A stretch of DNA of 64,000 nt from an uncultured archaeon (GTDB taxonomy: Archaea; Thermoproteota; Nitrososphaeria; Nitrososphaerales; Gagatemarchaeaceae). Of the stretch, positions 1 through 64,000 are shown piece after piece. The stretch is taken from NCBI GenBank assembly GCA_963799775.1, contig CAWCYD010000003.1, positions 1,088,001 to 1,152,000 of the forward strand, given 5' to 3'. The notes below the pieces were generated by a model. It did no database searches. It was given only the letters and a program-made list of their open reading frames with translations, and was not told where the DNA came from. A program made the translations under genes and the position numbers. Position 1 is the stretch's first letter. Every line of letters starts with the position of its first letter.

Positions 1-706
1 GACCCAGTTCTTGAACGGGCTCTCAGAGTATCTCTGCGGCAGCGGAGGCCCTGTCAGCTGCCACTGGGGGAAGGTGGTCGCCCCGAGCGAGAATTGCGTG
101 GTGAAGCTCTGGTAGTACGAGTTCTCCTGAGATATCAGCCACTGCCCTCCTTGATTGACGTAGTCGAAAGTAGAGTCGATCACGCCGTTGAAGTTGCCCA
201 GGATGTGGCTGTTACCCGTGAAGTTCAAGACAGCGGTGGCCTCGGCTATATTCGGGTTGCTCGGGTTGCCCTTGGCCGTGAAGTTGCTGATGGTGTAGGA
301 CAGCGCCGTCGCACCACCGATGGCCGTTGAGAGAGTGAACTTGATGTTGCTCTGACCGCTATAGGTTCCACCCAGCCCTTGGGTGTTCCCTGACCAGATC
401 ATCACGCCGTTGGAGGTAAAGTCACCCGCGGAAGCCGTCGGGTCGCGCGCGTTGATGTGCGCAATGTGAGTCTGGAGCACCGACAGACCAAAGCCGGCCG
501 GCGCATGGACCTGTGCAGCCTTGGCAGCCCGTCGCTGCGGAGGTGGTCACGCCCGTGCTCGAAGACCCCGTTATCGAACTCGAAATCGAAGAACCGATGC
601 CGCTCAAAGCCGAATTTCCTGCCACGAAAATTGCCGCCATCCCAGCGATTGCGATGACGACGATTACCACTCCCAGTGCAAATGACCTAGCTATGCCCTT
701 CTGCAA
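1..706 (-). CDS. Membrane-anchored NTF2/SnoaL-like domain protein (3' end outside window; one frameshift near 530)
   Basis: N-terminal hydrophobic anchor MQKGIARSFALGVVIV. After removing one G at ~530 the frame reads ...HIAHINARDPTASAGDFTSNGVMIWSGNTQGLGGTYSG...GQWLISQE...TTFPQWQLTGPPLPQRYSESPFKNWV, a clear paralogue of 26831..27613. Confidence 0.7.
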
Positions 707-884
707 GTTGCATGAGGATGTCGCAATATGAGTTTAAAAGATTTCTCTTTCCCCACTTCGAATTCTCTGTTCTTTCAAGACTTGCTTCGCCACACCAAAG
801 TGATGTTTGCACGTGACTGAAACCGGGTGCGGAAAACAACCTCGGTCTAGTGAAAACAGAAGGAAATCTTCAGCTGGCCTGGGA

Positions 885-1406
885 CTACGGTCCTTGAGTC
901 GCCGCGCCAGGACTCTGCGGGGGCGTCGTCGTCGGATTAGCCTCTGCTGGGTTCACGTTCGTGTACGGGATTGTGAGCTCACAGATGCCACCAAGACCCG
1001 AGGCTCTCCCTGTGTACGGGTCGCAAGACAATCCCTGTGGCGTCCCGCAGTCTATCGGGCATGTGCTGCACGACTCGTTGGGGTCGCAGACGCCGTTACC
1101 GCAAGACGCCTTGAACTGGGTGCATTGCGTCGAGTTGAAGTTGGACGGGCACGGGTAGGTGGCTGCGTTCGGCAGAAGAGGCGCTACCACGTATCCAGCC
1201 GGGATGTATCCGAGGTACTTTTGGCCCGGATCGACTTGGTTGTTCTGCGTGATTTGCGCCGAGGTGAGCGAACCGTTGTTTGCCGAGCTGGATGAAGAAC
1301 CAGCTCCGCTCGAGGAATAAGTGTAAAGCCCTCCTGCGCCCAGTCCAACCAATCCGATTAGGAGCACTACTATGGAGACTTGAACCATCGCTCCAGAGCG
1401 TTCCAT
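885..1406 (-). CDS. Membrane-anchored cysteine-rich surface protein
   Basis: N-terminal TM segment, Ser-rich linker, then 9 Cys including the motif CGNGVCDPNESCSTCPIDC. Confidence 0.7.
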   Translation of the reverse strand: MERSGAMVQVSIVVLLIGLVGLGAGGLYTYSSSGAGSSSSSANNGSLTSAQITQNNQVDPGQKYLGYIPAGYVVAPLLPNAATYPCPSNFNSTQCTQFKASCGNGVCDPNESCSTCPIDCGTPQGLSCDPYTGRASGLGGICELTIPYTNVNPAEANPTTTPPQSPGAATQGP

Positions 1407-1581
1407 ATTACCAAAACACCGACAAATAACGAAGGCCCCGGGATAATTAAAGCTTTTTCCAGTTCATTCGAGCTCATAATTGTCTCCATTAGCATAGCGG
1501 GGTTCTTACTAAGACAAGCCGGATGATTTAGTGTGCTAGGCCGCTTTTTCGGGTTTCAAGTTAATAGCATGATGTCCGCCG

Positions 1582-2715
1582 TCAGGCCTTGACCAGAGCG
1601 GTCATCGAGACTATCGAAGGGGAAGAGCAGACCGGAGGCGCCGTCGTGGAGGAGGCCGAGCCCGCACCGAGGCTGGCGCAGATCAGTGCGACGTAGTAAT
1701 CTGCCGCAGCGTACTCGGTCCAGGCGAACTGATTAGACGGATGGGCGAAGCTTTCTAGAATCTGGTCGTGGGTCATCGATGAGATGGGCAGGGCGGTCGT
1801 CGAGGTTGCCGTCGTCGAGTTCGATGTCATCCCTGATGAGGTGGTGGTCGTTGCTTGACCAAAGTCTTGGGCGTCCGCCCCCAAGACGGCGTAGTTACCC
1901 CAGATCGTGTAGGGTGTTCCCACGTAGTTGTTCTCGCTGACTATGAGGTTGGAGGCCGCCTCGTAGACTGAGTTGTTCAGCTCCTTGGCCTGCTGCTGGA
2001 AGTATGTCAGGGACGCCATGTTGAATCCCTGTGTTATCGGGGAGGCGTAATCGATTGACACGAAATTCACATACGTGCCATTGAAGGAGTTCCCCCAGTC
2101 CACGGCCGACGTGGAGTTGTAATGGGCGGGCGCCCAATAGAGGGTAGGGACGTCGCCATCTCCCAGCGAGCTATAACCGATGAAGAGGTTCTCGAACGAG
2201 CCGAACCTGCTCAATGCCAGGGCCATGGCCCATCGGTTCTCTCCGCAATAGACGCAGGATATCGCACCCAGGTATGTCACGGTGGGTTTGCCATTGACCA
2301 GGAAGGTCGGGGCGGGGGCTATCTCCTGTCCAACGGCGTTTGTAAGGCTCCCATTGAGATACATCCTGGCGGCCGTCTCGAAGTAGGAGGTGGGTTCGTC
2401 GTTAATCATCGCGAGCTGCGACGAGTTCAAGGGAAGATTGATGTCGGTTAGCCTCTGACCGAAAGGCTGCTGGACGAGTATTGGGAGCGCGTCGGGAAGA
2501 GAGAGAGGGGGGGTTATCAGAGAGCCGGTCACAGAGATGGGCGCGAGGCTAGTCGTCCTGGTCGACGTGCCAGCCTGTAGCCGTTCCACCTGCAAGTAAA
2601 GGGAAGCGACCAGGGCCAGAGCGATGAGGCTGACAGCCAGCGCTGCATAGGAGACCAGCTTCACTCGCCCGTAGCTGCTCTTCGGCTTGGCCGGTGGTGC
2701 CTGCATTGATCTCAA
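1582..2715 (-). CDS. DUF929-family thioredoxin-like membrane-anchored protein
   Basis: GKPTVTYLGAISCVYCGENRWAMALALSRFGSF matches the DUF929 signature (CxxC followed by RW..ALSRFG.F); N-terminal TM. Confidence 0.8.
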   Translation of the reverse strand: MRSMQAPPAKPKSSYGRVKLVSYAALAVSLIALALVASLYLQVERLQAGTSTRTTSLAPISVTGSLITPPLSLPDALPILVQQPFGQRLTDINLPLNSSQLAMINDEPTSYFETAARMYLNGSLTNAVGQEIAPAPTFLVNGKPTVTYLGAISCVYCGENRWAMALALSRFGSFENLFIGYSSLGDGDVPTLYWAPAHYNSTSAVDWGNSFNGTYVNFVSIDYASPITQGFNMASLTYFQQQAKELNNSVYEAASNLIVSENNYVGTPYTIWGNYAVLGADAQDFGQATTTTSSGMTSNSTTATSTTALPISSMTHDQILESFAHPSNQFAWTEYAAADYYVALICASLGAGSASSTTAPPVCSSPSIVSMTALVKA

Positions 2716-3026
2716 CGGTCGGAAGGCTCTAGATAAGACTTGGCTAGGGTCAATCGAGCCATTACAACCCGGTTCGGCAAGAACGAATCATTCCTCCGAC
2801 TTTTCATTTCATCTCAGTCGTGTTACATAGAATCCGCGAAGTGCTTATGGTCCAAGTAGGCTCCGTAACGATTCGTTTTCACATCGCGCAATTGGCTTCG
2901 ACCGAGGTTTTCAACAAGGGGCAGAGCGTGAAAGACGGGCAGAATTGAATCTGTTTGAGCCAAGAAGCTGACATTGGGGTCGTCATCGAGCAAAAATTAT
3001 ATAGTCTGAGTGCAAACCGACGCAAG

Positions 3027-3586
3027 ATGCGAACTGAGGACTTAGCAAATGAGTTCCTGAAGCTTTCCGTCGTGAACGGTTTCTTGGCGCTGGTTTTCAC
3101 CGTCCCCATTCTTGACCCGTCCCTATGCATCGCAACCCCTCCGGGTCTCTTCGGGTGCCTGTCCACGATGGACATCCAATGGCCAGGGACCTGGCTCTTA
3201 TCGCGTGGATAGTCTGGATCATCGTGGCCGTCGGAGGGAGCATGTTCTTCGGCGTGTCCTACTACTTCATGGCCAAGTTCTGGAACAGAGTCAAGGCCAA
3301 CAACCTCCTGAGCACTCTCCACCTGGTCCTCTTCGAGGTGGGCACCTTCGGTGCGTGCGGATTGATGGCGGCGATTGGGTACGTGGGAGGAAGCTACCTA
3401 GCGCACGGCGGAAACGCCATAGTCTCGTCAGCTATAATCCAGCAGAACATCATTCCACCCTTGTCCAGCGACCCATCTAGCGTGTTCTACGACATGCCCC
3501 CTGTGGTCGAGGCGGCCTTCATAGGCCTCGCCCTCCTAGGCGTCCTTGTAGGCCTAGTCAACTGGTACATGCTAAAGTCCGAGTAG
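3027..3586 (+). CDS. Multi-pass membrane protein (frameshift near 3197)
   Basis: MRTEDLANEFLKLSVVNG...WPGTWLL joins IAWIVWIIVAVGG...LHLVLFEVGT...; about 4 TM helices. Confidence 0.6.
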
Positions 3587-3776
3587 GACGCGCCTCGACC
3601 CTCTCAAAACAGCAACGGGCTAGCTGTAGCTGGTCCTCTCGCGGTCAATCTTCACGGACTCAGTCCGTTGTCCAAGGATATTCCCCGTCGCGCCGCGTTT
3701 CAAGGCCACCAGGTAGTCGAGAGACATAGCCTTCGCTAGCAGTATGCTTGACTGTCTAGTGAGGTCTACTCGTGAC

Positions 3777-4136
3777 TTAGACGCCGTCGCCGTCAGAGTC
3801 TTGGACGCCGCTGAACTCTGTCGTAGTCCCGTAGATGGTGGTAGTCACTGTGCCGAGAGACGTGGTCGTCGAAGTGGTGGTGGATGTGCTCGTCGTGCCT
3901 GCTGCTCCGCCGACCGTTGTCACCACCGTCGTAGTGGAAGTGCTGGTGCCTCCCGCCGTTCCCGTAATGGTGGTCATGGCCGTTGACGTGCTCGTGGTGG
4001 TTGTCTTGGTGCCCGAGCCGGTCCCAGCATAGTAGCCTATTACGCCCACGACGATGGCTACGACGATTATGGCGCCTACTGCCGCGCCTGAGGCCAGAGC
4101 GCGCCGTCTGCTACCCGAGGATGAGAATTTAGTCAA
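3777..4136 (-). CDS. Pilin-like (class III signal) Thr-rich small surface protein ending DSDGDGV
   Basis: Probable TTG start at 4136 after a GGAGTG SD-like site; RRRA|LASGAAVGAIIVVAIVVGVIGYY, Thr-rich stalk, C-terminal DSDGDGV-stop. Confidence 0.75.
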   Translation of the reverse strand: MTKFSSSGSRRRALASGAAVGAIIVVAIVVGVIGYYAGTGSGTKTTTTSTSTAMTTITGTAGGTSTSTTTVVTTVGGAAGTTSTSTTTSTTTSLGTVTTTIYGTTTEFSGVQDSDGDGV

Positions 4137-4140
4137 TTTC

Positions 4141-4488
4141 TTACACTCCATCTCCGTCCGCATCATTCACACACCCTGGACAAAGGGAGTAGACCGTTTG
4201 CACGGAGCTCTTCGTTATCGTTGTGTTGCTGCCGACCGTCGAGAGGATGGTGGTCGTAGTAACGATCGGTGCGCCTGGGGCTCTAGTCGCGGTGGAAGTC
4301 GCCGTGACAAGGACGACCGATCCGCTCCCTCCGACGCTGGCGGTGCTGGTGGTCACCATGACCGTCGTCGAGGTCGAAGAGGACCCGCTCTGCCCGACGA
4401 AATATCCTATCACGCCTACTACGATTGCTACAACTATGACTGCCCCTGCGAGGGCCGCTGTCCCGACACCCTTCCGTTGGAACTTCAC
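4141..4488 (-). CDS. Pilin-like (class III signal) Thr/Ser-rich small surface protein ending DADGDGV
   Basis: RKG|VGTAALAGAVIVVAIVVGVIGYF, Thr/Ser stalk, CPGC, C-terminal DADGDGV-stop; tandem paralogue of 3777..4136. Confidence 0.75.
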   Translation of the reverse strand: MKFQRKGVGTAALAGAVIVVAIVVGVIGYFVGQSGSSSTSTTVMVTTSTASVGGSGSVVLVTATSTATRAPGAPIVTTTTILSTVGSNTTITKSSVQTVYSLCPGCVNDADGDGV

Positions 4489-4597
4489 GAGCGAACCGCC
4501 CCCGGAAGGAGATATTTAGGAATTTCCCAGCATGCTCGCTCGAGGGACGGGCTCACCCTGTTTGCGGACCCTTGCAGTGCACCTAGAGCCGGTTGGG

Positions 4598-6346
4598 CTA
4601 AAGATAGCCCCAACGCCGCCGCCTCCTCGTTGCGATGTACCCAACGGCGACGAGACCCAGGCATATCACGAAGGCAATAGCAGCGATTTGGACGGTTCCA
4701 AGAGACTGTGGCTTCGCTCCGCTGCCACCCACGGCGATCAAGAGCACGCTGTTGAGCAATGAGGTGGGAATGTTGAGACACGCCACTCCGGCGGTCCCAT
4801 TGAGTTGCGCAGCCACGACCCAAGATGGCGCTTCGTAGAGGCTCGCTTGCGACGAGCCTGGGAGGTTCGGGCTGCGAATGCAGATGTTTGTCGTCCCTCC
4901 CGAGATGCCCGATACTTTGGCCTCGAAGAGAACGGGGTTCGAGAGCCCTGCGTTCCCAGTCCCGGGGGGCTGGGATGAGAGGTCAGCGGAGAAGAAGTTG
5001 ACCAGCGACCCCGAGGTGACACCAGAAGACTCGAGCCTGAACCCAGTCTTCGACGTCTCATCAACGCCAGCCACGCCGCCAGAGACGATGGCGTCAGCTC
5101 CAGCGGTGACGGAAGCGGGCCCCGCAAACTCAAGGACTCTATCATTCGCTTGGTCAGCCACCCAAAGGTTTCCCAGATGGTCGAAAGAGACGCCGAGTGG
5201 ATTTTGGACGCTATCCTGCGAGAGCGAGAAGACGTTGGTGGTAAACTGCGACGGCCCTTCGGGTTGGCCTATCTCGAAAGATGCGCTCATGCCGTCAGAG
5301 AATGGCGGCTTGAATCCCAGGATCCTGTTGTTTGCCCGGTCTGAGACGAGGAGATCACCGGAGGAGTCGAAGGCCAGCCCCACTGGCGCATTGAACCCGG
5401 ATGCGGTCAGAGCCGAGGAGTTGGCAAGGAACTGGCCGGGACCAGCCGGCTGGCCTATCTCCACCTCTGCGTTGGGCCCGTTCGATTTCAGAGACGCAAC
5501 ACCGAATTCAAGGACACGGTTGTTGTTCTCGTCGGTCACCCAAAGGTTCCCCGCAGAATCGAAGGCGATGGCCTCTGGTCCGTTCAGGCCGCTCTGCGTA
5601 GTAGACGCAACGCTTGTGTTGAGAAACCTCTGGCCGATGACGACGGAGGGGGAGGCTCCGTCGATGAAAGGAGGGACGTACTCGACGATTCTGCTGTCGA
5701 CCCTGTCTGTCACCCAGAGATCTCCCGCGGAGTCGAATTTCAAGTCTAGAGGAGCCGCGAGCCCGTTGCTTGGCGGCCGTTGGCCGTGAGATATGAATTG
5801 CAAGTCGCCGGCGGGCTGACCTAGCTCCAGGGACGCGTTCATCCCATCCGAGAAAGGCGGGACATACTCCGTGATGCGACTGTCCACGAAGTCGCTCACC
5901 CAGAGGTCGCCGTTCTTGTCGAATGCAAGACCCACAGGTCCAAACAAACTGCTCTGGCTGGCGGTGGTTTGGTTGGTGGCGAAGTCGGGCTGGCCAATCT
6001 CGAGAGTGGCCGCCTCTCCGTCGGTGAAAGGCGGCTTGAATTCCACGACCCGGTGGTTGTTTTCGTCAGCCACCCAGAGATTGCCCGATGCATCGAAGGC
6101 GGTCTTGAACGGCTTGTTGAGGCTGTCCGGCGCCAGGCTTGGAGCCACTGATGAGAAATTCGCCTGGCCGATCACTGTGGACGCGAATTGACCCCCCGCC
6201 TGGAACGCGTCCGCCCTATGGAGAGAGACAGAGAGGACGCTGACGCATGTGGATGCCAAGAGCAGAAAGAGGACACCGCCTGCCGTAAGATCGGTGCGGC
6301 GTACAATCAAGCCGCTTCGGTCGGCTCTCGTTCCCCGGTGTCTCAT
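4598..6346 (-). CDS. NHL-repeat beta-propeller surface protein 1
   Basis: Six P.g.aFD.sG.LWV.D..N.RV.EF repeats with GQ.dF inserts; signal peptide; C-terminal TM followed by RRRRR. Confidence 0.9.
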   Translation of the reverse strand: MRHRGTRADRSGLIVRRTDLTAGGVLFLLLASTCVSVLSVSLHRADAFQAGGQFASTVIGQANFSSVAPSLAPDSLNKPFKTAFDASGNLWVADENNHRVVEFKPPFTDGEAATLEIGQPDFATNQTTASQSSLFGPVGLAFDKNGDLWVSDFVDSRITEYVPPFSDGMNASLELGQPAGDLQFISHGQRPPSNGLAAPLDLKFDSAGDLWVTDRVDSRIVEYVPPFIDGASPSVVIGQRFLNTSVASTTQSGLNGPEAIAFDSAGNLWVTDENNNRVLEFGVASLKSNGPNAEVEIGQPAGPGQFLANSSALTASGFNAPVGLAFDSSGDLLVSDRANNRILGFKPPFSDGMSASFEIGQPEGPSQFTTNVFSLSQDSVQNPLGVSFDHLGNLWVADQANDRVLEFAGPASVTAGADAIVSGGVAGVDETSKTGFRLESSGVTSGSLVNFFSADLSSQPPGTGNAGLSNPVLFEAKVSGISGGTTNICIRSPNLPGSSQASLYEAPSWVVAAQLNGTAGVACLNIPTSLLNSVLLIAVGGSGAKPQSLGTVQIAAIAFVICLGLVAVGYIATRRRRRWGYL

Positions 6347-6427
6347 GGACGGTTCACCAGGATCGCCTCAGAAAGGCTCGTTCTCCGATCGTCGATCGAC
6401 CGCTGACCTACCTCCAGTCGCGGACGG

Positions 6428-7279
6428 CTAGGCAAGGTCCGTGGACCTGAAGAAGAAGACCATGAGTCCAAACGCCAAGACAACCCAGACCAACAAAGAG
6501 CATCCCATGAGCGTCACGGCCAAGCGGACACCTGTCGACGGGCCTCCGAGATAGTTCTTGAGGATCTCGGCTGTCGGACCCAGCTGAGGTCCGTACGCGT
6601 TGAGCGACATCTCCGAGATGAGGGCCGCGCTCTCGACGGGGTTTACCAGGGCGGCTCGGACATCCGCGTAGATCCCGTTGGGGAGGGTCACTATGAGGCC
6701 GAAAGAGATGCCAAAGTCAGACAGGAGCACAAGAAGGAACCAGACGAAGATTGCGATGCTGAGAGCCGTCACCTTCCTCTTGCTTACGGTGGATATCACC
6801 ATCGCCAGGCTGAGCACTATCAGGTTGAGCAGGAGCGAGAGGCCTGCTTCGAATCCCAAGCCAGAGAACACCGACGTGTCCACGCTCAGCACCGCCAGCC
6901 CCACGAGAAGGTAGCCGCCCGAGATCACGAGCGACGTCGCGGCGAGCAACCCGAGGAAGCGACCGAGGAGGAACTGCGTCCGCGTGATGCGCGTGCAGAG
7001 CATGTAATGGAGGCTCCCCGACTCCTTCTCCTCGACTATGCTCAGGGCACCTAGCGGGAGGGAGAGCAGGGGCAGGAATGGGAAGGAGACGCTGCCAAGG
7101 TAGACGATGTAGCCGTTAAGCGTGGCGGCGGGCAGTGAGCCGTCGGCGATCAGTATTAGGAAAGGGACGTTGACGAGCACGAGGAAGTAGATTACGGTGA
7201 AGAAGATGAGCCACTTGGCCCTGATCGCCTCCCTGAACGACAGGGCTGAGAGCGCGAATACGGTCCTACTTCCCGTCAA
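6428..7279 (-). CDS. ABC-2 type permease, NosY-like
   Basis: Six TMs; GALSIVEEKESGSLHYML..ITRTQFLLGRFLG and LVNPVE motifs typical of NosY/ABC2_membrane_2. Confidence 0.8.
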   Translation of the reverse strand: MTGSRTVFALSALSFREAIRAKWLIFFTVIYFLVLVNVPFLILIADGSLPAATLNGYIVYLGSVSFPFLPLLSLPLGALSIVEEKESGSLHYMLCTRITRTQFLLGRFLGLLAATSLVISGGYLLVGLAVLSVDTSVFSGLGFEAGLSLLLNLIVLSLAMVISTVSKRKVTALSIAIFVWFLLVLLSDFGISFGLIVTLPNGIYADVRAALVNPVESAALISEMSLNAYGPQLGPTAEILKNYLGGPSTGVRLAVTLMGCSLLVWVVLAFGLMVFFFRSTDLA

Positions 7280-8227
7280 TGCTCGCCACGGTCGTTTGCA
7301 GCAGCCTGCTGTAAGATGACTCGATCTTGGCCGGCTCCATCGAGACGTCGTCGAGCAGGTCTTCGTCCGCGAGCAGGGACTTCAAGAGCGCCACCTTGGA
7401 GCTCGTGGGGACGGTGACAACCACGGGGACCGTCGTTGGGTCGACCACCTCTGCCGTGTCCGGCTTCGACGAGCTCGACGACCGACTTCTGCATCCCTGC
7501 CTTCGGTTTGAGATAGAGAGTCTCGTCAGCGTTTATCCTCGCCAGGAGGTCAGCGGGAGCCCCCCGGGCGACCAACCTGCCTCGGTGCAACACCACGACG
7601 TCGTCGGCGAAGTCACCCAGCCCGGTGAGATGGGTGGCGATGAGAAACGTGGTGCCCGTTGACGAGAGCTTCCGGACGAGCTCCAGAAAGCTCAGCTGTC
7701 CCCTGAGGTCGATGCTGGCAAGAGGCTCGTCGAAGACGAGGAGCGGTGGGTCGGTAAGCAAGGCCATCGCCAGGGCCAGCCTCTGTCGCATCCCTCCTGA
7801 GAGCGAACGAATCGGCTTCCTTCTCACCTTCCCAAGCCCCACGGCCTCGAGCTTCTCGATGGCCGCCTCCTTCCCGGTTCCTTTGACGGTTGCCATGAGT
7901 CTCGATTCTTGCTCCACGGTGAGGTTCTCGTAAAACGCCGCATATTGCGGGACGTAGCCGATCCTCTCCCTGGCCTTCGAACCCTCCTTCACGACGTCGA
8001 ACCCGTCCACCGTTATCGTCCCCGTGAACTTGTAGACTCCCATGATCGTCTTCACCAAGGTGCTCTTCCCGGCGCCGTTCAGGACCCAGTAGGAGGGTCT
8101 TCCCCCCCTTCCGCACCCTGAATGAGACGCCCTTGAGCATATGATACGCACCGAAGGACTTGGAGACGTCGGAGACCTCGAGCATCTCCCCTGTGCCGCC
8201 TCTCGCCGTGTCCTCGCCCTGGCTCAT
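7266..8227 (-). CDS. ABC transporter ATP-binding protein, NosF/CcmA-like (frameshifts near 8085 and 7450)
   Basis: Walker A G.NGAGKST, signature LSGGMRQR, Walker B LLVFDEP, H-loop IATH; ATG overlaps the upstream stop (TGATG). Confidence 0.85.
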
Positions 8228-10057
8228 CAGGACTCGTCCTCGTCCATCTCTTCCCAGGTCTCGACGCTGCGGCCCCTCCGCCACACCATGACCGCAAATC
8301 CGCATACGATGATCGCCCCAAAGAACAGGATCAGATAGACTCCCGAGCTGGAGCCGGGCAAGGTCACGGAGCCATTCGAGCTCCCGACGGCGATCAGAGC
8401 TGGTCGAGAGGCGACGACCGAGAGAGGGATGGTGCCGCAGATCGACTTGCCCACGCTCCGCGAGGTGCTGGTAGGGGAACCCCAAGAGCGGCCCGAGAAG
8501 TAGGCCATCTGAGTGGAGGGCTGGACATTGGGCTGGTCTATGCAGACCGTCGCCGTGCCGTTGCCTATCCCCCAGACGGCGATCTCATAGAACGCGATGG
8601 GTGATGAGACCAGACCCTGGGCCGCCTCTGCGTAGACAGGCTCCTTCGACCCCAGGTCTGCGGTGTAGACGTTCGCGGTGGAAGCAGAAGCGACCCCTAT
8701 CATGTCGGCTTCCACCCCAGTGGTAGAAGTCTGATTGACTGCGACGTGACAGATTGTTTGTTCAGCCATCTGATAGCATGTGTTCCCATTCGACGCCACG
8801 CCAACATTCTTCACGGCGGACGTTGTGGGGACATCGACATTGATGCCGGCGGTCGTCAAGGCAGCACCGCTGAACTCCAGCACCCTGTTGTTCAATTGAT
8901 CCGAGACCCAGAGGTCCCCCGCGGTATCGAAGGAGATCCCCAGCGGGTTATTCAACGAACTCTGGGTCAATCCGGTTGAGTTCGCCGTGAAAGCGCCGGA
9001 GCCGGCCGGCTGGCCGATCTCGTTCGATGCGTTCATCCCGTCGGTGAATGGAGGGACGAACTCCAAGACGCGGTTGTCTATACGGTCCGATACCCAGAGG
9101 TCGCCCGAGGGGTCGAAGGCGGGGCTCAGGGGTGCGTAGAGACCACTCCTGTTGTCGGCCGAGACCTCAGAGGAGAACTGGGAAGCGCCAGGGCGCTGCC
9201 CCAGCTCCAGGACGGCCGGAGGATCGTTGCCCCCCAGTGACGCCGCGGCGAACTCCAATACCCTGTTGAAGTTCTCGTCAGCGACCCAGAGGTTTCCCGA
9301 GGAGTCGAACGCTATTCCGTTGGGGCCGAAGAGACTGCTCTCTGAAGGAGAGATGTAGGGCGCGACCGTGCTCAGGTCGACCTGCCCTACGACAGATGAA
9401 GCGTTCATGCCGTCGGTGAAGGGCGGCTTGAACTCCATGACCCGGTTGTTGCCACGGTCAGATATCCAGAGGTCGCCAGAAGGGTCGAACTTCATGTCGA
9501 CTGGGGAGTTGAGGCCGTTGGGCCCCACTGAAGGCGTGCTGGTCATGAACTGCAGGCCCCCGGCCGCATGCCCCAGTTCTAGAGAGGCGTTCATGCCGTC
9601 GGTGAAGGGCGGCTTGAACTCCATGACCCGGTTGTTCAGGACGTCCGCGACCCAGATCTGCCCCCTGGTGGTCGAAGGTGACGCCCGCCGGTATCCAGAG
9701 TCCGTCCTGGCTTGTGCCTGGGGCATCCGAAGTAAAGCTCGGCTGACCGATCTCCAGAGAGGCGAGCTCGCCATCGGAGAGGGGGTACTTGAACTCCAGG
9801 ACGCGGTTGTTGTCCTCGTCCGCGACCCAGAGGTTACCCGAAGAGTCGAAGGTGATGCGAAAGGGATGATACAGGTGGTTCTGCACCGCGCGTGTCGAAG
9901 AAACGAAGTTCGACTGACCGATCACGGTGGAGGCGAGCTGCCCGCCGCCGCTCTGGAAGCCGAACGCGGAGGAAGCAACGGAGGCCACCGTCATGAGGAA
10001 AGCGAGCGCCATCAGCACGGAGAATAGCTTGCTACTGAACGGAGGAGTGGCTTTCAG
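8227..10057 (-). CDS. NHL-repeat beta-propeller surface protein 2 (frameshift near 9660)
   Basis: ORFs 9458..10018 and 8227..9774 join into a six-repeat NHL protein with signal peptide and C-terminal TM; probable CTG start overlapping the upstream TGA. Confidence 0.85.
8531..8697. repeat. Near-identical segment shared with 10409..10576 (C-terminal domains of NHL proteins 2 and 3)
   Basis: Long identical runs, e.g. gtgccgttgcctatcccccagacggcgat and gcggtgtagacgttcgcggtggaagcagaagcgacccc. Confidence 0.9.
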
Positions 10058-12007
10058 GCCCAGATGTCCATCTCCTCCGACTCGGCTTCCTCGGCTTCTC
10101 GGGCCTCTTCGGCTCTGGCTCGCGCGCTCCTCCGTCTTGCCGCAATCACCGCGAGGACGACGATGGCCGCACCGACCACCAAGGCCAGCGCGGTCGTCGT
10201 CTGTGGGGAAAGGATCGATCCCGAACTAGAACGAACTGCGGCCGAACCGGATCCGATAGAGTTCCCCACCGCGATGACCGTATTTCCCGCGGAGAACGCG
10301 GAGAGTGGGAGGTCGGCGCAGACGGTGGACCCGTTTCTTGTCGGGCCGCTGGTGTTGACCCACCTGCCGCTGAGAAGGTATTGCAGGGCGAAAGAAGAGT
10401 TGGCCCGGGGCTGGTCTATGCAGACGGTCGTAGTGCCGTTGCCTATCCCCCAGACGGCGATTCTCATAGAACGCGATGGGCGACGAGACAAGGCCCTGGG
10501 CCGCCTCTGCGTAGACAGGCTCCTGCGGCCCCAGGTCGGCGGTGTAGACGTTCGCGGTGGAAGCAGAAGCGACCCCGGTGGCAGCCACCTTGACTCCTGT
10601 CAGCGCGCTCTGGTCGGCGACCACCGTGCATACTTCCTGCTCTCCCACCTGATGGCAGTTCTGACCCGATTGGCCGTTCTGGTTCGCCCTCTCCGTCGCA
10701 TTCGAGATGCTTATGGTTGTTCCAGCCGTCACGATGGCCGAGGAGCTGAACTCTAACACCCGATAGTTGCTCTCGTCCGCGACCCACAGGTCGCCTGAGG
10801 GGTCGAATCCTAGCCCGAGCGGGTTGTTGAGCCCCGTCTGATTCGTTGCAGAGACGCTGCTGGTGAACTCAGTAAGGCCGCTTGACTGGCCTATCACGAA
10901 GGACGACGATTCACCATCTTTGAAGGGCGGCTTGAACCCCAGGACCCGGTTGTTCAAGTGATCAGAGACCCAGAGGTCGCCGGACGAATCGAAGGCAATG
11001 AAGGTGGGCCCGTCCAACGTGCTCGACGTGTCTGCGGCAGTCTCGTTGGTGAACTGATGGGCTCCAGGGGGTTGGCCGAGCTCAAGGGCAGCAGGCGGGT
11101 CATTCATGTTCAGAGACGAGTTCGCGAATTCCAGAACCCGGTTGTTGTTCTCGTCAGAAACCCAGAGGTTTCCTTGCTTGTCGAAGGCCAAGCTCTGAGG
11201 CCCGAGGAATCTCGACTGTGTTGCCGTTACGTTCGTCGAGTAGTCATCCAGGCCGACCTGGCCCACGACGATGGAGGCGTTCATGCCGTCGCTGAATGGC
11301 GGCCTGAACTCAAGGACGCGGTTGTTGCCACGGTCAGCCACCCAGAGATCCCCCTGGTGGTCGAAGGCGACATCGATCGGGGCGGTGAACTCGTCTGCGA
11401 GGTGCGGGTTGACGAACTGGAGCGGAAAGTGAGGGACGGCGTCGTTGGTGCTGAACTCCCCGCTCCCAGCTGGCTGGCCCAGCTCTAAGGAGGCGTTCAT
11501 CCCGTCGGTGAAGGGCGGCTTGAACTCAAGGACGCGGTTGTTCTGCAGGTCAGAGACCCACATGTCGCCTGACGAATCGAAGGTCACGCTCGTAGGCTCG
11601 GAGAGTTGCGACTGGGTGGTCGCGCCCGAATTGGAGTCGAGGTTATCTTGCCCGATCACCAAGGAGGCGTTCATTCCGTCGGTGAAGGGCGGCCTGAACT
11701 CAAGGACGCGGTTGTTGTCCTCGTCCGCGACCCAGAGGTTACCCGAAGAGTCGAACGTCGGTTTGAATGGATGAGCGAGGGCGCTTGGGGTGGATGCCCG
11801 GATGGAGGATAGGAAGTCCACCTGGCCGATGACTGTGGAAGCGAACTGTCCCCCGGTCTGGAATCCGCTCACCGGGGGACGCGGGATCACGGTAGCGATA
11901 AAGGCAGAAGCGAGGAGCAACCACAGGGCCACGACGGCGCACGACTTTATTCCGGAGCTCCTGTCGTCCTCCCTGGGACGACCGATGGAGGAGTGATGGG
12001 CAGTCAG
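10054..12007 (-). CDS. NHL-repeat beta-propeller surface protein 3 (frameshift near 10461)
   Basis: ORFs 10226..12052 and 10054..10491. Comparison with the paralogous DNA at ~8580 shows a one-base insertion (gatTctcatag vs gatctcatag). C-terminal TM then RRR. Start codon uncertain. Confidence 0.85.
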
Positions 12008-12041
12008 GCCGGTACAGGCACCTCCTCTGACTGGTGGCAAC

Positions 12042-13869
12042 TCAGCCACCACCCAGCGACCCCTGGGCCATCGGGAGGAGCTGGTATGGCCGCATCATCT
12101 CGTTGTCCTCGTGCTCCAGTATGTGACAATGCCAGACATAGTAGGGGGCAGCGGTAGCGTCGAAGGAGAACTCTGTGCCGGTCCTCGGGGCGAATCTCAC
12201 GATGAGCCGTGTTATCAGGTCGGGATACGCCTTGATCGTGTCCTTCCAACCGGCCTCCTCGGGCGGGACCAGGAAGGGGAGGTCCTCGAAGTACGGTGTC
12301 GGGTCTAGGAGATTCCCCGCGCCTGCCCCCGCCGCGAGATTGGGATTTGCCGCAAGGTAGTCGGCCGAGTACTTTTCTGCGTTGAACTCTTGTCGGTTGA
12401 GAATCTGGAACTGGACCAAGTGGATGTGGATGGGATGCGCGTCCTCGGTTATGTTGAGCAACTCCCAGACCTCCGTGGACCCCATCACGGGGTTCTCTGT
12501 TATCGGGTTTCCCCAGTTTGTGTTGTTGAGCAGGCTTATGGTCGGACCCGCGGAGGTGTCGAACTCGTTGAGGAGGAGCCTCCTCGTCGTCGAGACGCTC
12601 TCCCCCGCTAGGGGCAGCTTGGGCACCTGCACGAGCGAAGATGGGAGGACGCTCCTGTCGGGCACCTTGGGACTCGACGACGTTGAACTGCATTATCTGC
12701 CCGGTCGTCTCGGTGTCCGGAAGGTCTCCCCCTGGATAGGGGCCGGGTGCCGTGTTGTAGAGGATGGCCTTGTCGCCCACCTCGAGGGCCGAGAAGTCGA
12801 CCACCGTGTCGGCTCGTTCCGCGGGGGCCAGGAAGATGTCCGAGATCTGGACGGGCGCCGAGAGGTATCCTCCGTCGGTCCCGATCTGATAGATCTTCAC
12901 AGGCTCGTCGGCGAAAGAGAGGTCGTAGAAGCGAGCGTTCGAGCCGTCCAGGAATCTGAGGCGGTATTTCCTCGGCTCGACCTCGAGGTAGGGCCAGACC
13001 ATCCCGTTAACAAGGATCGTGTCGCCGAAGTACTCTGGGATCCACATGGGATGGAGGCTCGGGTTCACCCCCTGGTTAGGATAAAGGATCGAGCCGTCCG
13101 AGTTGAAGAGCCTGTCTTGGATGAGCAGGGTGACCTCGTAGGGCCATCCGACTCGCTTCCCGTTCTGGACTATGGGAGGGTCGTTAGCACCGCCCGGGAG
13201 GGCGGCCTCGAACTGGAGGGTCGGGTCTCTGATGAAGTAGAAACCCGCCAATCCCGCGCAGACGTTCAGCCTAGTGATCCCGAGGGCGTGGTCGTGGTAC
13301 CAGAGCGTCGTCGCGTCCTGAGAATTCGGGTAGTCGTAGGTCTGGTTAGTCCACCCGGACCCCGTGGTGTTGAAGTTGAAGGAAAACCAGGCGGTCGGGT
13401 TGCCGTCGCTGTCCGCTCTTACCTCGGCACCGTGGAGGTGGACGACCGTCCTGACGTCGGGAGCACCGTATACTCCGTGGATGGTCACGTCGACCGTGTC
13501 TTGGAAGAGATGCGTCGTTGGGAGTTCGTTCAGGTATGTGACAGATATTGGGACCCCCTTCACGGCCTCGAAGGAAGGGCCAGGGTACGTCCCGTTGTAG
13601 CCCCAGAGCGGCGTGGGAGGGAGCTGGCTGTGGAGCTGCTGCTTGAACTCTGTCATCTTGATGTCGAAGGAGGTGCCGCCGGGGCTCGATGGGGAGATCA
13701 CGCTCGGGATGGGCAGGGGGTCGACGAATTTAGTGAGCTTCTTCGAGTTAAGTTGGGTTATCGTCGACGGGTGGCTCGAGGGCAGCACGAACCTAGAGAC
13801 GCCGTAGCCTAGGGCTGCGACCCCGACGACGCCGCCGACGGCCGCGGCGATGAATCTGCGCCTGTTCAT
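12042..13869 (-). CDS. Tat-exported three-domain multicopper oxidase, CotA/bilirubin-oxidase-like (frameshift near 12670)
   Basis: Tat signal MNRRRFIAAA; Cu ligand motifs VHLHG, WYHDH, HPIHIH and WHCHILEHEDNEMM all intact. Confidence 0.92.
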
Positions 13870-13888
13870 CCGAAGCCTCTACCGGCGG

Positions 13889-14636
13889 TCACACCAAGTT
13901 CACTATGAAGCCGAGGAGGAATCCAAGGAAGACACCGAGATAGCCCAGCCGTTGCGAGCCGAGGGAAGGGCACCTGAAGATGGCCTTGAGCATCGGAAGG
14001 ACCGCGTACAGAATGGCTCCGAGGGCTAGGCCGTAGAAGACGAGGTTGAAGCTTGCAGAGCTGTAGTAGAACCCAATAGCGCCGCCAAACACCGCCGGCA
14101 GGCCTCCGATGAGGAACAGCACCGTGATCAAGCCTACTTTGCCCTGGGGCTTCCCCAGGAAGGGCAGGGCGATCGGGAACCCTTCGGTGATGTTCTGCAA
14201 GATGAATCCCACAAGGATGACGAGCGCCGCCCTCGAGAGACCGAACGCGATCGTAAGCGATCCGAAAACGAGCCCCTCTGTCAGGTTCTGGAATGCCATG
14301 CCGACGGCTATGATTGACGCGAGCTGGCTGGGAGACAGTCCCTTCTTCGACCTGCTCTCAGCGAAGAAGAGGACGAGGAACCCGAACGACAAGGAGATTC
14401 CAAATATCGCGTCGTTCGTGGCGGAGGGCCCGTACTCCGTAGAGGGACCCGTTATACAGAGACGCCGCTGCGTCGGTGAAGATGTCGCCCACCAGGAATA
14501 CAAGGATTCCTGCGGCTATCGCAGTAAGGAGCGTTATCCTCAGAGCACCGGTGTCCTTATGGAGGACTATGGGGAGGGAGATGAAGATCGAGAGGCCCAT
14601 TATCGCGGAGAGCGCGATGGTCTCTGCGAAGTCCAT
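13889..14636 (-). CDS. ZIP-family divalent metal transporter (frameshift near 14430)
   Basis: TAIAAGILVFL, GMAFQNLTEGL and GFILQNITEGF (QN..EG variants of the ZIP HN..EG motifs). Confidence 0.85.
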
Positions 14637-14728
14637 GATGTTCGCGATAATAACAGGCCTTATAATTCATACGGTGTTAACGTGAACTGTTAACAGTGTT
14701 ATTAACGGAGACCGGGGCTCTCAGCGCG

Positions 14729-15238
14729 TTACTGCGTCGCGAAGTTGAAATCAAAGCCCTGCGTCTCGGTCGCCCCGGCCACAAGCTCGGTCGCCGTCCC
14801 CTTCAACTCCCACGTACCCGCGCTGGTTATCGGAGTGGTCACAATCACGTCTCCAAGGTTGACGTCTACCGTCTCGTTCAACAGATGAGTCGATCCGGGA
14901 GTCAGCACGAGGTTGTCAAACCAATCCGATGAGGTGAGGTCATTTCCGTTCTGACTGATCAAGTATGAGGCGCTCTGGTACGTGATGTTCTTGTCCGACG
15001 CGTTGTGAACAGAGATGACGATTAGCAGGATAATGTCAGCGCTGTTGTATTCCGTCACCTTACCGGACTGCAGGTTAATGACGACTCCCGTGGGAGTCGG
15101 ATGCTGCACTAGGATGACGGCTGCGATGGCGACGATTATGACTACGACACCCAGGATGACGCCAATCCTGATCTTGTTGGAAGGCCGCCACCTCAGACGG
15201 CTCCATCCCCTCTGGCTCGTCTTGACTTTCCAGTCGGG
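14729..15238 (-). CDS. Membrane-anchored Ig-like (LEA_2/DUF4352-type) hypothetical protein
   Basis: Open frame extends upstream of the tracked ORF through TM IGVILGVVVIIVAIAAVILV; beta-rich domain with ISVHNASDKNIT. Start codon unclear. Confidence 0.55.
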   Translation of the reverse strand, partial: PDWKVKTSQRGWSRLRWRPSNKIRIGVILGVVVIIVAIAAVILVQHPTPTGVVINLQSGKVTEYNSADIILLIVISVHNASDKNITYQSASYLISQNGNDLTSSDWFDNLVLTPGSTHLLNETVDVNLGDVIVTTPITSAGTWELKGTATELVAGATETQGFDFNFATQ

Positions 15239-15364
15239 TCAGTCGTCGATGTGAGATGGCTTTCTGGTATCGCGCGCGTGTCACGCCGTGCATCTATGCG
15301 ACCGTCGCTGCGGTACTCCGTGCCCCGCTTAAGAACGCATCGAAGCGTGTGTGGATTCCCTGCG

Positions 15365-15940
15365 CTACCTGACGGGACGCGTATATGGGGAGCGAGAGAT
15401 TAGTCTGAGGTAGTAGTAGACCGAGACAAGGTCCAAGACGACTATCGCTCCGATGATCTCTTGCTGATATGATGCGAAGAAAGAGATGGCTCCGCTTACC
15501 TCAAGGCTGTTGAGCCCTATGAAGTAGAGGGCAGGACCGAGGAGAGGGATGCTGCAGGAGCAGCTCGCCGCGATCGCGCCGATAGCGACGCCGATTGGGC
15601 TCTGGGCGACCCCGGTGAGAGACCGTGCCTTCCTGGAGCCCCACAGGTAGGACAAGGCAACTGTGGCCAAGAGAGAAGAAGCAAGAACGAGTAGCACGAA
15701 GAGGTAATAGGGGATGACGAGGAAGAAGAGCCCTGCGTTGGAACGAGTTATCGTCTCGTAGAAGAAAAGGTAGTAGACCCCGAAGAAGAGGGCGTTGATG
15801 AGGAGTGTCTTCCAAGAAGAGTAGAGGGAAAGAAACGCTCTTCTGATCGAGGGCGGATGCGAGCCCGCGGGGGACTGCGACTGCAGATCGTTCTGAAGCA
15901 AGGATCTTCCCGCCACAACTCTGACGCGGATTGGTCTCAT
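15365..15940 (-). CDS. Membrane protein with a CSC motif
   Basis: About 4 TMs; GAIAASCSCSIPLL is a possible metal/redox motif. Confidence 0.65.
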   Translation of the reverse strand: MRPIRVRVVAGRSLLQNDLQSQSPAGSHPPSIRRAFLSLYSSWKTLLINALFFGVYYLFFYETITRSNAGLFFLVIPYYLFVLLVLASSLLATVALSYLWGSRKARSLTGVAQSPIGVAIGAIAASCSCSIPLLGPALYFIGLNSLEVSGAISFFASYQQEIIGAIVVLDLVSVYYYLRLISRSPYTRPVR

Positions 15941-15967
15941 CCCGCGATTTAATGGTTTGGAGCGCAG

Positions 15968-17005
15968 AGGTGTGTCGAATAACTAATCGTTTGGTCAAGG
16001 TTCCCTCGCTCAGGTGGATGAGAGGAGAGGGAATCCTCTCATGATGGCGTGGTCACGAAGAAGAAGCGCAACTGGAAGGAGTACAACGAGTCGCTGGTGA
16101 GGAGGGGAGAGCTCCTCTTCGATACCGATTTTTTATCTGGATGGAGCGCAGAACTAGGGAAGCTCAACGAGGAGAAGGAAGGAGCGAGATATCGCTATCC
16201 AGACTCGTTAATGAGTATGCTCGCAGCCATCCACGTCTACCTGCTCCCGTACCGGGAGCTGGAGGGGTTCCTCAGGATGTTCGCGGGACACGTGGAAGGG
16301 CTCAAGGTCACAGACTACACCACGATGTGGTGGCGGATATCGCGAGTAAAGATAGAGCTGGACCCGAACGTAGACCCAGACGAAGACGTCACCATAGCGG
16401 TTGACTCGACCGGGATCAAGGTCTCCAACCGAGGGGAGTGGATAAGGCAGATGTGGGCGGTGAAGCGAGGCTTCATCAAGGTCCACCTGGCCGTGGACGT
16501 CAAGACCGGGAAGATACTCTCGATGGAGGTGACGAAGGACGACGTGCACGACAGGAGGATGCTCGTCCCTCTGGTGGAGGGAGCGTCGTCGAAGGCGAGC
16601 GTCACGAGGGCGATAGCGGACGGGGCGTATGACTCGAGGGAGATATTCAGCTACCTGGACTCGAAAGGGATAGAGCCCGTGGTCAAGGTGCGAAAGGACG
16701 CCTCTGTGCACTCTCTCGGGTGCATGCCCAGGAAGCTCGTCGTGATGGAGCAGCTGAGGGACAGGGAGCGGTGGAAGAGGAGGCACGGGTACGGTCAGCG
16801 GGCGAGGGTCGAGTCGGCGATATCCTCGTTCAAGCGTACGTTCGGGGAGCACATAACCTCGGTGAAGTGGGAGAACATGGTGAACGAGCTCCTGCTGAAG
16901 GCACAGGTCTACAACCTGTTCGTCGGGATCTCGAACCCCTAGACGAGAGGCGGGCGGAGTAGCGATGCGCGAAAGTAGCCGATCGTGAAGTTATTCGACA
17001 CACCT
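15968..17005 (+). mobile_element. Complete IS5-family (IS903/ISH1-like) insertion sequence
   Basis: Perfect 17-bp terminal inverted repeats AGGTGTGTCGAATAACT (15968-15984 and 16989-17005), flanked by direct repeat GAGCGCAG (15960-15967 and 17006-17013); single transposase ORF inside. Confidence 0.95.
16049..16942 (+). CDS. IS5-family DDE transposase
   Basis: NWKEYNESLVRRG N-terminus; IAVDSTG, ADGAYD and YGQRARVESAISSFKRTFG DDE motifs; uninterrupted. Confidence 0.95.
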   Translation: MVTKKKRNWKEYNESLVRRGELLFDTDFLSGWSAELGKLNEEKEGARYRYPDSLMSMLAAIHVYLLPYRELEGFLRMFAGHVEGLKVTDYTTMWWRISRVKIELDPNVDPDEDVTIAVDSTGIKVSNRGEWIRQMWAVKRGFIKVHLAVDVKTGKILSMEVTKDDVHDRRMLVPLVEGASSKASVTRAIADGAYDSREIFSYLDSKGIEPVVKVRKDASVHSLGCMPRKLVVMEQLRDRERWKRRHGYGQRARVESAISSFKRTFGEHITSVKWENMVNELLLKAQVYNLFVGISNP

Positions 17006-17070
17006 GAGCGCAGAGAGAATGGCGACCAAGCTATGGGCAAGTTTCGAAGAGTCTAAATCGAGAAGTTCGA

Positions 17071-19149
17071 GTGGGACGTCAAGGGAAAGGGTTCCGGGGA
17101 ATCTTGAAACTCCAAAAGCGTCGGTCGGCTTTGGCGACCATAGTAATCCTGGCCCTGCTAGTCGTCCTCGGGACAAGCTCGGTGCCAATCTCCCACGGCG
17201 CCCAACCTTCTACGTCGGCAAACTGGACGGGGCATGAGAACAACTTCCCGCTGAACTGGAGCTATGACAATCAGACCACCATAAACAGCAACAACGTCGG
17301 CCAGCTCCAGGTGAAGTGGACGTTCCCCGTCCCCTCCGCCCCGCCGGGACAAATCACGACGGCCGAGGGCGTGATGGTGACTCCCCTCATCTACCAAGGG
17401 ATCGTGTACGGCGTGACCAACTGGAACCGCATCTATGCGCTTAACGCGCAGAATGGGGACGTAATCTGGTATGTAGACCTGCCCGAGATGACCAACTACT
17501 CGCTCTATTTGCAGCCCTCCGTGCCCGGACCGCTCGGCGTCCCCTTAGGACACTATCACGCGATGTTCTTGACGACGCAGCTTTGGGGCGAACCTCTCGT
17601 CTGGGTGGTCTCGAACACCTATCAGGTGTTCGCGCTCAAGGCCTCGACCGGAGACATCGTCCTCAATTTCAACCCGTTCGTCTCAGACCGGCAGGCCGGC
17701 ATAGCAGGGAGCTATGGTCTCTATGACGAGGACACGCCCGACATGCTAATCGACCAACGGCACGCCGTCCTGATATTCTCGCCTTCGGTGACCGAGGGGG
17801 ACAGCGCAGGCAGGGGCTTCATCGAGGGATGGAGCGTCTCGACAACCACGCCCAAGTTCCTCTGGAGGACATACGTCATTCCGCCTCAGGACGGGAGCGA
17901 ACCGCAGTGGTCGCTTGACTCCGTCATGAACATGAGCCACGCATACATCTTCAACGGGACGGGCGCCGTAGACCTGAAAGCACTTCCACCGTCGCAGTTG
18001 AGCTCCATGCTCACCGGTGATTGGGGGAACTTCGGGTTCAACGGCACGAACAGCTTCGCGGGAGATAGCGCTGCTTGGGGAGGAGCGTGGGCGATCGACG
18101 AGGAGACGGGGACGGCCTACGTGGGGACCAACGTGCCGGGGCCGGACTGGAACGCCACTTACCGGCCAGGGCCGAACCTTTGGTCGGCCTCCGTTCTCGC
18201 GCTGAACGTGACGAGCGGCAAGCTGGTGTGGGGATTCCAGGCGGTCCCTCATGCGTTGGGAGACTTTGACTGCTCCTGGAACGTCATGCTCGCGAACCAG
18301 ACCATTAATGGGCGGAGCACTCCGGTGATCTACAAGGGGTGTAAGAACGGGTACATCTTCGCCCTGAACGGGACCACGGGACAGATGCTGTGGTATCTGA
18401 AGCCGCCGTCGATTCGGTATGAAAATGTAATCGCGCTCAACCCGCTCAACGCCACCCAGATGGACAAGTACAACTGGGACGGCTATCCCTCCACGCGCCC
18501 CATAGTCCAGAACCCGGCGGACACGGGCGCGCTCGAATCGGACCTGGCCTTCGACCCCAGCAAGAACCTGGTCTTCGCGGCGACCTACAACGACCCGAAG
18601 AACTTCACCTACAGCGACGTGGGGCCTCCGAAGACGCCCGAGAACATCACGCAATGGGAGTTCACGTGGGGCGTCCAGATCCTCAAAATCATCCCGCTGG
18701 GGTCGCAGAACACCACAATCTACGCGATTGATGCTTCCAACGGCGAGGTCCAATGGGCATTCCCCATACCCAATATCGCGTATCGAGGAGGCCTGACGAT
18801 CAGTGGCGGGGTGGTCTATGCGTCCACCCTGGACGGCACTCTGTGGATGATCAACGAGGGCTCTGGGAAGTTGATTGCGACCAAGTCAATCGGAGGCTCG
18901 CTTCTCATCCAGCCCTCTCTTGGTGAAGACGCGAGCGGCTCGATGACGCTGGTCCTCACGGACATGGGCTCCACTCGCTGGGGTCCGCCATTTCCCGGCT
19001 TCATCCAGGCCCTAGGGCTCCCTTCGCCCACAGGTGGGAGCGGATCGCAGGGGACCGTGATCGAGGCCTCGGCGGTCGCGGTAGTCGCAATCGTGATCGT
19101 GACTGCTGTGGCCCTAGTCAGATATCGAAGAGACTGGAGGCGATATTAA
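17071..19149 (+). CDS. PQQ-dependent-dehydrogenase-like beta-propeller 1, C-terminally membrane-anchored
   Basis: INSNNVGQLQVKWTF, TPLIYQGIVY, YRPGPNLWSASVLALNVTSGKLVWGFQAVPH, KNGYIFALNGTTG; C-terminal TM then RYRR. Confidence 0.88.
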   Translation: MGRQGKGFRGILKLQKRRSALATIVILALLVVLGTSSVPISHGAQPSTSANWTGHENNFPLNWSYDNQTTINSNNVGQLQVKWTFPVPSAPPGQITTAEGVMVTPLIYQGIVYGVTNWNRIYALNAQNGDVIWYVDLPEMTNYSLYLQPSVPGPLGVPLGHYHAMFLTTQLWGEPLVWVVSNTYQVFALKASTGDIVLNFNPFVSDRQAGIAGSYGLYDEDTPDMLIDQRHAVLIFSPSVTEGDSAGRGFIEGWSVSTTTPKFLWRTYVIPPQDGSEPQWSLDSVMNMSHAYIFNGTGAVDLKALPPSQLSSMLTGDWGNFGFNGTNSFAGDSAAWGGAWAIDEETGTAYVGTNVPGPDWNATYRPGPNLWSASVLALNVTSGKLVWGFQAVPHALGDFDCSWNVMLANQTINGRSTPVIYKGCKNGYIFALNGTTGQMLWYLKPPSIRYENVIALNPLNATQMDKYNWDGYPSTRPIVQNPADTGALESDLAFDPSKNLVFAATYNDPKNFTYSDVGPPKTPENITQWEFTWGVQILKIIPLGSQNTTIYAIDASNGEVQWAFPIPNIAYRGGLTISGGVVYASTLDGTLWMINEGSGKLIATKSIGGSLLIQPSLGEDASGSMTLVLTDMGSTRWGPPFPGFIQALGLPSPTGGSGSQGTVIEASAVAVVAIVIVTAVALVRYRRDWRRY

Positions 19150-19247
19150 CGGAACTCCGAGTGTTATATCGATTTGACTGAAAGAAAAAATCGAGCCGAA
19201 TATGAGAATCTTTTATTAGCTCGTCAACTGTCGAGCCGCGCTGAATT

Positions 19248-21183
19248 ATGGGTTTTCAGCGGATTCTCACCAGACCAGTAATCATTGCGGTCATCGTCCT
19301 CCTCTCCTTCGGTGGGTTCGCGAACGTCATCGTGCATGCAGCAACTACCATCTCGCCCTATCCCAACTGGCCGGCCTCGTCGTACAACTTCCAGAACACC
19401 AATAACGATCCGCAGGATGTGATCAACGTCAACAACGTCCAATACCTGGAGCCCAGCTGGATCTACGAGGGTCCCGGTCAACCCATTCAGCATCCCCGGC
19501 GCCCCTCCCGCGCTAGGGGTGGAGGCGCAAGAACTCGTTGTGAACGGGTTTGACTATGTGGCGACTCCTTACAACTCGATAATAGCGCTCAACACGGAGA
19601 CCGGAAACGTCGCTTGGACTTACCCAATCAACATGACTCAGTTTGTCGGCGAAAAATGGTGGTCTGGCGCGTACGTGATAAGCGGGATATCTGACTACAA
19701 CCAGACCATCTACGTCACCGCCTCGAACACAGCCATCTATGCGCTCAACGCACTCAACGGCAGCCTAGACTGGATGATTCCGCCAATCGCGGCGAACATC
19801 CCTGGCAACACCGGGACTTATTATGGTGAAAAGGCCCCGATACTGGTCGGCGACAACCTGATCGTGAGGGCGTCCACTACGGACTACGGAGGAAGGGGCT
19901 TCGTCGCAGCCTACAACATAGACACGAAGAAGCTGGTCTGGCAGTGGTACTCGGTGCCGTCCGCGACCACCCCTGACCCCAACTGGGACTCTCAGGACGT
20001 GGTGACGCTCGCGAACGGGACGACCGTGAACTACGGCCAGGCTCAAGGGAACATCACGCCGTATACGGGGGACTGGGGGACAACCAACCAGTCGGTCTCT
20101 CTCATTGGGGGAGGAGCGGCATGGGGTCTAATCGCCGTCAACAACCAGACAGGCGTAATCTACTTCTCGACAGGCCACCCATCCGATGGGTACGATGCCT
20201 CCCTGCGACCAGGCCCGAACCTGTTCACGGACTGCATCGTGGCGCTCAATTCGACCACCGGAAAGATGATCTGGTACTACCAGATGACCTCGCACGACAT
20301 CACCGAGCACGAAGGCGGGTGGAGCGACAGCCTCTCGACCATCACGCTCTCCAACGGGCACCTCGGTCCAGGTCGTGATCCAGGGGGCCAAGAACAACGA
20401 GGTCTATGTGCTCAACGCCGCGACGGGCAAGCCTGTGTACACCCCGATCATGGTCGGCCCGAAGTCTTCAAACAACTGGAACGACGGCCTAACCGCGACT
20501 GCCAACCTCACGGCGTCTCAAGCCCTGTTTGGGAGTAAGGACATCTGCCCGGGGCCTGACGGTGGGATCGAGATGGCGCCCGCTGTCGACGGCAACATGC
20601 TCTATTTGGTCACCCAGAATGCTTGTGGGGTGATGAGCTACGCGGCCGGTGCTTATCCGTATAAGGGCCAGAACATCAACGGATACATCTACACCGACGA
20701 CCCCGCGGCGCAGGAGAATGGGACCGTCTACGCGATCAACCTCGCCAACGGGCAGCCGGTCTGGGATTACAACCTTCCCAACAGGTACCAAGGTTCGTCT
20801 GCTGTAATCAGCGGCGGGGTGCTCTACATCATCGACAGGGCAGGAATTCTCTACATGTTTGATGCCGCGAACGGGAACCTGCTGAAGAACTTCCAACTCA
20901 ACGGCATCGGGGCTGCTGGAGTCTCAATCGCGACCAACACTGAAGGGACCATGACGCTCTTCGCTCCGGCAGGTGGAGGGCCTTGGGCGGTGCCACTCCG
21001 GGCGTCGTGGTCGCTTACAATATAGTCAACGCCCCCCCGCCCGGCGGCGGGGCCGTCTACGAGCCCATCATAATAGCGCTAGGAGTGCTCGTGGTAGTCC
21101 TCACCATGTACGTGCTGCTAAGCAGGAGGAGAAGGGAAGCTACGCCATCTCGCGCGAAGCCTCCGCGGACTCGCGCCCTCTAA
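19248..21183 (+). CDS. PQQ-dependent-dehydrogenase-like beta-propeller 2 (frameshifts near 19490, 20365, 20980)
   Basis: Consecutive ORF fragments 19248, 19519, 20375 and 20983 carry INVNNV, GRGFVAAYN, LRPGPNLFTDCIVALNSTTGKMIWYYQ, CPGPDGGIE and a C-terminal TM then RRRR. Confidence 0.85.
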
Positions 21184-22642
21184 ACGCGCAGTACGTCGCG
21201 ACCGCGGCGAGCAGGGCACCTACGACGAAGAAAAGGTCGACGGCCGAGATGTACTTTTGAATCGAGACACTTCCGGTCAGCTTCTCTCCGTACAAGTAGA
21301 TTCCAATCAATATGGTTCCTATAGCGAGGCTGATGCTCTGCCCTGTCGACCTCATCATCCCGAGGATGCCGTTTGACATGGCCCTGTCCCCCGGGGGCAC
21401 CGAGGCCAGGTTGGCGTTGGTGTTGCTCGGGGCGAATGTCCCGACCCCGGCCCCCAGCATCGCGAGGAGGAAGGCGATTGTCATCGTCGAAGTCCCTTCA
21501 GTCAGGGTCGACAGAAGTATCAGCGCCGCCGCCGCAATGACACATCCCGCGACTGCCGGGTCCCTGCTCGCCGTCCGGCTCGCTATCCATCCCCCGAACA
21601 CCGCGAAGATGGTCACGGTGAGGGGCTCGACCGTCAGGAGGAGGCCCGCCGTGAGCGGGCTGAATTCCCGAATCAGCTCGAGATAGAACGATAGGAGGAT
21701 CAGCGTTCCGTAGTGCGCCATGTAGATGAAGAGGGCCGAGAAGTTCGTGGAGGCGAACATCGAGTTGGTCCTGAAAGTGTTGAAGTTGATGAGGGGGAAC
21801 GGCGTCCTCGTCTCGCGGATGACGAACAGGACCGTGGAGATTATCCCCACGGCGCCGATTAGGGTGAGCGGGATGGAGAGCTCGTAGTTGAGGTACGAGT
21901 AAAAGTGGAGGCTGGTCCCGGGAAACGGGATGTAGATGTCCCGGATGTACGTGTTGATAGCCGATAGGCCGTTGGCAGCCGCAGTCAGGGCGACCAGGGC
22001 CGAGCCGAGTGCCCCCGCGAAGAATATTGCGCCCAGCCAGTCGGTCTTGATAGCGAGGTTCTTGGGGCTCTCCCTGAGGACGAGAAGGGAGATAGGAATA
22101 GCCACGGCCGCGATGAGGGCGTTCGCATAGAAGACGTACCTCCAGCCAACCGAGGCGGTGATGGTCACGATGCCCCCCGTCAGGGCCACGCCGACGGTCA
22201 TCCCGATGTAGATTACCGAGATGTGGGGCCCTAGCGCAAAGCCCCGGAGCTTGGGCTCGAAGGCGTCGACGATGAGGGCCCGCCCGTTGGAGAGGATGAA
22301 GGCCCCGCCCAGCGACTGGATGACCCTGTAGATCAGAAGGTCGTAGATTGTCAGCGAGTTGCCCGAGAGGTAGGCCCCTATCGAGAAGAGGACGAGCCCA
22401 AGGATGAAGTAGCGCTTCCTCCCGTGCCTGTCGGAGAACCTCCCGAAGATCGGCATGAAGGCTGCGGTGATGATGAGCGACTCGAGCGGTACCCAGAGGA
22501 CTACCCCGATGGGGGCCTGGAGGCTTATCGCGATTGTCGGAAGGATGAGCGACATTATCCCGGTGTCGAGGGGAGGGACGAAGTTGCCAAGGTTCACAGC
22601 TGCGAGCGAGAACCACTTGCGCCGTTGCGCCAGTGACTGCAA
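21140..22642 (-). CDS. MFS transporter, DHA2 (EmrB/QacA)-like
   Basis: About 14 TMs; GRFSDRHGRKR motif A, GWRYVFYAN, DWLG, PLINF. Confidence 0.9.
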   Translation of the reverse strand: MQSLAQRRKWFSLAAVNLGNFVPPLDTGIMSLILPTIAISLQAPIGVVLWVPLESLIITAAFMPIFGRFSDRHGRKRYFILGLVLFSIGAYLSGNSLTIYDLLIYRVIQSLGGAFILSNGRALIVDAFEPKLRGFALGPHISVIYIGMTVGVALTGGIVTITASVGWRYVFYANALIAAVAIPISLLVLRESPKNLAIKTDWLGAIFFAGALGSALVALTAAANGLSAINTYIRDIYIPFPGTSLHFYSYLNYELSIPLTLIGAVGIISTVLFVIRETRTPFPLINFNTFRTNSMFASTNFSALFIYMAHYGTLILLSFYLELIREFSPLTAGLLLTVEPLTVTIFAVFGGWIASRTASRDPAVAGCVIAAAALILLSTLTEGTSTMTIAFLLAMLGAGVGTFAPSNTNANLASVPPGDRAMSNGILGMMRSTGQSISLAIGTILIGIYLYGEKLTGSVSIQKYISAVDLFFVVGALLAAVATYCAFRGRESAEASREMA

Positions 22643-22748
22643 CCTGAATCACGACCGATTGTGCCCTTTAAGACCGTTCCGAGACAGCTCGAGCCACGGC
22701 CGAATCGGAGTCCGACCAATCCACACTTAAAGTGCGGACCCGGCCCCA

Positions 22749-24691
22749 ATGGCGATAAGACCTGTTGAAGGACCGCGCCCCTGTCGTGAAGAAGTCCTGA
22801 CCGGGCTGCTCCTCTTCCTGCTCGTCTCCATCGCTATTCCGAGGGGAGCTTCTGCGTCGTCCGGCACCTCTAACGCCTCAGGAGCGGCGTGGACGACCAT
22901 GAACGCGAACGGGAACCACACGAACTACGTGCCCCAGGACCAGGTCTCCGCCTCCAACGTCCAGAACCTTCAGGTGGCCTGGACCTTTCCTTTCCCCGCG
23001 GCCTACAACGTCCCTGGACTGGCTGTGACCGGCGAGGGGTCCATCTCCCCTCCGCTGGTCGTGAACGGGACCGTGTTCGTCCTGACCAACTTCCTCACCG
23101 TCTACGCGATAAACGGAGAGACGGGCGCCGTGGTGTGGTCGTATGTCGCGCAGCTGAACACGACAGGCCTGCCTTTGGGGCCGTTGGTCGGGCACATGCA
23201 CGGGATGAATTACTACCGGGGCGACCTGTGGGTGAATCTTCCTGATTGCTCGGTCTTGGCGCTGAACGCGCTCAGCGGGGCCGTCGTCATGAGGATTAGA
23301 GACATCTGTGCGGGCATCCCCGGGAACGCAGGCTTCTACGACTCCTCAGGTGTCCCGCCCGTCTTCGACGGCGACACGATGATCTGGACGAGCTCGGTCT
23401 CCGAAGGGACGGACGTCGGCAGGGGGTTCGTCGCCGCCTACGACATCACGGATGGGCAGCTGCTCTGGAGATGGTATGTCGCTCCGCCCGCCGGCGGCGA
23501 CCCCAACTGGGATGCTGACTCCTGCTCCGTCAACGCGACTTCCAGCTGCCACGGGAACGTGAGCCCCTACGTCGGAGACTGGGGTGGGATGGGCATGACG
23601 ACCACAATCAACGGGACGACGAGCCACCCTCTGGCGGGAGCAGGCCCGAGCTTCGGGTGCACCGGTCGTAGATACGAGACGCGGCGTGGTCTTCGTGTCC
23701 ACGTCGCAGCCCTCTCCGGATTGGAACGGGACTTACAGGCCCGGGCCTGATCTCTATGCAGACTCGATAATAGCCCTCAACGCGACGAACGGGCACATGC
23801 TCTGGTTCTACCAGACCACGCCCCACGACCTCTTCGACTTTGATTGCGGCTGGAACACCGTCCTCGGGAACGTCACCGAGGGAGGGACGGTGCACGAGGC
23901 GGTCTTCAAAGCATGCAAGAACGGCTACGTCTACGCGATAGACGCCGTCGCGGGGACGCTGCTCTGGAAGTTCGACCCTCCTTCCGTTACGAGGAACCTG
24001 ACTGGTAACGCGAACTATGTGGCGACCGGGAACTACTCGGCCACGCTCCCCTGGATAAACTACCCTTCGACACAAGAATTCGAGCAATGCCCTGGGGAGA
24101 ACGGGGCCATCGAGTCGGACATCGCCTACGCCTACTCGACGGTCTACGTCGCCACATACAACTTCTGCACCTTTGGGCAGGTCGCTCCCGTCTCGACCGA
24201 GGGGGCGCTTGTCTGGGGGGTGAAGGACCTCACGCCGGATTGGCAACATGCGAACACGACGATATACGCGATAAACACGTCGACGGGGAACGTCACCTGG
24301 AAGTACTTCATGCCCACGATCCCGTATCGCGGGTGGCTGACGGCAAGCAACGGCCTGATCTTCGCCGGGAGTTTGGACGGGAGCATCCACATCCTGGACG
24401 CGAAGAGCGGGAAGCAGGTGTACGACCTCTATCTGGGGCCGCCGCTCTACGAGAGCCCGACATTGGGCACGGCTCCGGACGGCCAGGTGTATCTCTACGA
24501 GCTCGTGGGGGCGCCCGGATACGAGGCGTTCCCGGGAGGCGTTCCGGGAGACGTAATCGCCCTCGCGCTCCCGCCCCAAGCGTCGACGTCCTGGGAGACC
24601 TTCCTCCCTGTTGCTGCCGTGGGTGGCCCTTGCGGCGATCGTCACGGTCCTGCTGATCGAAAACAGGTCGTTGAGGAGGCGGAACCGATGA
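22749..24691 (+). CDS. PQQ-dependent-dehydrogenase-like beta-propeller 3 (frameshifts near 23660 and 24622)
   Basis: VSASNVQNLQVAWTF, GRGFVAAYD, YRPGPDLYADSIIALNATNG..WFYQTTPHDLFDFD, CPGENGAIES; the corrected C-terminus gives TM then RRRNR-stop at 24691. Confidence 0.85.
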
Positions 24692-24702
24692 CAGAGGTGC
24701 GC

Positions 24703-25509
24703 CTATCCGGAGAGCGAGTCCGAGAGAGGCCTGTCCTGGATGACGTAGGCGACATAGATGGCGTCGTGCAGGCTCCAGTAGATGTCTGCCATCGACTCCG
24801 CGGCCTCGATCGCCTTCTGCTGCATCTCTCTAGTCCTACAATACCTGAGCACTATTCGGAGAGTGGTCTCGTTCGCTTCGTCGAGCTGGCCCAGCCTCGA
24901 CATGAAGAACCTGTAGCCCTCAGGCTCGATCCAAGGATAGTGCCTCTTGAAGGCCTCGATCCTCTTGACGAGCTCGCCCTTCGCGAAGTACTCGATGAGT
25001 GATGCTGCGACCCCCTCGGTCCAGTCCGCCCTCCTCGCAAAATTGACGTAGCCGTTGACCGCGAACCTCACCCCGGGCAGGCACCTCGCCCTGAGGATGT
25101 CGTCCCTCGCGACCCCTGCGGACTCGGCGAAGCCTATCCAGCCCTCCACGTCTCCTATGCTCCCGCCCAGTCCCTCCCTCTTCAGTATCCTCCCGATCCA
25201 GAGCCTGCGCACCTCGGTCTCCGGGCAGTTGGAGAGGATGGCGGCGTCCTTCAACGGGATGTTCTTCTGGAGGTAGAACCTGTTGATTATCCAGGCCCTG
25301 AGCTGCTTCGGGGTCAGCTTCCCAGAGTAGAGCATCACCATCAGGGGGTGCTTGTCTTGCATCTTGTCCTTGAGCTTGGTCTCGAGGAGTCTCAAGAACT
25401 CCTTCCTCTCGAGGGCAGCCCCTGCACCTGACTGCGGCGAGAGGGTTCCCCTCGGTGGGACGGGTCTGCGACGGCCGGCGACGCTCCGCTGCTTCGAAGA
25501 CTTCCTCAT
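24703..25509 (-). CDS. pqqC: PqqC-like protein (pyrroloquinoline-quinone synthase family) with substituted catalytic residues
   Basis: WIINRFYLQKNIPLKDAAILSNCP, LPGVRFAV..YVNFARR, HYPWI and SRL are typical of PqqC; several catalytic His/Tyr/Lys positions are replaced. Confidence 0.85.
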   Translation of the reverse strand: MRKSSKQRSVAGRRRPVPPRGTLSPQSGAGAALERKEFLRLLETKLKDKMQDKHPLMVMLYSGKLTPKQLRAWIINRFYLQKNIPLKDAAILSNCPETEVRRLWIGRILKREGLGGSIGDVEGWIGFAESAGVARDDILRARCLPGVRFAVNGYVNFARRADWTEGVAASLIEYFAKGELVKRIEAFKRHYPWIEPEGYRFFMSRLGQLDEANETTLRIVLRYCRTREMQQKAIEAAESMADIYWSLHDAIYVAYVIQDRPLSDSLSG

Positions 25510-26282
25510 TCCTTGAACCCCCTTGTCTTGACCTCATAGATGCACGCCGAGGAGCCGCCTCCCTCCTTCTGGTCGAGCCTCTGTATGCTAGTCCTTCCGC
25601 TGTGCTTGCCTTTGATTGCGCCCGTGAGCATCCCCCTCGTGAAGGAGCAGACGAGGCTGCCGTACTCCTTGTTCTCGAAACAGCCCGAGCAGTGGATCAT
25701 AGAGTCCCCGCGCTTCCTCGTCTCAAGAGTGAGATGGGCCATGTTCTGGTCTTCGAGGTAGCCTACCAAAGCCTTCAACCCGCTCTTCATCGTCGAGAAC
25801 TTCACGAAAGGGGCGATGAGCTCATGGCCGACGCGCTCGCCAAAGCCCTCGAAGACCGCGTCGTTCATCGAACCAGAGTCTGCGGTGAGCCTGAAGAGAT
25901 GGTAGAGGAATATCTCGATCTCATCCGCTGGCTTTCTTGTCGGCTCTAGGTGCCAGCTCACCAGTAGCTTCTCGAAGAGTTCGTCCAGCCTTCCCAGCGC
26001 GCCTTCTTGCTCGTCTCGTCGTCTCGCGAGGACGAGGCCGCCATGCTTGAGGGCGTATGTCTTGCTGTAGACGCCTCCCCTTATGCTCTTGATGTCTGCG
26101 ATCTCAATCATGTCCCTCCTCAGGAGAGTCTTGGTGTGGTAGGAGACGGTCGCCTTCGAGACTCGTAGCTCCTTCGCAATCTCAGTCGCCGTCGAAGGGC
26201 CCTTTGAGAGGACGGTCAGGATCGCGTCCCTTACCCAGCCCTTTAAGGGGCTGGAGCCGCGGATTTCTAGCAGCTGGCTCAT
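25506..26282 (-). CDS. ArsR-type winged-HTH plus V4R-domain transcriptional regulator
   Basis: RDAILTVLSKGPSTATEIAKELRVSKATVSYH; C-terminal V4R motif HCSGCFE...VCSFTRGMLTG...ACIYEV; stop overlaps the pqqC start (ATGA). Start could extend to 26327. Confidence 0.85.
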   Translation of the reverse strand: MSQLLEIRGSSPLKGWVRDAILTVLSKGPSTATEIAKELRVSKATVSYHTKTLLRRDMIEIADIKSIRGGVYSKTYALKHGGLVLARRRDEQEGALGRLDELFEKLLVSWHLEPTRKPADEIEIFLYHLFRLTADSGSMNDAVFEGFGERVGHELIAPFVKFSTMKSGLKALVGYLEDQNMAHLTLETRKRGDSMIHCSGCFENKEYGSLVCSFTRGMLTGAIKGKHSGRTSIQRLDQKEGGGSSACIYEVKTRGFKE

Positions 26283-26346
26283 TCCAGTTCGGTTAATTCT
26301 AACTGATTCCTCTATAAAGGCTCGCAATTACCTATGACCAATCGCA

Positions 26347-26886
26347 ATGCCTGGAGAACGCGCGAAAGGGAAGAATCACGTCGACGAGACGCTAAGGATA
26401 GGCGAGGCAGGACCCAAGGGGAAGGGCGTCTTCGCTACGCGGAGGATAGAGCCCTTGGACCTTGTCTGGGACTACGCGGGGGAGGAGAGATGGATCAAGG
26501 ACATCCCGAAGAAGCTCTGGCGATACTGCTTCCAGGTCGACTACGACAGATACGTGATGCCGGAGAAGGGCTCGCCAGGCTGGTTCATGAACCATTCATG
26601 CAAGCCCAACTGCGTGATCATTGGCAGGACGAGGATAGTCGCTCTCGGGCGCATAGAGAAGGGGGACGAGGTGACCTTCGACTACTCGACCAACGTCGGC
26701 TGGGACGGGTTCTCGATGAGATGCCATTGCGGCACGAAGGAATGCCGAGGCACGGTCAAGAGCTACAAGTTCCTCCCAGACGAGCTCAAGATGAGGTATG
26801 GCGCGTGCGTCTCCTCGTTCCTCTTGCGCGTTACGTGGCATCGCGGAACCGGTGTAGCCGTTCCTCCCGACGGCGCAGCCAAATGA
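26347..26886 (+). CDS. SET-domain protein-lysine methyltransferase with post-SET Zn motif
   Basis: KGKGVFATRRI, FMNHSCKPNC, GDEVTFDY, CHCGTKECRG. Confidence 0.92.
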   Translation: MPGERAKGKNHVDETLRIGEAGPKGKGVFATRRIEPLDLVWDYAGEERWIKDIPKKLWRYCFQVDYDRYVMPEKGSPGWFMNHSCKPNCVIIGRTRIVALGRIEKGDEVTFDYSTNVGWDGFSMRCHCGTKECRGTVKSYKFLPDELKMRYGACVSSFLLRVTWHRGTGVAVPPDGAAK

Positions 26887-27613
26887 GGATCGGCATTGTC
26901 GCCATGAAGGCCACTACAGCAATCACAGCCGAGGCACCGCCGTAGAAGTAGACCCAGTTCTTGAAAGGGCTCTCTGAGTAGCGCTGCGAAAGCGGAGGGC
27001 CCGATGTTTGCCACTGTGGGAAGGTCGTCGCGCCCCCGCTGTACTGGGTGGAGAATGACTTGAAGTTCCATGACTCTTCGGATATCAACCATTTTCCGTC
27101 GGAGTGGACGTAGCGGTACTGGGCGTTTACGTTCCCATTGAAGTACCCCAGGTCGGCGTTCTCTCCGCTCAGGAAAATGCTGCCGTTCACCATGGCGACG
27201 TTGGGGCTGCCTGAAGGGAGGCTCGAAAGGCCGCCGCTCGATATCATCATCCTGGTCGTAGACGAGAGGAAAGCGACCAGCAGATTCCGCACGCTGTCAA
27301 TCCCGTTGTAAGACCCCGCGAAAGAAAGCGTGTTGCCAGACCACACGACCGAGGCGTTCTGGGAGTAGTCCGAAATCGCCTCGCCAGGGTTGAGGTTTTC
27401 TAGGTTTTGGAAATGACTCTGGACGATCGACTGGTCGAACGAGCCTGAGGCTGCAGTAGTGGTCGCCGCTGGCTGGCTGATACTTGGAGGCACCAGCTTG
27501 AACAGGGCGAAACCAAAGATGACCAGGACCATCAGACCCACGAGGAGCCAGAAATGAGGACGAGAGGTGTCCAACTCCTTGAAGACGTGGTGTCTGGAGG
27601 CGGCGGTCTTCAA
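26831..27613 (-). CDS. NTF2/SnoaL-like domain protein with N- and C-terminal TM helices
   Basis: HFQNLENLNPGEAISDYSQNASVVWSG...YNGIDSVR...GKWLISEESW; paralogue of 1..706. Confidence 0.7.
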   Translation of the reverse strand: MKTAASRHHVFKELDTSRPHFWLLVGLMVLVIFGFALFKLVPPSISQPAATTTAASGSFDQSIVQSHFQNLENLNPGEAISDYSQNASVVWSGNTLSFAGSYNGIDSVRNLLVAFLSSTTRMMISSGGLSSLPSGSPNVAMVNGSIFLSGENADLGYFNGNVNAQYRYVHSDGKWLISEESWNFKSFSTQYSGGATTFPQWQTSGPPLSQRYSESPFKNWVYFYGGASAVIAVVAFMATMPILIWLRRREERLHRFRDAT

Positions 27614-27622
27614 TAAGCGTCG

Positions 27623-28978
27623 CTACCTCCACTTCTTCCTGATCGCGAAGGCCATGAACGCTAGGCCAGCCAAGAGAAGGCAGAGGGAGATGAACCCGGA
27701 ACGCGCTCACGAACCCGAGGAACCCCACCATGAACCCGATGGAAATTGCGGCGATGCCGTACCCAGTGTGCTCCATCGCGTGATTGGTTCCCATTATGGC
27801 GGCGCGACTGGATTGGTTGGTCGCTTCGGCAAGGATCATGAGCTGGCTTATTCTGATCATCGCGATAAAGAACCCGTGGGCGAACGATGCTATGATGAAG
27901 ACAGGGAGGGTGGAATAGATGAAGACGGCCCCGATTGACAACGAACTGCCTACCAAACCGGCGACGAGGTACGGCATTCGCCTCGTGCCCCTGTCGAGCC
28001 GATGCCCAAGGGGTATCATCACGCTGACCGTGGTGAGCGCCATTATGGTCGCAAAGTATCCGTAAAGAGCGCCATAGAGCGGCACGGTAGCAGTCAGGGA
28101 ATGCGCGTAGAGCGGCACGAACTGGAAGAAACCTGAGAACCCGATTCCCCCGTCTATCGTCGTGAGCAACGCGACGCTGACGATCGGAGTCTTGAAGGCC
28201 TTGATGTAGTCACTCCAAGAGGCGCTGTGGGCATGCTCCTCCATGCTTATCGGAGCGTCGAGGCCGAGCGGATGTGGTTCCACGTTCACCTCTTCGCTGC
28301 CGTGCATCGGCTTCATCCTGTAGGACGCTCCCTTCACCTCAGGCATGAGAAAGAAAGCGATCACAGCAGACAAGGCCATGAGGTAGAGCGCGTCTTGGAA
28401 GACGGCGATGCTGCTCCCCGTGTTATCGCGCCAATCGCCGTTCCCAGGCCCGGGCCGAACGCAAAGCCGGCGAACTCCACACCATCGACCAAGCCGTATG
28501 CCTTGCCCATCTCCCTGTATTGTTCCGCGAGATCTGCAGAATACGAGAGGGTGCTCGCAGTGTATGTCCCGTGAGCTATGCCGAGCAGGCACAGAGAGAG
28601 AGTCATGGCCGCCAAGAATTCGGGGAGCGCGGTGAACGAGTTCGAGACGATGAGCGAGCCGAGGGCGACCGCCCCCATAGAGGAGCCGATGATCGTCAGC
28701 TTCTGGCGGCCGTACTTGTCGCAGAGATGACCCATCGGGACTGATATCAAACCCGAGGTGACGAGATAGATCCCGGAGATGCCACCCACGAAGGCGTACC
28801 CCACGGTCCCCAGCTGGAAGGTAATCGTCAGCTTGTCTGAGAGGAAGACGAGAACGATGATGAAGGACGAATATTCGGCGACATGGGTAAGAAAGCCTAC
28901 AGCCCCGACTCCCGCGAAGAGCCTGACGAAGTGCGAGACTCCGCTTCGAGGGCGCTTTTGTCTCAGTCTTGTTACCAT
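27623..28978 (-). CDS. MFS transporter (frameshifts near 28420 and 27700)
   Basis: GHLCDKYGRQK motif A and second-half GHRLDRGTRR; about 12 TMs across the fragments. Confidence 0.8.
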
Positions 28979-29254
28979 GGCACTAGCTGGCCTCCTGCCC
29001 TGCTCCGGTGAGGAGCGTGCTCAAGTTAATAGGATTTGGCTGCTATATATGTAATAAAGATTACTTATCTTGAGAAGCTTATGCTGTGACTATTAGTGCC
29101 CACCTGACGCCATATTAACACTGTTGACTGGGCCTTGCGGATGCCAAGCGGTGGTCAGAGGCAGCGGTGAGGTCGGGGTGTGCCTGCGCAACGCCCCTGC
29201 ATACCGATAGCCGACCAGAGAAGTCGGGGGCTGACCATCATACCATGGCGCGTG

Positions 29255-30184
29255 TCAGGGTTCGGGCCCTTCGTGCGTGTACCCTGGCCCGGGTTCAAGA
29301 GGCATGTGCCGCGACCTCCGAGTCATGTCGTGGGGAACCCGATACCTGAGACTTGCGTGTATGGCCCTGACCAGGATGTATAAGCCGAATACTTCCGCAG
29401 TTATGAAGAAACTGACGGGGTACGGGGTGTAGTAGGCGATGAAGAGCCCCGACCAGGTCGCTGCGACCGCTATCGCAACCGAGATGATGATGGCACGCTG
29501 CGGGCGCCTCGCGAGATACACCGAGGTTGCTGCAGGTGTGACCATCAAGGAGAAGATAAGAAGCACGCCAGTGACCTGGACCGAGAAGGACACCGACACC
29601 GCGACGATCAGCATGAACATGGTGCCTAGGAAGAGCATCGGCATGCCCTTTGCTTCAGCGACATCCTCGTCCAACGACGCGAAGAGCAGCGGCCGATACA
29701 GGAACCCCAGCAAGATCAAGATCACTCCGCACCCTTCAAGGCTCAGATAGACGGCGCTCGTGCTTATTCCAAGTATCTCACCGAAGAGAATCGAGTACGC
29801 CTCGGTCGAATAGCCGGAATACAGACTGAGAAACAGGAGTCCGAGACCGAGCGAGAATGCAAGCACTATGCCGATTTGGGTGTCTCGGTTCGTGGCGCGG
29901 CGGCCGAGCGCCGCTATCGCTAGGCCACCCGCAATTGAACCGCTCAGGAGGCCGATGATCGGGGCGACGTTGATTAGGATTGATGCCGCGGCACCCGCGA
30001 ACCCAATTTCCGAGAACGCGTGGGCGGTGAATGCGGATCGACGGAGCACCACAAAATAGCCCGTGACGCCGGCCAGGACCGCGATGATCGTGCCCGCTTC
30101 GAAGGCGTGCTGCATGAACTGGTAGTGCCACATCTGCTCGACGTCGTAGAAGATGTTGGGACTGATGTTGAAACTGCCGCTCAC
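29255..30184 (-). CDS. Zn/Mn ABC transporter permease (ZnuB-like)
   Basis: GYFVVLRRSAFTAHAFSE, LFGEILGI, SLDEDVAEAKG, VTGVLLIFSLMVTPAA. Confidence 0.92.
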   Translation of the reverse strand: MSGSFNISPNIFYDVEQMWHYQFMQHAFEAGTIIAVLAGVTGYFVVLRRSAFTAHAFSEIGFAGAAASILINVAPIIGLLSGSIAGGLAIAALGRRATNRDTQIGIVLAFSLGLGLLFLSLYSGYSTEAYSILFGEILGISTSAVYLSLEGCGVILILLGFLYRPLLFASLDEDVAEAKGMPMLFLGTMFMLIVAVSVSFSVQVTGVLLIFSLMVTPAATSVYLARRPQRAIIISVAIAVAATWSGLFIAYYTPYPVSFFITAEVFGLYILVRAIHASLRYRVPHDMTRRSRHMPLEPGPGYTHEGPEP

Positions 30185-30185
30185 T

Positions 30186-31028
30186 CTAGGCCGCCCCAGG
30201 AGCGCCGTGATGCTCTTCCACGCCGATTATAGCGACGTTGCCGTGGGGGTCGCGAAGAACCTCCACCTGGACGCCGTAGAGCGCGGTAAGGCTCTCGGAT
30301 GTCAGGACCTCTTCAGGCCTCCCCGTGGCGACCTTGCCGTTCGCGATATACATTACCTTGTCGAGGTGAGGCAGAAGAGGGTTGATGTTGTGAGCGATGA
30401 GCAACGCGGTCACCCCCCGGTTCCGGACGATGTCGTTCACCAGGTGAAGGAGCTCCGTCTCACGACGGAGGTCGAGATTAGAGAGCGGCTCATCCAGCAG
30501 GAGGACATCAGGGTTGCTCACAAGGGCTTCAGCAAGAAAGATCCGCTGGAGCTCTCCCCCAGACATGACTCCGAGCGGCTTGTGCGCGAGCTCCGTCGCG
30601 CCGACGGCCTTCAATGCATCGAGCGCAGCGTCTCGGTCCTTATGGTCGATTGGATTGAAACCCCACTTCTTCCCTGACAAGCCCAGCCGGACCAATTCGA
30701 GGGACTCGATGTTGGTCTCGTTGTCGATCGTATGCCTTTGAGGAACGTAGCCTATTCGCGGGCTACCACGGGTAGGATTCCCTCCGAAGAGCTTGAGGCT
30801 GCCGGCCAAGGCGGGCTGTAGCCCCAAAAGCAGGCGAAACAGCGTGGTCTTTCCAGCGCCGTTCGGGCCTATTATGGCCACGAACTCGCCGCGACCGAAC
30901 TCGAAGTTCGCGTTTTGCCAGACGACCTTATCCCTGTAACCGGCCGCAAGGCGCTCAGCCGTGATGAGCCCTATTTGCACTCCCACGGCGAGTGTCTTCG
31001 AGGCCCTATTCATTTGTTTAGCCGCCAA
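30186..31028 (-). CDS. Zn/Mn ABC transporter ATPase (ZnuC-like)
   Basis: GPNGAGKTT, MSGGELQR, LLLDEP, IAHNI, LYGVQV. Confidence 0.92.
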   Translation of the reverse strand: MAAKQMNRASKTLAVGVQIGLITAERLAAGYRDKVVWQNANFEFGRGEFVAIIGPNGAGKTTLFRLLLGLQPALAGSLKLFGGNPTRGSPRIGYVPQRHTIDNETNIESLELVRLGLSGKKWGFNPIDHKDRDAALDALKAVGATELAHKPLGVMSGGELQRIFLAEALVSNPDVLLLDEPLSNLDLRRETELLHLVNDIVRNRGVTALLIAHNINPLLPHLDKVMYIANGKVATGRPEEVLTSESLTALYGVQVEVLRDPHGNVAIIGVEEHHGAPGAA

Positions 31029-32100
31029 GGGCTTGCGAGTTCAGGCAGTTATGCAAGGCAGAAACCTCGCCTTGCATCCATGCCTGGAATGTGAGGCCCG
31101 GAGGCTGTAGCGTCTCCGATACGAAGGTGATAGGAATCTCGTACTGAGTGGCCTCCACCTTCAGCTGTTGGGTGATGGGCGTGAGGGTCTGGACATTGTA
31201 GACCATGCAGGCGATCGTTTGGTTCCCTTGGGTCAGCTGGTTCTCGAACGTCGCGACGTCCTGGGGAGATGGGTCGTTGCCTTCAGCTATGGCCTTCATG
31301 AACGGTTGCGGGGTGATGATGTTCAGACCGGTCGCGTTTGCCAAGAAGATGACTATGCTCTCTGTGGCTTCTATGGTCGTTCCATTCTTGGCCGTGCCAT
31401 CCCCATAGGGAGTACCACCCCACTGTGCCTTGATCTGCTCCTCCTGCGCCATGTAGTCATGATAGAGCGAGTAGTTCAGGCTGGCGTAGTTCGACTGGAA
31501 ATAGGCGTCATCGGTGGGATTGGAATCGATTTTCACGAGCGTTTTGTACATTGCGTGGACGGTATCATTTACGTAGAAGGGGCTGTACCAAAGGTGAGGA
31601 TTTATCGTCGAGGTCACCCCGTTTATCGTCTGCTGCTGGTCGGGCGTCTTGATGCCCACGACTTGTTGGGCGTTTAGTACGATCTGTCCAGAAGTGTTGC
31701 TAGCGTTGATGAGCAGCTGCGCCCACGTGTCGTAATTCATACCATTGATGATGACAAGCTGAGCGTTGGCTATGGCCTTCGCGTCCGCTGGATTGCTTTG
31801 GTACTCGTGGGGATCCGTGTTAGGGTCTGAGACTACGCTGGTGACATTAGCGTGAACACCCGCCAGCTGGCTTACCAAGTCGCCCCAAAAGTTCTCAGCC
31901 GCAACTATGTTGATTACGGTCTTGGAGCCTGTGCTTGCCGAACTAGACCCACTGCCAACGGTTACTGTCGATGTCGCTGTCGACGTCACGGTCGAGCCCC
32001 TGGTCAAGTAAAGGCCTGCCCCTACGGCGATTACCAGGATTACTAAGACTCCTACGGCCGGTAAAAGAAGCTTGTTTCCCGCTGGTTTGGATGTTTCCAT
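31018..32100 (-). CDS. Zn/Mn ABC substrate-binding protein (ZnuA/TroA-like)
   Basis: VAAENFWG, DPHEYQ, NGMNYD, NPHLWY; N-terminal anchor. Confidence 0.92.
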   Translation of the reverse strand: METSKPAGNKLLLPAVGVLVILVIAVGAGLYLTRGSTVTSTATSTVTVGSGSSSASTGSKTVINIVAAENFWGDLVSQLAGVHANVTSVVSDPNTDPHEYQSNPADAKAIANAQLVIINGMNYDTWAQLLINASNTSGQIVLNAQQVVGIKTPDQQQTINGVTSTINPHLWYSPFYVNDTVHAMYKTLVKIDSNPTDDAYFQSNYASLNYSLYHDYMAQEEQIKAQWGGTPYGDGTAKNGTTIEATESIVIFLANATGLNIITPQPFMKAIAEGNDPSPQDVATFENQLTQGNQTIACMVYNVQTLTPITQQLKVEATQYEIPITFVSETLQPPGLTFQAWMQGEVSALHNCLNSQALGG

Positions 32101-32330
32101 CTTCGTTTCGCTAGGCCCTTGTATGGCGAGCTGGGTTATTAAGTATTACCAGTTTCTAAATAACATCAATATGTGCTTCAGATAATAGTTCTGGTATTAC
32201 TAATCATGAATCTCTCGGAGCTATTAATCGTGTTGCGCACAATTGCCGATTCGGAGGGGTACCTCAAACGGAGTAACGCTAGGCGGATCGGTTGCAAGAT
32301 CCGCAGTCGTGGCACCCCGAGGAAAAGGCT

Positions 32331-32441
32331 TCAGCCCGTCATGAGATAGAACGCGACTGCCATCACCACGACCGCCACCCCCACGATTATCGCCGCCCAC
32401 ATGTGGTAGCGACTGGTCGTCTCGCTCGGCACGTTTGCCAT
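32331..32441 (-). CDS. 36-aa single-TM micro-protein
   Basis: MANVPSETTSRYHMWAAIIVGVAVVVMAVAFYLMTG, with an AT-rich TATA-like region directly upstream (32461-32493). Confidence 0.5.
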   Translation of the reverse strand: MANVPSETTSRYHMWAAIIVGVAVVVMAVAFYLMTG

Positions 32442-32554
32442 GAGACCCAAAGGGGCTCGTGATATTAATAAATATTTGGCCAAAAGTATTAACATTGGTT
32501 GCCTGACGAACGACTTTCTAACAAGGCAAAGCGCGCGAGGCTCGCGTTGTCGGT

Positions 32555-32938
32555 CTAGATTGGTATCAGCTTCGTGCTCTTCATCTTGTCCTCCGCCTGG
32601 AAGGACTTGGTCATGGAATTTACCTTCTTGGCGTCCCCCTGGACGACGAAGAGCTCGATGCACATGGAAGTCTTCGTCTTGTTATGGACGTGAGTCGTGA
32701 TTATGTCCTCGTACTGGTGCTTAAGTTTGGTCACGGGGGCTTCCTGCTCCTCATCATGAGTCACGATCAGCAGTCCATTCATGTCCCCTGTAGCAGTGGC
32801 CCTCTCTCTCGAGTCCTCGAGCAGCATACGGATGGCGGCTCGGACGAGCTCCGACCTTCCGGTGAACCCTGAATGCTTCTGGACCTCGTCCATCTCCTTC
32901 AGCATTGTCTCAGGGAACGATAGGCTGACAACGGTCAT
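32555..32938 (-). CDS. NikR/CopG-family ribbon-helix-helix metal-responsive regulator
   Basis: VVSLSFP..L.EMD...GFTGRSELVRAAIR and ACT-type C-terminus KHQYED..THVH...CIELFVVQGD. Confidence 0.88.
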   Translation of the reverse strand: MTVVSLSFPETMLKEMDEVQKHSGFTGRSELVRAAIRMLLEDSRERATATGDMNGLLIVTHDEEQEAPVTKLKHQYEDIITTHVHNKTKTSMCIELFVVQGDAKKVNSMTKSFQAEDKMKSTKLIPI

Positions 32939-32981
32939 TCTCGGTCTACGGGTCGGAGGGTGACGGCGATATTTAACTTAT

Positions 32982-32996
32982 GTTATTGTTAATAAC
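32982..32996. promoter_or_regulatory. Inverted repeat GTTATT-N3-AATAAC upstream of the NikR-like gene (putative operator)
   Basis: Perfect 6-bp inverted repeat next to a TATA-like atttaa; related GTTATTAA half-sites lie upstream of the ZIP and ZnuA-like genes. Confidence 0.4.
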
Positions 32997-33074
32997 GGCG
33001 GCATCAGGTAAGAAGCCCCGGGTCTCAAGTTCATTAACACCTAGCGTGCTGGAGAGGCGCAGGCGGATTCCATC

Positions 33075-33855
33075 TTGAGGAGCAGGAAGGGAGCGGAATC
33101 AGGTGTGCCGGGAGGCGCGAGGCGCATATCCGAGCGGGTGATCTTGGGCGTGCGGACGTGGGGGTGGCGCGCGGCGCTTCTTGCTTCGCTTGCATGTGTG
33201 GCAGCGGCAGTCTACTTCTACGCGCGCTTCCTCGCGGCTCCCCAGTCCCAGCACATATTCGGGGAATATTTCGGGTTGCGGAGCAGCGGCGACTCGTTTG
33301 TGGAGTATGCCATGTTCTGGCTCCTGACCGGATCATGGATGCGAGTCTTCAGCGTGAGAGTTGCCCTGGCGACTGCCATGGCTGTGCCCGTGTTGGTCCT
33401 CAATGTCGCGTTCGCATGGAGTAGCGGTGTATTGGGATACGTCCTCCTGCTCGTCCCAAAGTGGCTGCCCCAGTTCATCTTCATCGACTACCTGAGCTTG
33501 GTCCAGTTCCCCGCTACCGGAAGGGACCCTGGATTTCTACTACCTGGCGTGGCTCGCGGCACTCTTACTTCTCTCGATCGGATTCTTCAGATCAGGACTG
33601 GTTGGGAGGCTGGTCCGCTCGCTTGAGTTTACCACCGTAGTCGTCATGGCGCTGCCTGTCGAAGTCTTTCTCTTTGATAGACATGAGTTCGGCCTACACG
33701 TCATGGACGCCCAGGTCGGGACGTCCGTACTCTGGTTCTCCAACGCCGACCTGTTGGCCGTCCTAGCGCTCGCGCTAGCGCTTCTGGGCCTTGTTCACGG
33801 GTTCGTGCTCAGAGAGATGGTCATCAGAAGGCAGCGCCTGATTCATGGAGAGTAG
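33075..33855 (+). CDS. Multi-pass membrane hypothetical protein (frameshift near 33536)
   Basis: ORF 33075..33626 and the frame of 33646..33855 join into a continuous hydrophobic protein. Confidence 0.55.
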
Positions 33856-33860
33856 TTGAG

Positions 33861-33979
33861 CGGGCCCGGTGGGATTTGAACCCACGACATGCTGGTTAAG
33901 AGCCAGCCGCTCCAGGAACCTTAGCTCTCTGACCTGGTTTCCCGACTCGGTTGAGACGGAGTCTCTGAGCCACGGGCCC
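33861..33979 (-). tRNA. tRNA-Lys(CTT) with two D-arm introns
   Basis: Acceptor GGGCCCG/CGGGCCC, anticodon arm GCTGG-CTCTTAA-CCAGC, T arm GTGGG-TTCAAAT-CCCAC. Removing 33964-33938 (27 nt) and 33926-33910 (17 nt) yields a canonical 75-nt tRNA with D-arm GCTC-AGCCAGGTCA-GAGC. Confidence 0.92.
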
Positions 33980-34073
33980 GCGAGCAGGCCGACCAGTGTC
34001 TCGGATATTTACTTTGCACCGCGAGGGTGGACCCGTTATTAGTGGGCAGACGGCGGCCACAGGCGAAACAACC

Positions 34074-35115
34074 ATGGGAGAACTGATCTTCGTCGGGCTC
34101 GGGTTGGGCGACAAGGGCGTGAGCTTGGCCGGAGTGGACGCGATAAAGGCCTCCGACCTCGCCTACTTCGAACGCTACAGTTCGCCCCCCTCGGCGACGC
34201 TCCTCTCTGACCTGGAAGCTGCGACGGGGAGGAAGCTCGTGATGGTCGGCAGGGAGTTCGTTGAGGACGGGCGAGAGATACTCGAGAAAGCCATGCACCT
34301 CCAAGGTGGCGGTCGCGGTCCAGGGCGACCCGATGATAGCGACTACCCACAGCGACCTGCGTGTCAGGGCCGAGTCGAGAGGGATAGCGACGAAGGTGAT
34401 ACACGGCGCGACCATCCCCGCCGCGGCGGCGAGCGCCAGCGGGCTCCATTTCTACAAGTTCGGCGGGACCATCACTTTCACTCTGGAGAGCTCGTCCCAC
34501 CACCAGGACGTCTACCAGCGGCTCCACCGAAACCTGCTCGAGGGCCAGCACACGCTGCTCCTGCTGGAGTACGACGTGGAGGGGGACCGCGGAGTCAGCC
34601 CAGGCTTCGTCTTCGAGAGGCTGCTGGCCGCGGAGGAGAACTTCAAGCGCGAAATCCTATCGGAGAAGACCCTGGCGATCGTGCTCGGGCGGATAGGGAT
34701 GAAGGATGAGAGGGTGGTTGCGGGCTCGATCGAGAGGCTCAGGGCCATGGCCTTCGGAGCTCCTCCGCACTGTGTCATCATCCCCGGGCGGCTTCACTTC
34801 ACCGAGGAGGAGGCGCTGGTGACAATCCTGAAGGTGGACAAGCAGGAACTGGTCGACAACTCTAGCGGCGTCAAGCGGACGGCTCAGGTGCTGGTCCCTC
34901 GCTACGTTGAAAAGGCGAAGAGGGCGCTCGAGGAGGCCAGACGGGGTTTGAACGGCAAGCACAAGGAGCTGCTCGAGAACGCAGAGCTCTACCTCAAGGA
35001 CTCGGAGCGGTTCCTCTCGAGCAACGAGGACGAGCTCGCCATGCTGAGCATCGGCTATGCCGAGGGGCTGGTGGACGCTCTGTCCTTCACTGGCGAGGTC
35101 AAGCTCCATTGGTGA
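34074..35115 (+). CDS. dph5: Diphthine synthase with C-terminal DUF357-like domain (frameshift near 34300)
   Basis: LIFVGLGLG, GDPMIATTHSDL, SGLHFYKFG, HTLLLLE, PPHCVIIPGRLHFTEEE; tail AELYLKDSERFL..LSIGYAEGLVDAL. Confidence 0.9.
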
Positions 35116-35747
35116 CCCGGGTCAGACCTCGCACTACAGACACTCGGAAAGAGGTTCTTGAGGTATTGAGGGAGGCTTACGTCGAGAGCATCAGGGATGG
35201 CAAATCGACCATGAGGGGCATCGTTGACAGTCTGGACATGCCAGCTGCCACAGTGAGGACGGCCCTCAGGGAAGCTGGAGAGCAGAAGCTCGTCACGGTG
35301 ACGAACGGGCAAGTCGAGCTGGCACCGGACGGAAGGCGCCGCCTGAAGGTGGTGATGCTCGGAGGGGCCTTCGAGATAATCCACCCCGGGCACATCAACG
35401 CCCTCACCGAGGCGACGACGCTCGGGAACACATTGGTGGTCGTCGTGGCCACCGACGAGAGCGTGGAGAAGAACAAGGGCAGGCCGCCTGTGACCAACCA
35501 GGCATCGAGGGTGCGGCTTGTCTCGTCCCTAAGGCAGGTAGACCTCGCGCTCCCAGGCAACAAGGGGAGCATCTTCGACATACTCGTCAAGATAAGGCCG
35601 GACGTGGTCGCGCTTGGATACGACCAGAATCACAACGGGGATGAGATAGTCGGAGAGGCGGCAAGGAGGGGAGTCTCGACGACCGTCGCGAGGCTGGGGG
35701 CGCAGATCCCCCACGTGAAGACCTCGAAGATCCTCTCTTCGATGTGA
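35109..35747 (+). CDS. ribL: FAD synthetase (cytidylyltransferase family) with N-terminal winged helix
   Basis: GGAFEIIHPGH, VVVVATD, IRPDVVALGYDQ, KTSKI; adjacent to riboflavin kinase. Confidence 0.8.
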   Translation: MVTRVRPRTTDTRKEVLEVLREAYVESIRDGKSTMRGIVDSLDMPAATVRTALREAGEQKLVTVTNGQVELAPDGRRRLKVVMLGGAFEIIHPGHINALTEATTLGNTLVVVVATDESVEKNKGRPPVTNQASRVRLVSSLRQVDLALPGNKGSIFDILVKIRPDVVALGYDQNHNGDEIVGEAARRGVSTTVARLGAQIPHVKTSKILSSM

Positions 35748-35754
35748 GGCCTTC

Positions 35755-36442
35755 TCAGCCCACGGAGACGCTGATCTCTACCGGGTCGCCGTTCTTCAGG
35801 CCCAACGACCCTCGGAGGTAGTGCGGGGAGATGACCTCGAGCACGCTGTCGTCGTAATGAGTCCTGTCTATCACGAGGACCGCGGCGTCCAGGCCCTGCT
35901 TTCCGACCTTTGCCAGGTAGCACCTTGCGCCTCCGTAGGCCCTTCCTCCGCTCTCGAAACCGTCTATCCTGATCCCGTCGAACGACCGGAGCTGCTTCTT
36001 CTGCTCCGTCTCGAGGTTGCCTTCGAGCCTGACGTTGAGCGTCCCCGGATAGGGGTCGAACCCAAGGGCCTTCTTGAACTGCGTCTTGTACCCCTCGAGC
36101 CCCACGTAGTAGGCCCCCTCCCCCAGGCCCTGGAAGACCTTCCCTGCGAACTTCATCTCGTGCCGGGGCTTGTCGTCCAGCGCCACCTTCAGGCCTGAAT
36201 AATAGGCCCAGGACTACGTCCTCCCCGTTGCCGGTGAGGCGGACGGCGAACTTTGCGCCGGACCGTCTCCGCTCGACGTAGCCGAGGGACTCTAGCTCCT
36301 GAAGGTGTCTCGATGCCGCCTGCTGGCTCTGGCCTAGCTTCTCCGCCAACTGGTCGCTTGAGAGCGTCACGAAACCGATGTGAGCCTTCAGCTTCACCAG
36401 CTCCACGAGCGTGGGGATGAGGACTGGCTTGATCTTGTCCAT
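35755..36442 (-). CDS. ribK: CTP-dependent riboflavin kinase with N-terminal HTH (frameshift near 36195)
   Basis: SQQAASRHLQELE HTH; GLGEGAYYV, GFDPYPGTLNV, RTHYDDSVLEVISPHYLR. Confidence 0.9.
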
Positions 36443-36550
36443 CTCTTTGAGTGGCTGGCGGCGCCGCGGGTCGGATATAAGTCAGTCCGAGAAGACGGGC
36501 GATTCGCATCTCATTTTAATAGCCTAGACCTGCGCGGGAGTAATCCAATA

Positions 36551-37281
36551 ATGCCATCCCCCGGCGCAGAGATCATGCTCTCCCAAGAGCAGGCGGTGAT
36601 CCGCCGCGGCCCCGGAGTGCGCAAGGAGGTCGAGAGCGCGTTCGGCCTCGGAGGCGAGACGGAGGGGACCCTCGTCCTCACCGACAGACGACTGGTCTAC
36701 GTCCATTCTAACGAGAAGGAAGAGTGAACCTGCCGCTGGGAGCATTCAGCGTGAAGCGTCTATACTTCGCAGACGTCGACGACCTTGACTCGATGACGCT
36801 CGACTCGGCGAGCATGGAGATCCCCATCCCTGCGATAAGCAAAATCAAGGGACATCGTGGGGAGGCGACAGACCCCAAGCTCGAGGTGCAGTGGAAGGAC
36901 CAGACGGGCGCGACCCAATCGACCGAGTTCGTCCAGCAAATCACAGGGAGCTCGAGGCGAAGGAATCTGAACGACTGGGCGAAGGTGATAGAGAAGCTGA
37001 AGGCAGGGACGCTGAAGATAGCTCCGCTTCCTTCGGCACCCGGGACAGACACTCTGGAAGGAAAGGCGCTCGAGGTCTTGGGCGATATGCAAGAGAAGGG
37101 ACCGCTGACCATAGAAGAGGAGGTCGAGGAGAAGTACAAGCTGGACCTCGATCCAGACGAGGTCGAGCAGGCCTGTGAGAAGCTGGCAGCTGCAGGCCTT
37201 GTGACGAAGACAGTCGTGAAGGGCGAGGACACCTACTACAGAAAGGCGTCATCTCTCGGCGATGAAGACCTGAACGCCTAG
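36551..37281 (+). CDS. Hypothetical protein with PH/GRAM-like N-domain and C-terminal winged helix (frameshift near 36722)
   Basis: EGTLVLTDRRLVYV ... IPIPAISKIK (PH-like); C-terminal LDPDEVEQACEKLAAAGLV (wHTH-like). Confidence 0.6.
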
Positions 37282-37282
37282 G

Positions 37283-37939
37283 CTATCTGGAACTTCTCGA
37301 GCGCGTCGTCTTCTTCTTTTCCAGCGAGTTCTGGAGGCTCTGCATCGAGGAGACCATCGTCGACCTCCTCGCCTCTTGCGCCATCACGCCGCGGGCGTCC
37401 TCTGTGAGCATCCTGGCCACGTCGATCTTCCTGCGCACCCCGTTCGCCACGTGGTCGAAGGCGGCGAACGGCGAGAGCTCGGAGTAGAGGCTCTCCATGA
37501 GCTGAAAGTAGCGCCCCGCCTTGTCGATCTCCGACCTCATCACCGAGTCCAGGAGCAGCCTCTTGACCTCGCCTACTGCGTCGAGGAGGCCCATGATGTA
37601 GCCCTCTCCTGAGACGCCGAGCTCCTTCGCCCCTGGGATGGGGCGCCCTAGGACTATTGCCTCGACTGCAGAGGCCTCGACGAACTCTGCCTCAGGCGAG
37701 GGCATGTACCTGGACAGAGGCCCGTTCCCCGCCTCCTTCCGCAGGTCCTTCAGGACGTTGCCCGCCGCCCTGATCTCTTCCTGTGCCTCCTCGAGCTTCC
37801 CCGTGTGGATGTGGATTATCGCCTTTGAGCAGAGCGAGATCGAGTCCCTCGAGGTCTTCAGGATCTTCTCCCTCCTTCCTAGAACCTGCTGCATGCCTTT
37901 CTCGATACCTTTGAGAGACTCCTGCACTTCGCGCTCCAA
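37283..37939 (-). CDS. Translin-family protein
   Basis: REKILKTSRD, EFVEA, YIMGLLDAVGEVKR, RRKIDVAR. Confidence 0.88.
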   Translation of the reverse strand: MEREVQESLKGIEKGMQQVLGRREKILKTSRDSISLCSKAIIHIHTGKLEEAQEEIRAAGNVLKDLRKEAGNGPLSRYMPSPEAEFVEASAVEAIVLGRPIPGAKELGVSGEGYIMGLLDAVGEVKRLLLDSVMRSEIDKAGRYFQLMESLYSELSPFAAFDHVANGVRRKIDVARMLTEDARGVMAQEARRSTMVSSMQSLQNSLEKKKTTRSRSSR

Positions 37940-37962
37940 TATCCGAACAGGTTAGCGGGAAC

Positions 37963-38547
37963 GTGGGTGGAGATAAGCATGGCCCTCATTTTGCGCCCTG
38001 GCCTTCATTGGTAAAGAAAGTCGTCAAGGGAAGAACCATCTTTTGCAAATTGTGCGGTAACAGGTTCACTGCCAGTGGATGGGGGGCTTGGGCGCGCAGG
38101 TATTGCTCTGCCGAATTCAAGACACATGTGAACGCGGCTATGCATGCAAGATATGTATCAAGGAACAAGGAACACGTCAGCATCTACATCAAGGAAAGAA
38201 GGCTGAGAATCTGGGGAAAGTCGAGTCGGCAAATAGCCAAGGAAGCTGAGACATTCGCGATAGCGAAGATTCTGCCCCGATTGGGCTTCTGCGAAATCAA
38301 TCATCTCTCGGCCATTAACAAGTTTTTCCCGTTCGATATAGTAGCGACTTTGAACGGAGAAAGGGTCTTTATCGAGGTTACCACGACTTGGTCTAAAGTG
38401 ATAAGACGACAGCGAGCAATAGCTGATGCCCTCAGAATGAGGGTTTTCATTCTGTTTATCAAGCCGGGTTTGGCGTCCTACCATATCACGCCGGCCGAAT
38501 CCGATTTTGTAAGTCTGAGATTGAGCGAGCTTAGAAAAGTTGCCTAA
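37963..38547 (+). CDS. Low-GC PD-(D/E)xK-type endonuclease-like protein with N-terminal Cys motif
   Basis: CKLC...RYCS; EAE...PFDIVATLNGERVFIEVTT nuclease motif; codon usage visibly more AT-rich than the flanking genes. Confidence 0.6.
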   Translation: MGGDKHGPHFAPWPSLVKKVVKGRTIFCKLCGNRFTASGWGAWARRYCSAEFKTHVNAAMHARYVSRNKEHVSIYIKERRLRIWGKSSRQIAKEAETFAIAKILPRLGFCEINHLSAINKFFPFDIVATLNGERVFIEVTTTWSKVIRRQRAIADALRMRVFILFIKPGLASYHITPAESDFVSLRLSELRKVA

Positions 38548-38836
38548 CCGCCAATACGTTCGAGGAAGATCTAAGGAATACCGGGCCATGGAGCTCTTGA
38601 GGAAGGACGGGTGGGTCGTGGGAAGGAGCGCTGGCTCTCACAGCCCCGTAGACATCTTCGCCGCGAAGTTGGGCATCACGCTCCTCGTCCAGGTGAAGAA
38701 CGGGACGGCGCGGCTAAAGGCGGAGGAAGCCAAGGAATTGGTTAAATGGGCAGAAGCCTTCAATGCGGATGCAGAGATTTGGCACTTCAAAGGACGGGGC
38801 AACCTGGAGAGAAGGCGCCTGCGGGCGCGGAAGTGA
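38540..38836 (+). CDS. hjc: Holliday junction resolvase Hjc-like
   Basis: GRSKEYRAMELLRKDGWVVGRSAGSHSPVDIFA...LVQVK. Confidence 0.75.
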   Translation: MPNRQYVRGRSKEYRAMELLRKDGWVVGRSAGSHSPVDIFAAKLGITLLVQVKNGTARLKAEEAKELVKWAEAFNADAEIWHFKGRGNLERRRLRARK

Positions 38837-38848
38837 GGTGAGCAGCCC

Positions 38849-38998
38849 TTGGAGCTAAAGTGCTACTTTTGTGACGCCGACCTGAAGAAAGACGTAAAGC
38901 CGTACAAGATAGGCTCGAAGGAGGAGTCCATCTGCCTGTCCTGCTACACGAAGATGGTCAACAGGCGGGCGGCTCTCGGCCAGGAAAAATCGAAGTAG
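38849..38998 (+). CDS. 49-aa C4 zinc-finger micro-protein (not in the ORF track)
   Basis: TTG start after SD-like GAGGTGA; MELKCYFCDADLKKDVKPYKIGSKEESICLSCYTKMVNRRAALGQEKSK. Confidence 0.7.
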   Translation: MELKCYFCDADLKKDVKPYKIGSKEESICLSCYTKMVNRRAALGQEKSK

Positions 38999-39008
38999 CG
39001 AAAGTCCG

Positions 39009-39362
39009 TCAGGATGCTGCGAAGCATCGGTTCAGCTGCGTTATCACTGAAGAGCAGAGCTCGACTTTTTCTTCGTCGTCGCACATGGTGTAGTAGGCCC
39101 GCGCCTTCTCGTATTGCGGGAGCGCGCGGATGGCGTTGGCAAAGTCGCTGCTCGTCTCCCCCAGCGAGAGGAGGCCCGTCATCTCATACCACTCTGCGGC
39201 GCTGGCGTACTCGCCGAGGGCCTCGAAGCAGTCGGCGATCCACTTGCAGAGGTTGACCCTCTGCTCCGGCGACTGGAGCTTGCCGAACTCTTCCTTCAAG
39301 AGGATCACGGCCACGTCTCTGTTCCCCATCTTGGCCATGTCAATGACCTCTGAGAAATCCAT
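39009..39362 (-). CDS. Small TPR/SNAP-like helical-repeat protein
   Basis: WIADCFEALGEYASAAEWYE...ALPQYEKARAYY pattern. Confidence 0.55.
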   Translation of the reverse strand: MDFSEVIDMAKMGNRDVAVILLKEEFGKLQSPEQRVNLCKWIADCFEALGEYASAAEWYEMTGLLSLGETSSDFANAIRALPQYEKARAYYTMCDDEEKVELCSSVITQLNRCFAAS

Positions 39363-39424
39363 CTTGGAGCAGTGTCTCGCATCAGTGTTAATTCGTGGGA
39401 ACTCTATATTCTTTGAACTTCTTA

Positions 39425-39943
39425 TCAAACCGTTTTCCTCGTTCGTCGAGACTGCATCTTCTCACGCAGCTTCCTTCTCTCCAGCGCCTCGCGGAACCTC
39501 CTCTTCTCGTCGGAGGTGACCGGGATGAGCGGCTCCACGGGGCTTGGCCTCCCGTTCCCGTCCAGCGCCACGAAAGTCAGGTAGCAGGAGCCTGTGTGGG
39601 CCGTCGTCCCTGTGAGCGGGTCTTCAGCCTCTATCCTCACACCCACCTCCATCGACGTCTTCCCCACGAAGTTCACGGCCGCCTTGAGGATGAGGAGGTT
39701 GCCGACGTAGACAGGGGCATAGAAGTCCATCCTGTCTATCGAGGCGGTCACCACGTTCTTCCTCGCGTGATGGAAGGCCACGATTCCTGCGACTTCGTCC
39801 ATGTACCTCATTATCGCACCGCCGAAGACGTTCCCCAAGATGTTGCCGTCCGTGGGCATCATCAGCCTCACGGTGGTCATCTGGGAGACAGATGCCTTCC
39901 TCCCTGCTCCTGGACTGCGGCTCAAGTCTGTTCGAGGCCTCAC
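39425..39943 (-). CDS. Acyl-CoA thioesterase (hotdog, YciA-like)
   Basis: MMPTDGNILGNVFGGAIMRYMDE, VTASID, GKTSMEVGV, TFVALD. Confidence 0.92.
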   Translation of the reverse strand: MRPRTDLSRSPGAGRKASVSQMTTVRLMMPTDGNILGNVFGGAIMRYMDEVAGIVAFHHARKNVVTASIDRMDFYAPVYVGNLLILKAAVNFVGKTSMEVGVRIEAEDPLTGTTAHTGSCYLTFVALDGNGRPSPVEPLIPVTSDEKRRFREALERRKLREKMQSRRTRKTV

Positions 39944-39990
39944 AGGCCCGAGATGGTTGATAAAGCTGGCCCGAAGCTGGGCAGTCCAGG

Positions 39991-40794
39991 ATGGAAGGCG
40001 TGGCTTCGATGGACTACATAACTCCCGACGAGATGAAGGAGTTGGAGATGGGAGCGTCGGAGTACGGCGTGAGCGTCGAAGACCTGATGGAGAACGCCGG
40101 ACGAGGCGTGGCGGAGGTCGTCCTCTCTAGATGCGGCCCCGGGAAGCGGGTCACCGTGGTCTGCGGAGGCGGGAACAACGGCGGCGACGGCTTCGTCGCG
40201 GCGAGACACCTCTCTGAGAGGGACGAGGTCGACGTCATCTTGCTCACCACCCCCGAGAAGATAAGGACGGACGAGGCGCGCGAGAACTGGCGAAGGCTCA
40301 AAGAGACGCGAGTCCGCCTCGAGATCTGTCCGGACAGGGAGAGCCTCATGGGGAATTCAAGAAGGATCGAGGCTGCGGATGTGGTCGTGGCCGCCATCTT
40401 CGGGACCGGAGTGATCGGCGGCGTCGTCAAGGAGCCCTACTCCACCGCGATCTCTCTTGTGAACGCCACGCGTGGGGTCAAGGTCGCCATCGACCTCCCT
40501 TCGGGGCTTGACCCGGCCTCAGGTGCGGCCAGCCGCCCGTCCGTGAAGGCGGACGTAACGGTCGCGCTGCATCGTCCCAAGGTCGGCCTTCGCGGGAACG
40601 AAGAGCTCACCGGAGAGGTCGTCGTCGTAGAGATAGGGATCAGGGAGAAACCGCAGTCGGAAAGTTGGGCTCCTCTTCGAAGGTCCATCAAATCCCTGTC
40701 GGACCCATGCAGAACTTCGCCTATCTCGTCGCTGACGAGAAGAGCTCGGAGGCGATCGCGATCGACTCCGGATGGGAGACCGAACCGATCGTAG
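39991..40794 (+). CDS. nnrE: NAD(P)H-hydrate epimerase (YjeF_N); domain ends near 40645 and the stop may be lost to an indel
   Basis: LMENAGRGVA, CGGGNNGGDGFVAAR, IFGTG, AIDLPSG, ADVTV, VVEIGI. Confidence 0.88.
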   Translation: MEGVASMDYITPDEMKELEMGASEYGVSVEDLMENAGRGVAEVVLSRCGPGKRVTVVCGGGNNGGDGFVAARHLSERDEVDVILLTTPEKIRTDEARENWRRLKETRVRLEICPDRESLMGNSRRIEAADVVVAAIFGTGVIGGVVKEPYSTAISLVNATRGVKVAIDLPSGLDPASGAASRPSVKADVTVALHRPKVGLRGNEELTGEVVVVEIGIREKPQSESWAPLRRSIKSLSDPCRTSPISSLTRRARRRSRSTPDGRPNRS

Positions 40795-41288
40795 AGCTTG
40801 CCTCCAAAGAGGGGCTGAGGGTGAAATACGTCTGCGCCACCCACTATCATTTTGACCACGTCGAGACATTGGGAAAGTTGGCGGAGCAGCTCGGGGCTAC
40901 GACCGTGGCCTACGAGGGCTCGGAGGTGCCCCACGGTCTCGGAGTCAAGGACGGCAGCGTCCTGAAGCTAGGCGACGGCAAGGTAAGCGTGATCCACACG
41001 CCCGGGCACACCACAGACAGCGTCTGCTACTACGATGGGTCGCATCTTTTCACGGGGGACACGCTGTTCATCGAGGCTTGGGGGAGGACAGACCTCCCGG
41101 GAGGCTCCGCGGCACGACTCTACTCGAGCCTTCACGACATCATAATGAGGCTTCCAGGAGAGACGGTGATCTATCCGGGGCATGACTACGGCGAGGTCCC
41201 TTTCAGGACCCTGAAGGAGGAGTCGATGAAGAACGCCGCGCTCATCGCGAGGACTGTCCAGGAGTTCCTCCGTCTCACTCAGGATTAA
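40665..41288 (+). CDS. MBL-fold hydrolase (glyoxalase II-like)
   Basis: THYHFDH, HTPGHT, FTGDTLF, GRTDL, YPGHDY. Confidence 0.9.
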   Translation: MGSSSKVHQIPVGPMQNFAYLVADEKSSEAIAIDSGWETEPIVELASKEGLRVKYVCATHYHFDHVETLGKLAEQLGATTVAYEGSEVPHGLGVKDGSVLKLGDGKVSVIHTPGHTTDSVCYYDGSHLFTGDTLFIEAWGRTDLPGGSAARLYSSLHDIIMRLPGETVIYPGHDYGEVPFRTLKEESMKNAALIARTVQEFLRLTQD

Positions 41289-41291
41289 GGC

Positions 41292-42314
41292 CTAGAACCA
41301 CTTCTCTAAGCTCTCGCTCTTCGAGCTCTCGAGCCCGACGACCCTCTTTATCGCCGCGTCGACCCTCTCCGCCGAGAAGGAGTGCTCGTCGACGAGGAAT
41401 GCCTTGATCCCGTCGGGAGAGAGCTCGCCCCATTTGGGGGTGACGTGGCTCTTGGCTGGAGGGTGCAGGAACAGGTCGCGTATCGCCTTGTAGTCTATCT
41501 TGGCGATCTCGTCCTTCAGAGGCTCCATCCTTTCGAGCGACTGATAGGTCTTGAGCAGCTTCATCCCCTTGACAGGACCGATCCCCTTGAACCCGTCGGG
41601 GTTGAAATCGGTCCCCATGAGTATACCAAAATCGATGAGCTGCTCCCTCGTGAGATCCAGGGTCTTCAATGTCTCCTCGAGGCTGATCGTCTCGGGCTCC
41701 ACGTCGATGAAGATGTTCTTGCTCGGGAGCCTGCGTTTGCCGGAGATTGTGATGTTCCGAACCAGCAGCGGGGCGCCGAAGAGGAGGGAGTCGTGGTCCT
41801 GGGATCCCACGGCGTCGACGGTGCCCTCCGTAGCCATCACCGCAGCCTGCGCTTCTCCCTCTGACGGCGCGTCAATCCAGGGGATGCCCATCGCGTCGAG
41901 CAGCTGCTTGGACTCGACGACCATGTCCTGACGTAGAGAGGTCGAGGCCTCCGCGTACTTCCTCGCGCTCACCATGTCCCCCGCCTCTAGCGCGACCGAG
42001 TACTGCCGCCTCGCCTCATCGCGCTGCTTCCTCCGCCTTTCTATCTCCTGCGTCTTCAGCTCCGGCGGTGCCCCGTCGTAGACGTAGACCAGCTTGATGT
42101 TCAGCTCCAGGAGGTTGATGTTCCTGTAGAAGAGGCCGCTGAGATGGCTCGTCACCCGCCCCCTCGAGTCCTTGAGATGCCCACCGTCGGCGCCGCGTAT
42201 TATCGCCAGAAACTGGTAGAGCGCGTTGTAGGCGTCGATAGCTATTCTCTTCTTGCTCAGCGACTCCAAGTTGACCTTGTGCCGCGGGAGGACGTCTCCT
42301 AGATCTACTCCCAA
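41292..42314 (-). CDS. fen: Flap endonuclease 1
   Basis: MGVDL, IDAYNALYQFLAIIR, APSEGEAQAA, GTDFNPDG; C-terminal PIP-like SLEKWF. Confidence 0.97.
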   Translation of the reverse strand: MGVDLGDVLPRHKVNLESLSKKRIAIDAYNALYQFLAIIRGADGGHLKDSRGRVTSHLSGLFYRNINLLELNIKLVYVYDGAPPELKTQEIERRRKQRDEARRQYSVALEAGDMVSARKYAEASTSLRQDMVVESKQLLDAMGIPWIDAPSEGEAQAAVMATEGTVDAVGSQDHDSLLFGAPLLVRNITISGKRRLPSKNIFIDVEPETISLEETLKTLDLTREQLIDFGILMGTDFNPDGFKGIGPVKGMKLLKTYQSLERMEPLKDEIAKIDYKAIRDLFLHPPAKSHVTPKWGELSPDGIKAFLVDEHSFSAERVDAAIKRVVGLESSKSESLEKWF

Positions 42315-42378
42315 GTTCTAGGGCTCACCCAAGGCGATCGACGACATGCGCGAGAGAGAGGCTGCGCGGGCTAAAAAG

Positions 42379-42615
42379 CTACTCTGCGTATCTGACGGGG
42401 GCCGCCGCAGCTTCGACGAACTCCACCCGTCTCTTCTCCTTGGCCACCCACCTCACGGATATCGTGCCCAGGATCTCAAGGTCCAGGAGGGCCTTGTTGA
42501 GCTCATGCATGGAGTAGGTCTCGGTCTTGTTCAAGATCGTGAGTATCTCGTCGTCGGTGGCATGCTTCTTCTCCTTCACGAGCTCATAGACGGCGAAACG
42601 TAATGGAGGCTTCAA
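42379..42615 (-). CDS. Small conserved winged-helix protein
   Basis: ELNKALLDLEILGTISVRW; located between fen and EF-1beta. Confidence 0.65.
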   Translation of the reverse strand: MKPPLRFAVYELVKEKKHATDDEILTILNKTETYSMHELNKALLDLEILGTISVRWVAKEKRRVEFVEAAAAPVRYAE

Positions 42616-42640
42616 GATTCTTGCACCTGTTCCAAATTGA

Positions 42641-42928
42641 CTATCGGACCTTGAGTGTGCTCGACATCCTGCTCACCGCGACGAGGTCGGATTGGGTTAC
42701 CAAGGGGGCCTTCGCGACAGCCTGCTCGACCTTGTCAGGCATCCCCTCCTCCTCAGGCGTGACGATGTCGATGATCAGGGCGTACAGGCCGAAGGCGATG
42801 GGGTCTTCCTTGCTGCTCTTCACGGCCATGTCATTCCCGAGCACCCCCTTAACCGACTCTAGGAGCTTCGCTGAGGGCACCTCGGGCCCTGAGGGCATCA
42901 CTTTCATGCGGATGAGATAGGAGCCCAA
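42641..42928 (-). CDS. ef1b: Translation elongation factor aEF-1beta
   Basis: KVMPSGPEV, EDPIAFGLYAL. Confidence 0.92.
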   Translation of the reverse strand: MGSYLIRMKVMPSGPEVPSAKLLESVKGVLGNDMAVKSSKEDPIAFGLYALIIDIVTPEEEGMPDKVEQAVAKAPLVTQSDLVAVSRMSSTLKVR

Positions 42929-42929
42929 T

Positions 42930-43127
42930 TCAGTGACCCTCGAATCCGCAGTTCACGCACTTGTATCTCCTGGAGAACTTCCTACACTTTTCGCAACGCC
43001 AGACGAAGACCTGGCTGCAGCTGGGGCAGTGGAACTTCGATGCCTTCTCGCCCGGCATGATTGGTCGGTTGCACGAGGTGCAGACCGGCAGGGCTACGGA
43101 CTTTTGCGACAAGCTCGAGAACGCCAC
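42930..43127 (-). CDS. Zn-ribbon protein (DUF1610/HVO_2753 family)
   Basis: CTSC..FHCPSC..RCEKCRK..YKCVNCGFEG, upstream of EF-1beta. Confidence 0.9.
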   Translation of the reverse strand: MAFSSLSQKSVALPVCTSCNRPIMPGEKASKFHCPSCSQVFVWRCEKCRKFSRRYKCVNCGFEGH

Positions 43128-43170
43128 ACAGAGCCTAGGAATTATACCTTCCGAACCCGCTAGCCTGCAT

Positions 43171-44378
43171 TCAGTCTGCCGCCGTCTTGGGCGACTGCCT
43201 GACGAGGGATGTCAGGGTCTGCTTCGCCTCGGAGGAGACGATCACCCCGGCCAGCTGCAGGAGTCCTTTGACCCCGAGAGCCGAGAGAGCCGCGCTCGCG
43301 TGGAAGTCGAACGAGCCCGACGCCAGTTTGGCCGCGACCTTCGGTCGCTCTAGGGCCCCAACTAGCTTGTCAAGATCGCTGTTGGAGAGGTTCTCGTAGA
43401 TGTTCCTAAGCCTCGTCATGAGCTTGTACTCCTTGCCATACCTCCCGGACCAGTCTGGCTGGTAGCGGGCCACCAGAGAATCGTCCTTCAGCATGATCGC
43501 GTCCGACACCCAGCGCGCCGCTATCACGCCGCCTGCCACGGAGCTCGGGATCCCTCCCGCGGTCGTAGGCTTCACCTGACCGGCGGACTCGCCGACGTAG
43601 AGGGTGCGCCCTTGGACGAACTCCTCTGTCGGGCCGCCGACGTATATCGTGCAGGCGACCTTGCTCACGATCTTAGAGTCGCGGGACGCGAGAAAAGCCT
43701 CTAGCGCCTTCACGGCGTTTATCCCAAAGCCAGCGGCACCCACCTTCGCGATTCCGGGGCCTCTCGGGATCACCCAGGCGAAGAACCCAGGATACTTCTC
43801 CTGGTCCGTGAAGACCTCGACGACGCCGTCGGTGAACCAGTCGCCCTCGACCTCGTATTTCGCCGTCGGGACGAGCCCCTCCCTGTTGAACTTCATGACC
43901 CCTGTCGGCCCTGTCGCGTCGACATAGAATCGGCACGAATAGACCTCCTTCTCCGCGCTGACCTTCACGCCGTCAGGCGTCTCTTCGACCCCCTTGACGC
44001 GGGCCCTAGCTTGATCTCAGCCCCCCAAGCCTCGGCGTTCCCGGCGAGCTGCTTGTCGAAGGCGCTCCGGTCGATCACCACGACGTCCAGGCGAGATGCG
44101 TCGAGCGTGGCCTTCCTTCCCGAAGGGGAGTAGACCACCCCCTTGGTCACACGGCTCTGGACGCAGGATTTTTCAGGCATCGCATACCGCCGGAGTTCCT
44201 GGAGGCTCACGAGACCGTCGCACTTCTCAGGCTCCCCGATCTCCTTGTCCTCCTCGAGCACGAGGACGCTCAGCCCCCTCTTCGAGGCTTCGGCCGCGAA
44301 GGCCAATCCCGCGACGCTGCCCCCGCCGACCACCACGTCATGACGGGGAGACGATGAGGTTCCAGAAGCGGTCGACAT
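43171..44378 (-). CDS. Geranylgeranyl reductase-family FAD oxidoreductase (frameshift near 44000)
   Basis: DVVVGGGSVAG, IGEPEKCDG, IDRSAFD, FFAWVIP, VGESAGQVKPTTAGGI. Confidence 0.88.
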
Positions 44379-44461
44379 TTAGGGAGATCTACCTTGTTCC
44401 CCGAGGGCGGCAAGCCTTAATCCGTCTCGTAATAACCCTTCGAATCCGAGGGGCGGCCAAG

Positions 44462-44821
44462 ACGACCGAGATCAAGCAGGTTATCGTTGTGAGGTCGGAC
44501 CTCAAGATGGGGAAGGGCAAGCTCGCGGCCCAGGTCGCTCACGCGGCGCTCGACGCCGCCGAGTCTGCTAGGATGCGGCACCCTGACTGGTATGAGGCGT
44601 GGCGAGAGGACGGCCAGGCCAAGGTCGTCGTGAAGACAGACGGGGGTGAGGCTGCATTGGAAGACCTGCGGAAGCAGGCCAGGAGCTTGGGGTTGCCGGT
44701 CTCGCTCATCGTGGACAGGGGACTCACACAGCTCGAGCCGGGCACCATGACGTGCCTAGGGATAGGGCCCGGTCCGTCCTCGGAGATCGACAAAGTGACC
44801 GGCAAGCTGAAGCTGCTTTGA
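44462..44821 (+). CDS. pth2: Peptidyl-tRNA hydrolase Pth2 (start codon uncertain)
   Basis: KQVIVVRSDLKMGKGKLAAQVAHA, DRGLTQLEPGT, GIGPG, TGKLKLL. Confidence 0.95.
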   Translation, partial: TTEIKQVIVVRSDLKMGKGKLAAQVAHAALDAAESARMRHPDWYEAWREDGQAKVVVKTDGGEAALEDLRKQARSLGLPVSLIVDRGLTQLEPGTMTCLGIGPGPSSEIDKVTGKLKLL

Positions 44822-46106
44822 GCCGGGCGGGGAACCCAGACCCTCGTCCCCCTCCCATCGACATCGAGTCAGGCCTTCTGACGTACTCGACCGCCGGCCC
44901 TAGGCACTCGGGCAGGCTCCGCGGGAGCTTCGACGACTTTCAGGTCCGCGAGCTGATCCCGTTGAAGGAACTCGTCTCGGTGAAGGCCCCCGGCCTCGTC
45001 CCGGTCTATGAGGTCAGGAAGCAAGGCATCGACACGCCGCACGTCGCCAAGGAGATCGCCGCGATGATAAAGAGCGAGGTCAGCTATGCGGGCCTGAAGG
45101 ACAAGAACGCCACCGTCGTCCAGTACGTGAGCGCCCGGAGCACCAGGGCCCAAGCCCCAGGGGAGCTGGTCGGCGAGAGGTTCCGCGCTCGTCTGGTCGG
45201 CTTCTCCCGGCCCCTGACCCGGAGGATGTTGGTGGGGAACGGCTTCAGGATACTCGTCGAGACATCGGATGGGCCTGGGACCGGAGGTGGAGAGGTGCTT
45301 CGAGGCGTGCGCGGCAAGGCGCGTCGCCAACTTCTATGGCTACCAAAGGTTCGGGCTGAAGGGCGGCGTCAACCGCAAGGTGGGCAAGGCGATAGTCCAG
45401 AAGGACTTCGCCCGCGCCGTCCAGCTGATCCTGTCCGAGCCTAGAGCAGGGGAGGACGAGAGGGTGGTGGAGGCGCGCAGGTTATGCGCGCGGGGGAGCT
45501 ACTCGCAGGCGCTCCCGCTCTTCTCCAGGCATCAAGACATCGAGCTCGGGATGGCAAGGCACCTATCGATGAGACCGGACGATCACATAGGCGCCCTGAG
45601 AAGGATGCCGATCGCGATTCGGCGCCTCCTGGTGAACTCCTATCAGTCCTATCTCTTCAATCTCACGCTGAGTCGGGCCGTCGCTGAAGGACTGGACATC
45701 TCCCGAGCTCAAGACGGCGACAACTGGGCACCACTGGAGGAGAGCGGGCTCTCGGTCGGGAAGATCCACGGTGTGAAAGAAGCGGTCGCTGAGGACCGGG
45801 AGTGCATCCCTTTGATCCAGATCGTCGGATACGCGCACAGGGACTACGGGTCAAGGTTCGACCGGATGCTCTCAAAGGTGATAGGGGATGAAGACATCAC
45901 GCCTGGTTCCTTCTACATCAAGGAGGCCGAGGAGATGAGCAGCGAAGGGGGGTTCAGGCCTGCACCTCTGCTATCCAATGGGCCTGTCGTTCGAGAGAGA
46001 GGGGAGAGGGTTCGTTCTGGAATTCTCGCTAGGAAAAGGAGAATATGCGACTGTCGTGCTCAGAGAGATACTGAAGCCGGACAGCCCTCAACTGACGGGG
46101 TTCTAG
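44818..46106 (+). CDS. truD: tRNA pseudouridine synthase TruD/Pus7 (frameshifts near 45270 and 45980)
   Basis: DFQVRE, YAGLKDKNA, GNGFRI, NFYGYQRFG, SYQSYLFN, FSLGKGEYATVVLRE. Confidence 0.9.
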
Positions 46107-46110
46107 GAGT

Positions 46111-46612
46111 TCAGGAGACGAGCCCGAGCCTGCGGCGGTAGTCGTAGTCCTTCTTTATCGCTGGATGGGCAGGGTCTATCATTATGCACTCGTACCACCT
46201 GTGCTTTCCGTCGACCCAGAGCTGGTAGGGCACCCAGAAGCTTGAGGTTGGTGTGCTTCTCGCGGACGCGCCTCTCGGCGACCTTCTGCACGGGCTCGTC
46301 AGATTTCATCCTGAGGACTCCCAAGTGCTTCGGTCTGCGTCCCGAGACCGGGCGGGGCCTCCTCATGCCGCCGGCTTTGACCCTGATCCTCACGACCACG
46401 ACGCCTTCCTTCGCCTTGTAGCCGAGCATCCTGGCCTTGTCGATCCTGGAAGGCCGCTCGAGGCGCAGCATCGTAGGCCCTCTCCTGAGCTCGATAGCCC
46501 TTTGGAGGATGTCTCCGGACTTGTCCTTGAAGACCTTCTGCCAGGTCTCCCCTACCTGTCTGTACAAGGCGAACGTTGCCCCGCTTTGGAAGGTGAAGAT
46601 AAGTCTTGCCAA
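46111..46612 (-). CDS. rpl15e: 50S ribosomal protein L15e (frameshift near 46225)
   Basis: ERPSRIDKARMLGYKAKEGVVVVRIRV, GRRPKHLG, VAERR; shifted tail WVDGKHRWYECIMIDPAHPAI. Confidence 0.95.
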
Positions 46613-46618
46613 TCAGGA

Positions 46619-47533
46619 CTAGCCGAAGAACTGATTGAGCTTGGCCCCGACCATCGTCAAGGCGTGCGTCTGGGCGTCCTCGGTCTGTCCGCCGATGTGC
46701 GGCGTGGCGATGATGTTCGGGGCAGCCAGGATCTCGGGGCTGGGCGGCTCGGTCTCGAAGACGTCGAGCGCTGCGCCGCCGATCCTTCCCTGGTTGAGCG
46801 CCTCTATGAGCTCCCGCTCGTCGATCACCTCGCCCCTCGAGGTGTTGATTATGAACGCGTTCTTCCTCATCAGCGCGAGCCTGCGTTGGTCGACCATGTG
46901 CCTGGTTTCGGCGGTGAGCGGGACGTGCAGGGTGATGTAGTCAGAAGATGCGAAGAGCGAGTCGAGGTCCACCATCTTGCAGCCGAGCGACGCCAACGTC
47001 TCCTGTGGGACCTCGATTACGTCGTAGCCGAGGAGCGACATCCCAAGGACCCGTCCTATCTCCGCCACCCGGCGCCCGATGCGTCCCAGCCCGGCGATCC
47101 CGAGCGTCTTGCCCCTGAGCTCTGCGCCCACGAAGCGGTCCTTCTCCCACCGACCTGCCTTCACCGAGGCGTCGGCCGCGGGGATCCTCCTCGCTAGGGA
47201 CAGCATCAGTCCGATCACGTGCTCCGCGACCGCCTCCACAAGTGACTCGGGGCTGTTGACGACCTCTATCCCTCGGGCGTTGGCGGCCCTCGTGTCTATG
47301 TTGTCCAGGCCCGTCCCCGGTCTCCCGATTATCTTGAGCCTTGTCCCGCGCGAGATGACCTCGGCGTCGACCTTCGTCCTGCTCCTGACGACCAGGACGT
47401 CATAGTCGGCTACCCTGTCGAGGAGTTCATCACGAGTCAACCTCGGCTCATAGTCTACCTCGAAGGCGTCAGTGAGACCCAGCGCTGACACTTCCAGCGT
47501 GTCACAGACGAGGACTCGGCGCTTCGATGTCAG
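46619..47533 (-). CDS. D-3-phosphoglycerate / D-2-hydroxyacid dehydrogenase
   Basis: VRSRTKV, GTGLDNID, GLGRIG, LHVPLT, NTSRG, LDVFETEP, TPHIG; probable CTG start overlapping the upstream TGA. Confidence 0.9.
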   Translation of the reverse strand: MTSKRRVLVCDTLEVSALGLTDAFEVDYEPRLTRDELLDRVADYDVLVVRSRTKVDAEVISRGTRLKIIGRPGTGLDNIDTRAANARGIEVVNSPESLVEAVAEHVIGLMLSLARRIPAADASVKAGRWEKDRFVGAELRGKTLGIAGLGRIGRRVAEIGRVLGMSLLGYDVIEVPQETLASLGCKMVDLDSLFASSDYITLHVPLTAETRHMVDQRRLALMRKNAFIINTSRGEVIDERELIEALNQGRIGGAALDVFETEPPSPEILAAPNIIATPHIGGQTEDAQTHALTMVGAKLNQFFG

Positions 47534-48873
47534 GCTCCTTCACTTGTGATTCTTCTTGCTGTTAAGCCTATTGGCGATGACTCGTAGCTGGAGCCGGGCA
47601 AGTATGGCGACTCCATGTTCGTAAGCTGCTCGACGGTCAGGCCTAGCGAGACGATCAGCGAGGCCTCGTTAGAGTAGGCCGAGGCCCTCCAACCCGACAA
47701 CTGCATGCCGTACACTTCGTGGGTCTCGACGTCATAGACCAGCGAGACGAGTATCTCCTTCGAGGAAGAGGATGGGCCTTGGGCACGAAAGATGCCCGCC
47801 TCGGAGGAGGCCTTGAGCCCCATAGCAAGAGCCTCGTCCTCGCGAAGGCCTGCCGAGCAGAGCTCGACGCCGAAGTACTCCTGCTCGACGGCCCAGGATG
47901 GGGACGCGCGGGCATTCCCTCCCGCGGCGTTGGTCCCCGCCACGTCTCCGCTCATCCTGCTCGTCGAATACAGTCGGGCCGCCACCGAGCCTGACTTGTG
48001 ACGGATCTCCGTGGAATCGCCTGCTGCGAACACGTTGTCCAAGCTGGTTGACATCGCCGTGTCTACCAAGATACCTCCTTGCGGCCCTCTCTCGCACTCG
48101 ACGATCGGGACGGACGGGACGCTGCGGGGGATTATCACGACCCCGTCGCAGTTGGTCACAGATCCTGCGGAGACCACCGCCTCCGCCTTCCCTAGCCCGA
48201 GTATCGACTCGACGCGACCATCTACCAGGGAGACTCTGCTCGCCTTGGTCTCCTTCTGGCGGCGCGAGGCAGCGGCGCGGATCATCTCGGCCACCGGCCC
48301 CAAGAACTGGCCGTCGAGCCCTCCCTCACCGCAGAAGATGCGGACCTCGTCGGCCCGGGCGGACAGGAGCTCGCCCACCTTGAGGGCGAGCGGGACAGGC
48401 CCGGTGACCGCCAGGCTCTTCATCGAGTCGAGGGAATCGCGCAGTCGAAGGTAATCCGACGGACCGTCGAGGAGGAATACGTTCGGCTTTGCAGAACCCC
48501 TCATCTCGGGGGCCTCTCGGGCGGCGCCGGCGCAGACGACCAGGGAATCGAACCCCAAAGCCTGGTTGCCCGCCCCGCCCTGAGGCTCCAGGACGAGCTC
48601 CCGCTCGGCGTGCCGGACTGAGACGGCCTTCGTCTCGGTTCGCAGGCGTACGCCCTCTGCTTTGAGCGAGCTCGCCTCCGGGATGTAGGCGTCCTCTTCT
48701 CGCCATCCGTGGGTGAGCAGCAAAGGGAGGTGGGCCCTTGACAGTCCCACGGCCCTAGAGGCCTCTATGATGGTGGTCTCTGCCCCTCGTCGAGAAGCGG
48801 CGAGCGCGGCGGAGACCCCGGCCACCCCTCCCCCGACAACGACGACCTTTCTCCCCTTCATCGCTTGACGCAC
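47530..48873 (-). CDS. Pyridine nucleotide-disulfide oxidoreductase (CoADR/NADH-oxidase-like), degenerate motifs
   Basis: VVVGGGVAG, FDSLVVCAGA, MSTSLDNVFAAGD and C-terminal dimerisation domain; redox Cys and NAD GxGxxG motif not found. Confidence 0.75.
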   Translation of the reverse strand: MRQAMKGRKVVVVGGGVAGVSAALAASRRGAETTIIEASRAVGLSRAHLPLLLTHGWREEDAYIPEASSLKAEGVRLRTETKAVSVRHAERELVLEPQGGAGNQALGFDSLVVCAGAAREAPEMRGSAKPNVFLLDGPSDYLRLRDSLDSMKSLAVTGPVPLALKVGELLSARADEVRIFCGEGGLDGQFLGPVAEMIRAAASRRQKETKASRVSLVDGRVESILGLGKAEAVVSAGSVTNCDGVVIIPRSVPSVPIVECERGPQGGILVDTAMSTSLDNVFAAGDSTEIRHKSGSVAARLYSTSRMSGDVAGTNAAGGNARASPSWAVEQEYFGVELCSAGLREDEALAMGLKASSEAGIFRAQGPSSSSKEILVSLVYDVETHEVYGMQLSGWRASAYSNEASLIVSLGLTVEQLTNMESPYLPGSSYESSPIGLTARRITSEGA

Positions 48874-48987
48874 GTGTCTTCGCGAGATGGGTTATTATTG
48901 AAGGGAAAAGCCGCCCTCGCTCAGTTGTCGCTCGCTGATTTCAAAGATTGCAGGTCAGCATCGCGCGGCAGCCCTCGGTGATAGCCC

Positions 48988-50191
48988 CTGCTCGTCGGGA
49001 TCATCGGAAAACCCAACGTCGGAAAATCGACTTTTTTCAGTGCCGCTACGCTCAAGTCGGTCGCGATAGCTGACTTCCCGTTCACGACGATCAAGCCAAA
49101 CGTGGGGATGGCGTACCTCCGGACCAGGTGCGTCCACGAGGAGATGGGTGTCGCGGACAAGCCCAAGAACTCGGTGTGCCTGAACGGGACGAGGCTCATC
49201 CCCGTGAAGCTGGTCGATGTGGCAGGGCTCGTCAGGGGCGCTTCCACAGGACGTGGACTGGGGAACCAGTTCCTCGAGGAGATAATGCAGGCAGACGCGA
49301 TCGTCCACGTCGTGGACGCCTCTGGCTCGACCGACCTCGAGGGCCAGAAGACCACCCCGGGCAGTCAGGACCCGATGAAGGACGTCGAGATGGTGGAGGT
49401 CGAGGTGGACATGTGGCTGCTCAACCTCGTGAAGAGGGATTGGGAGAAGAACGCGAAGCTCGCGGACCAGCTGAAGTCGAGCGTCGCGCCGATGCTCGCC
49501 CAGAGGCTGAGCGGGATTGGGATAAGCGAGGCCGTGGTGGAGGAGACGCTCCTCAGGCTGCACCTAAAGGCGGACAGGCCCTTGAGCTGGGGGCCCGGGG
49601 CGCTCGAGGGGTTCGTCAAGGAGCTCAGAGAGAGGAACAAGCCCAGCCTGATCGCCGCCAACAAGGCAGACCTCCCGACGGCGGCAGAGAAGCTCCCCGC
49701 CCTGAAGAAGAGCGGCAAGACGGTCATCCCTTGCGCAGCGGAGGCAGAGCTCCTGCTGAGGAAGGCAGCCGAGGCAGGAGTGGTAGCATACACGCCCGGA
49801 GACTCATCCTTCGAGACGAAGAAGCAGGCACCTGAGCCCGGCGCAGGCGCGGGCCCTCCAGCTGGTCAAGGAGAAGGTCATCGGCGTCTACGGGAGCACC
49901 GGGGTCCAGCAGGCGATCGACCAGGCGTACTTCGGGCTCCTCAAGGCGGTGGTCGTCTATCCCGTCGAGGACGAGAAGAAGCTGTGCAACAAGGACGGCG
50001 ACGTCCTCCCGGATGCCTACGTGATGAACGGCGGGTCGACCGCCATCGACCTTGCAAGGAAGATCCACAGCGAACTGGCGGAAACGTTCCTCTATGCGAT
50101 AGATGCGAGGACGGGGCTACGCCTGTCTTCGGACTACGTGCTCAAGGACCGGGATATACTGAAGATCGTCTCAAGCGGCAGGCGCGGCTAG
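48988..50191 (+). CDS. ychF: Obg-family ATPase YchF (frameshift near 49830)
   Basis: GKPNVGKSTFF, PFTTIKPN, DVAGLVRGA..GRGLGNQFL, ANKAD and TGS domain; CTG start after SD-like GGTGAT. Confidence 0.93.
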
Positions 50192-50809
50192 CACTTCGAC
50201 TTCGGGCTGGACCTCGCCGGGCTGCGGCCTGCCGATCAGCTTTGTCTTCCTTACGCCGACGTGCCTCAGCCTCGTGACCTTCTTGGCCTCGTTGTAGACG
50301 TCCGAGGCGAGCTTCTGCAGGACCGTCTCCTGGACGAACTGATCGTACTCGAGCGCGGCGGCCCTCTCGCCGATTATCTTGTCCATTATCATCCTGATCT
50401 CGTGCTTCTTCGAGGAGTTCATCCTGCCCTGCGAGAGCGCTATCGTGTAGACGCGGACCGTATAGCCGTCCTTCGTCTTGTAGTCCTTTATCAAGTCCGA
50501 CATCGATGAGCCCCTCCGGATCAGGCTGCGGAGGTACTCCCTGGAGAACTCGTGACCCTTTAGGATGGTGTACGCGGTATCGCCCTCGACTCTGTCGATC
50601 TGGAAGTAGAGCTTGAAGCTGTAGTGTTGCGGGTCATGCTTTAGTATGTCATAGAGGGTGGTCTCGACGACGCGGCCCGCTGGCTTCTCGACGTCTGTTA
50701 TCGGGACACGGCCGATGGGGGCGTTCCCGAACGACGGGGAAGCGAGCACGGTGACCCACTGCTTCAGTTTCCACTTGTCGCGGACCTTCCCAGAGACTTT
50801 CTTCGGCAA
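50171..50809 (-). CDS. rps3ae: 30S ribosomal protein S3Ae (eS1)
   Basis: DKWKLKQW, GRVVETTL, GHEFSREYLRSLIRRGSS. Confidence 0.95.
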   Translation of the reverse strand: MPKKVSGKVRDKWKLKQWVTVLASPSFGNAPIGRVPITDVEKPAGRVVETTLYDILKHDPQHYSFKLYFQIDRVEGDTAYTILKGHEFSREYLRSLIRRGSSMSDLIKDYKTKDGYTVRVYTIALSQGRMNSSKKHEIRMIMDKIIGERAAALEYDQFVQETVLQKLASDVYNEAKKVTRLRHVGVRKTKLIGRPQPGEVQPEVEVLAAPAA

Positions 50810-50856
50810 CTAGCAGCTTTTGGCCCCTGATTTCTCCAGCTTAAAAACGCGCCCCT

Positions 50857-52131
50857 TCAGCGGATGGTTTCACGGCCGCCCATGTAGGGTATCAGGGGTT
50901 TTGGGATCGCTATCGAGCCGTCTGCCTGCTGGAAGTTCTCGACCACCGCGACCAGCGCCCTCGTGGTTACTGCCGTCGAGTTCAGGGTGTGGACGAGCGA
51001 GGGCTCGGCCGTCTGCTTCTCCCTGTAGCGGATCATCAGCCGCCTGGCCTGGTAGTCCGTGCAGTTGCTGCAGGAGACCATCTCCCTGAACTTGCCCTGC
51101 GTGGGCATCCAGGCCTCGAGGTCGTACTTCTTGGCGGCGACCGTGCCGATGTCCCCCGTGCAGATGTTGACGACCCTGTAGTGCAACCCTAGGCTCTGGA
51201 ATATCGCCTCGGCGTTCGCGATGAGCTCCTCGTGGATCCGCCAGCTCTGCTCCGGCTTTGAGAAGACCACCTGCTCGACCTTGTAGAACTGGTGGGTCCG
51301 GAAGATGCCCTTGGTGTCCTTGCCGTGGGCGCCCGCCTCGACCCTGAAGTTGGGGCTGAAGCCGCAGTACTTTATCGGAAGCGAGTCCCCGGCAAGGATC
51401 TCGTCCATGTGCTGCGCGACGAGAGGATGCTCGGAAGTCGCTATCAGGTACATGTCCTCGCCCTCTATCTTATAGATGACGGGCCCAAAGTCGGCGAGGT
51501 CGACGACGCCGGCGTACGCCTCCTTGCGCATCATCAGAGGCGGCCCGACGGCCGTGAAGCCCCTGTCCGAGAGGAAGTCGATCGCGTACCGCATTATCGA
51601 CTGCTCAAGCCTGAGCGCGTCTCCCTTGAGGAAGAAGAAGCGCGCGCCCGAGATCTTGGCGGCCCTCTCCATGTCGATGAGCCCTAGTGCCCCCATCAGG
51701 TCGAGGTGGTCCTTTGGCGCAAAGTCGAAGGTCCTCGGCCGCCCCCAGGTCCGGACCGTCACGTTCCCGCTCTCGTCCTGGCCCACCGGGACGGACTCGT
51801 CGAGGATGTTCGGGAGGGACATGAGTATCTCCCTCACCCTCGACTGGAGCTCTTCCGCGCGCTTCTCCATCGCCGAGATCTGCTGGGGGATGCCCTTCAC
51901 CTCCGCGAGCTTCTCGCTGACGTCCTTCCCCTCCCTCTTCAGGGCGGCCACCTCGGCGGTGAGCTTGTTCTGAGCGTGCCTGAGGTCGTCGACCTTCTTC
52001 TTCGTCTGCCTCCACTCTGCATCCGCCGCCGACGCCTCGTCGACGAGGGGGAGCCTCTCCGTCCATCCCCGCTTCTTCAGGTCGTTCCTGATGACGTCAG
52101 GGTTTTCCCTGAGCAGTCTCACGTCAAGCAA
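50857..52131 (-). CDS. serS: Seryl-tRNA synthetase
   Basis: LIATSEHPL, FRVEAG, GIFRTHQFYKVEQ, EMVSCSNCTDYQARR, HTLNST. Confidence 0.97.
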   Translation of the reverse strand: MLDVRLLRENPDVIRNDLKKRGWTERLPLVDEASAADAEWRQTKKKVDDLRHAQNKLTAEVAALKREGKDVSEKLAEVKGIPQQISAMEKRAEELQSRVREILMSLPNILDESVPVGQDESGNVTVRTWGRPRTFDFAPKDHLDLMGALGLIDMERAAKISGARFFFLKGDALRLEQSIMRYAIDFLSDRGFTAVGPPLMMRKEAYAGVVDLADFGPVIYKIEGEDMYLIATSEHPLVAQHMDEILAGDSLPIKYCGFSPNFRVEAGAHGKDTKGIFRTHQFYKVEQVVFSKPEQSWRIHEELIANAEAIFQSLGLHYRVVNICTGDIGTVAAKKYDLEAWMPTQGKFREMVSCSNCTDYQARRLMIRYREKQTAEPSLVHTLNSTAVTTRALVAVVENFQQADGSIAIPKPLIPYMGGRETIR

Positions 52132-52137
52132 GGGTGT

Positions 52138-52443
52138 TCACCCTCGCGCGCCTCGCCCAAAGCCCCGAGCCGTGGCCTCGACCCATAGGTCGGCGAAGAG
52201 CTTCGCGTCGGAGATGATGCTCGAGACGGTGCTCAGGGCCGGCCTGACCCTGGGCGACCTCACGGTGCACCTGATCGAGCTCCCGTCGACGGAGGAGCCG
52301 AACTCTTGGTCCTTGGGAAAGTATCTGTTGTCGGGCATCAGCGTCTCGTTGAGTGCCTTGGAGGTCTTGCCATCGGCGCACTCGATTATGAGCTCGACGT
52401 CTACGCGCGGGCTGGGCCTGCGACCAGTGCTTCGCGGGGTCAC
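52138..52443 (-). CDS. pcc1: KEOPS complex subunit Pcc1-like
   Basis: ALNETLMPDN motif and position between the DHH gene and serS/rps3ae, the usual archaeal synteny. Confidence 0.7.
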   Translation of the reverse strand: MTPRSTGRRPSPRVDVELIIECADGKTSKALNETLMPDNRYFPKDQEFGSSVDGSSIRCTVRSPRVRPALSTVSSIISDAKLFADLWVEATARGFGRGARG

Positions 52444-53888
52444 CCGGCCGCCACCTTCTCCAGGATCAATCTTGTGAAATCGTCCCTCTTGGAGAAGGGG
52501 ATCTTCGCCCCCGCGGCCATGCTGTGACCACCCCCTATCCCCCCCACCCGCTCGGCTGCGTCCCGCATCAGCTCCCCGAGATTGACCTTGCCGGGATAAG
52601 AGTCCCCTATCCTCGAAGAGTACTTCAGCTCGGAGTCGCCCGACTTGGCCCTCACAAGTACGAGCTTGTCACGGAAACGGTCTGAAGACGCGAGCAGGGA
52701 CGAGACTGACCCGGTCATCCTCTCCTCGATGAAGCCCTCGCCCATGACGAGCATCACGTCGCCGCTCGTCGAGACCTTGTCTGTCTCGACCTGAAGCTTC
52801 TGGATTGCCTTGTTCAACTTGGTCCGGTACTCGGCCATGAGGGAGAGCGCCTGGCGAAGCGCCTCCTCCCGGTCTCCCAGACAGATCGAGATGCCCAGAT
52901 CGGTCCTGTCCATCCTGCCGCAAGCGTTCAGGACGGTCGCGAACTCTCTCGCGTCGCGTAGCGGGGTCAGAGGGTCCTCCAGCCCGAAGACGATCACCGT
53001 CCCGATGAGCTCGTTGAGCAGGCCCGACCCGTGACCGGCAGACGCGACGAAGCTCGAGACCACCTCCATCACCTTCTGTTTCTCCTCGTTCGAGAGCTCG
53101 CCCAGGCTCCTCCACCTCCCTCCCTCCTTGAGCTTGAAACCGGCGTTGGAGAGCCCAGCGAGGGCCGCGTCCTTCGCCCCGGACAGCCCGGCGATGAAGG
53201 GCGTGTAGCTCGCAGCGATCGCCTCGTGGACAGGCCTGGTCTCCCTGCCGTAGAACAAGAGGTCGTTCGAGACAGTCACTAGGCCTTTCGAGACCGCGTC
53301 ATCGAGCGCGACCTTGTTCAACCCCCTCAGAGAACGGCCCTCCCCTTTGTCCTGCCGGTCGCCCAAGGCCCCCACGAGTGCCAAGGCGGAGAGGTCCAGG
53401 TTGCCCCTCTCGTCAAGGGCCTTTGCGAACGCGTAGGCCATAGTAGAAGAGCAGGCCTCCCAGCCCCCGTCGAACCCGTAGCTCCATGCGTTGATCAACC
53501 TAGGGTTGGAGACGTCGCTCGTAGGAATCTGATGATGGTCGAGCACGGCGAACCTCTCCCCGAAGGCCTCCGTCAGCTGCGGCAGCACCCCCGTCCCCAG
53601 ATCTGTGAAGAGGTAGAACTCGAACCTGTCGGCCTTCAGCTTCTCTATCGCGTGAGGGTCTAGATCTGGGATCGCCCTGACCGAGACCGTGAAGTTCTTT
53701 CGCGCCAAGGCCGAGAAGGCAATCGACCCGCTGGAGAGCCCGTCGGCGTCGATGTGGGTGACGACAAGGAACCTTGCACCCCGGTTGGAGAGTTCGAGGA
53801 GCTGCTCTCCCTCTTTCCTTGACCGGTCCATCAGCGCGTGGAGGTCGGGCGTTCGAGTGACCGTCGTAGCGGCCTCGCCAGCTGCCAC
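52440..53888 (-). CDS. DHH/DHHA1 phosphoesterase (RecJ/GAN-like)
   Basis: HIDADG, TDLG, DHH, GALGDRQ, GGGHSMAAGA. Confidence 0.92.
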   Translation of the reverse strand: MAAGEAATTVTRTPDLHALMDRSRKEGEQLLELSNRGARFLVVTHIDADGLSSGSIAFSALARKNFTVSVRAIPDLDPHAIEKLKADRFEFYLFTDLGTGVLPQLTEAFGERFAVLDHHQIPTSDVSNPRLINAWSYGFDGGWEACSSTMAYAFAKALDERGNLDLSALALVGALGDRQDKGEGRSLRGLNKVALDDAVSKGLVTVSNDLLFYGRETRPVHEAIAASYTPFIAGLSGAKDAALAGLSNAGFKLKEGGRWRSLGELSNEEKQKVMEVVSSFVASAGHGSGLLNELIGTVIVFGLEDPLTPLRDAREFATVLNACGRMDRTDLGISICLGDREEALRQALSLMAEYRTKLNKAIQKLQVETDKVSTSGDVMLVMGEGFIEERMTGSVSSLLASSDRFRDKLVLVRAKSGDSELKYSSRIGDSYPGKVNLGELMRDAAERVGGIGGGHSMAAGAKIPFSKRDDFTRLILEKVAAG

Positions 53889-53907
53889 TCGTGGTCCACC
53901 TTTCGCC

Positions 53908-54357
53908 TTAGGCTAGCTGAGCGACCACTGCGCTGTACTTGAAGTCCTTCGGCAGGACCCTATCTTCTTGTAGTATTTCGAGAGCCTGTAGATCTTGGCC
54001 TCTATGAGCTCGAGAGAGCGGACGTTCTTCCTGTCAGCCTTGTAGGCGTTCAGATGAGACTGGACCCTCCTCGCGGAGTCCAAAAGGTTCTGCAGCTCCA
54101 TCGGGGACTGCCGGTGCGAGCTTGTTCTCCCTGAGGAGCTCCATGAGCGACTTGCCTATCACGGGCTTTACGAGCGGGATGCCGTAGTCGTCTCTCAGCC
54201 TGATGCCTATCGCGCTTGGTGTGACCCCCTCCTTGGCCAGCTTGATTATCATAGCAGTTACCTCATCGGCGCTGTATGTGAGCCAGCCCGGGGCCCTCTT
54301 GCTGGTGGGCCTGGTCTGATGGCTCTTGCCGTGCCGATGGGAATGAATCCTTGCCAA
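53908..54357 (-). CDS. rps15: 30S ribosomal protein S15/S13e (uS15) (frameshifts near 54105 and 53958)
   Basis: MARIHSHRHGKSH, IGIRLRDDYGIP, LELIEAKIYRLSKYYK. Confidence 0.95.
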
Positions 54358-54407
54358 TCTTGAAACCGGACGCGACCGATTGAGCCGGGTTTAAAACCAT
54401 TCCCGGC

Positions 54408-54998
54408 TCAAAGCCTGTCTCCCGACAGGTACCACCTCGCGAACTTTCTCATCGCCCTGGCCCTGTGCGAGACCTGGCACTTCTCCTCCAACGCGATCTC
54501 GCCGAATGTCTTCTTTCCGCCATCGGGGACGAAGATCGGGTCGAACCCAAAGCCCTTCGTCCCCTTGCCCCTTGACGCAATCCTCCCCGTTACGACTCCC
54601 TCAAAGAGGACAGGCTCCCCTTCTGGCTCGCAGTAGGCGAGAGAGCTGACGAACTTCGCGCTCCTGGAGCGGCTGTCGCCCAGCAGCCTGATGATCCCTC
54701 GCAGGCCGATCGTCTTGAAGGCGTAAGCCGAGTAGGGACCGGGGAACCCCAGCAGCTCGTCTATGAAGAGGCCCGCGTCCTCGACAAGGACCGCCTTTCC
54801 CGCCGCCAGAGCAGCCGCGCGGGACGAGAAGGCTGCCACCTCCGCGTTCGTGTCGGCCTGGATCTCGATCCCCTTGCCGTCGAGTTGCTGCACCTCTAGC
54901 CCGAGAGGCCCCAGAATCGTGCGGGCCTCCTCGAGCTTCCCCGGGTTAGAGGTTGCCAGCAACACGCGCCTGGCTGCTCTCTTACTCGACTCTGGCAT
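54408..54998 (-). CDS. rdgB: Non-canonical purine NTP pyrophosphatase (RdgB/HAM1)
   Basis: ATSNPGKLEE, EDAGL, GFPGPYS, GFGFDPIF, SHR. Confidence 0.95.
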   Translation of the reverse strand: MPESSKRAARRVLLATSNPGKLEEARTILGPLGLEVQQLDGKGIEIQADTNAEVAAFSSRAAALAAGKAVLVEDAGLFIDELLGFPGPYSAYAFKTIGLRGIIRLLGDSRSRSAKFVSSLAYCEPEGEPVLFEGVVTGRIASRGKGTKGFGFDPIFVPDGGKKTFGEIALEEKCQVSHRARAMRKFARWYLSGDRL

Positions 54999-55620
54999 AT
55001 CTCCCGCGCCTCTCTATCTCGGCGAGCTTCCTGGTTGCGATCTCCGTCTTTGCCTTCCCGAGGACAGACGCGTAGCCTGTGAGGAGAGACTGCATGAACT
55101 GCCTCGAGACGCTGTTGTGCGCTCCCGTGAGCGTCTCCTTGATCAGCCTCAGGTCGACCGCTTGGTCCTCGAGCCTGCGCGAGCGGATCGCAAGACCAAA
55201 GTCGATCAGGGTGAGCTCGTCTCCGTCTACGATGACGTTGGAGGTCGTGAGATCGCCGTGCATGATGCCGGCGCGATGGAGCCTGGCTATGTTCGCCCCG
55301 AACCTCTGCCCGAGCGACCTCGCCCTCTCCTTTGGGAGGCCTGGCTCGAGCAGGACCGTCTTCAGCCTCTCTCCCTCGACGTATCCCATGACGAGCAGGG
55401 CCTCTGGCGGGGAGAGGTAGAACAGATGGGGGGCGGCGACCCCCGCGACCTTGCATTGGTGGATTATCTCTGCCTCGTGGACCGTCCTCTGGCTCCGGAT
55501 CCACTTGTCCAGCTCCGGTAGCCTATAGGCTAGCGGCTTCCTGACCTTGAAGACCGCCGGCTGTCCGCACCACTCGCCCCTGAAGACGTCCGCCTCGGCC
55601 CCCCGGTAGAGCAGCTTCAT
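54982..55620 (-). CDS. bud32: KEOPS kinase Bud32
   Basis: GAEA, YRLPELD, HGDLTTSN, IDFGL, EDQAVDL, RGRY. Confidence 0.95.
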   Translation of the reverse strand: MKLLYRGAEADVFRGEWCGQPAVFKVRKPLAYRLPELDKWIRSQRTVHEAEIIHQCKVAGVAAPHLFYLSPPEALLVMGYVEGERLKTVLLEPGLPKERARSLGQRFGANIARLHRAGIMHGDLTTSNVIVDGDELTLIDFGLAIRSRRLEDQAVDLRLIKETLTGAHNSVSRQFMQSLLTGYASVLGKAKTEIATRKLAEIERRGRYARVE

Positions 55621-55661
55621 CGTGTGTCGGAGAATTCTCTTCGTTTCTCCCCTGTGAAGGT

Positions 55662-56672
55662 CTAGTTTCTCCAGGGCGTCTGGACCGTGTCCAGGCGCCA
55701 GGACTGCCTCACCATGCTGTCCGAGACCTTGTTCAGCGACTGCCCAGCCCTGTACGCGAGGAGCCCGGTCCATGCGATCTGCGCCCCGCAGTCACCGCTG
55801 AACTGGGGTGGCACGACCTTGACGGAGGCGTCGTGCCTCTCGACCATCTTGGTGAGCATCTCCGAGAGCCTTCGGTTGGCGGCTACCCCTCCCACCACGA
55901 GCAGCTCTCGCGCCCCCGTGAAGGCCAAGGCGCGCTCTGTGACCTCTGTGGTGATCGCGAAGGCGGTCTCCTGGACCGAGTAGCAGACGTCCTCGAAGGA
56001 GGCGCCTCCGTCGACGAGCCTCTTCGCGGCGGTGAGCACCCCGGAGAAGGAGACGTCGTTGCCCTTGACCGTGTAGGGGAGCTTTAGGTACCTGCTGGAC
56101 CGCGAGGCCGCCTCCTCGATCTTCCTCCCGCACGGGGAAGCGAAACCCACGTGCCTCCCCATCTGGTCGAGGAGCTGCCCGAGCGTGAGGTCCAGGGTCT
56201 CGCCCAGCACCCTCCAGACTCCGTTGGAGTGGGCGATGACCATCGTGTGGCCACCAGAAATCAGCAGCACGAGCGGCGTCTTGGCGCCTGTGAGGAGGCA
56301 TCCGAGCTCGATATGCCCGACCGCGTGGTTGACTGCCACCAGAGGCTTGTTCTTCGCAAGAGAGATCGTGCGCGCTGTGACGGCGCCTACCCTCAGGCAG
56401 GGGCCCAGTCCAGGCCCCATGGAGTAGGCGATCGCGTCCACGTCGTCCAAGCTGCTCCCACGAGCCGTCTTGCCATCCAGTGCCTCGCGGACCACCCGCA
56501 CCGCTACCTCCAGGTGGTGCTGGGCCGCCTCTGCGGGATGTATCCCGCTCCCCTCACGAGGCATGTAAACGTCCTTTGCATTGGTGATAACGCCCTCCTC
56601 CTCCGAGACGAGCGAGGCTGAGAAAGTATGCGCGGTGCTCTCGATTCCCAAGACCTTGAGTCGCCCTCGCAC
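55662..56672 (-). CDS. kae1: tRNA N6-threonylcarbamoyltransferase Kae1
   Basis: LGIESTAHT, GPGLGPCL, VNHAVGHIE, SGGHT, GGVAAN, DCGAQIA. Confidence 0.97.
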   Translation of the reverse strand: MRGRLKVLGIESTAHTFSASLVSEEEGVITNAKDVYMPREGSGIHPAEAAQHHLEVAVRVVREALDGKTARGSSLDDVDAIAYSMGPGLGPCLRVGAVTARTISLAKNKPLVAVNHAVGHIELGCLLTGAKTPLVLLISGGHTMVIAHSNGVWRVLGETLDLTLGQLLDQMGRHVGFASPCGRKIEEAASRSSRYLKLPYTVKGNDVSFSGVLTAAKRLVDGGASFEDVCYSVQETAFAITTEVTERALAFTGARELLVVGGVAANRRLSEMLTKMVERHDASVKVVPPQFSGDCGAQIAWTGLLAYRAGQSLNKVSDSMVRQSWRLDTVQTPWRN

Positions 56673-56744
56673 CAGGATCCCCCTCTAAGATGGGGAGCGA
56701 CCCATGCGAGACTTTAAGGTTATTTCGGCTTCTGCTCCGGCGGC

Positions 56745-57188
56745 ATGAGCTCCGAGATCCAGTCCCTGGAGGTCTCCTATTTCCTGCAGATGACTGAGGA
56801 CGAGCAGAAGGTGGTGGGCGCCGTCTCTGCCCTCCTCGGCCAGGACCAGCCCATCGAGATGCAGGACTTGCAAGGGCACTTTGGCAACAGGATCCTCTGG
56901 GTCAGGCACCACCTGACTGGTGACACGGCGGAGTCAGCGGCGAAGGGCATACTGGGCAGGATCTCACCTGAGGAGAAGAGGACCATCCTCGGCGAGCTGA
57001 CCAGCGTCTTGGACGAGCACAACGCCCTCTACATCAGGCTCAACAAGCAGGTCCTTGTCTCGAGGGGGGAGACGGTGCTCGCGAGCTCGGACCCGGTCAG
57101 GGTGAAGGTGAAACCGCGTTCCTTCAAGGTAAAGGGCGACCCTGAGGGCTTCTATCGGCGTCTCTTCGGGGAGGGGGCTAGGAGATGA
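56745..57188 (+). CDS. RNA-binding protein (DUF54, exosome/RNase P-associated)
   Basis: TEDEQKV, GHFGNRI, LYIRLNKQ. Confidence 0.8.
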   Translation: MSSEIQSLEVSYFLQMTEDEQKVVGAVSALLGQDQPIEMQDLQGHFGNRILWVRHHLTGDTAESAAKGILGRISPEEKRTILGELTSVLDEHNALYIRLNKQVLVSRGETVLASSDPVRVKVKPRSFKVKGDPEGFYRRLFGEGARR

Positions 57189-57460
57189 GGGGGCCTCGCC
57201 ACAAGAGGTACCTGTTGTTCACGAGCGAGCGGGGAATCGACGAGGAGACAAGGAAGGAGCTGACTCACAGGATCTCAAAGATCTCGCCCATGATGGCTAA
57301 GAAGGCGGTCTGGTTCGACCACGCTCTGATAGTGAGGACGGACAACGTCGACGCTCCAATCCTGAAAAAGTCGCTGGAGATGACGGTGGGAGACGTCTCG
57401 CTCAAGTCAAGGCTGACCTCGGGGTCGATAGGTAAGCTCAAAAAAGCCGTCCAGAGCTAG
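57185..57460 (+). CDS. Rpp14/Pop5-like RNase P protein (short)
   Basis: RHKRYLLF N-terminus and TSGSIGKLKK C-terminus. Confidence 0.6.
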   Translation: MRGPRHKRYLLFTSERGIDEETRKELTHRISKISPMMAKKAVWFDHALIVRTDNVDAPILKKSLEMTVGDVSLKSRLTSGSIGKLKKAVQS

Positions 57461-57471
57461 CTGGTCGCGAA

Positions 57472-57854
57472 TGGTCAAGTTCTTTTCCCCGGAGTTCTTC
57501 GCCCAGGTCCAAGAGTCCTTGGCGAACGACGCCAAATGGCAGGAAGACACGAAGTCGATGAAGAGCAGCATCAAGCTGACTTCGACCGGTCAGGAGAACG
57601 CTGCGACCTATCTGTTGAAGGTCGAAGAGGGGAAGACGACCATCTCAGCCACGGAGCCGACGACGCAAGCCGAGTTCTCGTTCGAGGGGACATACGACGT
57701 CTGGACAAGGGTCGCCAAGGGCGAGGTCGACTTCCAGTCTTCCGTCCTCAAGGGCCTGTTGAAGTTCAAGGGCTCCATCACGAAGATCTTGGTCTACAAA
57801 GACAGGTTCTTGCGGATCGCGGAGGTCATGCGGTCCATTCCCGTCGAGTTCTAG
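57472..57854 (+). CDS. SCP2 sterol/lipid-binding domain protein
   Basis: FFSPEF, EGTYDVW...GEVD...VLKGLLKFKGS. Confidence 0.85.
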
Positions 57855-57877
57855 AGGCCCATCGGAGATACCCAGCA

Positions 57878-58318
57878 TCAGGAAGCCAGGACGAAGACGT
57901 AGTATGGACCGCCTTGCGCGTCTTTCCTCGTCTCTATTCGCATACCCATCCCTGGCTTGAGCTTGGAAGGGTCCGCCCCCTCGAGCCAAGCAAGGACGTT
58001 CACACCCTCTTTCAGCCGCCCTATCGCCACGACGTACGGGTCGTGGTCGACGAAGCTCGTCGGTGTTATCTGGACGTAGGTGAAGGTCAGGAGCTCGGCC
58101 TCGGGCGTGAGGTCGATCCAGCCCGACCTGCTGCTCATGCAGTTGGGACAGTCTGCCTGAGGGGGGAAGGAGATCCTGCCACAGTCCTCGCACTTCGTCG
58201 TGACGAACCTTCCCTCGCCCAGCGCGTCCCAGAATCGGCTCGTCTTCGAGATGGGGATGTTGAACCTCAAGGTAAGGCTTCGCTTCGACCTCAGAGTCGG
58301 CGGGTTATCCTCAGGCAT
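57878..58318 (-). CDS. Zn-ribbon/OB-fold thiolase partner (DUF35)
   Basis: FWDALGEG, CEDCG..FPPQADCPNC, PYVVAI, GMGMR. Confidence 0.9.
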   Translation of the reverse strand: MPEDNPPTLRSKRSLTLRFNIPISKTSRFWDALGEGRFVTTKCEDCGRISFPPQADCPNCMSSRSGWIDLTPEAELLTFTYVQITPTSFVDHDPYVVAIGRLKEGVNVLAWLEGADPSKLKPGMGMRIETRKDAQGGPYYVFVLAS

Positions 58319-58326
58319 CTCTCTCC

Positions 58327-59502
58327 CTACCTCTCCCTTGAGAGGACCGTGACGTAGCAGTAATGCCCGGTCCCTCCCACGTTGTGCACTAGCCCTTTCC
58401 CGTTCCTTATCTGAGCCTGCCTGTTGCCTCCCGCCTCGCCCCTGAGCTGTTTCGAGACCTCGACCATCATCGAGACACCTGTCGCACCGACAGGGTGCCC
58501 CTTCGCCTTCAGCCCGCCGTCGAGGTTGACAGGGATCCGTCCTCCCACCTCTGTCTGTCCCTCGCGGATGAGCTTGGGGCCTTCGCCCTTTGCGCAAAAG
58601 CCCAGGTCCTCGTAGGCCATGAGCTCGGCGATCGTGAAGCAGTCGTGGCAGGTGGCGACGTCGATGTCTCGAGGCCCCACCTTCGCTGCGGCGTACGCCT
58701 TCCGCGACGCATCGACCGTCGCCCTCAGCCCGACGTAGTCGCCCCTCTTGCTCAGGTTCGCAGAGTCCGAGGAGAAGCCGATGCCCTTGATCCATATCGG
58801 GGTGTCAGAGAGCTTCCTCGCTGCATCTTCGCTCGCCAGGACCACCGCGGCAGAGCCGTCCGTGATGGGGCAGGCGTCGTAGAGCTTCAGCGGCCAGGAT
58901 ACGACCTGCGACTTCATCGCCTTCTCGATGCTGATCTCTTTCTGGAACTGGGCGAGGGGGTTCATCGAGGCGTAGTGGTGCGCCTTGACCGCGACCCGGG
59001 CGAGGTCATCCTCGGTCGTCCCGAACCTGTCCATGTGGGAGACCGCGTAGAGCGCGTAGTACGCTGGGAAGGTCATCCCGTAGTTCTCGAACTCCCAGAG
59101 ATCAGGCCCTGCCCGCCCCATGAGCTCGATAGAGGTGAGAGTGTCCACCTCTGTCATCTTCTCCACGCCCACCGCCATCGCGATCTCTGACTCGCCGCTG
59201 GCCACGCTGAGGTACGCGCTGCGCACCGCGGCGCTCCCGCTTGCGCAGGCGGCCTCCACCCTCATGGTCCCCACGTCCTCGAACCCCGCGTACTCGTTCA
59301 CGACGACGGCGGGGAGCGACTCCTCGTACCAGCCGCCAGCGCTCCCCAATGTGACGTTCTGGATCTGCTTCTTCTGGACCCCGCAGTCTTCCATGGCGCC
59401 CTTGATGGACTCGAAAGCGAGCTCGGCCACGTTGACGTCGGTCCGCCTGCCGAACTTCGAGTGCCCTACCCCCACGATGGCGACGTCTCTCAAAGAAGGC
59501 AC
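58327..59502 (-). CDS. Thiolase (SCP-x/archaeal acetyl-CoA acyltransferase type)
   Basis: VEAACASG, GVEKM, CPITDG, HDCFT, GGLKAKGHPVGATG. Confidence 0.95.
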   Translation of the reverse strand: MPSLRDVAIVGVGHSKFGRRTDVNVAELAFESIKGAMEDCGVQKKQIQNVTLGSAGGWYEESLPAVVVNEYAGFEDVGTMRVEAACASGSAAVRSAYLSVASGESEIAMAVGVEKMTEVDTLTSIELMGRAGPDLWEFENYGMTFPAYYALYAVSHMDRFGTTEDDLARVAVKAHHYASMNPLAQFQKEISIEKAMKSQVVSWPLKLYDACPITDGSAAVVLASEDAARKLSDTPIWIKGIGFSSDSANLSKRGDYVGLRATVDASRKAYAAAKVGPRDIDVATCHDCFTIAELMAYEDLGFCAKGEGPKLIREGQTEVGGRIPVNLDGGLKAKGHPVGATGVSMMVEVSKQLRGEAGGNRQAQIRNGKGLVHNVGGTGHYCYVTVLSRER

Positions 59503-59515
59503 CCCCGCACTCCGC

Positions 59516-60677
59516 TCATGAGTCCTGAAGGATCTCCCTTGAGAGGATCCAACGCTGGACCTCTGACGTGCCCTCCACGATGTCCAAGATCTTCGCGTCC
59601 CTCAGATACCTCTCGAGGGGGAGGAGCTTGCTCAGCCCTATCCCTCCGTGAATCTGGATCGCCCTCTCGCAGACCCAAACTGCCGACTCTGTGGAGAAGA
59701 CCTTGGCCATCGAGGCTTCCTTGACGAACTCCTCGCCCTTGTCCCTCAAGTAGGCGGCCCTATATGTGAGGAGTCGGGAAGCCTCTATCCTGGTCGCCAT
59801 GTCCGCGATCATGAACCTTATCGCCTCGAACTTCCCAAGCGGCCTGTCGAAGAGCACCCTCTTCTTCGAGTACTCGATCGACGCCTCCAGGGCAGCGTTT
59901 GCCACCCCTATCGCCCCCGCCGCCGCTCCGATGCGCCCCTGGTTCAGGACTGCCATCGCGATCAAGAATCCGTCCCCGGTGGAACCCAGCATGCTCGTCG
60001 CCGGGACCTTGCAGTCGTTGAAGACGAGCTCCGCAGTCCCCGTCCCCCGGATCCCGATGACCTCGAGCTTGCTGCCCACCTTGAACCCTGGGGTCACCTT
60101 GTCTACGATGAACGAGGTCATCCCCGCAGCGCCGTCTTCGACAGTCCCCGTCCTCGTGAACAGGACGACAACGTCGGCGAGCATCCCCTGGGAGATCCAG
60201 ATCTTCGACCCGTTGATCTTGTAGCGCCCGTCGGCCAGCTTCTCGGCTTTCGTCTGGATGTTCGCCGCATCAGACCCGGCGCCTGGCTCGGTCAGCCCGT
60301 AGGAGCCGATGATATCTCCCTTTGCGAGTCCTGGGAGGTACTTCTCCTTCTGCTCCTTCGTCCCGAACTGCGAGATGGGGTAGGCCACCAGTCCGTTCTG
60401 CACGCCTATGATCAGCCCGGCGGAGAGGCTCACCTTCGCGATCTCCTCGGCGACCACGACGGAGGAGACCATATCAAGGCCGAGTCCGCCGTATTCCTTC
60501 GGCGTGCCTATCCCGAGGAGGCCGTACTCGCCCATCTTCCTTGCGAGCTCGCGTGGGTACTCGTCCGTCCTGTCGATCTTCTCTGCGAGAGGCGCCACCT
60601 CTCTTTTCGCAAAGTCTCTGGCCCATGTGCGCAGGTTCATCGTGCTCGGGGGAGAAGGCTATCTCTGGAAGGGCCAT
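59516..60677 (-). CDS. Acyl-CoA dehydrogenase (probable frameshift in the first codons)
   Basis: LTEPGAGSD, NGSKIWIS, QIHGG, RYLRDAK, EGTSEVQR. Confidence 0.95.
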
Positions 60678-60719
60678 AGAGAATCCGAAAAAAAGCGACG
60701 CCCGACTCTATTTATTCGT

Positions 60720-62696
60720 TCATTCGCCTTTGAACTCTGGTTCCTTCTTCGAGAGGAAGGACGTTATCCCCTCCGAAGCGTCCTGGGATGAGAGGGTTAG
60801 GCCAAAGCTCCCCGCCTCGAAGAGCTGTCCCAGGTCCGTGGGTATCCCCTGCTGGGCGAGATTGATCGCGAGCTTCGACAGCTTCATAGAGATGGGCGCG
60901 CGTTTAGCGAGCTTCCTCGCGAAGCCCTCCACCTCGGTCTGGAAGGTCTCGTTAGGGTAGACCTTGTCGAGAAGGCCCGCAGCTAGAGCATCTGCGGCCT
61001 GCAGCCTTTCGCCGAAGTAGATCATCTCCTTGGCCTTGCTCGGCCCTACGAGGCGGAGGAGGCGCTGAGTGCCGCCGGCGCCGGGGATGATTCCGAGACT
61101 AGTCTCCGTCAGCCCGATCTGGCTCGACTGAGACGCGAGTCGAAAGTCGCACGCCATGGCCAGCTCGCACCCGCCTCCGAACGCGTACCCGTTGATCGCG
61201 GCGATCACGGGCTTCGGCATCTTCTCGAAGAGCGTGAAGACCTCGTACATCCTTCTTGCTGCCTCGAACGCCTTGAGGGAAGAGGAGAACTCGAACGCCG
61301 TAAGGTCCGCGCCGGCGCTGAATGCCTTCCCTCCTTCCCCTGAGAGGACCACGACCCTGATGCTGGAGTCCCTGGCGACATCTCCGCATGCTGCCTCGAG
61401 CTCGTCAATCATCTTCGGGGTGATCGTGTTGTGCCTGTGGGGTCGGTTCAGGACGACCCACGCGATGGGAGGGGCCTTCTTGACCGTGATCTCTTCCAAC
61501 TTGTTGGTCCGCGCGCCGTAGTCATAAAAACCTCTGCCCGAGGACACACCATTCTCACCTCGCCTTTCCATCTCAAGGAGCAGAGGGTCGGGAGAGTAGG
61601 CGCTGCCATGCTTCGACTCCTTGGCGCGGAGCGATCTGGCGACCCGGTCGATTCCCCACATGTCGGCCAGCTCGAGGATGCCCTGTGGGAAACCCAGGCC
61701 AAGCTTGACCGAGGCGTCAAGGTCATCCTTGGAACAGACGCCGCTCCTCAGGAGCCATGCGGCCGAGTTGATGCCGACCGAGAAGACGGCGAGAGGGTCG
61801 AGAGACTTTCCTTCTTCCCTCGTGTAGGAGGCTCTGCCGGCCGCGTAGTCGTAGAACCCTTGGCCCGTCTTGCGGCCTAGCTTGCCAGACTTCACCCTCT
61901 CTTGCAGCAAGGGAGCGATGGGCAGGAGAGAGCCCTCGCGCGAGGCCATCACCTTCGATGCGGCGTAGATCACGTCCAGTCCCGTGTGGTCGGCGAGCTC
62001 GAACAAGCCCATCGGGAGGCCGACGCTGTAGACGCAGCAGGAGTCCACCTCCGTCATCGTGGCCTCCTCTCTCTCGACGACCCAGACGGCCTCGTTGATC
62101 ATGGGGCCGATTATCCTGTTCACTATGAATCCGGGGACGTCCTTCTTGCAGACGACCGGCTGCTTGCCGATCGAGCGGCAGAACTCCACAGCCCGCTGGA
62201 CGCACTCATCGCCTGTGTGGTCTCCCTTCACCACCTCTACGAGAGGCATCAAGATCGGGGGATTGAAGAAGTGGATTCCGGCGACCCTCCCGGGGGTCCG
62301 GGTCGCTGCCGCGATCTCTGAGATGGGTATGCTGCTCGTGTTGCTGGCAAGGATCGAGGTAGTGTTGAGGGAGTCGAGGCGTGAGAACAACCGTCTCTTC
62401 AGGTCCAGGCTCATCGGGGGCGGCCTCGATCACAAGGTCGCAAGCGGCAGCGTCTGCTATCTCGGTGGTGGTCCTGATCGCCGCTCTCGCCTTCTCCGCG
62501 CTCTCCTTCGATATCTGGCCCTTCTCCACCAGCTTCGAGAGGCTCCAAGCGATCTTCTCCATCCCGGCGGTGAGGAACTTGGCCTCCACGTCATAGAGCA
62601 CCACACCGTATCCGCTCAAGGCGACGACTTCGGCTATCCCATGACCCATGGTCCCCGCGCCGAGCACGGCCACGGAGGAGATCCTTTGAGGTCCAT
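60720..62696 (-). CDS. 3-hydroxyacyl-CoA dehydrogenase / enoyl-CoA hydratase fusion (frameshifts near 62685 and 62413)
   Basis: VLGAGTMGHGIA, ASNTSS, GIHFFNP, PGFIVNR, GRKTGQGFY; C-terminal AFSAGADL, GGGCELAMACD, GIIPGAGGTQRL. Confidence 0.92.
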
Positions 62697-62772
62697 TGCC
62701 CGGCGCCGCTAGCTTTCAAGCTTGAGTGCCGGGACCGGGTCCGACTCTAAAGGGGTTCCGGGAGGATGGGGG

Positions 62773-63003
62773 TCAGCCTGGAGGCGGAGAGATCATTATG
62801 ATGTTGTCTCCCCTCACGATCAAGGTCCCCAGAGAATTCGACTTGCCGTCGGTAGCGATCTCCTCGGCCTTTTCCAGAGACAGGTTCATGTGCTGGTCGA
62901 ACCCTTGGAGCGAGCCCCTGATCACCTTGCCGCCCTTCAGCTTGATCAGGACCACTTTGCCGAGACTGGTCTCGAGAACCTTGATCGCCATGTCAACTGA
63001 CAT
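62773..63003 (-). CDS. Sm-like (Lsm/SmAP) protein
   Basis: VLIKLKGG..RGSLQGFDQHMNL, IVRGDNI. Confidence 0.95.
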   Translation of the reverse strand: MSVDMAIKVLETSLGKVVLIKLKGGKVIRGSLQGFDQHMNLSLEKAEEIATDGKSNSLGTLIVRGDNIIMISPPPG

Positions 63004-63083
63004 TCTTTTCAGATATCTCCGGGTTGAGAATGAGCGTCATAGACTGGCTTTATTAAATTGACGCATGGCGACTGGCGCTGCGA

Positions 63084-63569
63084 TTGAAGAGGCAGGTAGC
63101 GTCGAAGCACGACTCCAGGGAGCTCATATCGGAGGTCGAGAGGTCCACAGGGATACACCTGGAGGTGCCGCGCTCTGCCCAGGTCGAGATAATCGAGCCT
63201 GAGGAAGGCTCCAAGTTCGTGATAGTCGACGGCCGCTTCACCTTCGTGAACGCCGACGGCAGCGGATACATCCCCTTCGTCGGGTCCGCGGAGACGGTGG
63301 GGCTCTTCCCCTCCGTGACCATCGACGAGGGCGCGCTCAAGTACATCATCAAGGGCGCCGATGTCATGCGCCCGGGGATTTCCAAGTATGACGATTGGGG
63401 GGACGCGGGCAAGATCGTCGTCGTAAGAGAGGACAAGAAGGGCAGGGCGGCCGCGATAGGTAGGACGGCCGTCCGGAGCTCAGAGATGGCCGAGCTGAAG
63501 AAGGGGAACTGCGTCAAGAACATACACCACGCAGGCGACAAGTTCTGGGACGCCCACAAGCTTGTGTAG
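63084..63569 (+). CDS. PUA-domain RNA-binding protein (DUF1947-like)
   Basis: DEGALKYIIKGADVMRPGI, HHAGDKFW. Confidence 0.9.
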   Translation: MKRQVASKHDSRELISEVERSTGIHLEVPRSAQVEIIEPEEGSKFVIVDGRFTFVNADGSGYIPFVGSAETVGLFPSVTIDEGALKYIIKGADVMRPGISKYDDWGDAGKIVVVREDKKGRAAAIGRTAVRSSEMAELKKGNCVKNIHHAGDKFWDAHKLV

Positions 63570-63647
63570 GTCAGGGCCTGCCGGTCTCGTCTCCCGCGTT
63601 TATGTTTAAAAGCCAGGGCAATGTCTTATGGAGTGATAAAACTAGGT

Positions 63648-63963
63648 TTGGAATCCACCGTGACAGCCGAGGAGACAGAGGAGACGCCCACCCAAGAAGG
63701 AGGGGAGATGCTGCTAAAGGCCCTGCAGCTGAGGAGCGCCGATGGACCTTCAAGGCATCCAGGACGATGTAGCCAAGAGGACCATTGTGATCCTGAGGGT
63801 AACGCCTCTGGCCCAGAAGAGCGTGGAGGACCTGAAGACTGTCGTCGAGCAGCTCTACGAGTTCTCGACGTCGATAGGCGGAGACATCGCCAGACTCGGA
63901 GAGGAGAGGATAGTCATCACTCCTCCCGGCGTCAGGATCTGGAGAGGCTCCCTCTCCGGTTAG
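63648..63963 (+). CDS. sepF: SepF-family cell division protein (frameshifted N-terminus)
   Basis: LKALQLRS..D...IQDDV..IVILRVTPL...IGGDIARLGEERIVITPPGVRIW. Confidence 0.8.
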
Positions 63964-64000
63964 AAGACGCGGAACGCTTCTTGCACTGCGGGTCTCAACA

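What the first reader, a model, noticed from the sequence alone, without database searches (positions are those of the whole stretch)
24703..26282. Pseudo-PqqC translationally coupled to an HTH-V4R regulator: candidate PQQ sensing/sequestering module
Seen: a PqqC homologue whose ATG overlaps the stop of an ArsR-HTH+V4R regulator, directly beside a PQQ-type propeller gene. No pqqA/B/D/E is found in the window. Aligned by eye with the Klebsiella PqqC sequence from memory, it keeps carboxylate-binding positions (R50 in NRFY, K60 in LKDAA, R80, Y128, R157, R179). It replaces the residues that do the chemistry or close the lid: Y23-H24 to MQ, Y53 to L, D83-H84 to KR, T146 to I, H154 to L, Y175 to F, D186 to A, K214 to M. 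Established: H84, H154 and Y175 are needed for AHQQ cyclisation/oxidation, and PqqC binds its product tightly. Inference: a non-catalytic PQQ (or precursor) receptor that works with the V4R regulator to control the propeller genes, i.e. a quinone-cofactor sensing/scavenging system I do not know to be described in archaea.
Basis: partly seen in the sequence, partly recalled or inferred. Interest (0 to 1): 0.8.

Follow-up and report, generated by a model that had tools for sequence, protein, structure and literature searches.

The report
Catalytically remodelled archaeal PqqC with regulator
A soil-type thaumarchaeon keeps, under strong selection, a copy of the last enzyme of PQQ-cofactor synthesis that has lost the residues doing the chemistry but kept those gripping the cofactor, co-translated with a sensor-type regulator beside PQQ-using enzymes, so these archaea may handle or sense PQQ and may not make it.

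Summary
The ORF at 24703-25509(-) is a close PqqC homologue (E=1.7e-60 to Klebsiella PqqC). Its ATG overlaps the stop of an ArsR-HTH plus V4R-like regulator (ATGA). It lies tail-to-tail with a PQQ-propeller gene.

This is not decay. The 76 closest protein clusters, all those named being Nitrososphaeria, share H84R, H154L, Y175F, Y53L/F/M, loss of H24 and loss of K214. They keep R50, K60, R80, R157 and R179. dN/dS is 0.05-0.08. The protein scores below NCBI's PqqC cut-off (224.6 vs 240).

No pqqA/B/D/E lies in the window or in four related loci. Regulator coupling (NTGA) and synteny recur in the four related genomes.

Published genome papers read this gene as a working "PQQ synthase".

Best reading (about 0.45): a non-oxidase binder of PQQ or a PQQ-like polycarboxylate, made together with an autoregulated sensor regulator.

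Not supported: control of the propeller genes. The conserved operator-like element occurs only at the regulator's own promoter.

It is a new variant of a known family.

The parts
24703..25509 (-). PqqC-like protein, 268 aa. It has a roughly 32-aa basic, low-confidence N-terminal tail plus a seven-helix PqqC-type core. R111, L180 and F201 stand in place of H84, H154 and Y175.
25506..26282 (-). Regulator, 258 aa. ArsR-type winged HTH (about residues 20-80) plus a V4R/H-NOX-like C-terminal domain with four invariant Cys (C198, C201, C212, C247).
25506..25509 (-). ATGA stop/start overlap (translational coupling). The same site reads TTGA, CTGA and GTGA in L002, L003 and L004.
26313..26318 (-). TTTATA box of the regulator/PqqC-like operon, 31-36 nt upstream of the ATG.
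26287..26305 (-). 19-nt element CAGTTAGAATTAACCGAAC between the TATA box and the start codon. It is nearly invariant in L001-L004 and unique in the window. Candidate operator (inference).
26347..26886 (+). Divergently transcribed SET-domain gene. It is a conserved neighbour in L001-L004 (70-79% identity) and shares the 64-bp control region.
22749..24691 (+). PQQ-type eight-bladed propeller dehydrogenase 'propB', with signal/anchor sequences, convergent on the PqqC-like gene. It has two frame breaks here (near 23656 and 24627) but is in one frame in L002-L004.
21140..22642 (-). DHA2-family (EmrB-like) MFS transporter lying between the propeller genes. Conserved in L002-L004 (71-75% identity).
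19206..21183 (+). PQQ-type propeller 'propA', read in at least three frames here. Boundaries are approximate.
17071..19149 (+). Third PQQ-type propeller, 692 aa, intact. It keeps the D-F-D motif where PDB quinoprotein ethanol dehydrogenase 6zcv has D-F-D.

Best explanation
The gene encodes a PqqC-derived protein that no longer carries out the cofactorless eight-electron oxidation of AHQQ. It still closes a strongly cationic pocket around PQQ or a PQQ-like aromatic polycarboxylate. It is made in fixed proportion with an autoregulated ArsR-HTH/V4R sensor regulator, through a conserved NTGA stop/start overlap, from one promoter with a conserved operator-like element.

The pair sits beside three secreted or anchored PQQ-type dehydrogenases and a DHA2-type MFS transporter.

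Proposed working: the protein holds cytoplasmic PQQ, either to buffer it, to hand it on, or to report its availability. The regulator, through its own V4R/Cys domain, sets the level of the pair and possibly of the divergent SET gene.

Shown: gene anatomy, coupling, synteny, clade-wide residue pattern, purifying selection, PqqC fold, and absence of neighbouring pqq genes.

Inferred: loss of oxidase activity, PQQ as the ligand, and any cross-talk between the two proteins.
For: Residue pattern across 77 rows (76 clusters plus the window):
- H84->R in 77 of 77.
- H154->L in 77 of 77.
- Y175->F in 75 of 77.
- Y53->L/F/M/I in 77 of 77.
- H24 is never His.
- K214 is never Lys.
- R50, R80, R157 and R179 are kept in 77 of 77, and K60 in 76 of 77.

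Other evidence:
- The 44 next hits are canonical: Y23, H24, Y53, Y175 and K214 are each present in 44 of 44.
- dN/dS is 0.050-0.083 in 10 of 10 pairs.
- The AlphaFold model has pLDDT 91.5. Its best structural matches are the PQQ-bound closed forms 3hlx and 1otw (TM 0.81/0.85, rmsd 1.9-2.0 A). Apo 1otv fits at rmsd 2.8 A.
- PDB itself labels Y175, H154 and R179 variants as 'active site mutants'.
- Puehringer 2008 (PMC2294125, passages) describes H154, R157 and Y175 moving onto PQQ, and describes product inhibition (single turnover).
- The TIGR02111 score of 224.6 is below the 240 cut-off. A Ralstonia PqqC scores 339.
- Neighbouring pqq genes are absent. PqqB/D/E from three bacterial operons (identity checked) give no tblastn hit in the window or L001-L004; only pqqC does. 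A PqqA core motif is found in 62 of 76 bacterial loci and in 0 of 5 archaeal sequences.
- Synteny SET / regulator / PqqC-like / propB / MFS / propA / propeller holds in L002-L004, and as far as the contig end in L001.
- NTGA coupling is present in the window, L002, L003 and L004.
Against: - No binding or activity datum exists.
- The whole genome could not be searched, so pqqABDE elsewhere is not excluded.
- Arg at position 84 and the new clade-wide polar residues could form a different catalytic set. These are D120 for G93 (77 of 77), H248 for L222 (72 of 76) and E112 for D85 (75 of 77).
- H154 is variable in canonical PqqC (H in 35 of 44), and H84 is Q in 3 of 44.
- The V4R domain is a ligand sensor in its own right, so the regulator need not use the PqqC-like protein.
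- The PQQ-dependent enzymes appear to be extracellular, so a cytoplasmic PQQ binder needs an uptake or synthesis route that has not been identified.
- Regulator linkage is seen only in the closest subclade.
- The conserved promoter element is absent from the propeller genes.
Confidence: 0.45

Rival explanations
1. It is an enzyme with new chemistry. On this reading it is a PqqC-fold protein retuned to another anionic, possibly aromatic, substrate, and the V4R regulator senses that substrate or its product. The nearby propellers would be related only loosely, for example through a shared pathway for soil aromatic or sugar acids.
For: - New clade-fixed polar residues: R111, E112, D120 and H248.
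- The heme-oxygenase-like fold hosts many chemistries, including CADD, UndA, FlcD, BesC and TenA among the structural neighbours.
- V4R-type domains such as PoxR bind phenolics (titles).
- A sister clade (P0229, P0379-P0387, P0254) has yet another pocket (R50W, R179L), which suggests ligand drift in this branch.
Against: - All five PQQ-carboxylate-binding basic residues are kept.
- No metal-ligand set is apparent. The CADD model scores 60.4 against a cut-off of 200.
- The replacements are mostly aliphatic or aromatic (L, F, M, I), which are not catalytic types.
- The position beside PQQ enzymes is conserved.
Confidence: 0.25
2. It is a working PQQ synthase, as published genome papers assume, with a diverged active site. 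The other pqq genes would lie elsewhere in the genome or be replaced by non-homologous archaeal enzymes.
For: - It has 43-47% identity to bacterial PqqC and the same fold.
- Its score is just under the equivalog cut-off.
- These archaea carry many PQQ-type dehydrogenases, and the genes sit together (Sheridan 2023, PMC10640624, passages).
- One clade member (P0048) is named PqqC by its source.
Against: - H24, Y53, Y175 and K214 are each invariant in the 44 canonical sequences, and all are lost here.
- H84 is H in 41 of 44 canonical sequences and R in 77 of 77 of this clade.
- The gene is solitary, whereas in bacterial loci pqqB, C, D and E are adjacent.
- No PqqA motif lies nearby.
- Four of the five named clade members are 'hypothetical protein' in NCBI records.
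Confidence: 0.12
3. It is a true co-sensor pair. The PqqC-like protein binds PQQ and docks on or hands the ligand to the V4R regulator, comparable to a repressor with its ligand chaperone. Together they switch the PQQ-dehydrogenase cluster according to PQQ supply.
For: - Conserved NTGA coupling.
- Contig-length coincidences between 10 PqqC-like clusters and 10 regulator clusters.
- Conserved synteny with the propellers.
Against: - The operator-like element is unique to the pair's own promoter.
- 48 more distant members of the clade (P0029-P0076) show no sign of the regulator.
- No fused regulator-PqqC form appears among the best 150 representatives.
Confidence: 0.15
4. It is a decaying pseudogene or a chance ORF.
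For: The window has many frame breaks.
Against: - The frame is intact here and in L001-L004.
- dN/dS is 0.05-0.08.
- 76 conserved clusters exist.
- The model has pLDDT 91.5.
Confidence: 0.01

Closest known systems
PqqC, pyrroloquinoline-quinone synthase (Klebsiella pneumoniae; PDB 1otv, 1otw, 3hlx; NCBIfam TIGR02111)
   Same: - Same seven-helix fold (TM 0.81-0.85).
- 43-47% identity.
- All five basic residues that hold the PQQ carboxylates are the same (R50, K60, R80, R157, R179).
- The model resembles the closed, PQQ-bound state.
   Different: - H24, Y53, H84, H154, Y175 and K214 are replaced by Q, L, R, L, F and M.
- D83 becomes K/R.
- The score is below the equivalog cut-off (224.6 against 240).
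- The gene is solitary, with no pqqA/B/D/E beside it.
- It is translationally coupled to a regulator.
- It carries a basic N-terminal tail.
MsvR-type archaeal regulators (ArsR HTH + V4R; NCBIfam NF053755)
   Same: - Same two-domain layout over the full length.
- V4R/H-NOX-like fold.
- Conserved Cys cluster.
- A divergent neighbouring gene and an element between the TATA box and the start codon. That MsvR is redox-sensitive and autoregulating is recalled, not checked here.
   Different: - 63 bits against a cut-off of 220, so it is not an MsvR equivalog.
- It is thaumarchaeal, not from a methanogen.
- Its downstream partner is a PqqC-like gene.
Repressor plus ligand-chaperone operons such as CopY/CopZ (recalled; an analogy of working, not of sequence)
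   Same: A repressor gene is followed in one operon by a small-ligand carrier that could supply the effector.
   Different: There is no sequence or fold relation. The ligand would be an organic cofactor. Interaction is not shown.
CADD / heme-oxygenase-like di-metal oxidases (PDB 1rcw, 8va9; NCBIfam TIGR04305)
   Same: Same superfamily (PF03070) and fold (TMt 0.87-0.89, the score normalised to the target's length).
   Different: - Only 20% identity.
- 60.4 bits against a cut-off of 200.
- The tree places the window protein inside the PqqC radiation, away from the CADD-like outgroup rows.

Membership tests
PqqC (PQQ synthase, TIGR02111 equivalog) | Whole-protein score at or above the curated equivalog cut-off (240 bits) | tested here: not met
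   224.6 bits. The control, Ralstonia PqqC from L071, scores 339 bits.
PqqC (PQQ synthase, TIGR02111 equivalog) | Seven-helix PqqC fold with a closable cavity | tested here: met
   Model pLDDT 91.5. Foldseek to 3hlx and 1otw gives TM 0.81/0.85 and rmsd 1.9-2.0 A.
PqqC (PQQ synthase, TIGR02111 equivalog) | Active-site His/Tyr/Lys set: H24, Y53, H84, (H154), Y175, K214 | tested here: not met
   The window protein has Q51, L80, R111, L180, F201 and M240. The change is clade-wide. The role of H84 is recalled from Magnusson 2004, which was not held. Y175, H154 and R179 are labelled active-site residues in PDB titles.
PqqC (PQQ synthase, TIGR02111 equivalog) | Basic residues binding the three PQQ carboxylates (R50, K60, R80, R157, R179) | tested here: met
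   All five are kept. Four are present in 77 of 77 rows and K60 in 76 of 77.
PqqC (PQQ synthase, TIGR02111 equivalog) | Sits in, or co-occurs with, a pqqA/B/D/E set | tested here: not met
   None found in the 64-kb window or in L001-L004. The rest of the genome was not available, so co-occurrence elsewhere is untested.
PqqC (PQQ synthase, TIGR02111 equivalog) | Converts AHQQ to PQQ with O2 | not testable with these tools
   Needs an enzyme assay or complementation.
TENA/THI-4/PqqC superfamily (PF03070) | Pfam gathering score | tested here: met
   116.9 bits against a cut-off of 22.
CADD-type di-metal oxidases (TIGR04305) | Family score | tested here: not met
   60.4 bits against a cut-off of 200. 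The metal ligands were not examined one by one.
ArsR/SmtB-type winged HTH | Pfam HTH_5 / HTH_20 above gathering score | tested here: met
   32.0 bits against 22, and 33.7 bits against 27.
MsvR (NF053755) / V4R-domain regulators | Equivalog score, and a V4R domain detectable by sequence | tested here: not met
   63 bits against a cut-off of 220. No Pfam V4R hit even at E<=10 on the C-terminal 161 aa.
MsvR (NF053755) / V4R-domain regulators | V4R/H-NOX-type fold of the C-terminal domain with a conserved Cys cluster | tested here: inconclusive
   Foldseek finds MJ1460 V4R (2oso, 2osd), PoxR and H-NOX at E 2e-4 to 1e-3 with TMt 0.5-0.6. Four invariant Cys are present. The model has pLDDT 83.
PQQ-dependent alcohol/sugar dehydrogenases (neighbouring propellers) | PF01011 propeller above cut-off, and the catalytic D-x-D region | tested here: met
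   PF01011 scores are 84.8, 96 and 143.9 bits against a cut-off of 26.7. D-F-D is kept in orf692 (alignment to 6zcv) and in propB (sequence). TIGR03075 is below its cut-off. Cofactor use itself was not tested.

The most novel reading that the evidence does not exclude
The 'PQQ synthase' on which published claims of PQQ self-sufficiency in non-ammonia-oxidising Thaumarchaeota rest is not a synthase. On this reading it is a repurposed, non-catalytic PQQ receptor. These abundant soil archaea, and with a differently remodelled sister form perhaps marine ones too, would be PQQ auxotrophs. They would bind, buffer or sense bacterial PQQ in the cytoplasm through a PqqC-derived protein made together with a V4R regulator. 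That would be the first cofactor-sensing or cofactor-handling use of a PQQ-biosynthesis fold, and a hidden bacteria-to-archaea cofactor dependency.
Probability: 0.3. Interest if true: 0.8.

Novelty: new variant of a known kind. Interest (0 to 1): 0.62.

Why it matters
[quoted passage not shown] Both papers take the lone pqqC-type gene as the source of the cofactor.

If that gene cannot make PQQ, the energy metabolism of these archaea depends on PQQ from neighbouring organisms. That changes how their ecology and cultivation should be approached, for example by supplying PQQ and lanthanides.

For enzymology, the clade is a natural multi-site variant. It removes PqqC's proton relay and O2 pocket while keeping the ligand clamp. 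This makes the roles of those residues, and the very tight product binding of PqqC, directly testable.

My searches for 'PqqC' with 'Thaumarchaeota', 'archaea', 'PqqC-like', 'cofactorless', and PQQ with 'auxotroph' found no paper that notes the residue loss. Supplementary tables of the two genome papers were closed and may list which pqq genes were found.

Tried and rejected
- **Complex prediction** (regulator plus PqqC-like residues 30-268, both as alignments): verdict 'no answer', score 0.00 in two runs. This counts neither for nor against binding. Two earlier submissions met a full queue.
- **Pfam V4R model on the regulator**: no hit, even at E<=10 on the C-terminal 161 aa.
- **Operator search**: the 19-nt promoter element, with up to 3 mismatches, occurs once in the window, at its own promoter. 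It occurs once in each of L001-L004 and in none of the 76 bacterial loci. A regulon including the propellers could therefore not be shown.
- **Inverted-repeat scan of 26230-26420**: only two short pairs inside coding sequence.
- **Fused forms**: among the best 150 of 1160 representatives, only P0230 (235 aa) and the fragment P0240 carry the R84/L154 pair, and neither is fused to another domain.
- **Context of the more distant clade members (P0029-P0076)**: not obtainable. The single genome-contig scan returned 4 archaeal loci and 76 bacterial ones.
- **The listing of cluster members** (to learn the taxa of unnamed clusters): switched off.
- **Magnusson 2004 PNAS**: not held, either by DOI or by PMC id. 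One paper search timed out.
- **Model coordinates**: not available to scripts. Distances of the new clade-fixed residues (D120, H248, E112) to the pocket could not be measured.
- **Pseudogene reading**: rejected.
- **Frame breaks in the propeller genes as biology**: I do not read them that way. Housekeeping genes in the window are broken too, and the orthologues are intact.
Full report
**What is there**

On the minus strand, a 268-aa ORF (24703-25509) follows a regulator ORF (25506-26327 as listed). The regulator most likely starts at the ATG at 26282. A TTTATA box lies at 26313-26318, downstream of the alternative TTG, and homologues start at the same position. The regulator's TGA and the next gene's ATG overlap as ATGA.

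The downstream protein matches Pfam TENA/THI-4/PqqC (116.9 bits). It matches the NCBIfam PqqC equivalog at 224.6 bits, just under the curated cut-off of 240. A bona fide Ralstonia PqqC from locus L071 scores 339 bits. Against PDB sequences the best hits are Klebsiella PqqC entries (E=1.7e-60).

**The residue claims**

- Kept: R50, K60, R80, Y128, R157, R179.
- Changed: Y23-H24 to M-Q, Y53 to L, D83-H84 to K-R, T146 to I, H154 to L, Y175 to F, D186 to A, K214 to M.

**Is it decay?**

No. A homologue search found 3989 proteins at E<=1e-10 among 5903 candidates, and the best 120 were listed. The first 76 clusters (50-90% identical to the window protein) form one group. Five of them carry names. 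Four are 'Nitrososphaerales archaeon' (called 'hypothetical protein') and one is 'Candidatus Geothermarchaeales archaeon' (called PqqC).

Across the 77 rows, query included:

| Klebsiella position | This clade (77 rows) |
|---|---|
| H84 | R in 77 |
| H154 | L in 77 |
| Y175 | F in 75, I in 2 |
| Y53 | L 69, F 5, M 2, I 1 |
| H24 | Q 37, I 16, V 12, L 7, gap 5 |
| K214 | M 55, L 12, A 4, Y 4, others; never K |
| D83 | R 43, K 33, G 1 |
| R50, R80, R157, R179 | unchanged in 77 |
| K60 | unchanged in 76 |

The remaining 44 listed hits are canonical. Y23, H24, R50, Y53, K60, R80, Y128, T146, R157, Y175, R179 and K214 are each present in 44 of 44. H84 is H in 41 of 44 (Q in 3). H154 is H in only 35 of 44 (M 7, Q 1, I 1).

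The changes at Y23, T146 and D186 are not clade-wide: Y23 is Y in 53 of 77 rows and D186 is D in 35 of 77.

Further clade-fixed differences are D85E (75 of 77), G93D (77 of 77), A140G, L211A and L222H (72 of 76).

Pairwise dN/dS over 231 codons, between the window and the four related loci, is 0.050-0.083 in 10 of 10 pairs.

**Where the clade sits**

I built a quick maximum-likelihood tree of 56 rows. These were the window protein, 26 of the 76 archaeal clusters plus P0230, 22 canonical, 3 odd and 4 CADD-like rows. One intended outgroup row fell among the canonical ones.
- The variant clade is one group of 27 rows (SH-aLRT 95).
- It is sister to a second odd group, P0229 plus P0254 (96).
- Both lie within the canonical PqqC radiation.

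The all-against-library search found 1160 relatives at E<=1e-3. Among the best 150, only P0230 and the fragment P0240 carry the R84/L154 pair.

The sister group (P0229, P0379-P0387, P0254; one cluster has a Tara source tag) shows a different remodelling. It has R50W, R179L and loss of K214, H24 is lost in 10 of its 11 rows (P0381 keeps it), and H84 is kept or becomes Y.

**Structure**

With the clade alignment, AlphaFold gives pLDDT 91.5. Only the first 30 or so residues are of low confidence. Foldseek ranks the PQQ-bound closed PqqC structures first (3hlx and 1otw, TM 0.81/0.85, rmsd 1.9-2.0 A). Apo 1otv fits less well (rmsd 2.8 A).

Puehringer 2008 (PMC2294125, passages read) describes the positively charged cavity. 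It describes H154, R157 and residues 170-187 moving onto PQQ, and Y175 swinging 6.9 A into the centre. It also notes that PqqC is product-inhibited, measurable only at single turnover. The role of H84 as the key acid/base is my recollection of Magnusson 2004, which was not held.

**The regulator**

It has an ArsR-type HTH (Pfam). It aligns over its full length to the MsvR model (HTH+V4R), but at 63 bits against a cut-off of 220. The Pfam V4R model does not hit.

The model (pLDDT 83) has a winged helix followed by a helix/sheet domain. That domain's Foldseek neighbours are H-NOX, the PoxR phenol-sensing domain, the V4R protein MJ1460 and Bet3 (E 2e-4 to 1e-3). So 'V4R-like' is supported at fold level only.

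The search returned 108 proteins: the window's own protein (P0121), mostly full-length homologues at 48-69% identity, a few fragments, and one distant hit at 34% (P0227). The named ones are Thaumarchaeota, Nitrososphaerales or Nitrososphaerota. In an alignment of 44 of them, four Cys are invariant: C198-x-x-C201, C212 and C247.

**Conservation of the arrangement**

By record title these are two 'Thaumarchaeota archaeon' MAGs and two 'uncultured archaeon' MAGs.

The order SET (divergent) / regulator / PqqC-like / convergent propB / MFS / propA / a third propeller is found in L002-L004. In L001 it holds as far as the contig end.

The stop/start junction reads ATGA (window), TTGA (L002), CTGA (L003) and GTGA (L004). 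L001 is frame-broken there.

The low-complexity basic tail between that start and the PqqC core stays open in all of them, although it is poorly conserved.

Ten PqqC-like clusters and ten regulator clusters list the same longest-contig length, for example 75352, 67395 and 31796. All ten are within P0001-P0028, and none is among P0029-P0076. This is a heuristic, not proof. The 238-aa members lack the tail. The regulator coupling is therefore a feature of the closest subclade, not shown for the whole clade.

**Promoter**

The 64-bp region between the regulator and the SET gene holds the TATA box and a 19-nt element (26287-26305). The element is almost invariant across the five sequences. It is unique in the window even with 3 mismatches allowed. 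It is present once in each archaeal locus and in none of the 76 bacterial loci.

Its position between the TATA box and the start codon suits autorepression. This is inference. Its resemblance to MsvR boxes is only recalled. No copy lies near the propeller or MFS genes.

**No other pqq genes nearby**

- Pfam scans covered 137 of the 151 ORFs of at least 115 aa that one search listed (9, 128). The 14 not scanned are alternative-frame ORFs inside the 19.5-28.6 kb stretch. The scans show no PqqB-type, PqqD or radical-SAM protein.
- PqqB, PqqD and PqqE taken from three bacterial loci (checked) give no tblastn hit in the window or L001-L004. The pqqC genes from the same operons hit all five.
- A PqqA core motif (recalled) is found in 62 of 76 bacterial loci and in 0 of 5 archaeal sequences.
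- The rest of the genome could not be examined.

**The neighbours**

Three PQQ-type propeller genes lie nearby, with PF01011 scores of 84.8-143.9 bits. They have signal/anchor sequences. Two of them (orf692 and propB) carry a D-F-D motif, which in orf692 aligns with the D-F-D of quinoprotein ethanol dehydrogenase 6zcv. A DHA2-type MFS transporter lies between them.

propA and propB are frame-broken in the window. So are TruD, a FadB-like gene, a multicopper oxidase, an ABC ATPase and another MFS. propB is in one frame in L002-L004. I therefore read the breaks as assembly indels, not as pseudogenes.

**Interpretation**

The most economical reading is a PqqC that has given up oxidase chemistry but kept, and even reinforced, the cationic clamp for a PQQ-like tricarboxylate. 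It would work as a binder: buffer, carrier or reporter. It is made in step with a sensor regulator.

My estimates for the rivals:

| Reading | Confidence |
|---|---|
| Non-oxidase binder (best explanation) | 0.45 |
| Retuned enzyme | 0.25 |
| True co-sensor controlling the propellers | 0.15 |
| Genuine synthase | 0.12 |
| Decay | 0.01 |

**Comparison with print**

- Sheridan 2023 (PMC10640624, passages) says the ancestor of mesophilic Thaumarchaeota 'gained the PQQ synthase, pqqC'.
- The passages I read in PMC13374868 and in preprint 10.1101/2019.12.22.886556 do not discuss PQQ synthesis.
- Searches found no paper noting the altered active site. 'PqqC-like' in print refers to CADD-type proteins (search listing).
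- Supplementary tables were closed.

Noticed in passing
window 19206-21183, 22749-24691, 27600-28978, 44752-46141, 60720-62673, 12004-13869, 7276-8485: Many conserved genes are split over two or three frames: two PQQ propellers, an MFS, TruD, a FadB-like gene, a multicopper oxidase and an ABC ATPase. The propB orthologues in L002-L004 are intact. The breaks look like assembly indels and not gene decay.
   Followed up: partly
proteins P0229, P0379-P0387, P0254 (not in the window): A sister clade of PqqC-like proteins, one cluster of which has a Tara source tag, has a different pocket remodelling: R50W, R179L, K214 lost, H24 lost in 10 of its 11 rows, and H84 kept or changed to Y. This may be the 'PQQ synthase' of marine heterotrophic Thaumarchaeota. 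Its taxon could not be checked.
   Followed up: partly
L002:9160-9896: In the palsa-labelled MAG, the regulator orthologue is read in three frames. One stretch includes N bases near the promoter. The PqqC-like gene downstream is intact.
   Followed up: no
window 26347-26886 (+): A SET-domain protein gene is divergent from the regulator and shares a 64-bp control region with it. It is conserved in all four related loci and may be the regulator's second target.
   Followed up: partly
window 16049-16942 (+): An IS-type DDE transposase gene lies just upstream of the first propeller gene.
   Followed up: no
window 4598-6346, 8227-9774, 10226-12052, 12004-13869 (-): A run of three NHL-repeat beta-propeller proteins with an ABC-2 transporter and a multicopper oxidase.
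   Followed up: no
window 29255-32938 (-): A ZnuABC-type metal uptake operon with a NikR-C-domain regulator lies a few kb from the cluster.
   Followed up: no
L003:9989-10166: At the coupled start site, L003 has CTG, which is not a usual start codon. There is no ATG, GTG or TTG until codon 57 of the core. This suggests reinitiation at a near-cognate codon, or an error in that assembly.
   Followed up: no
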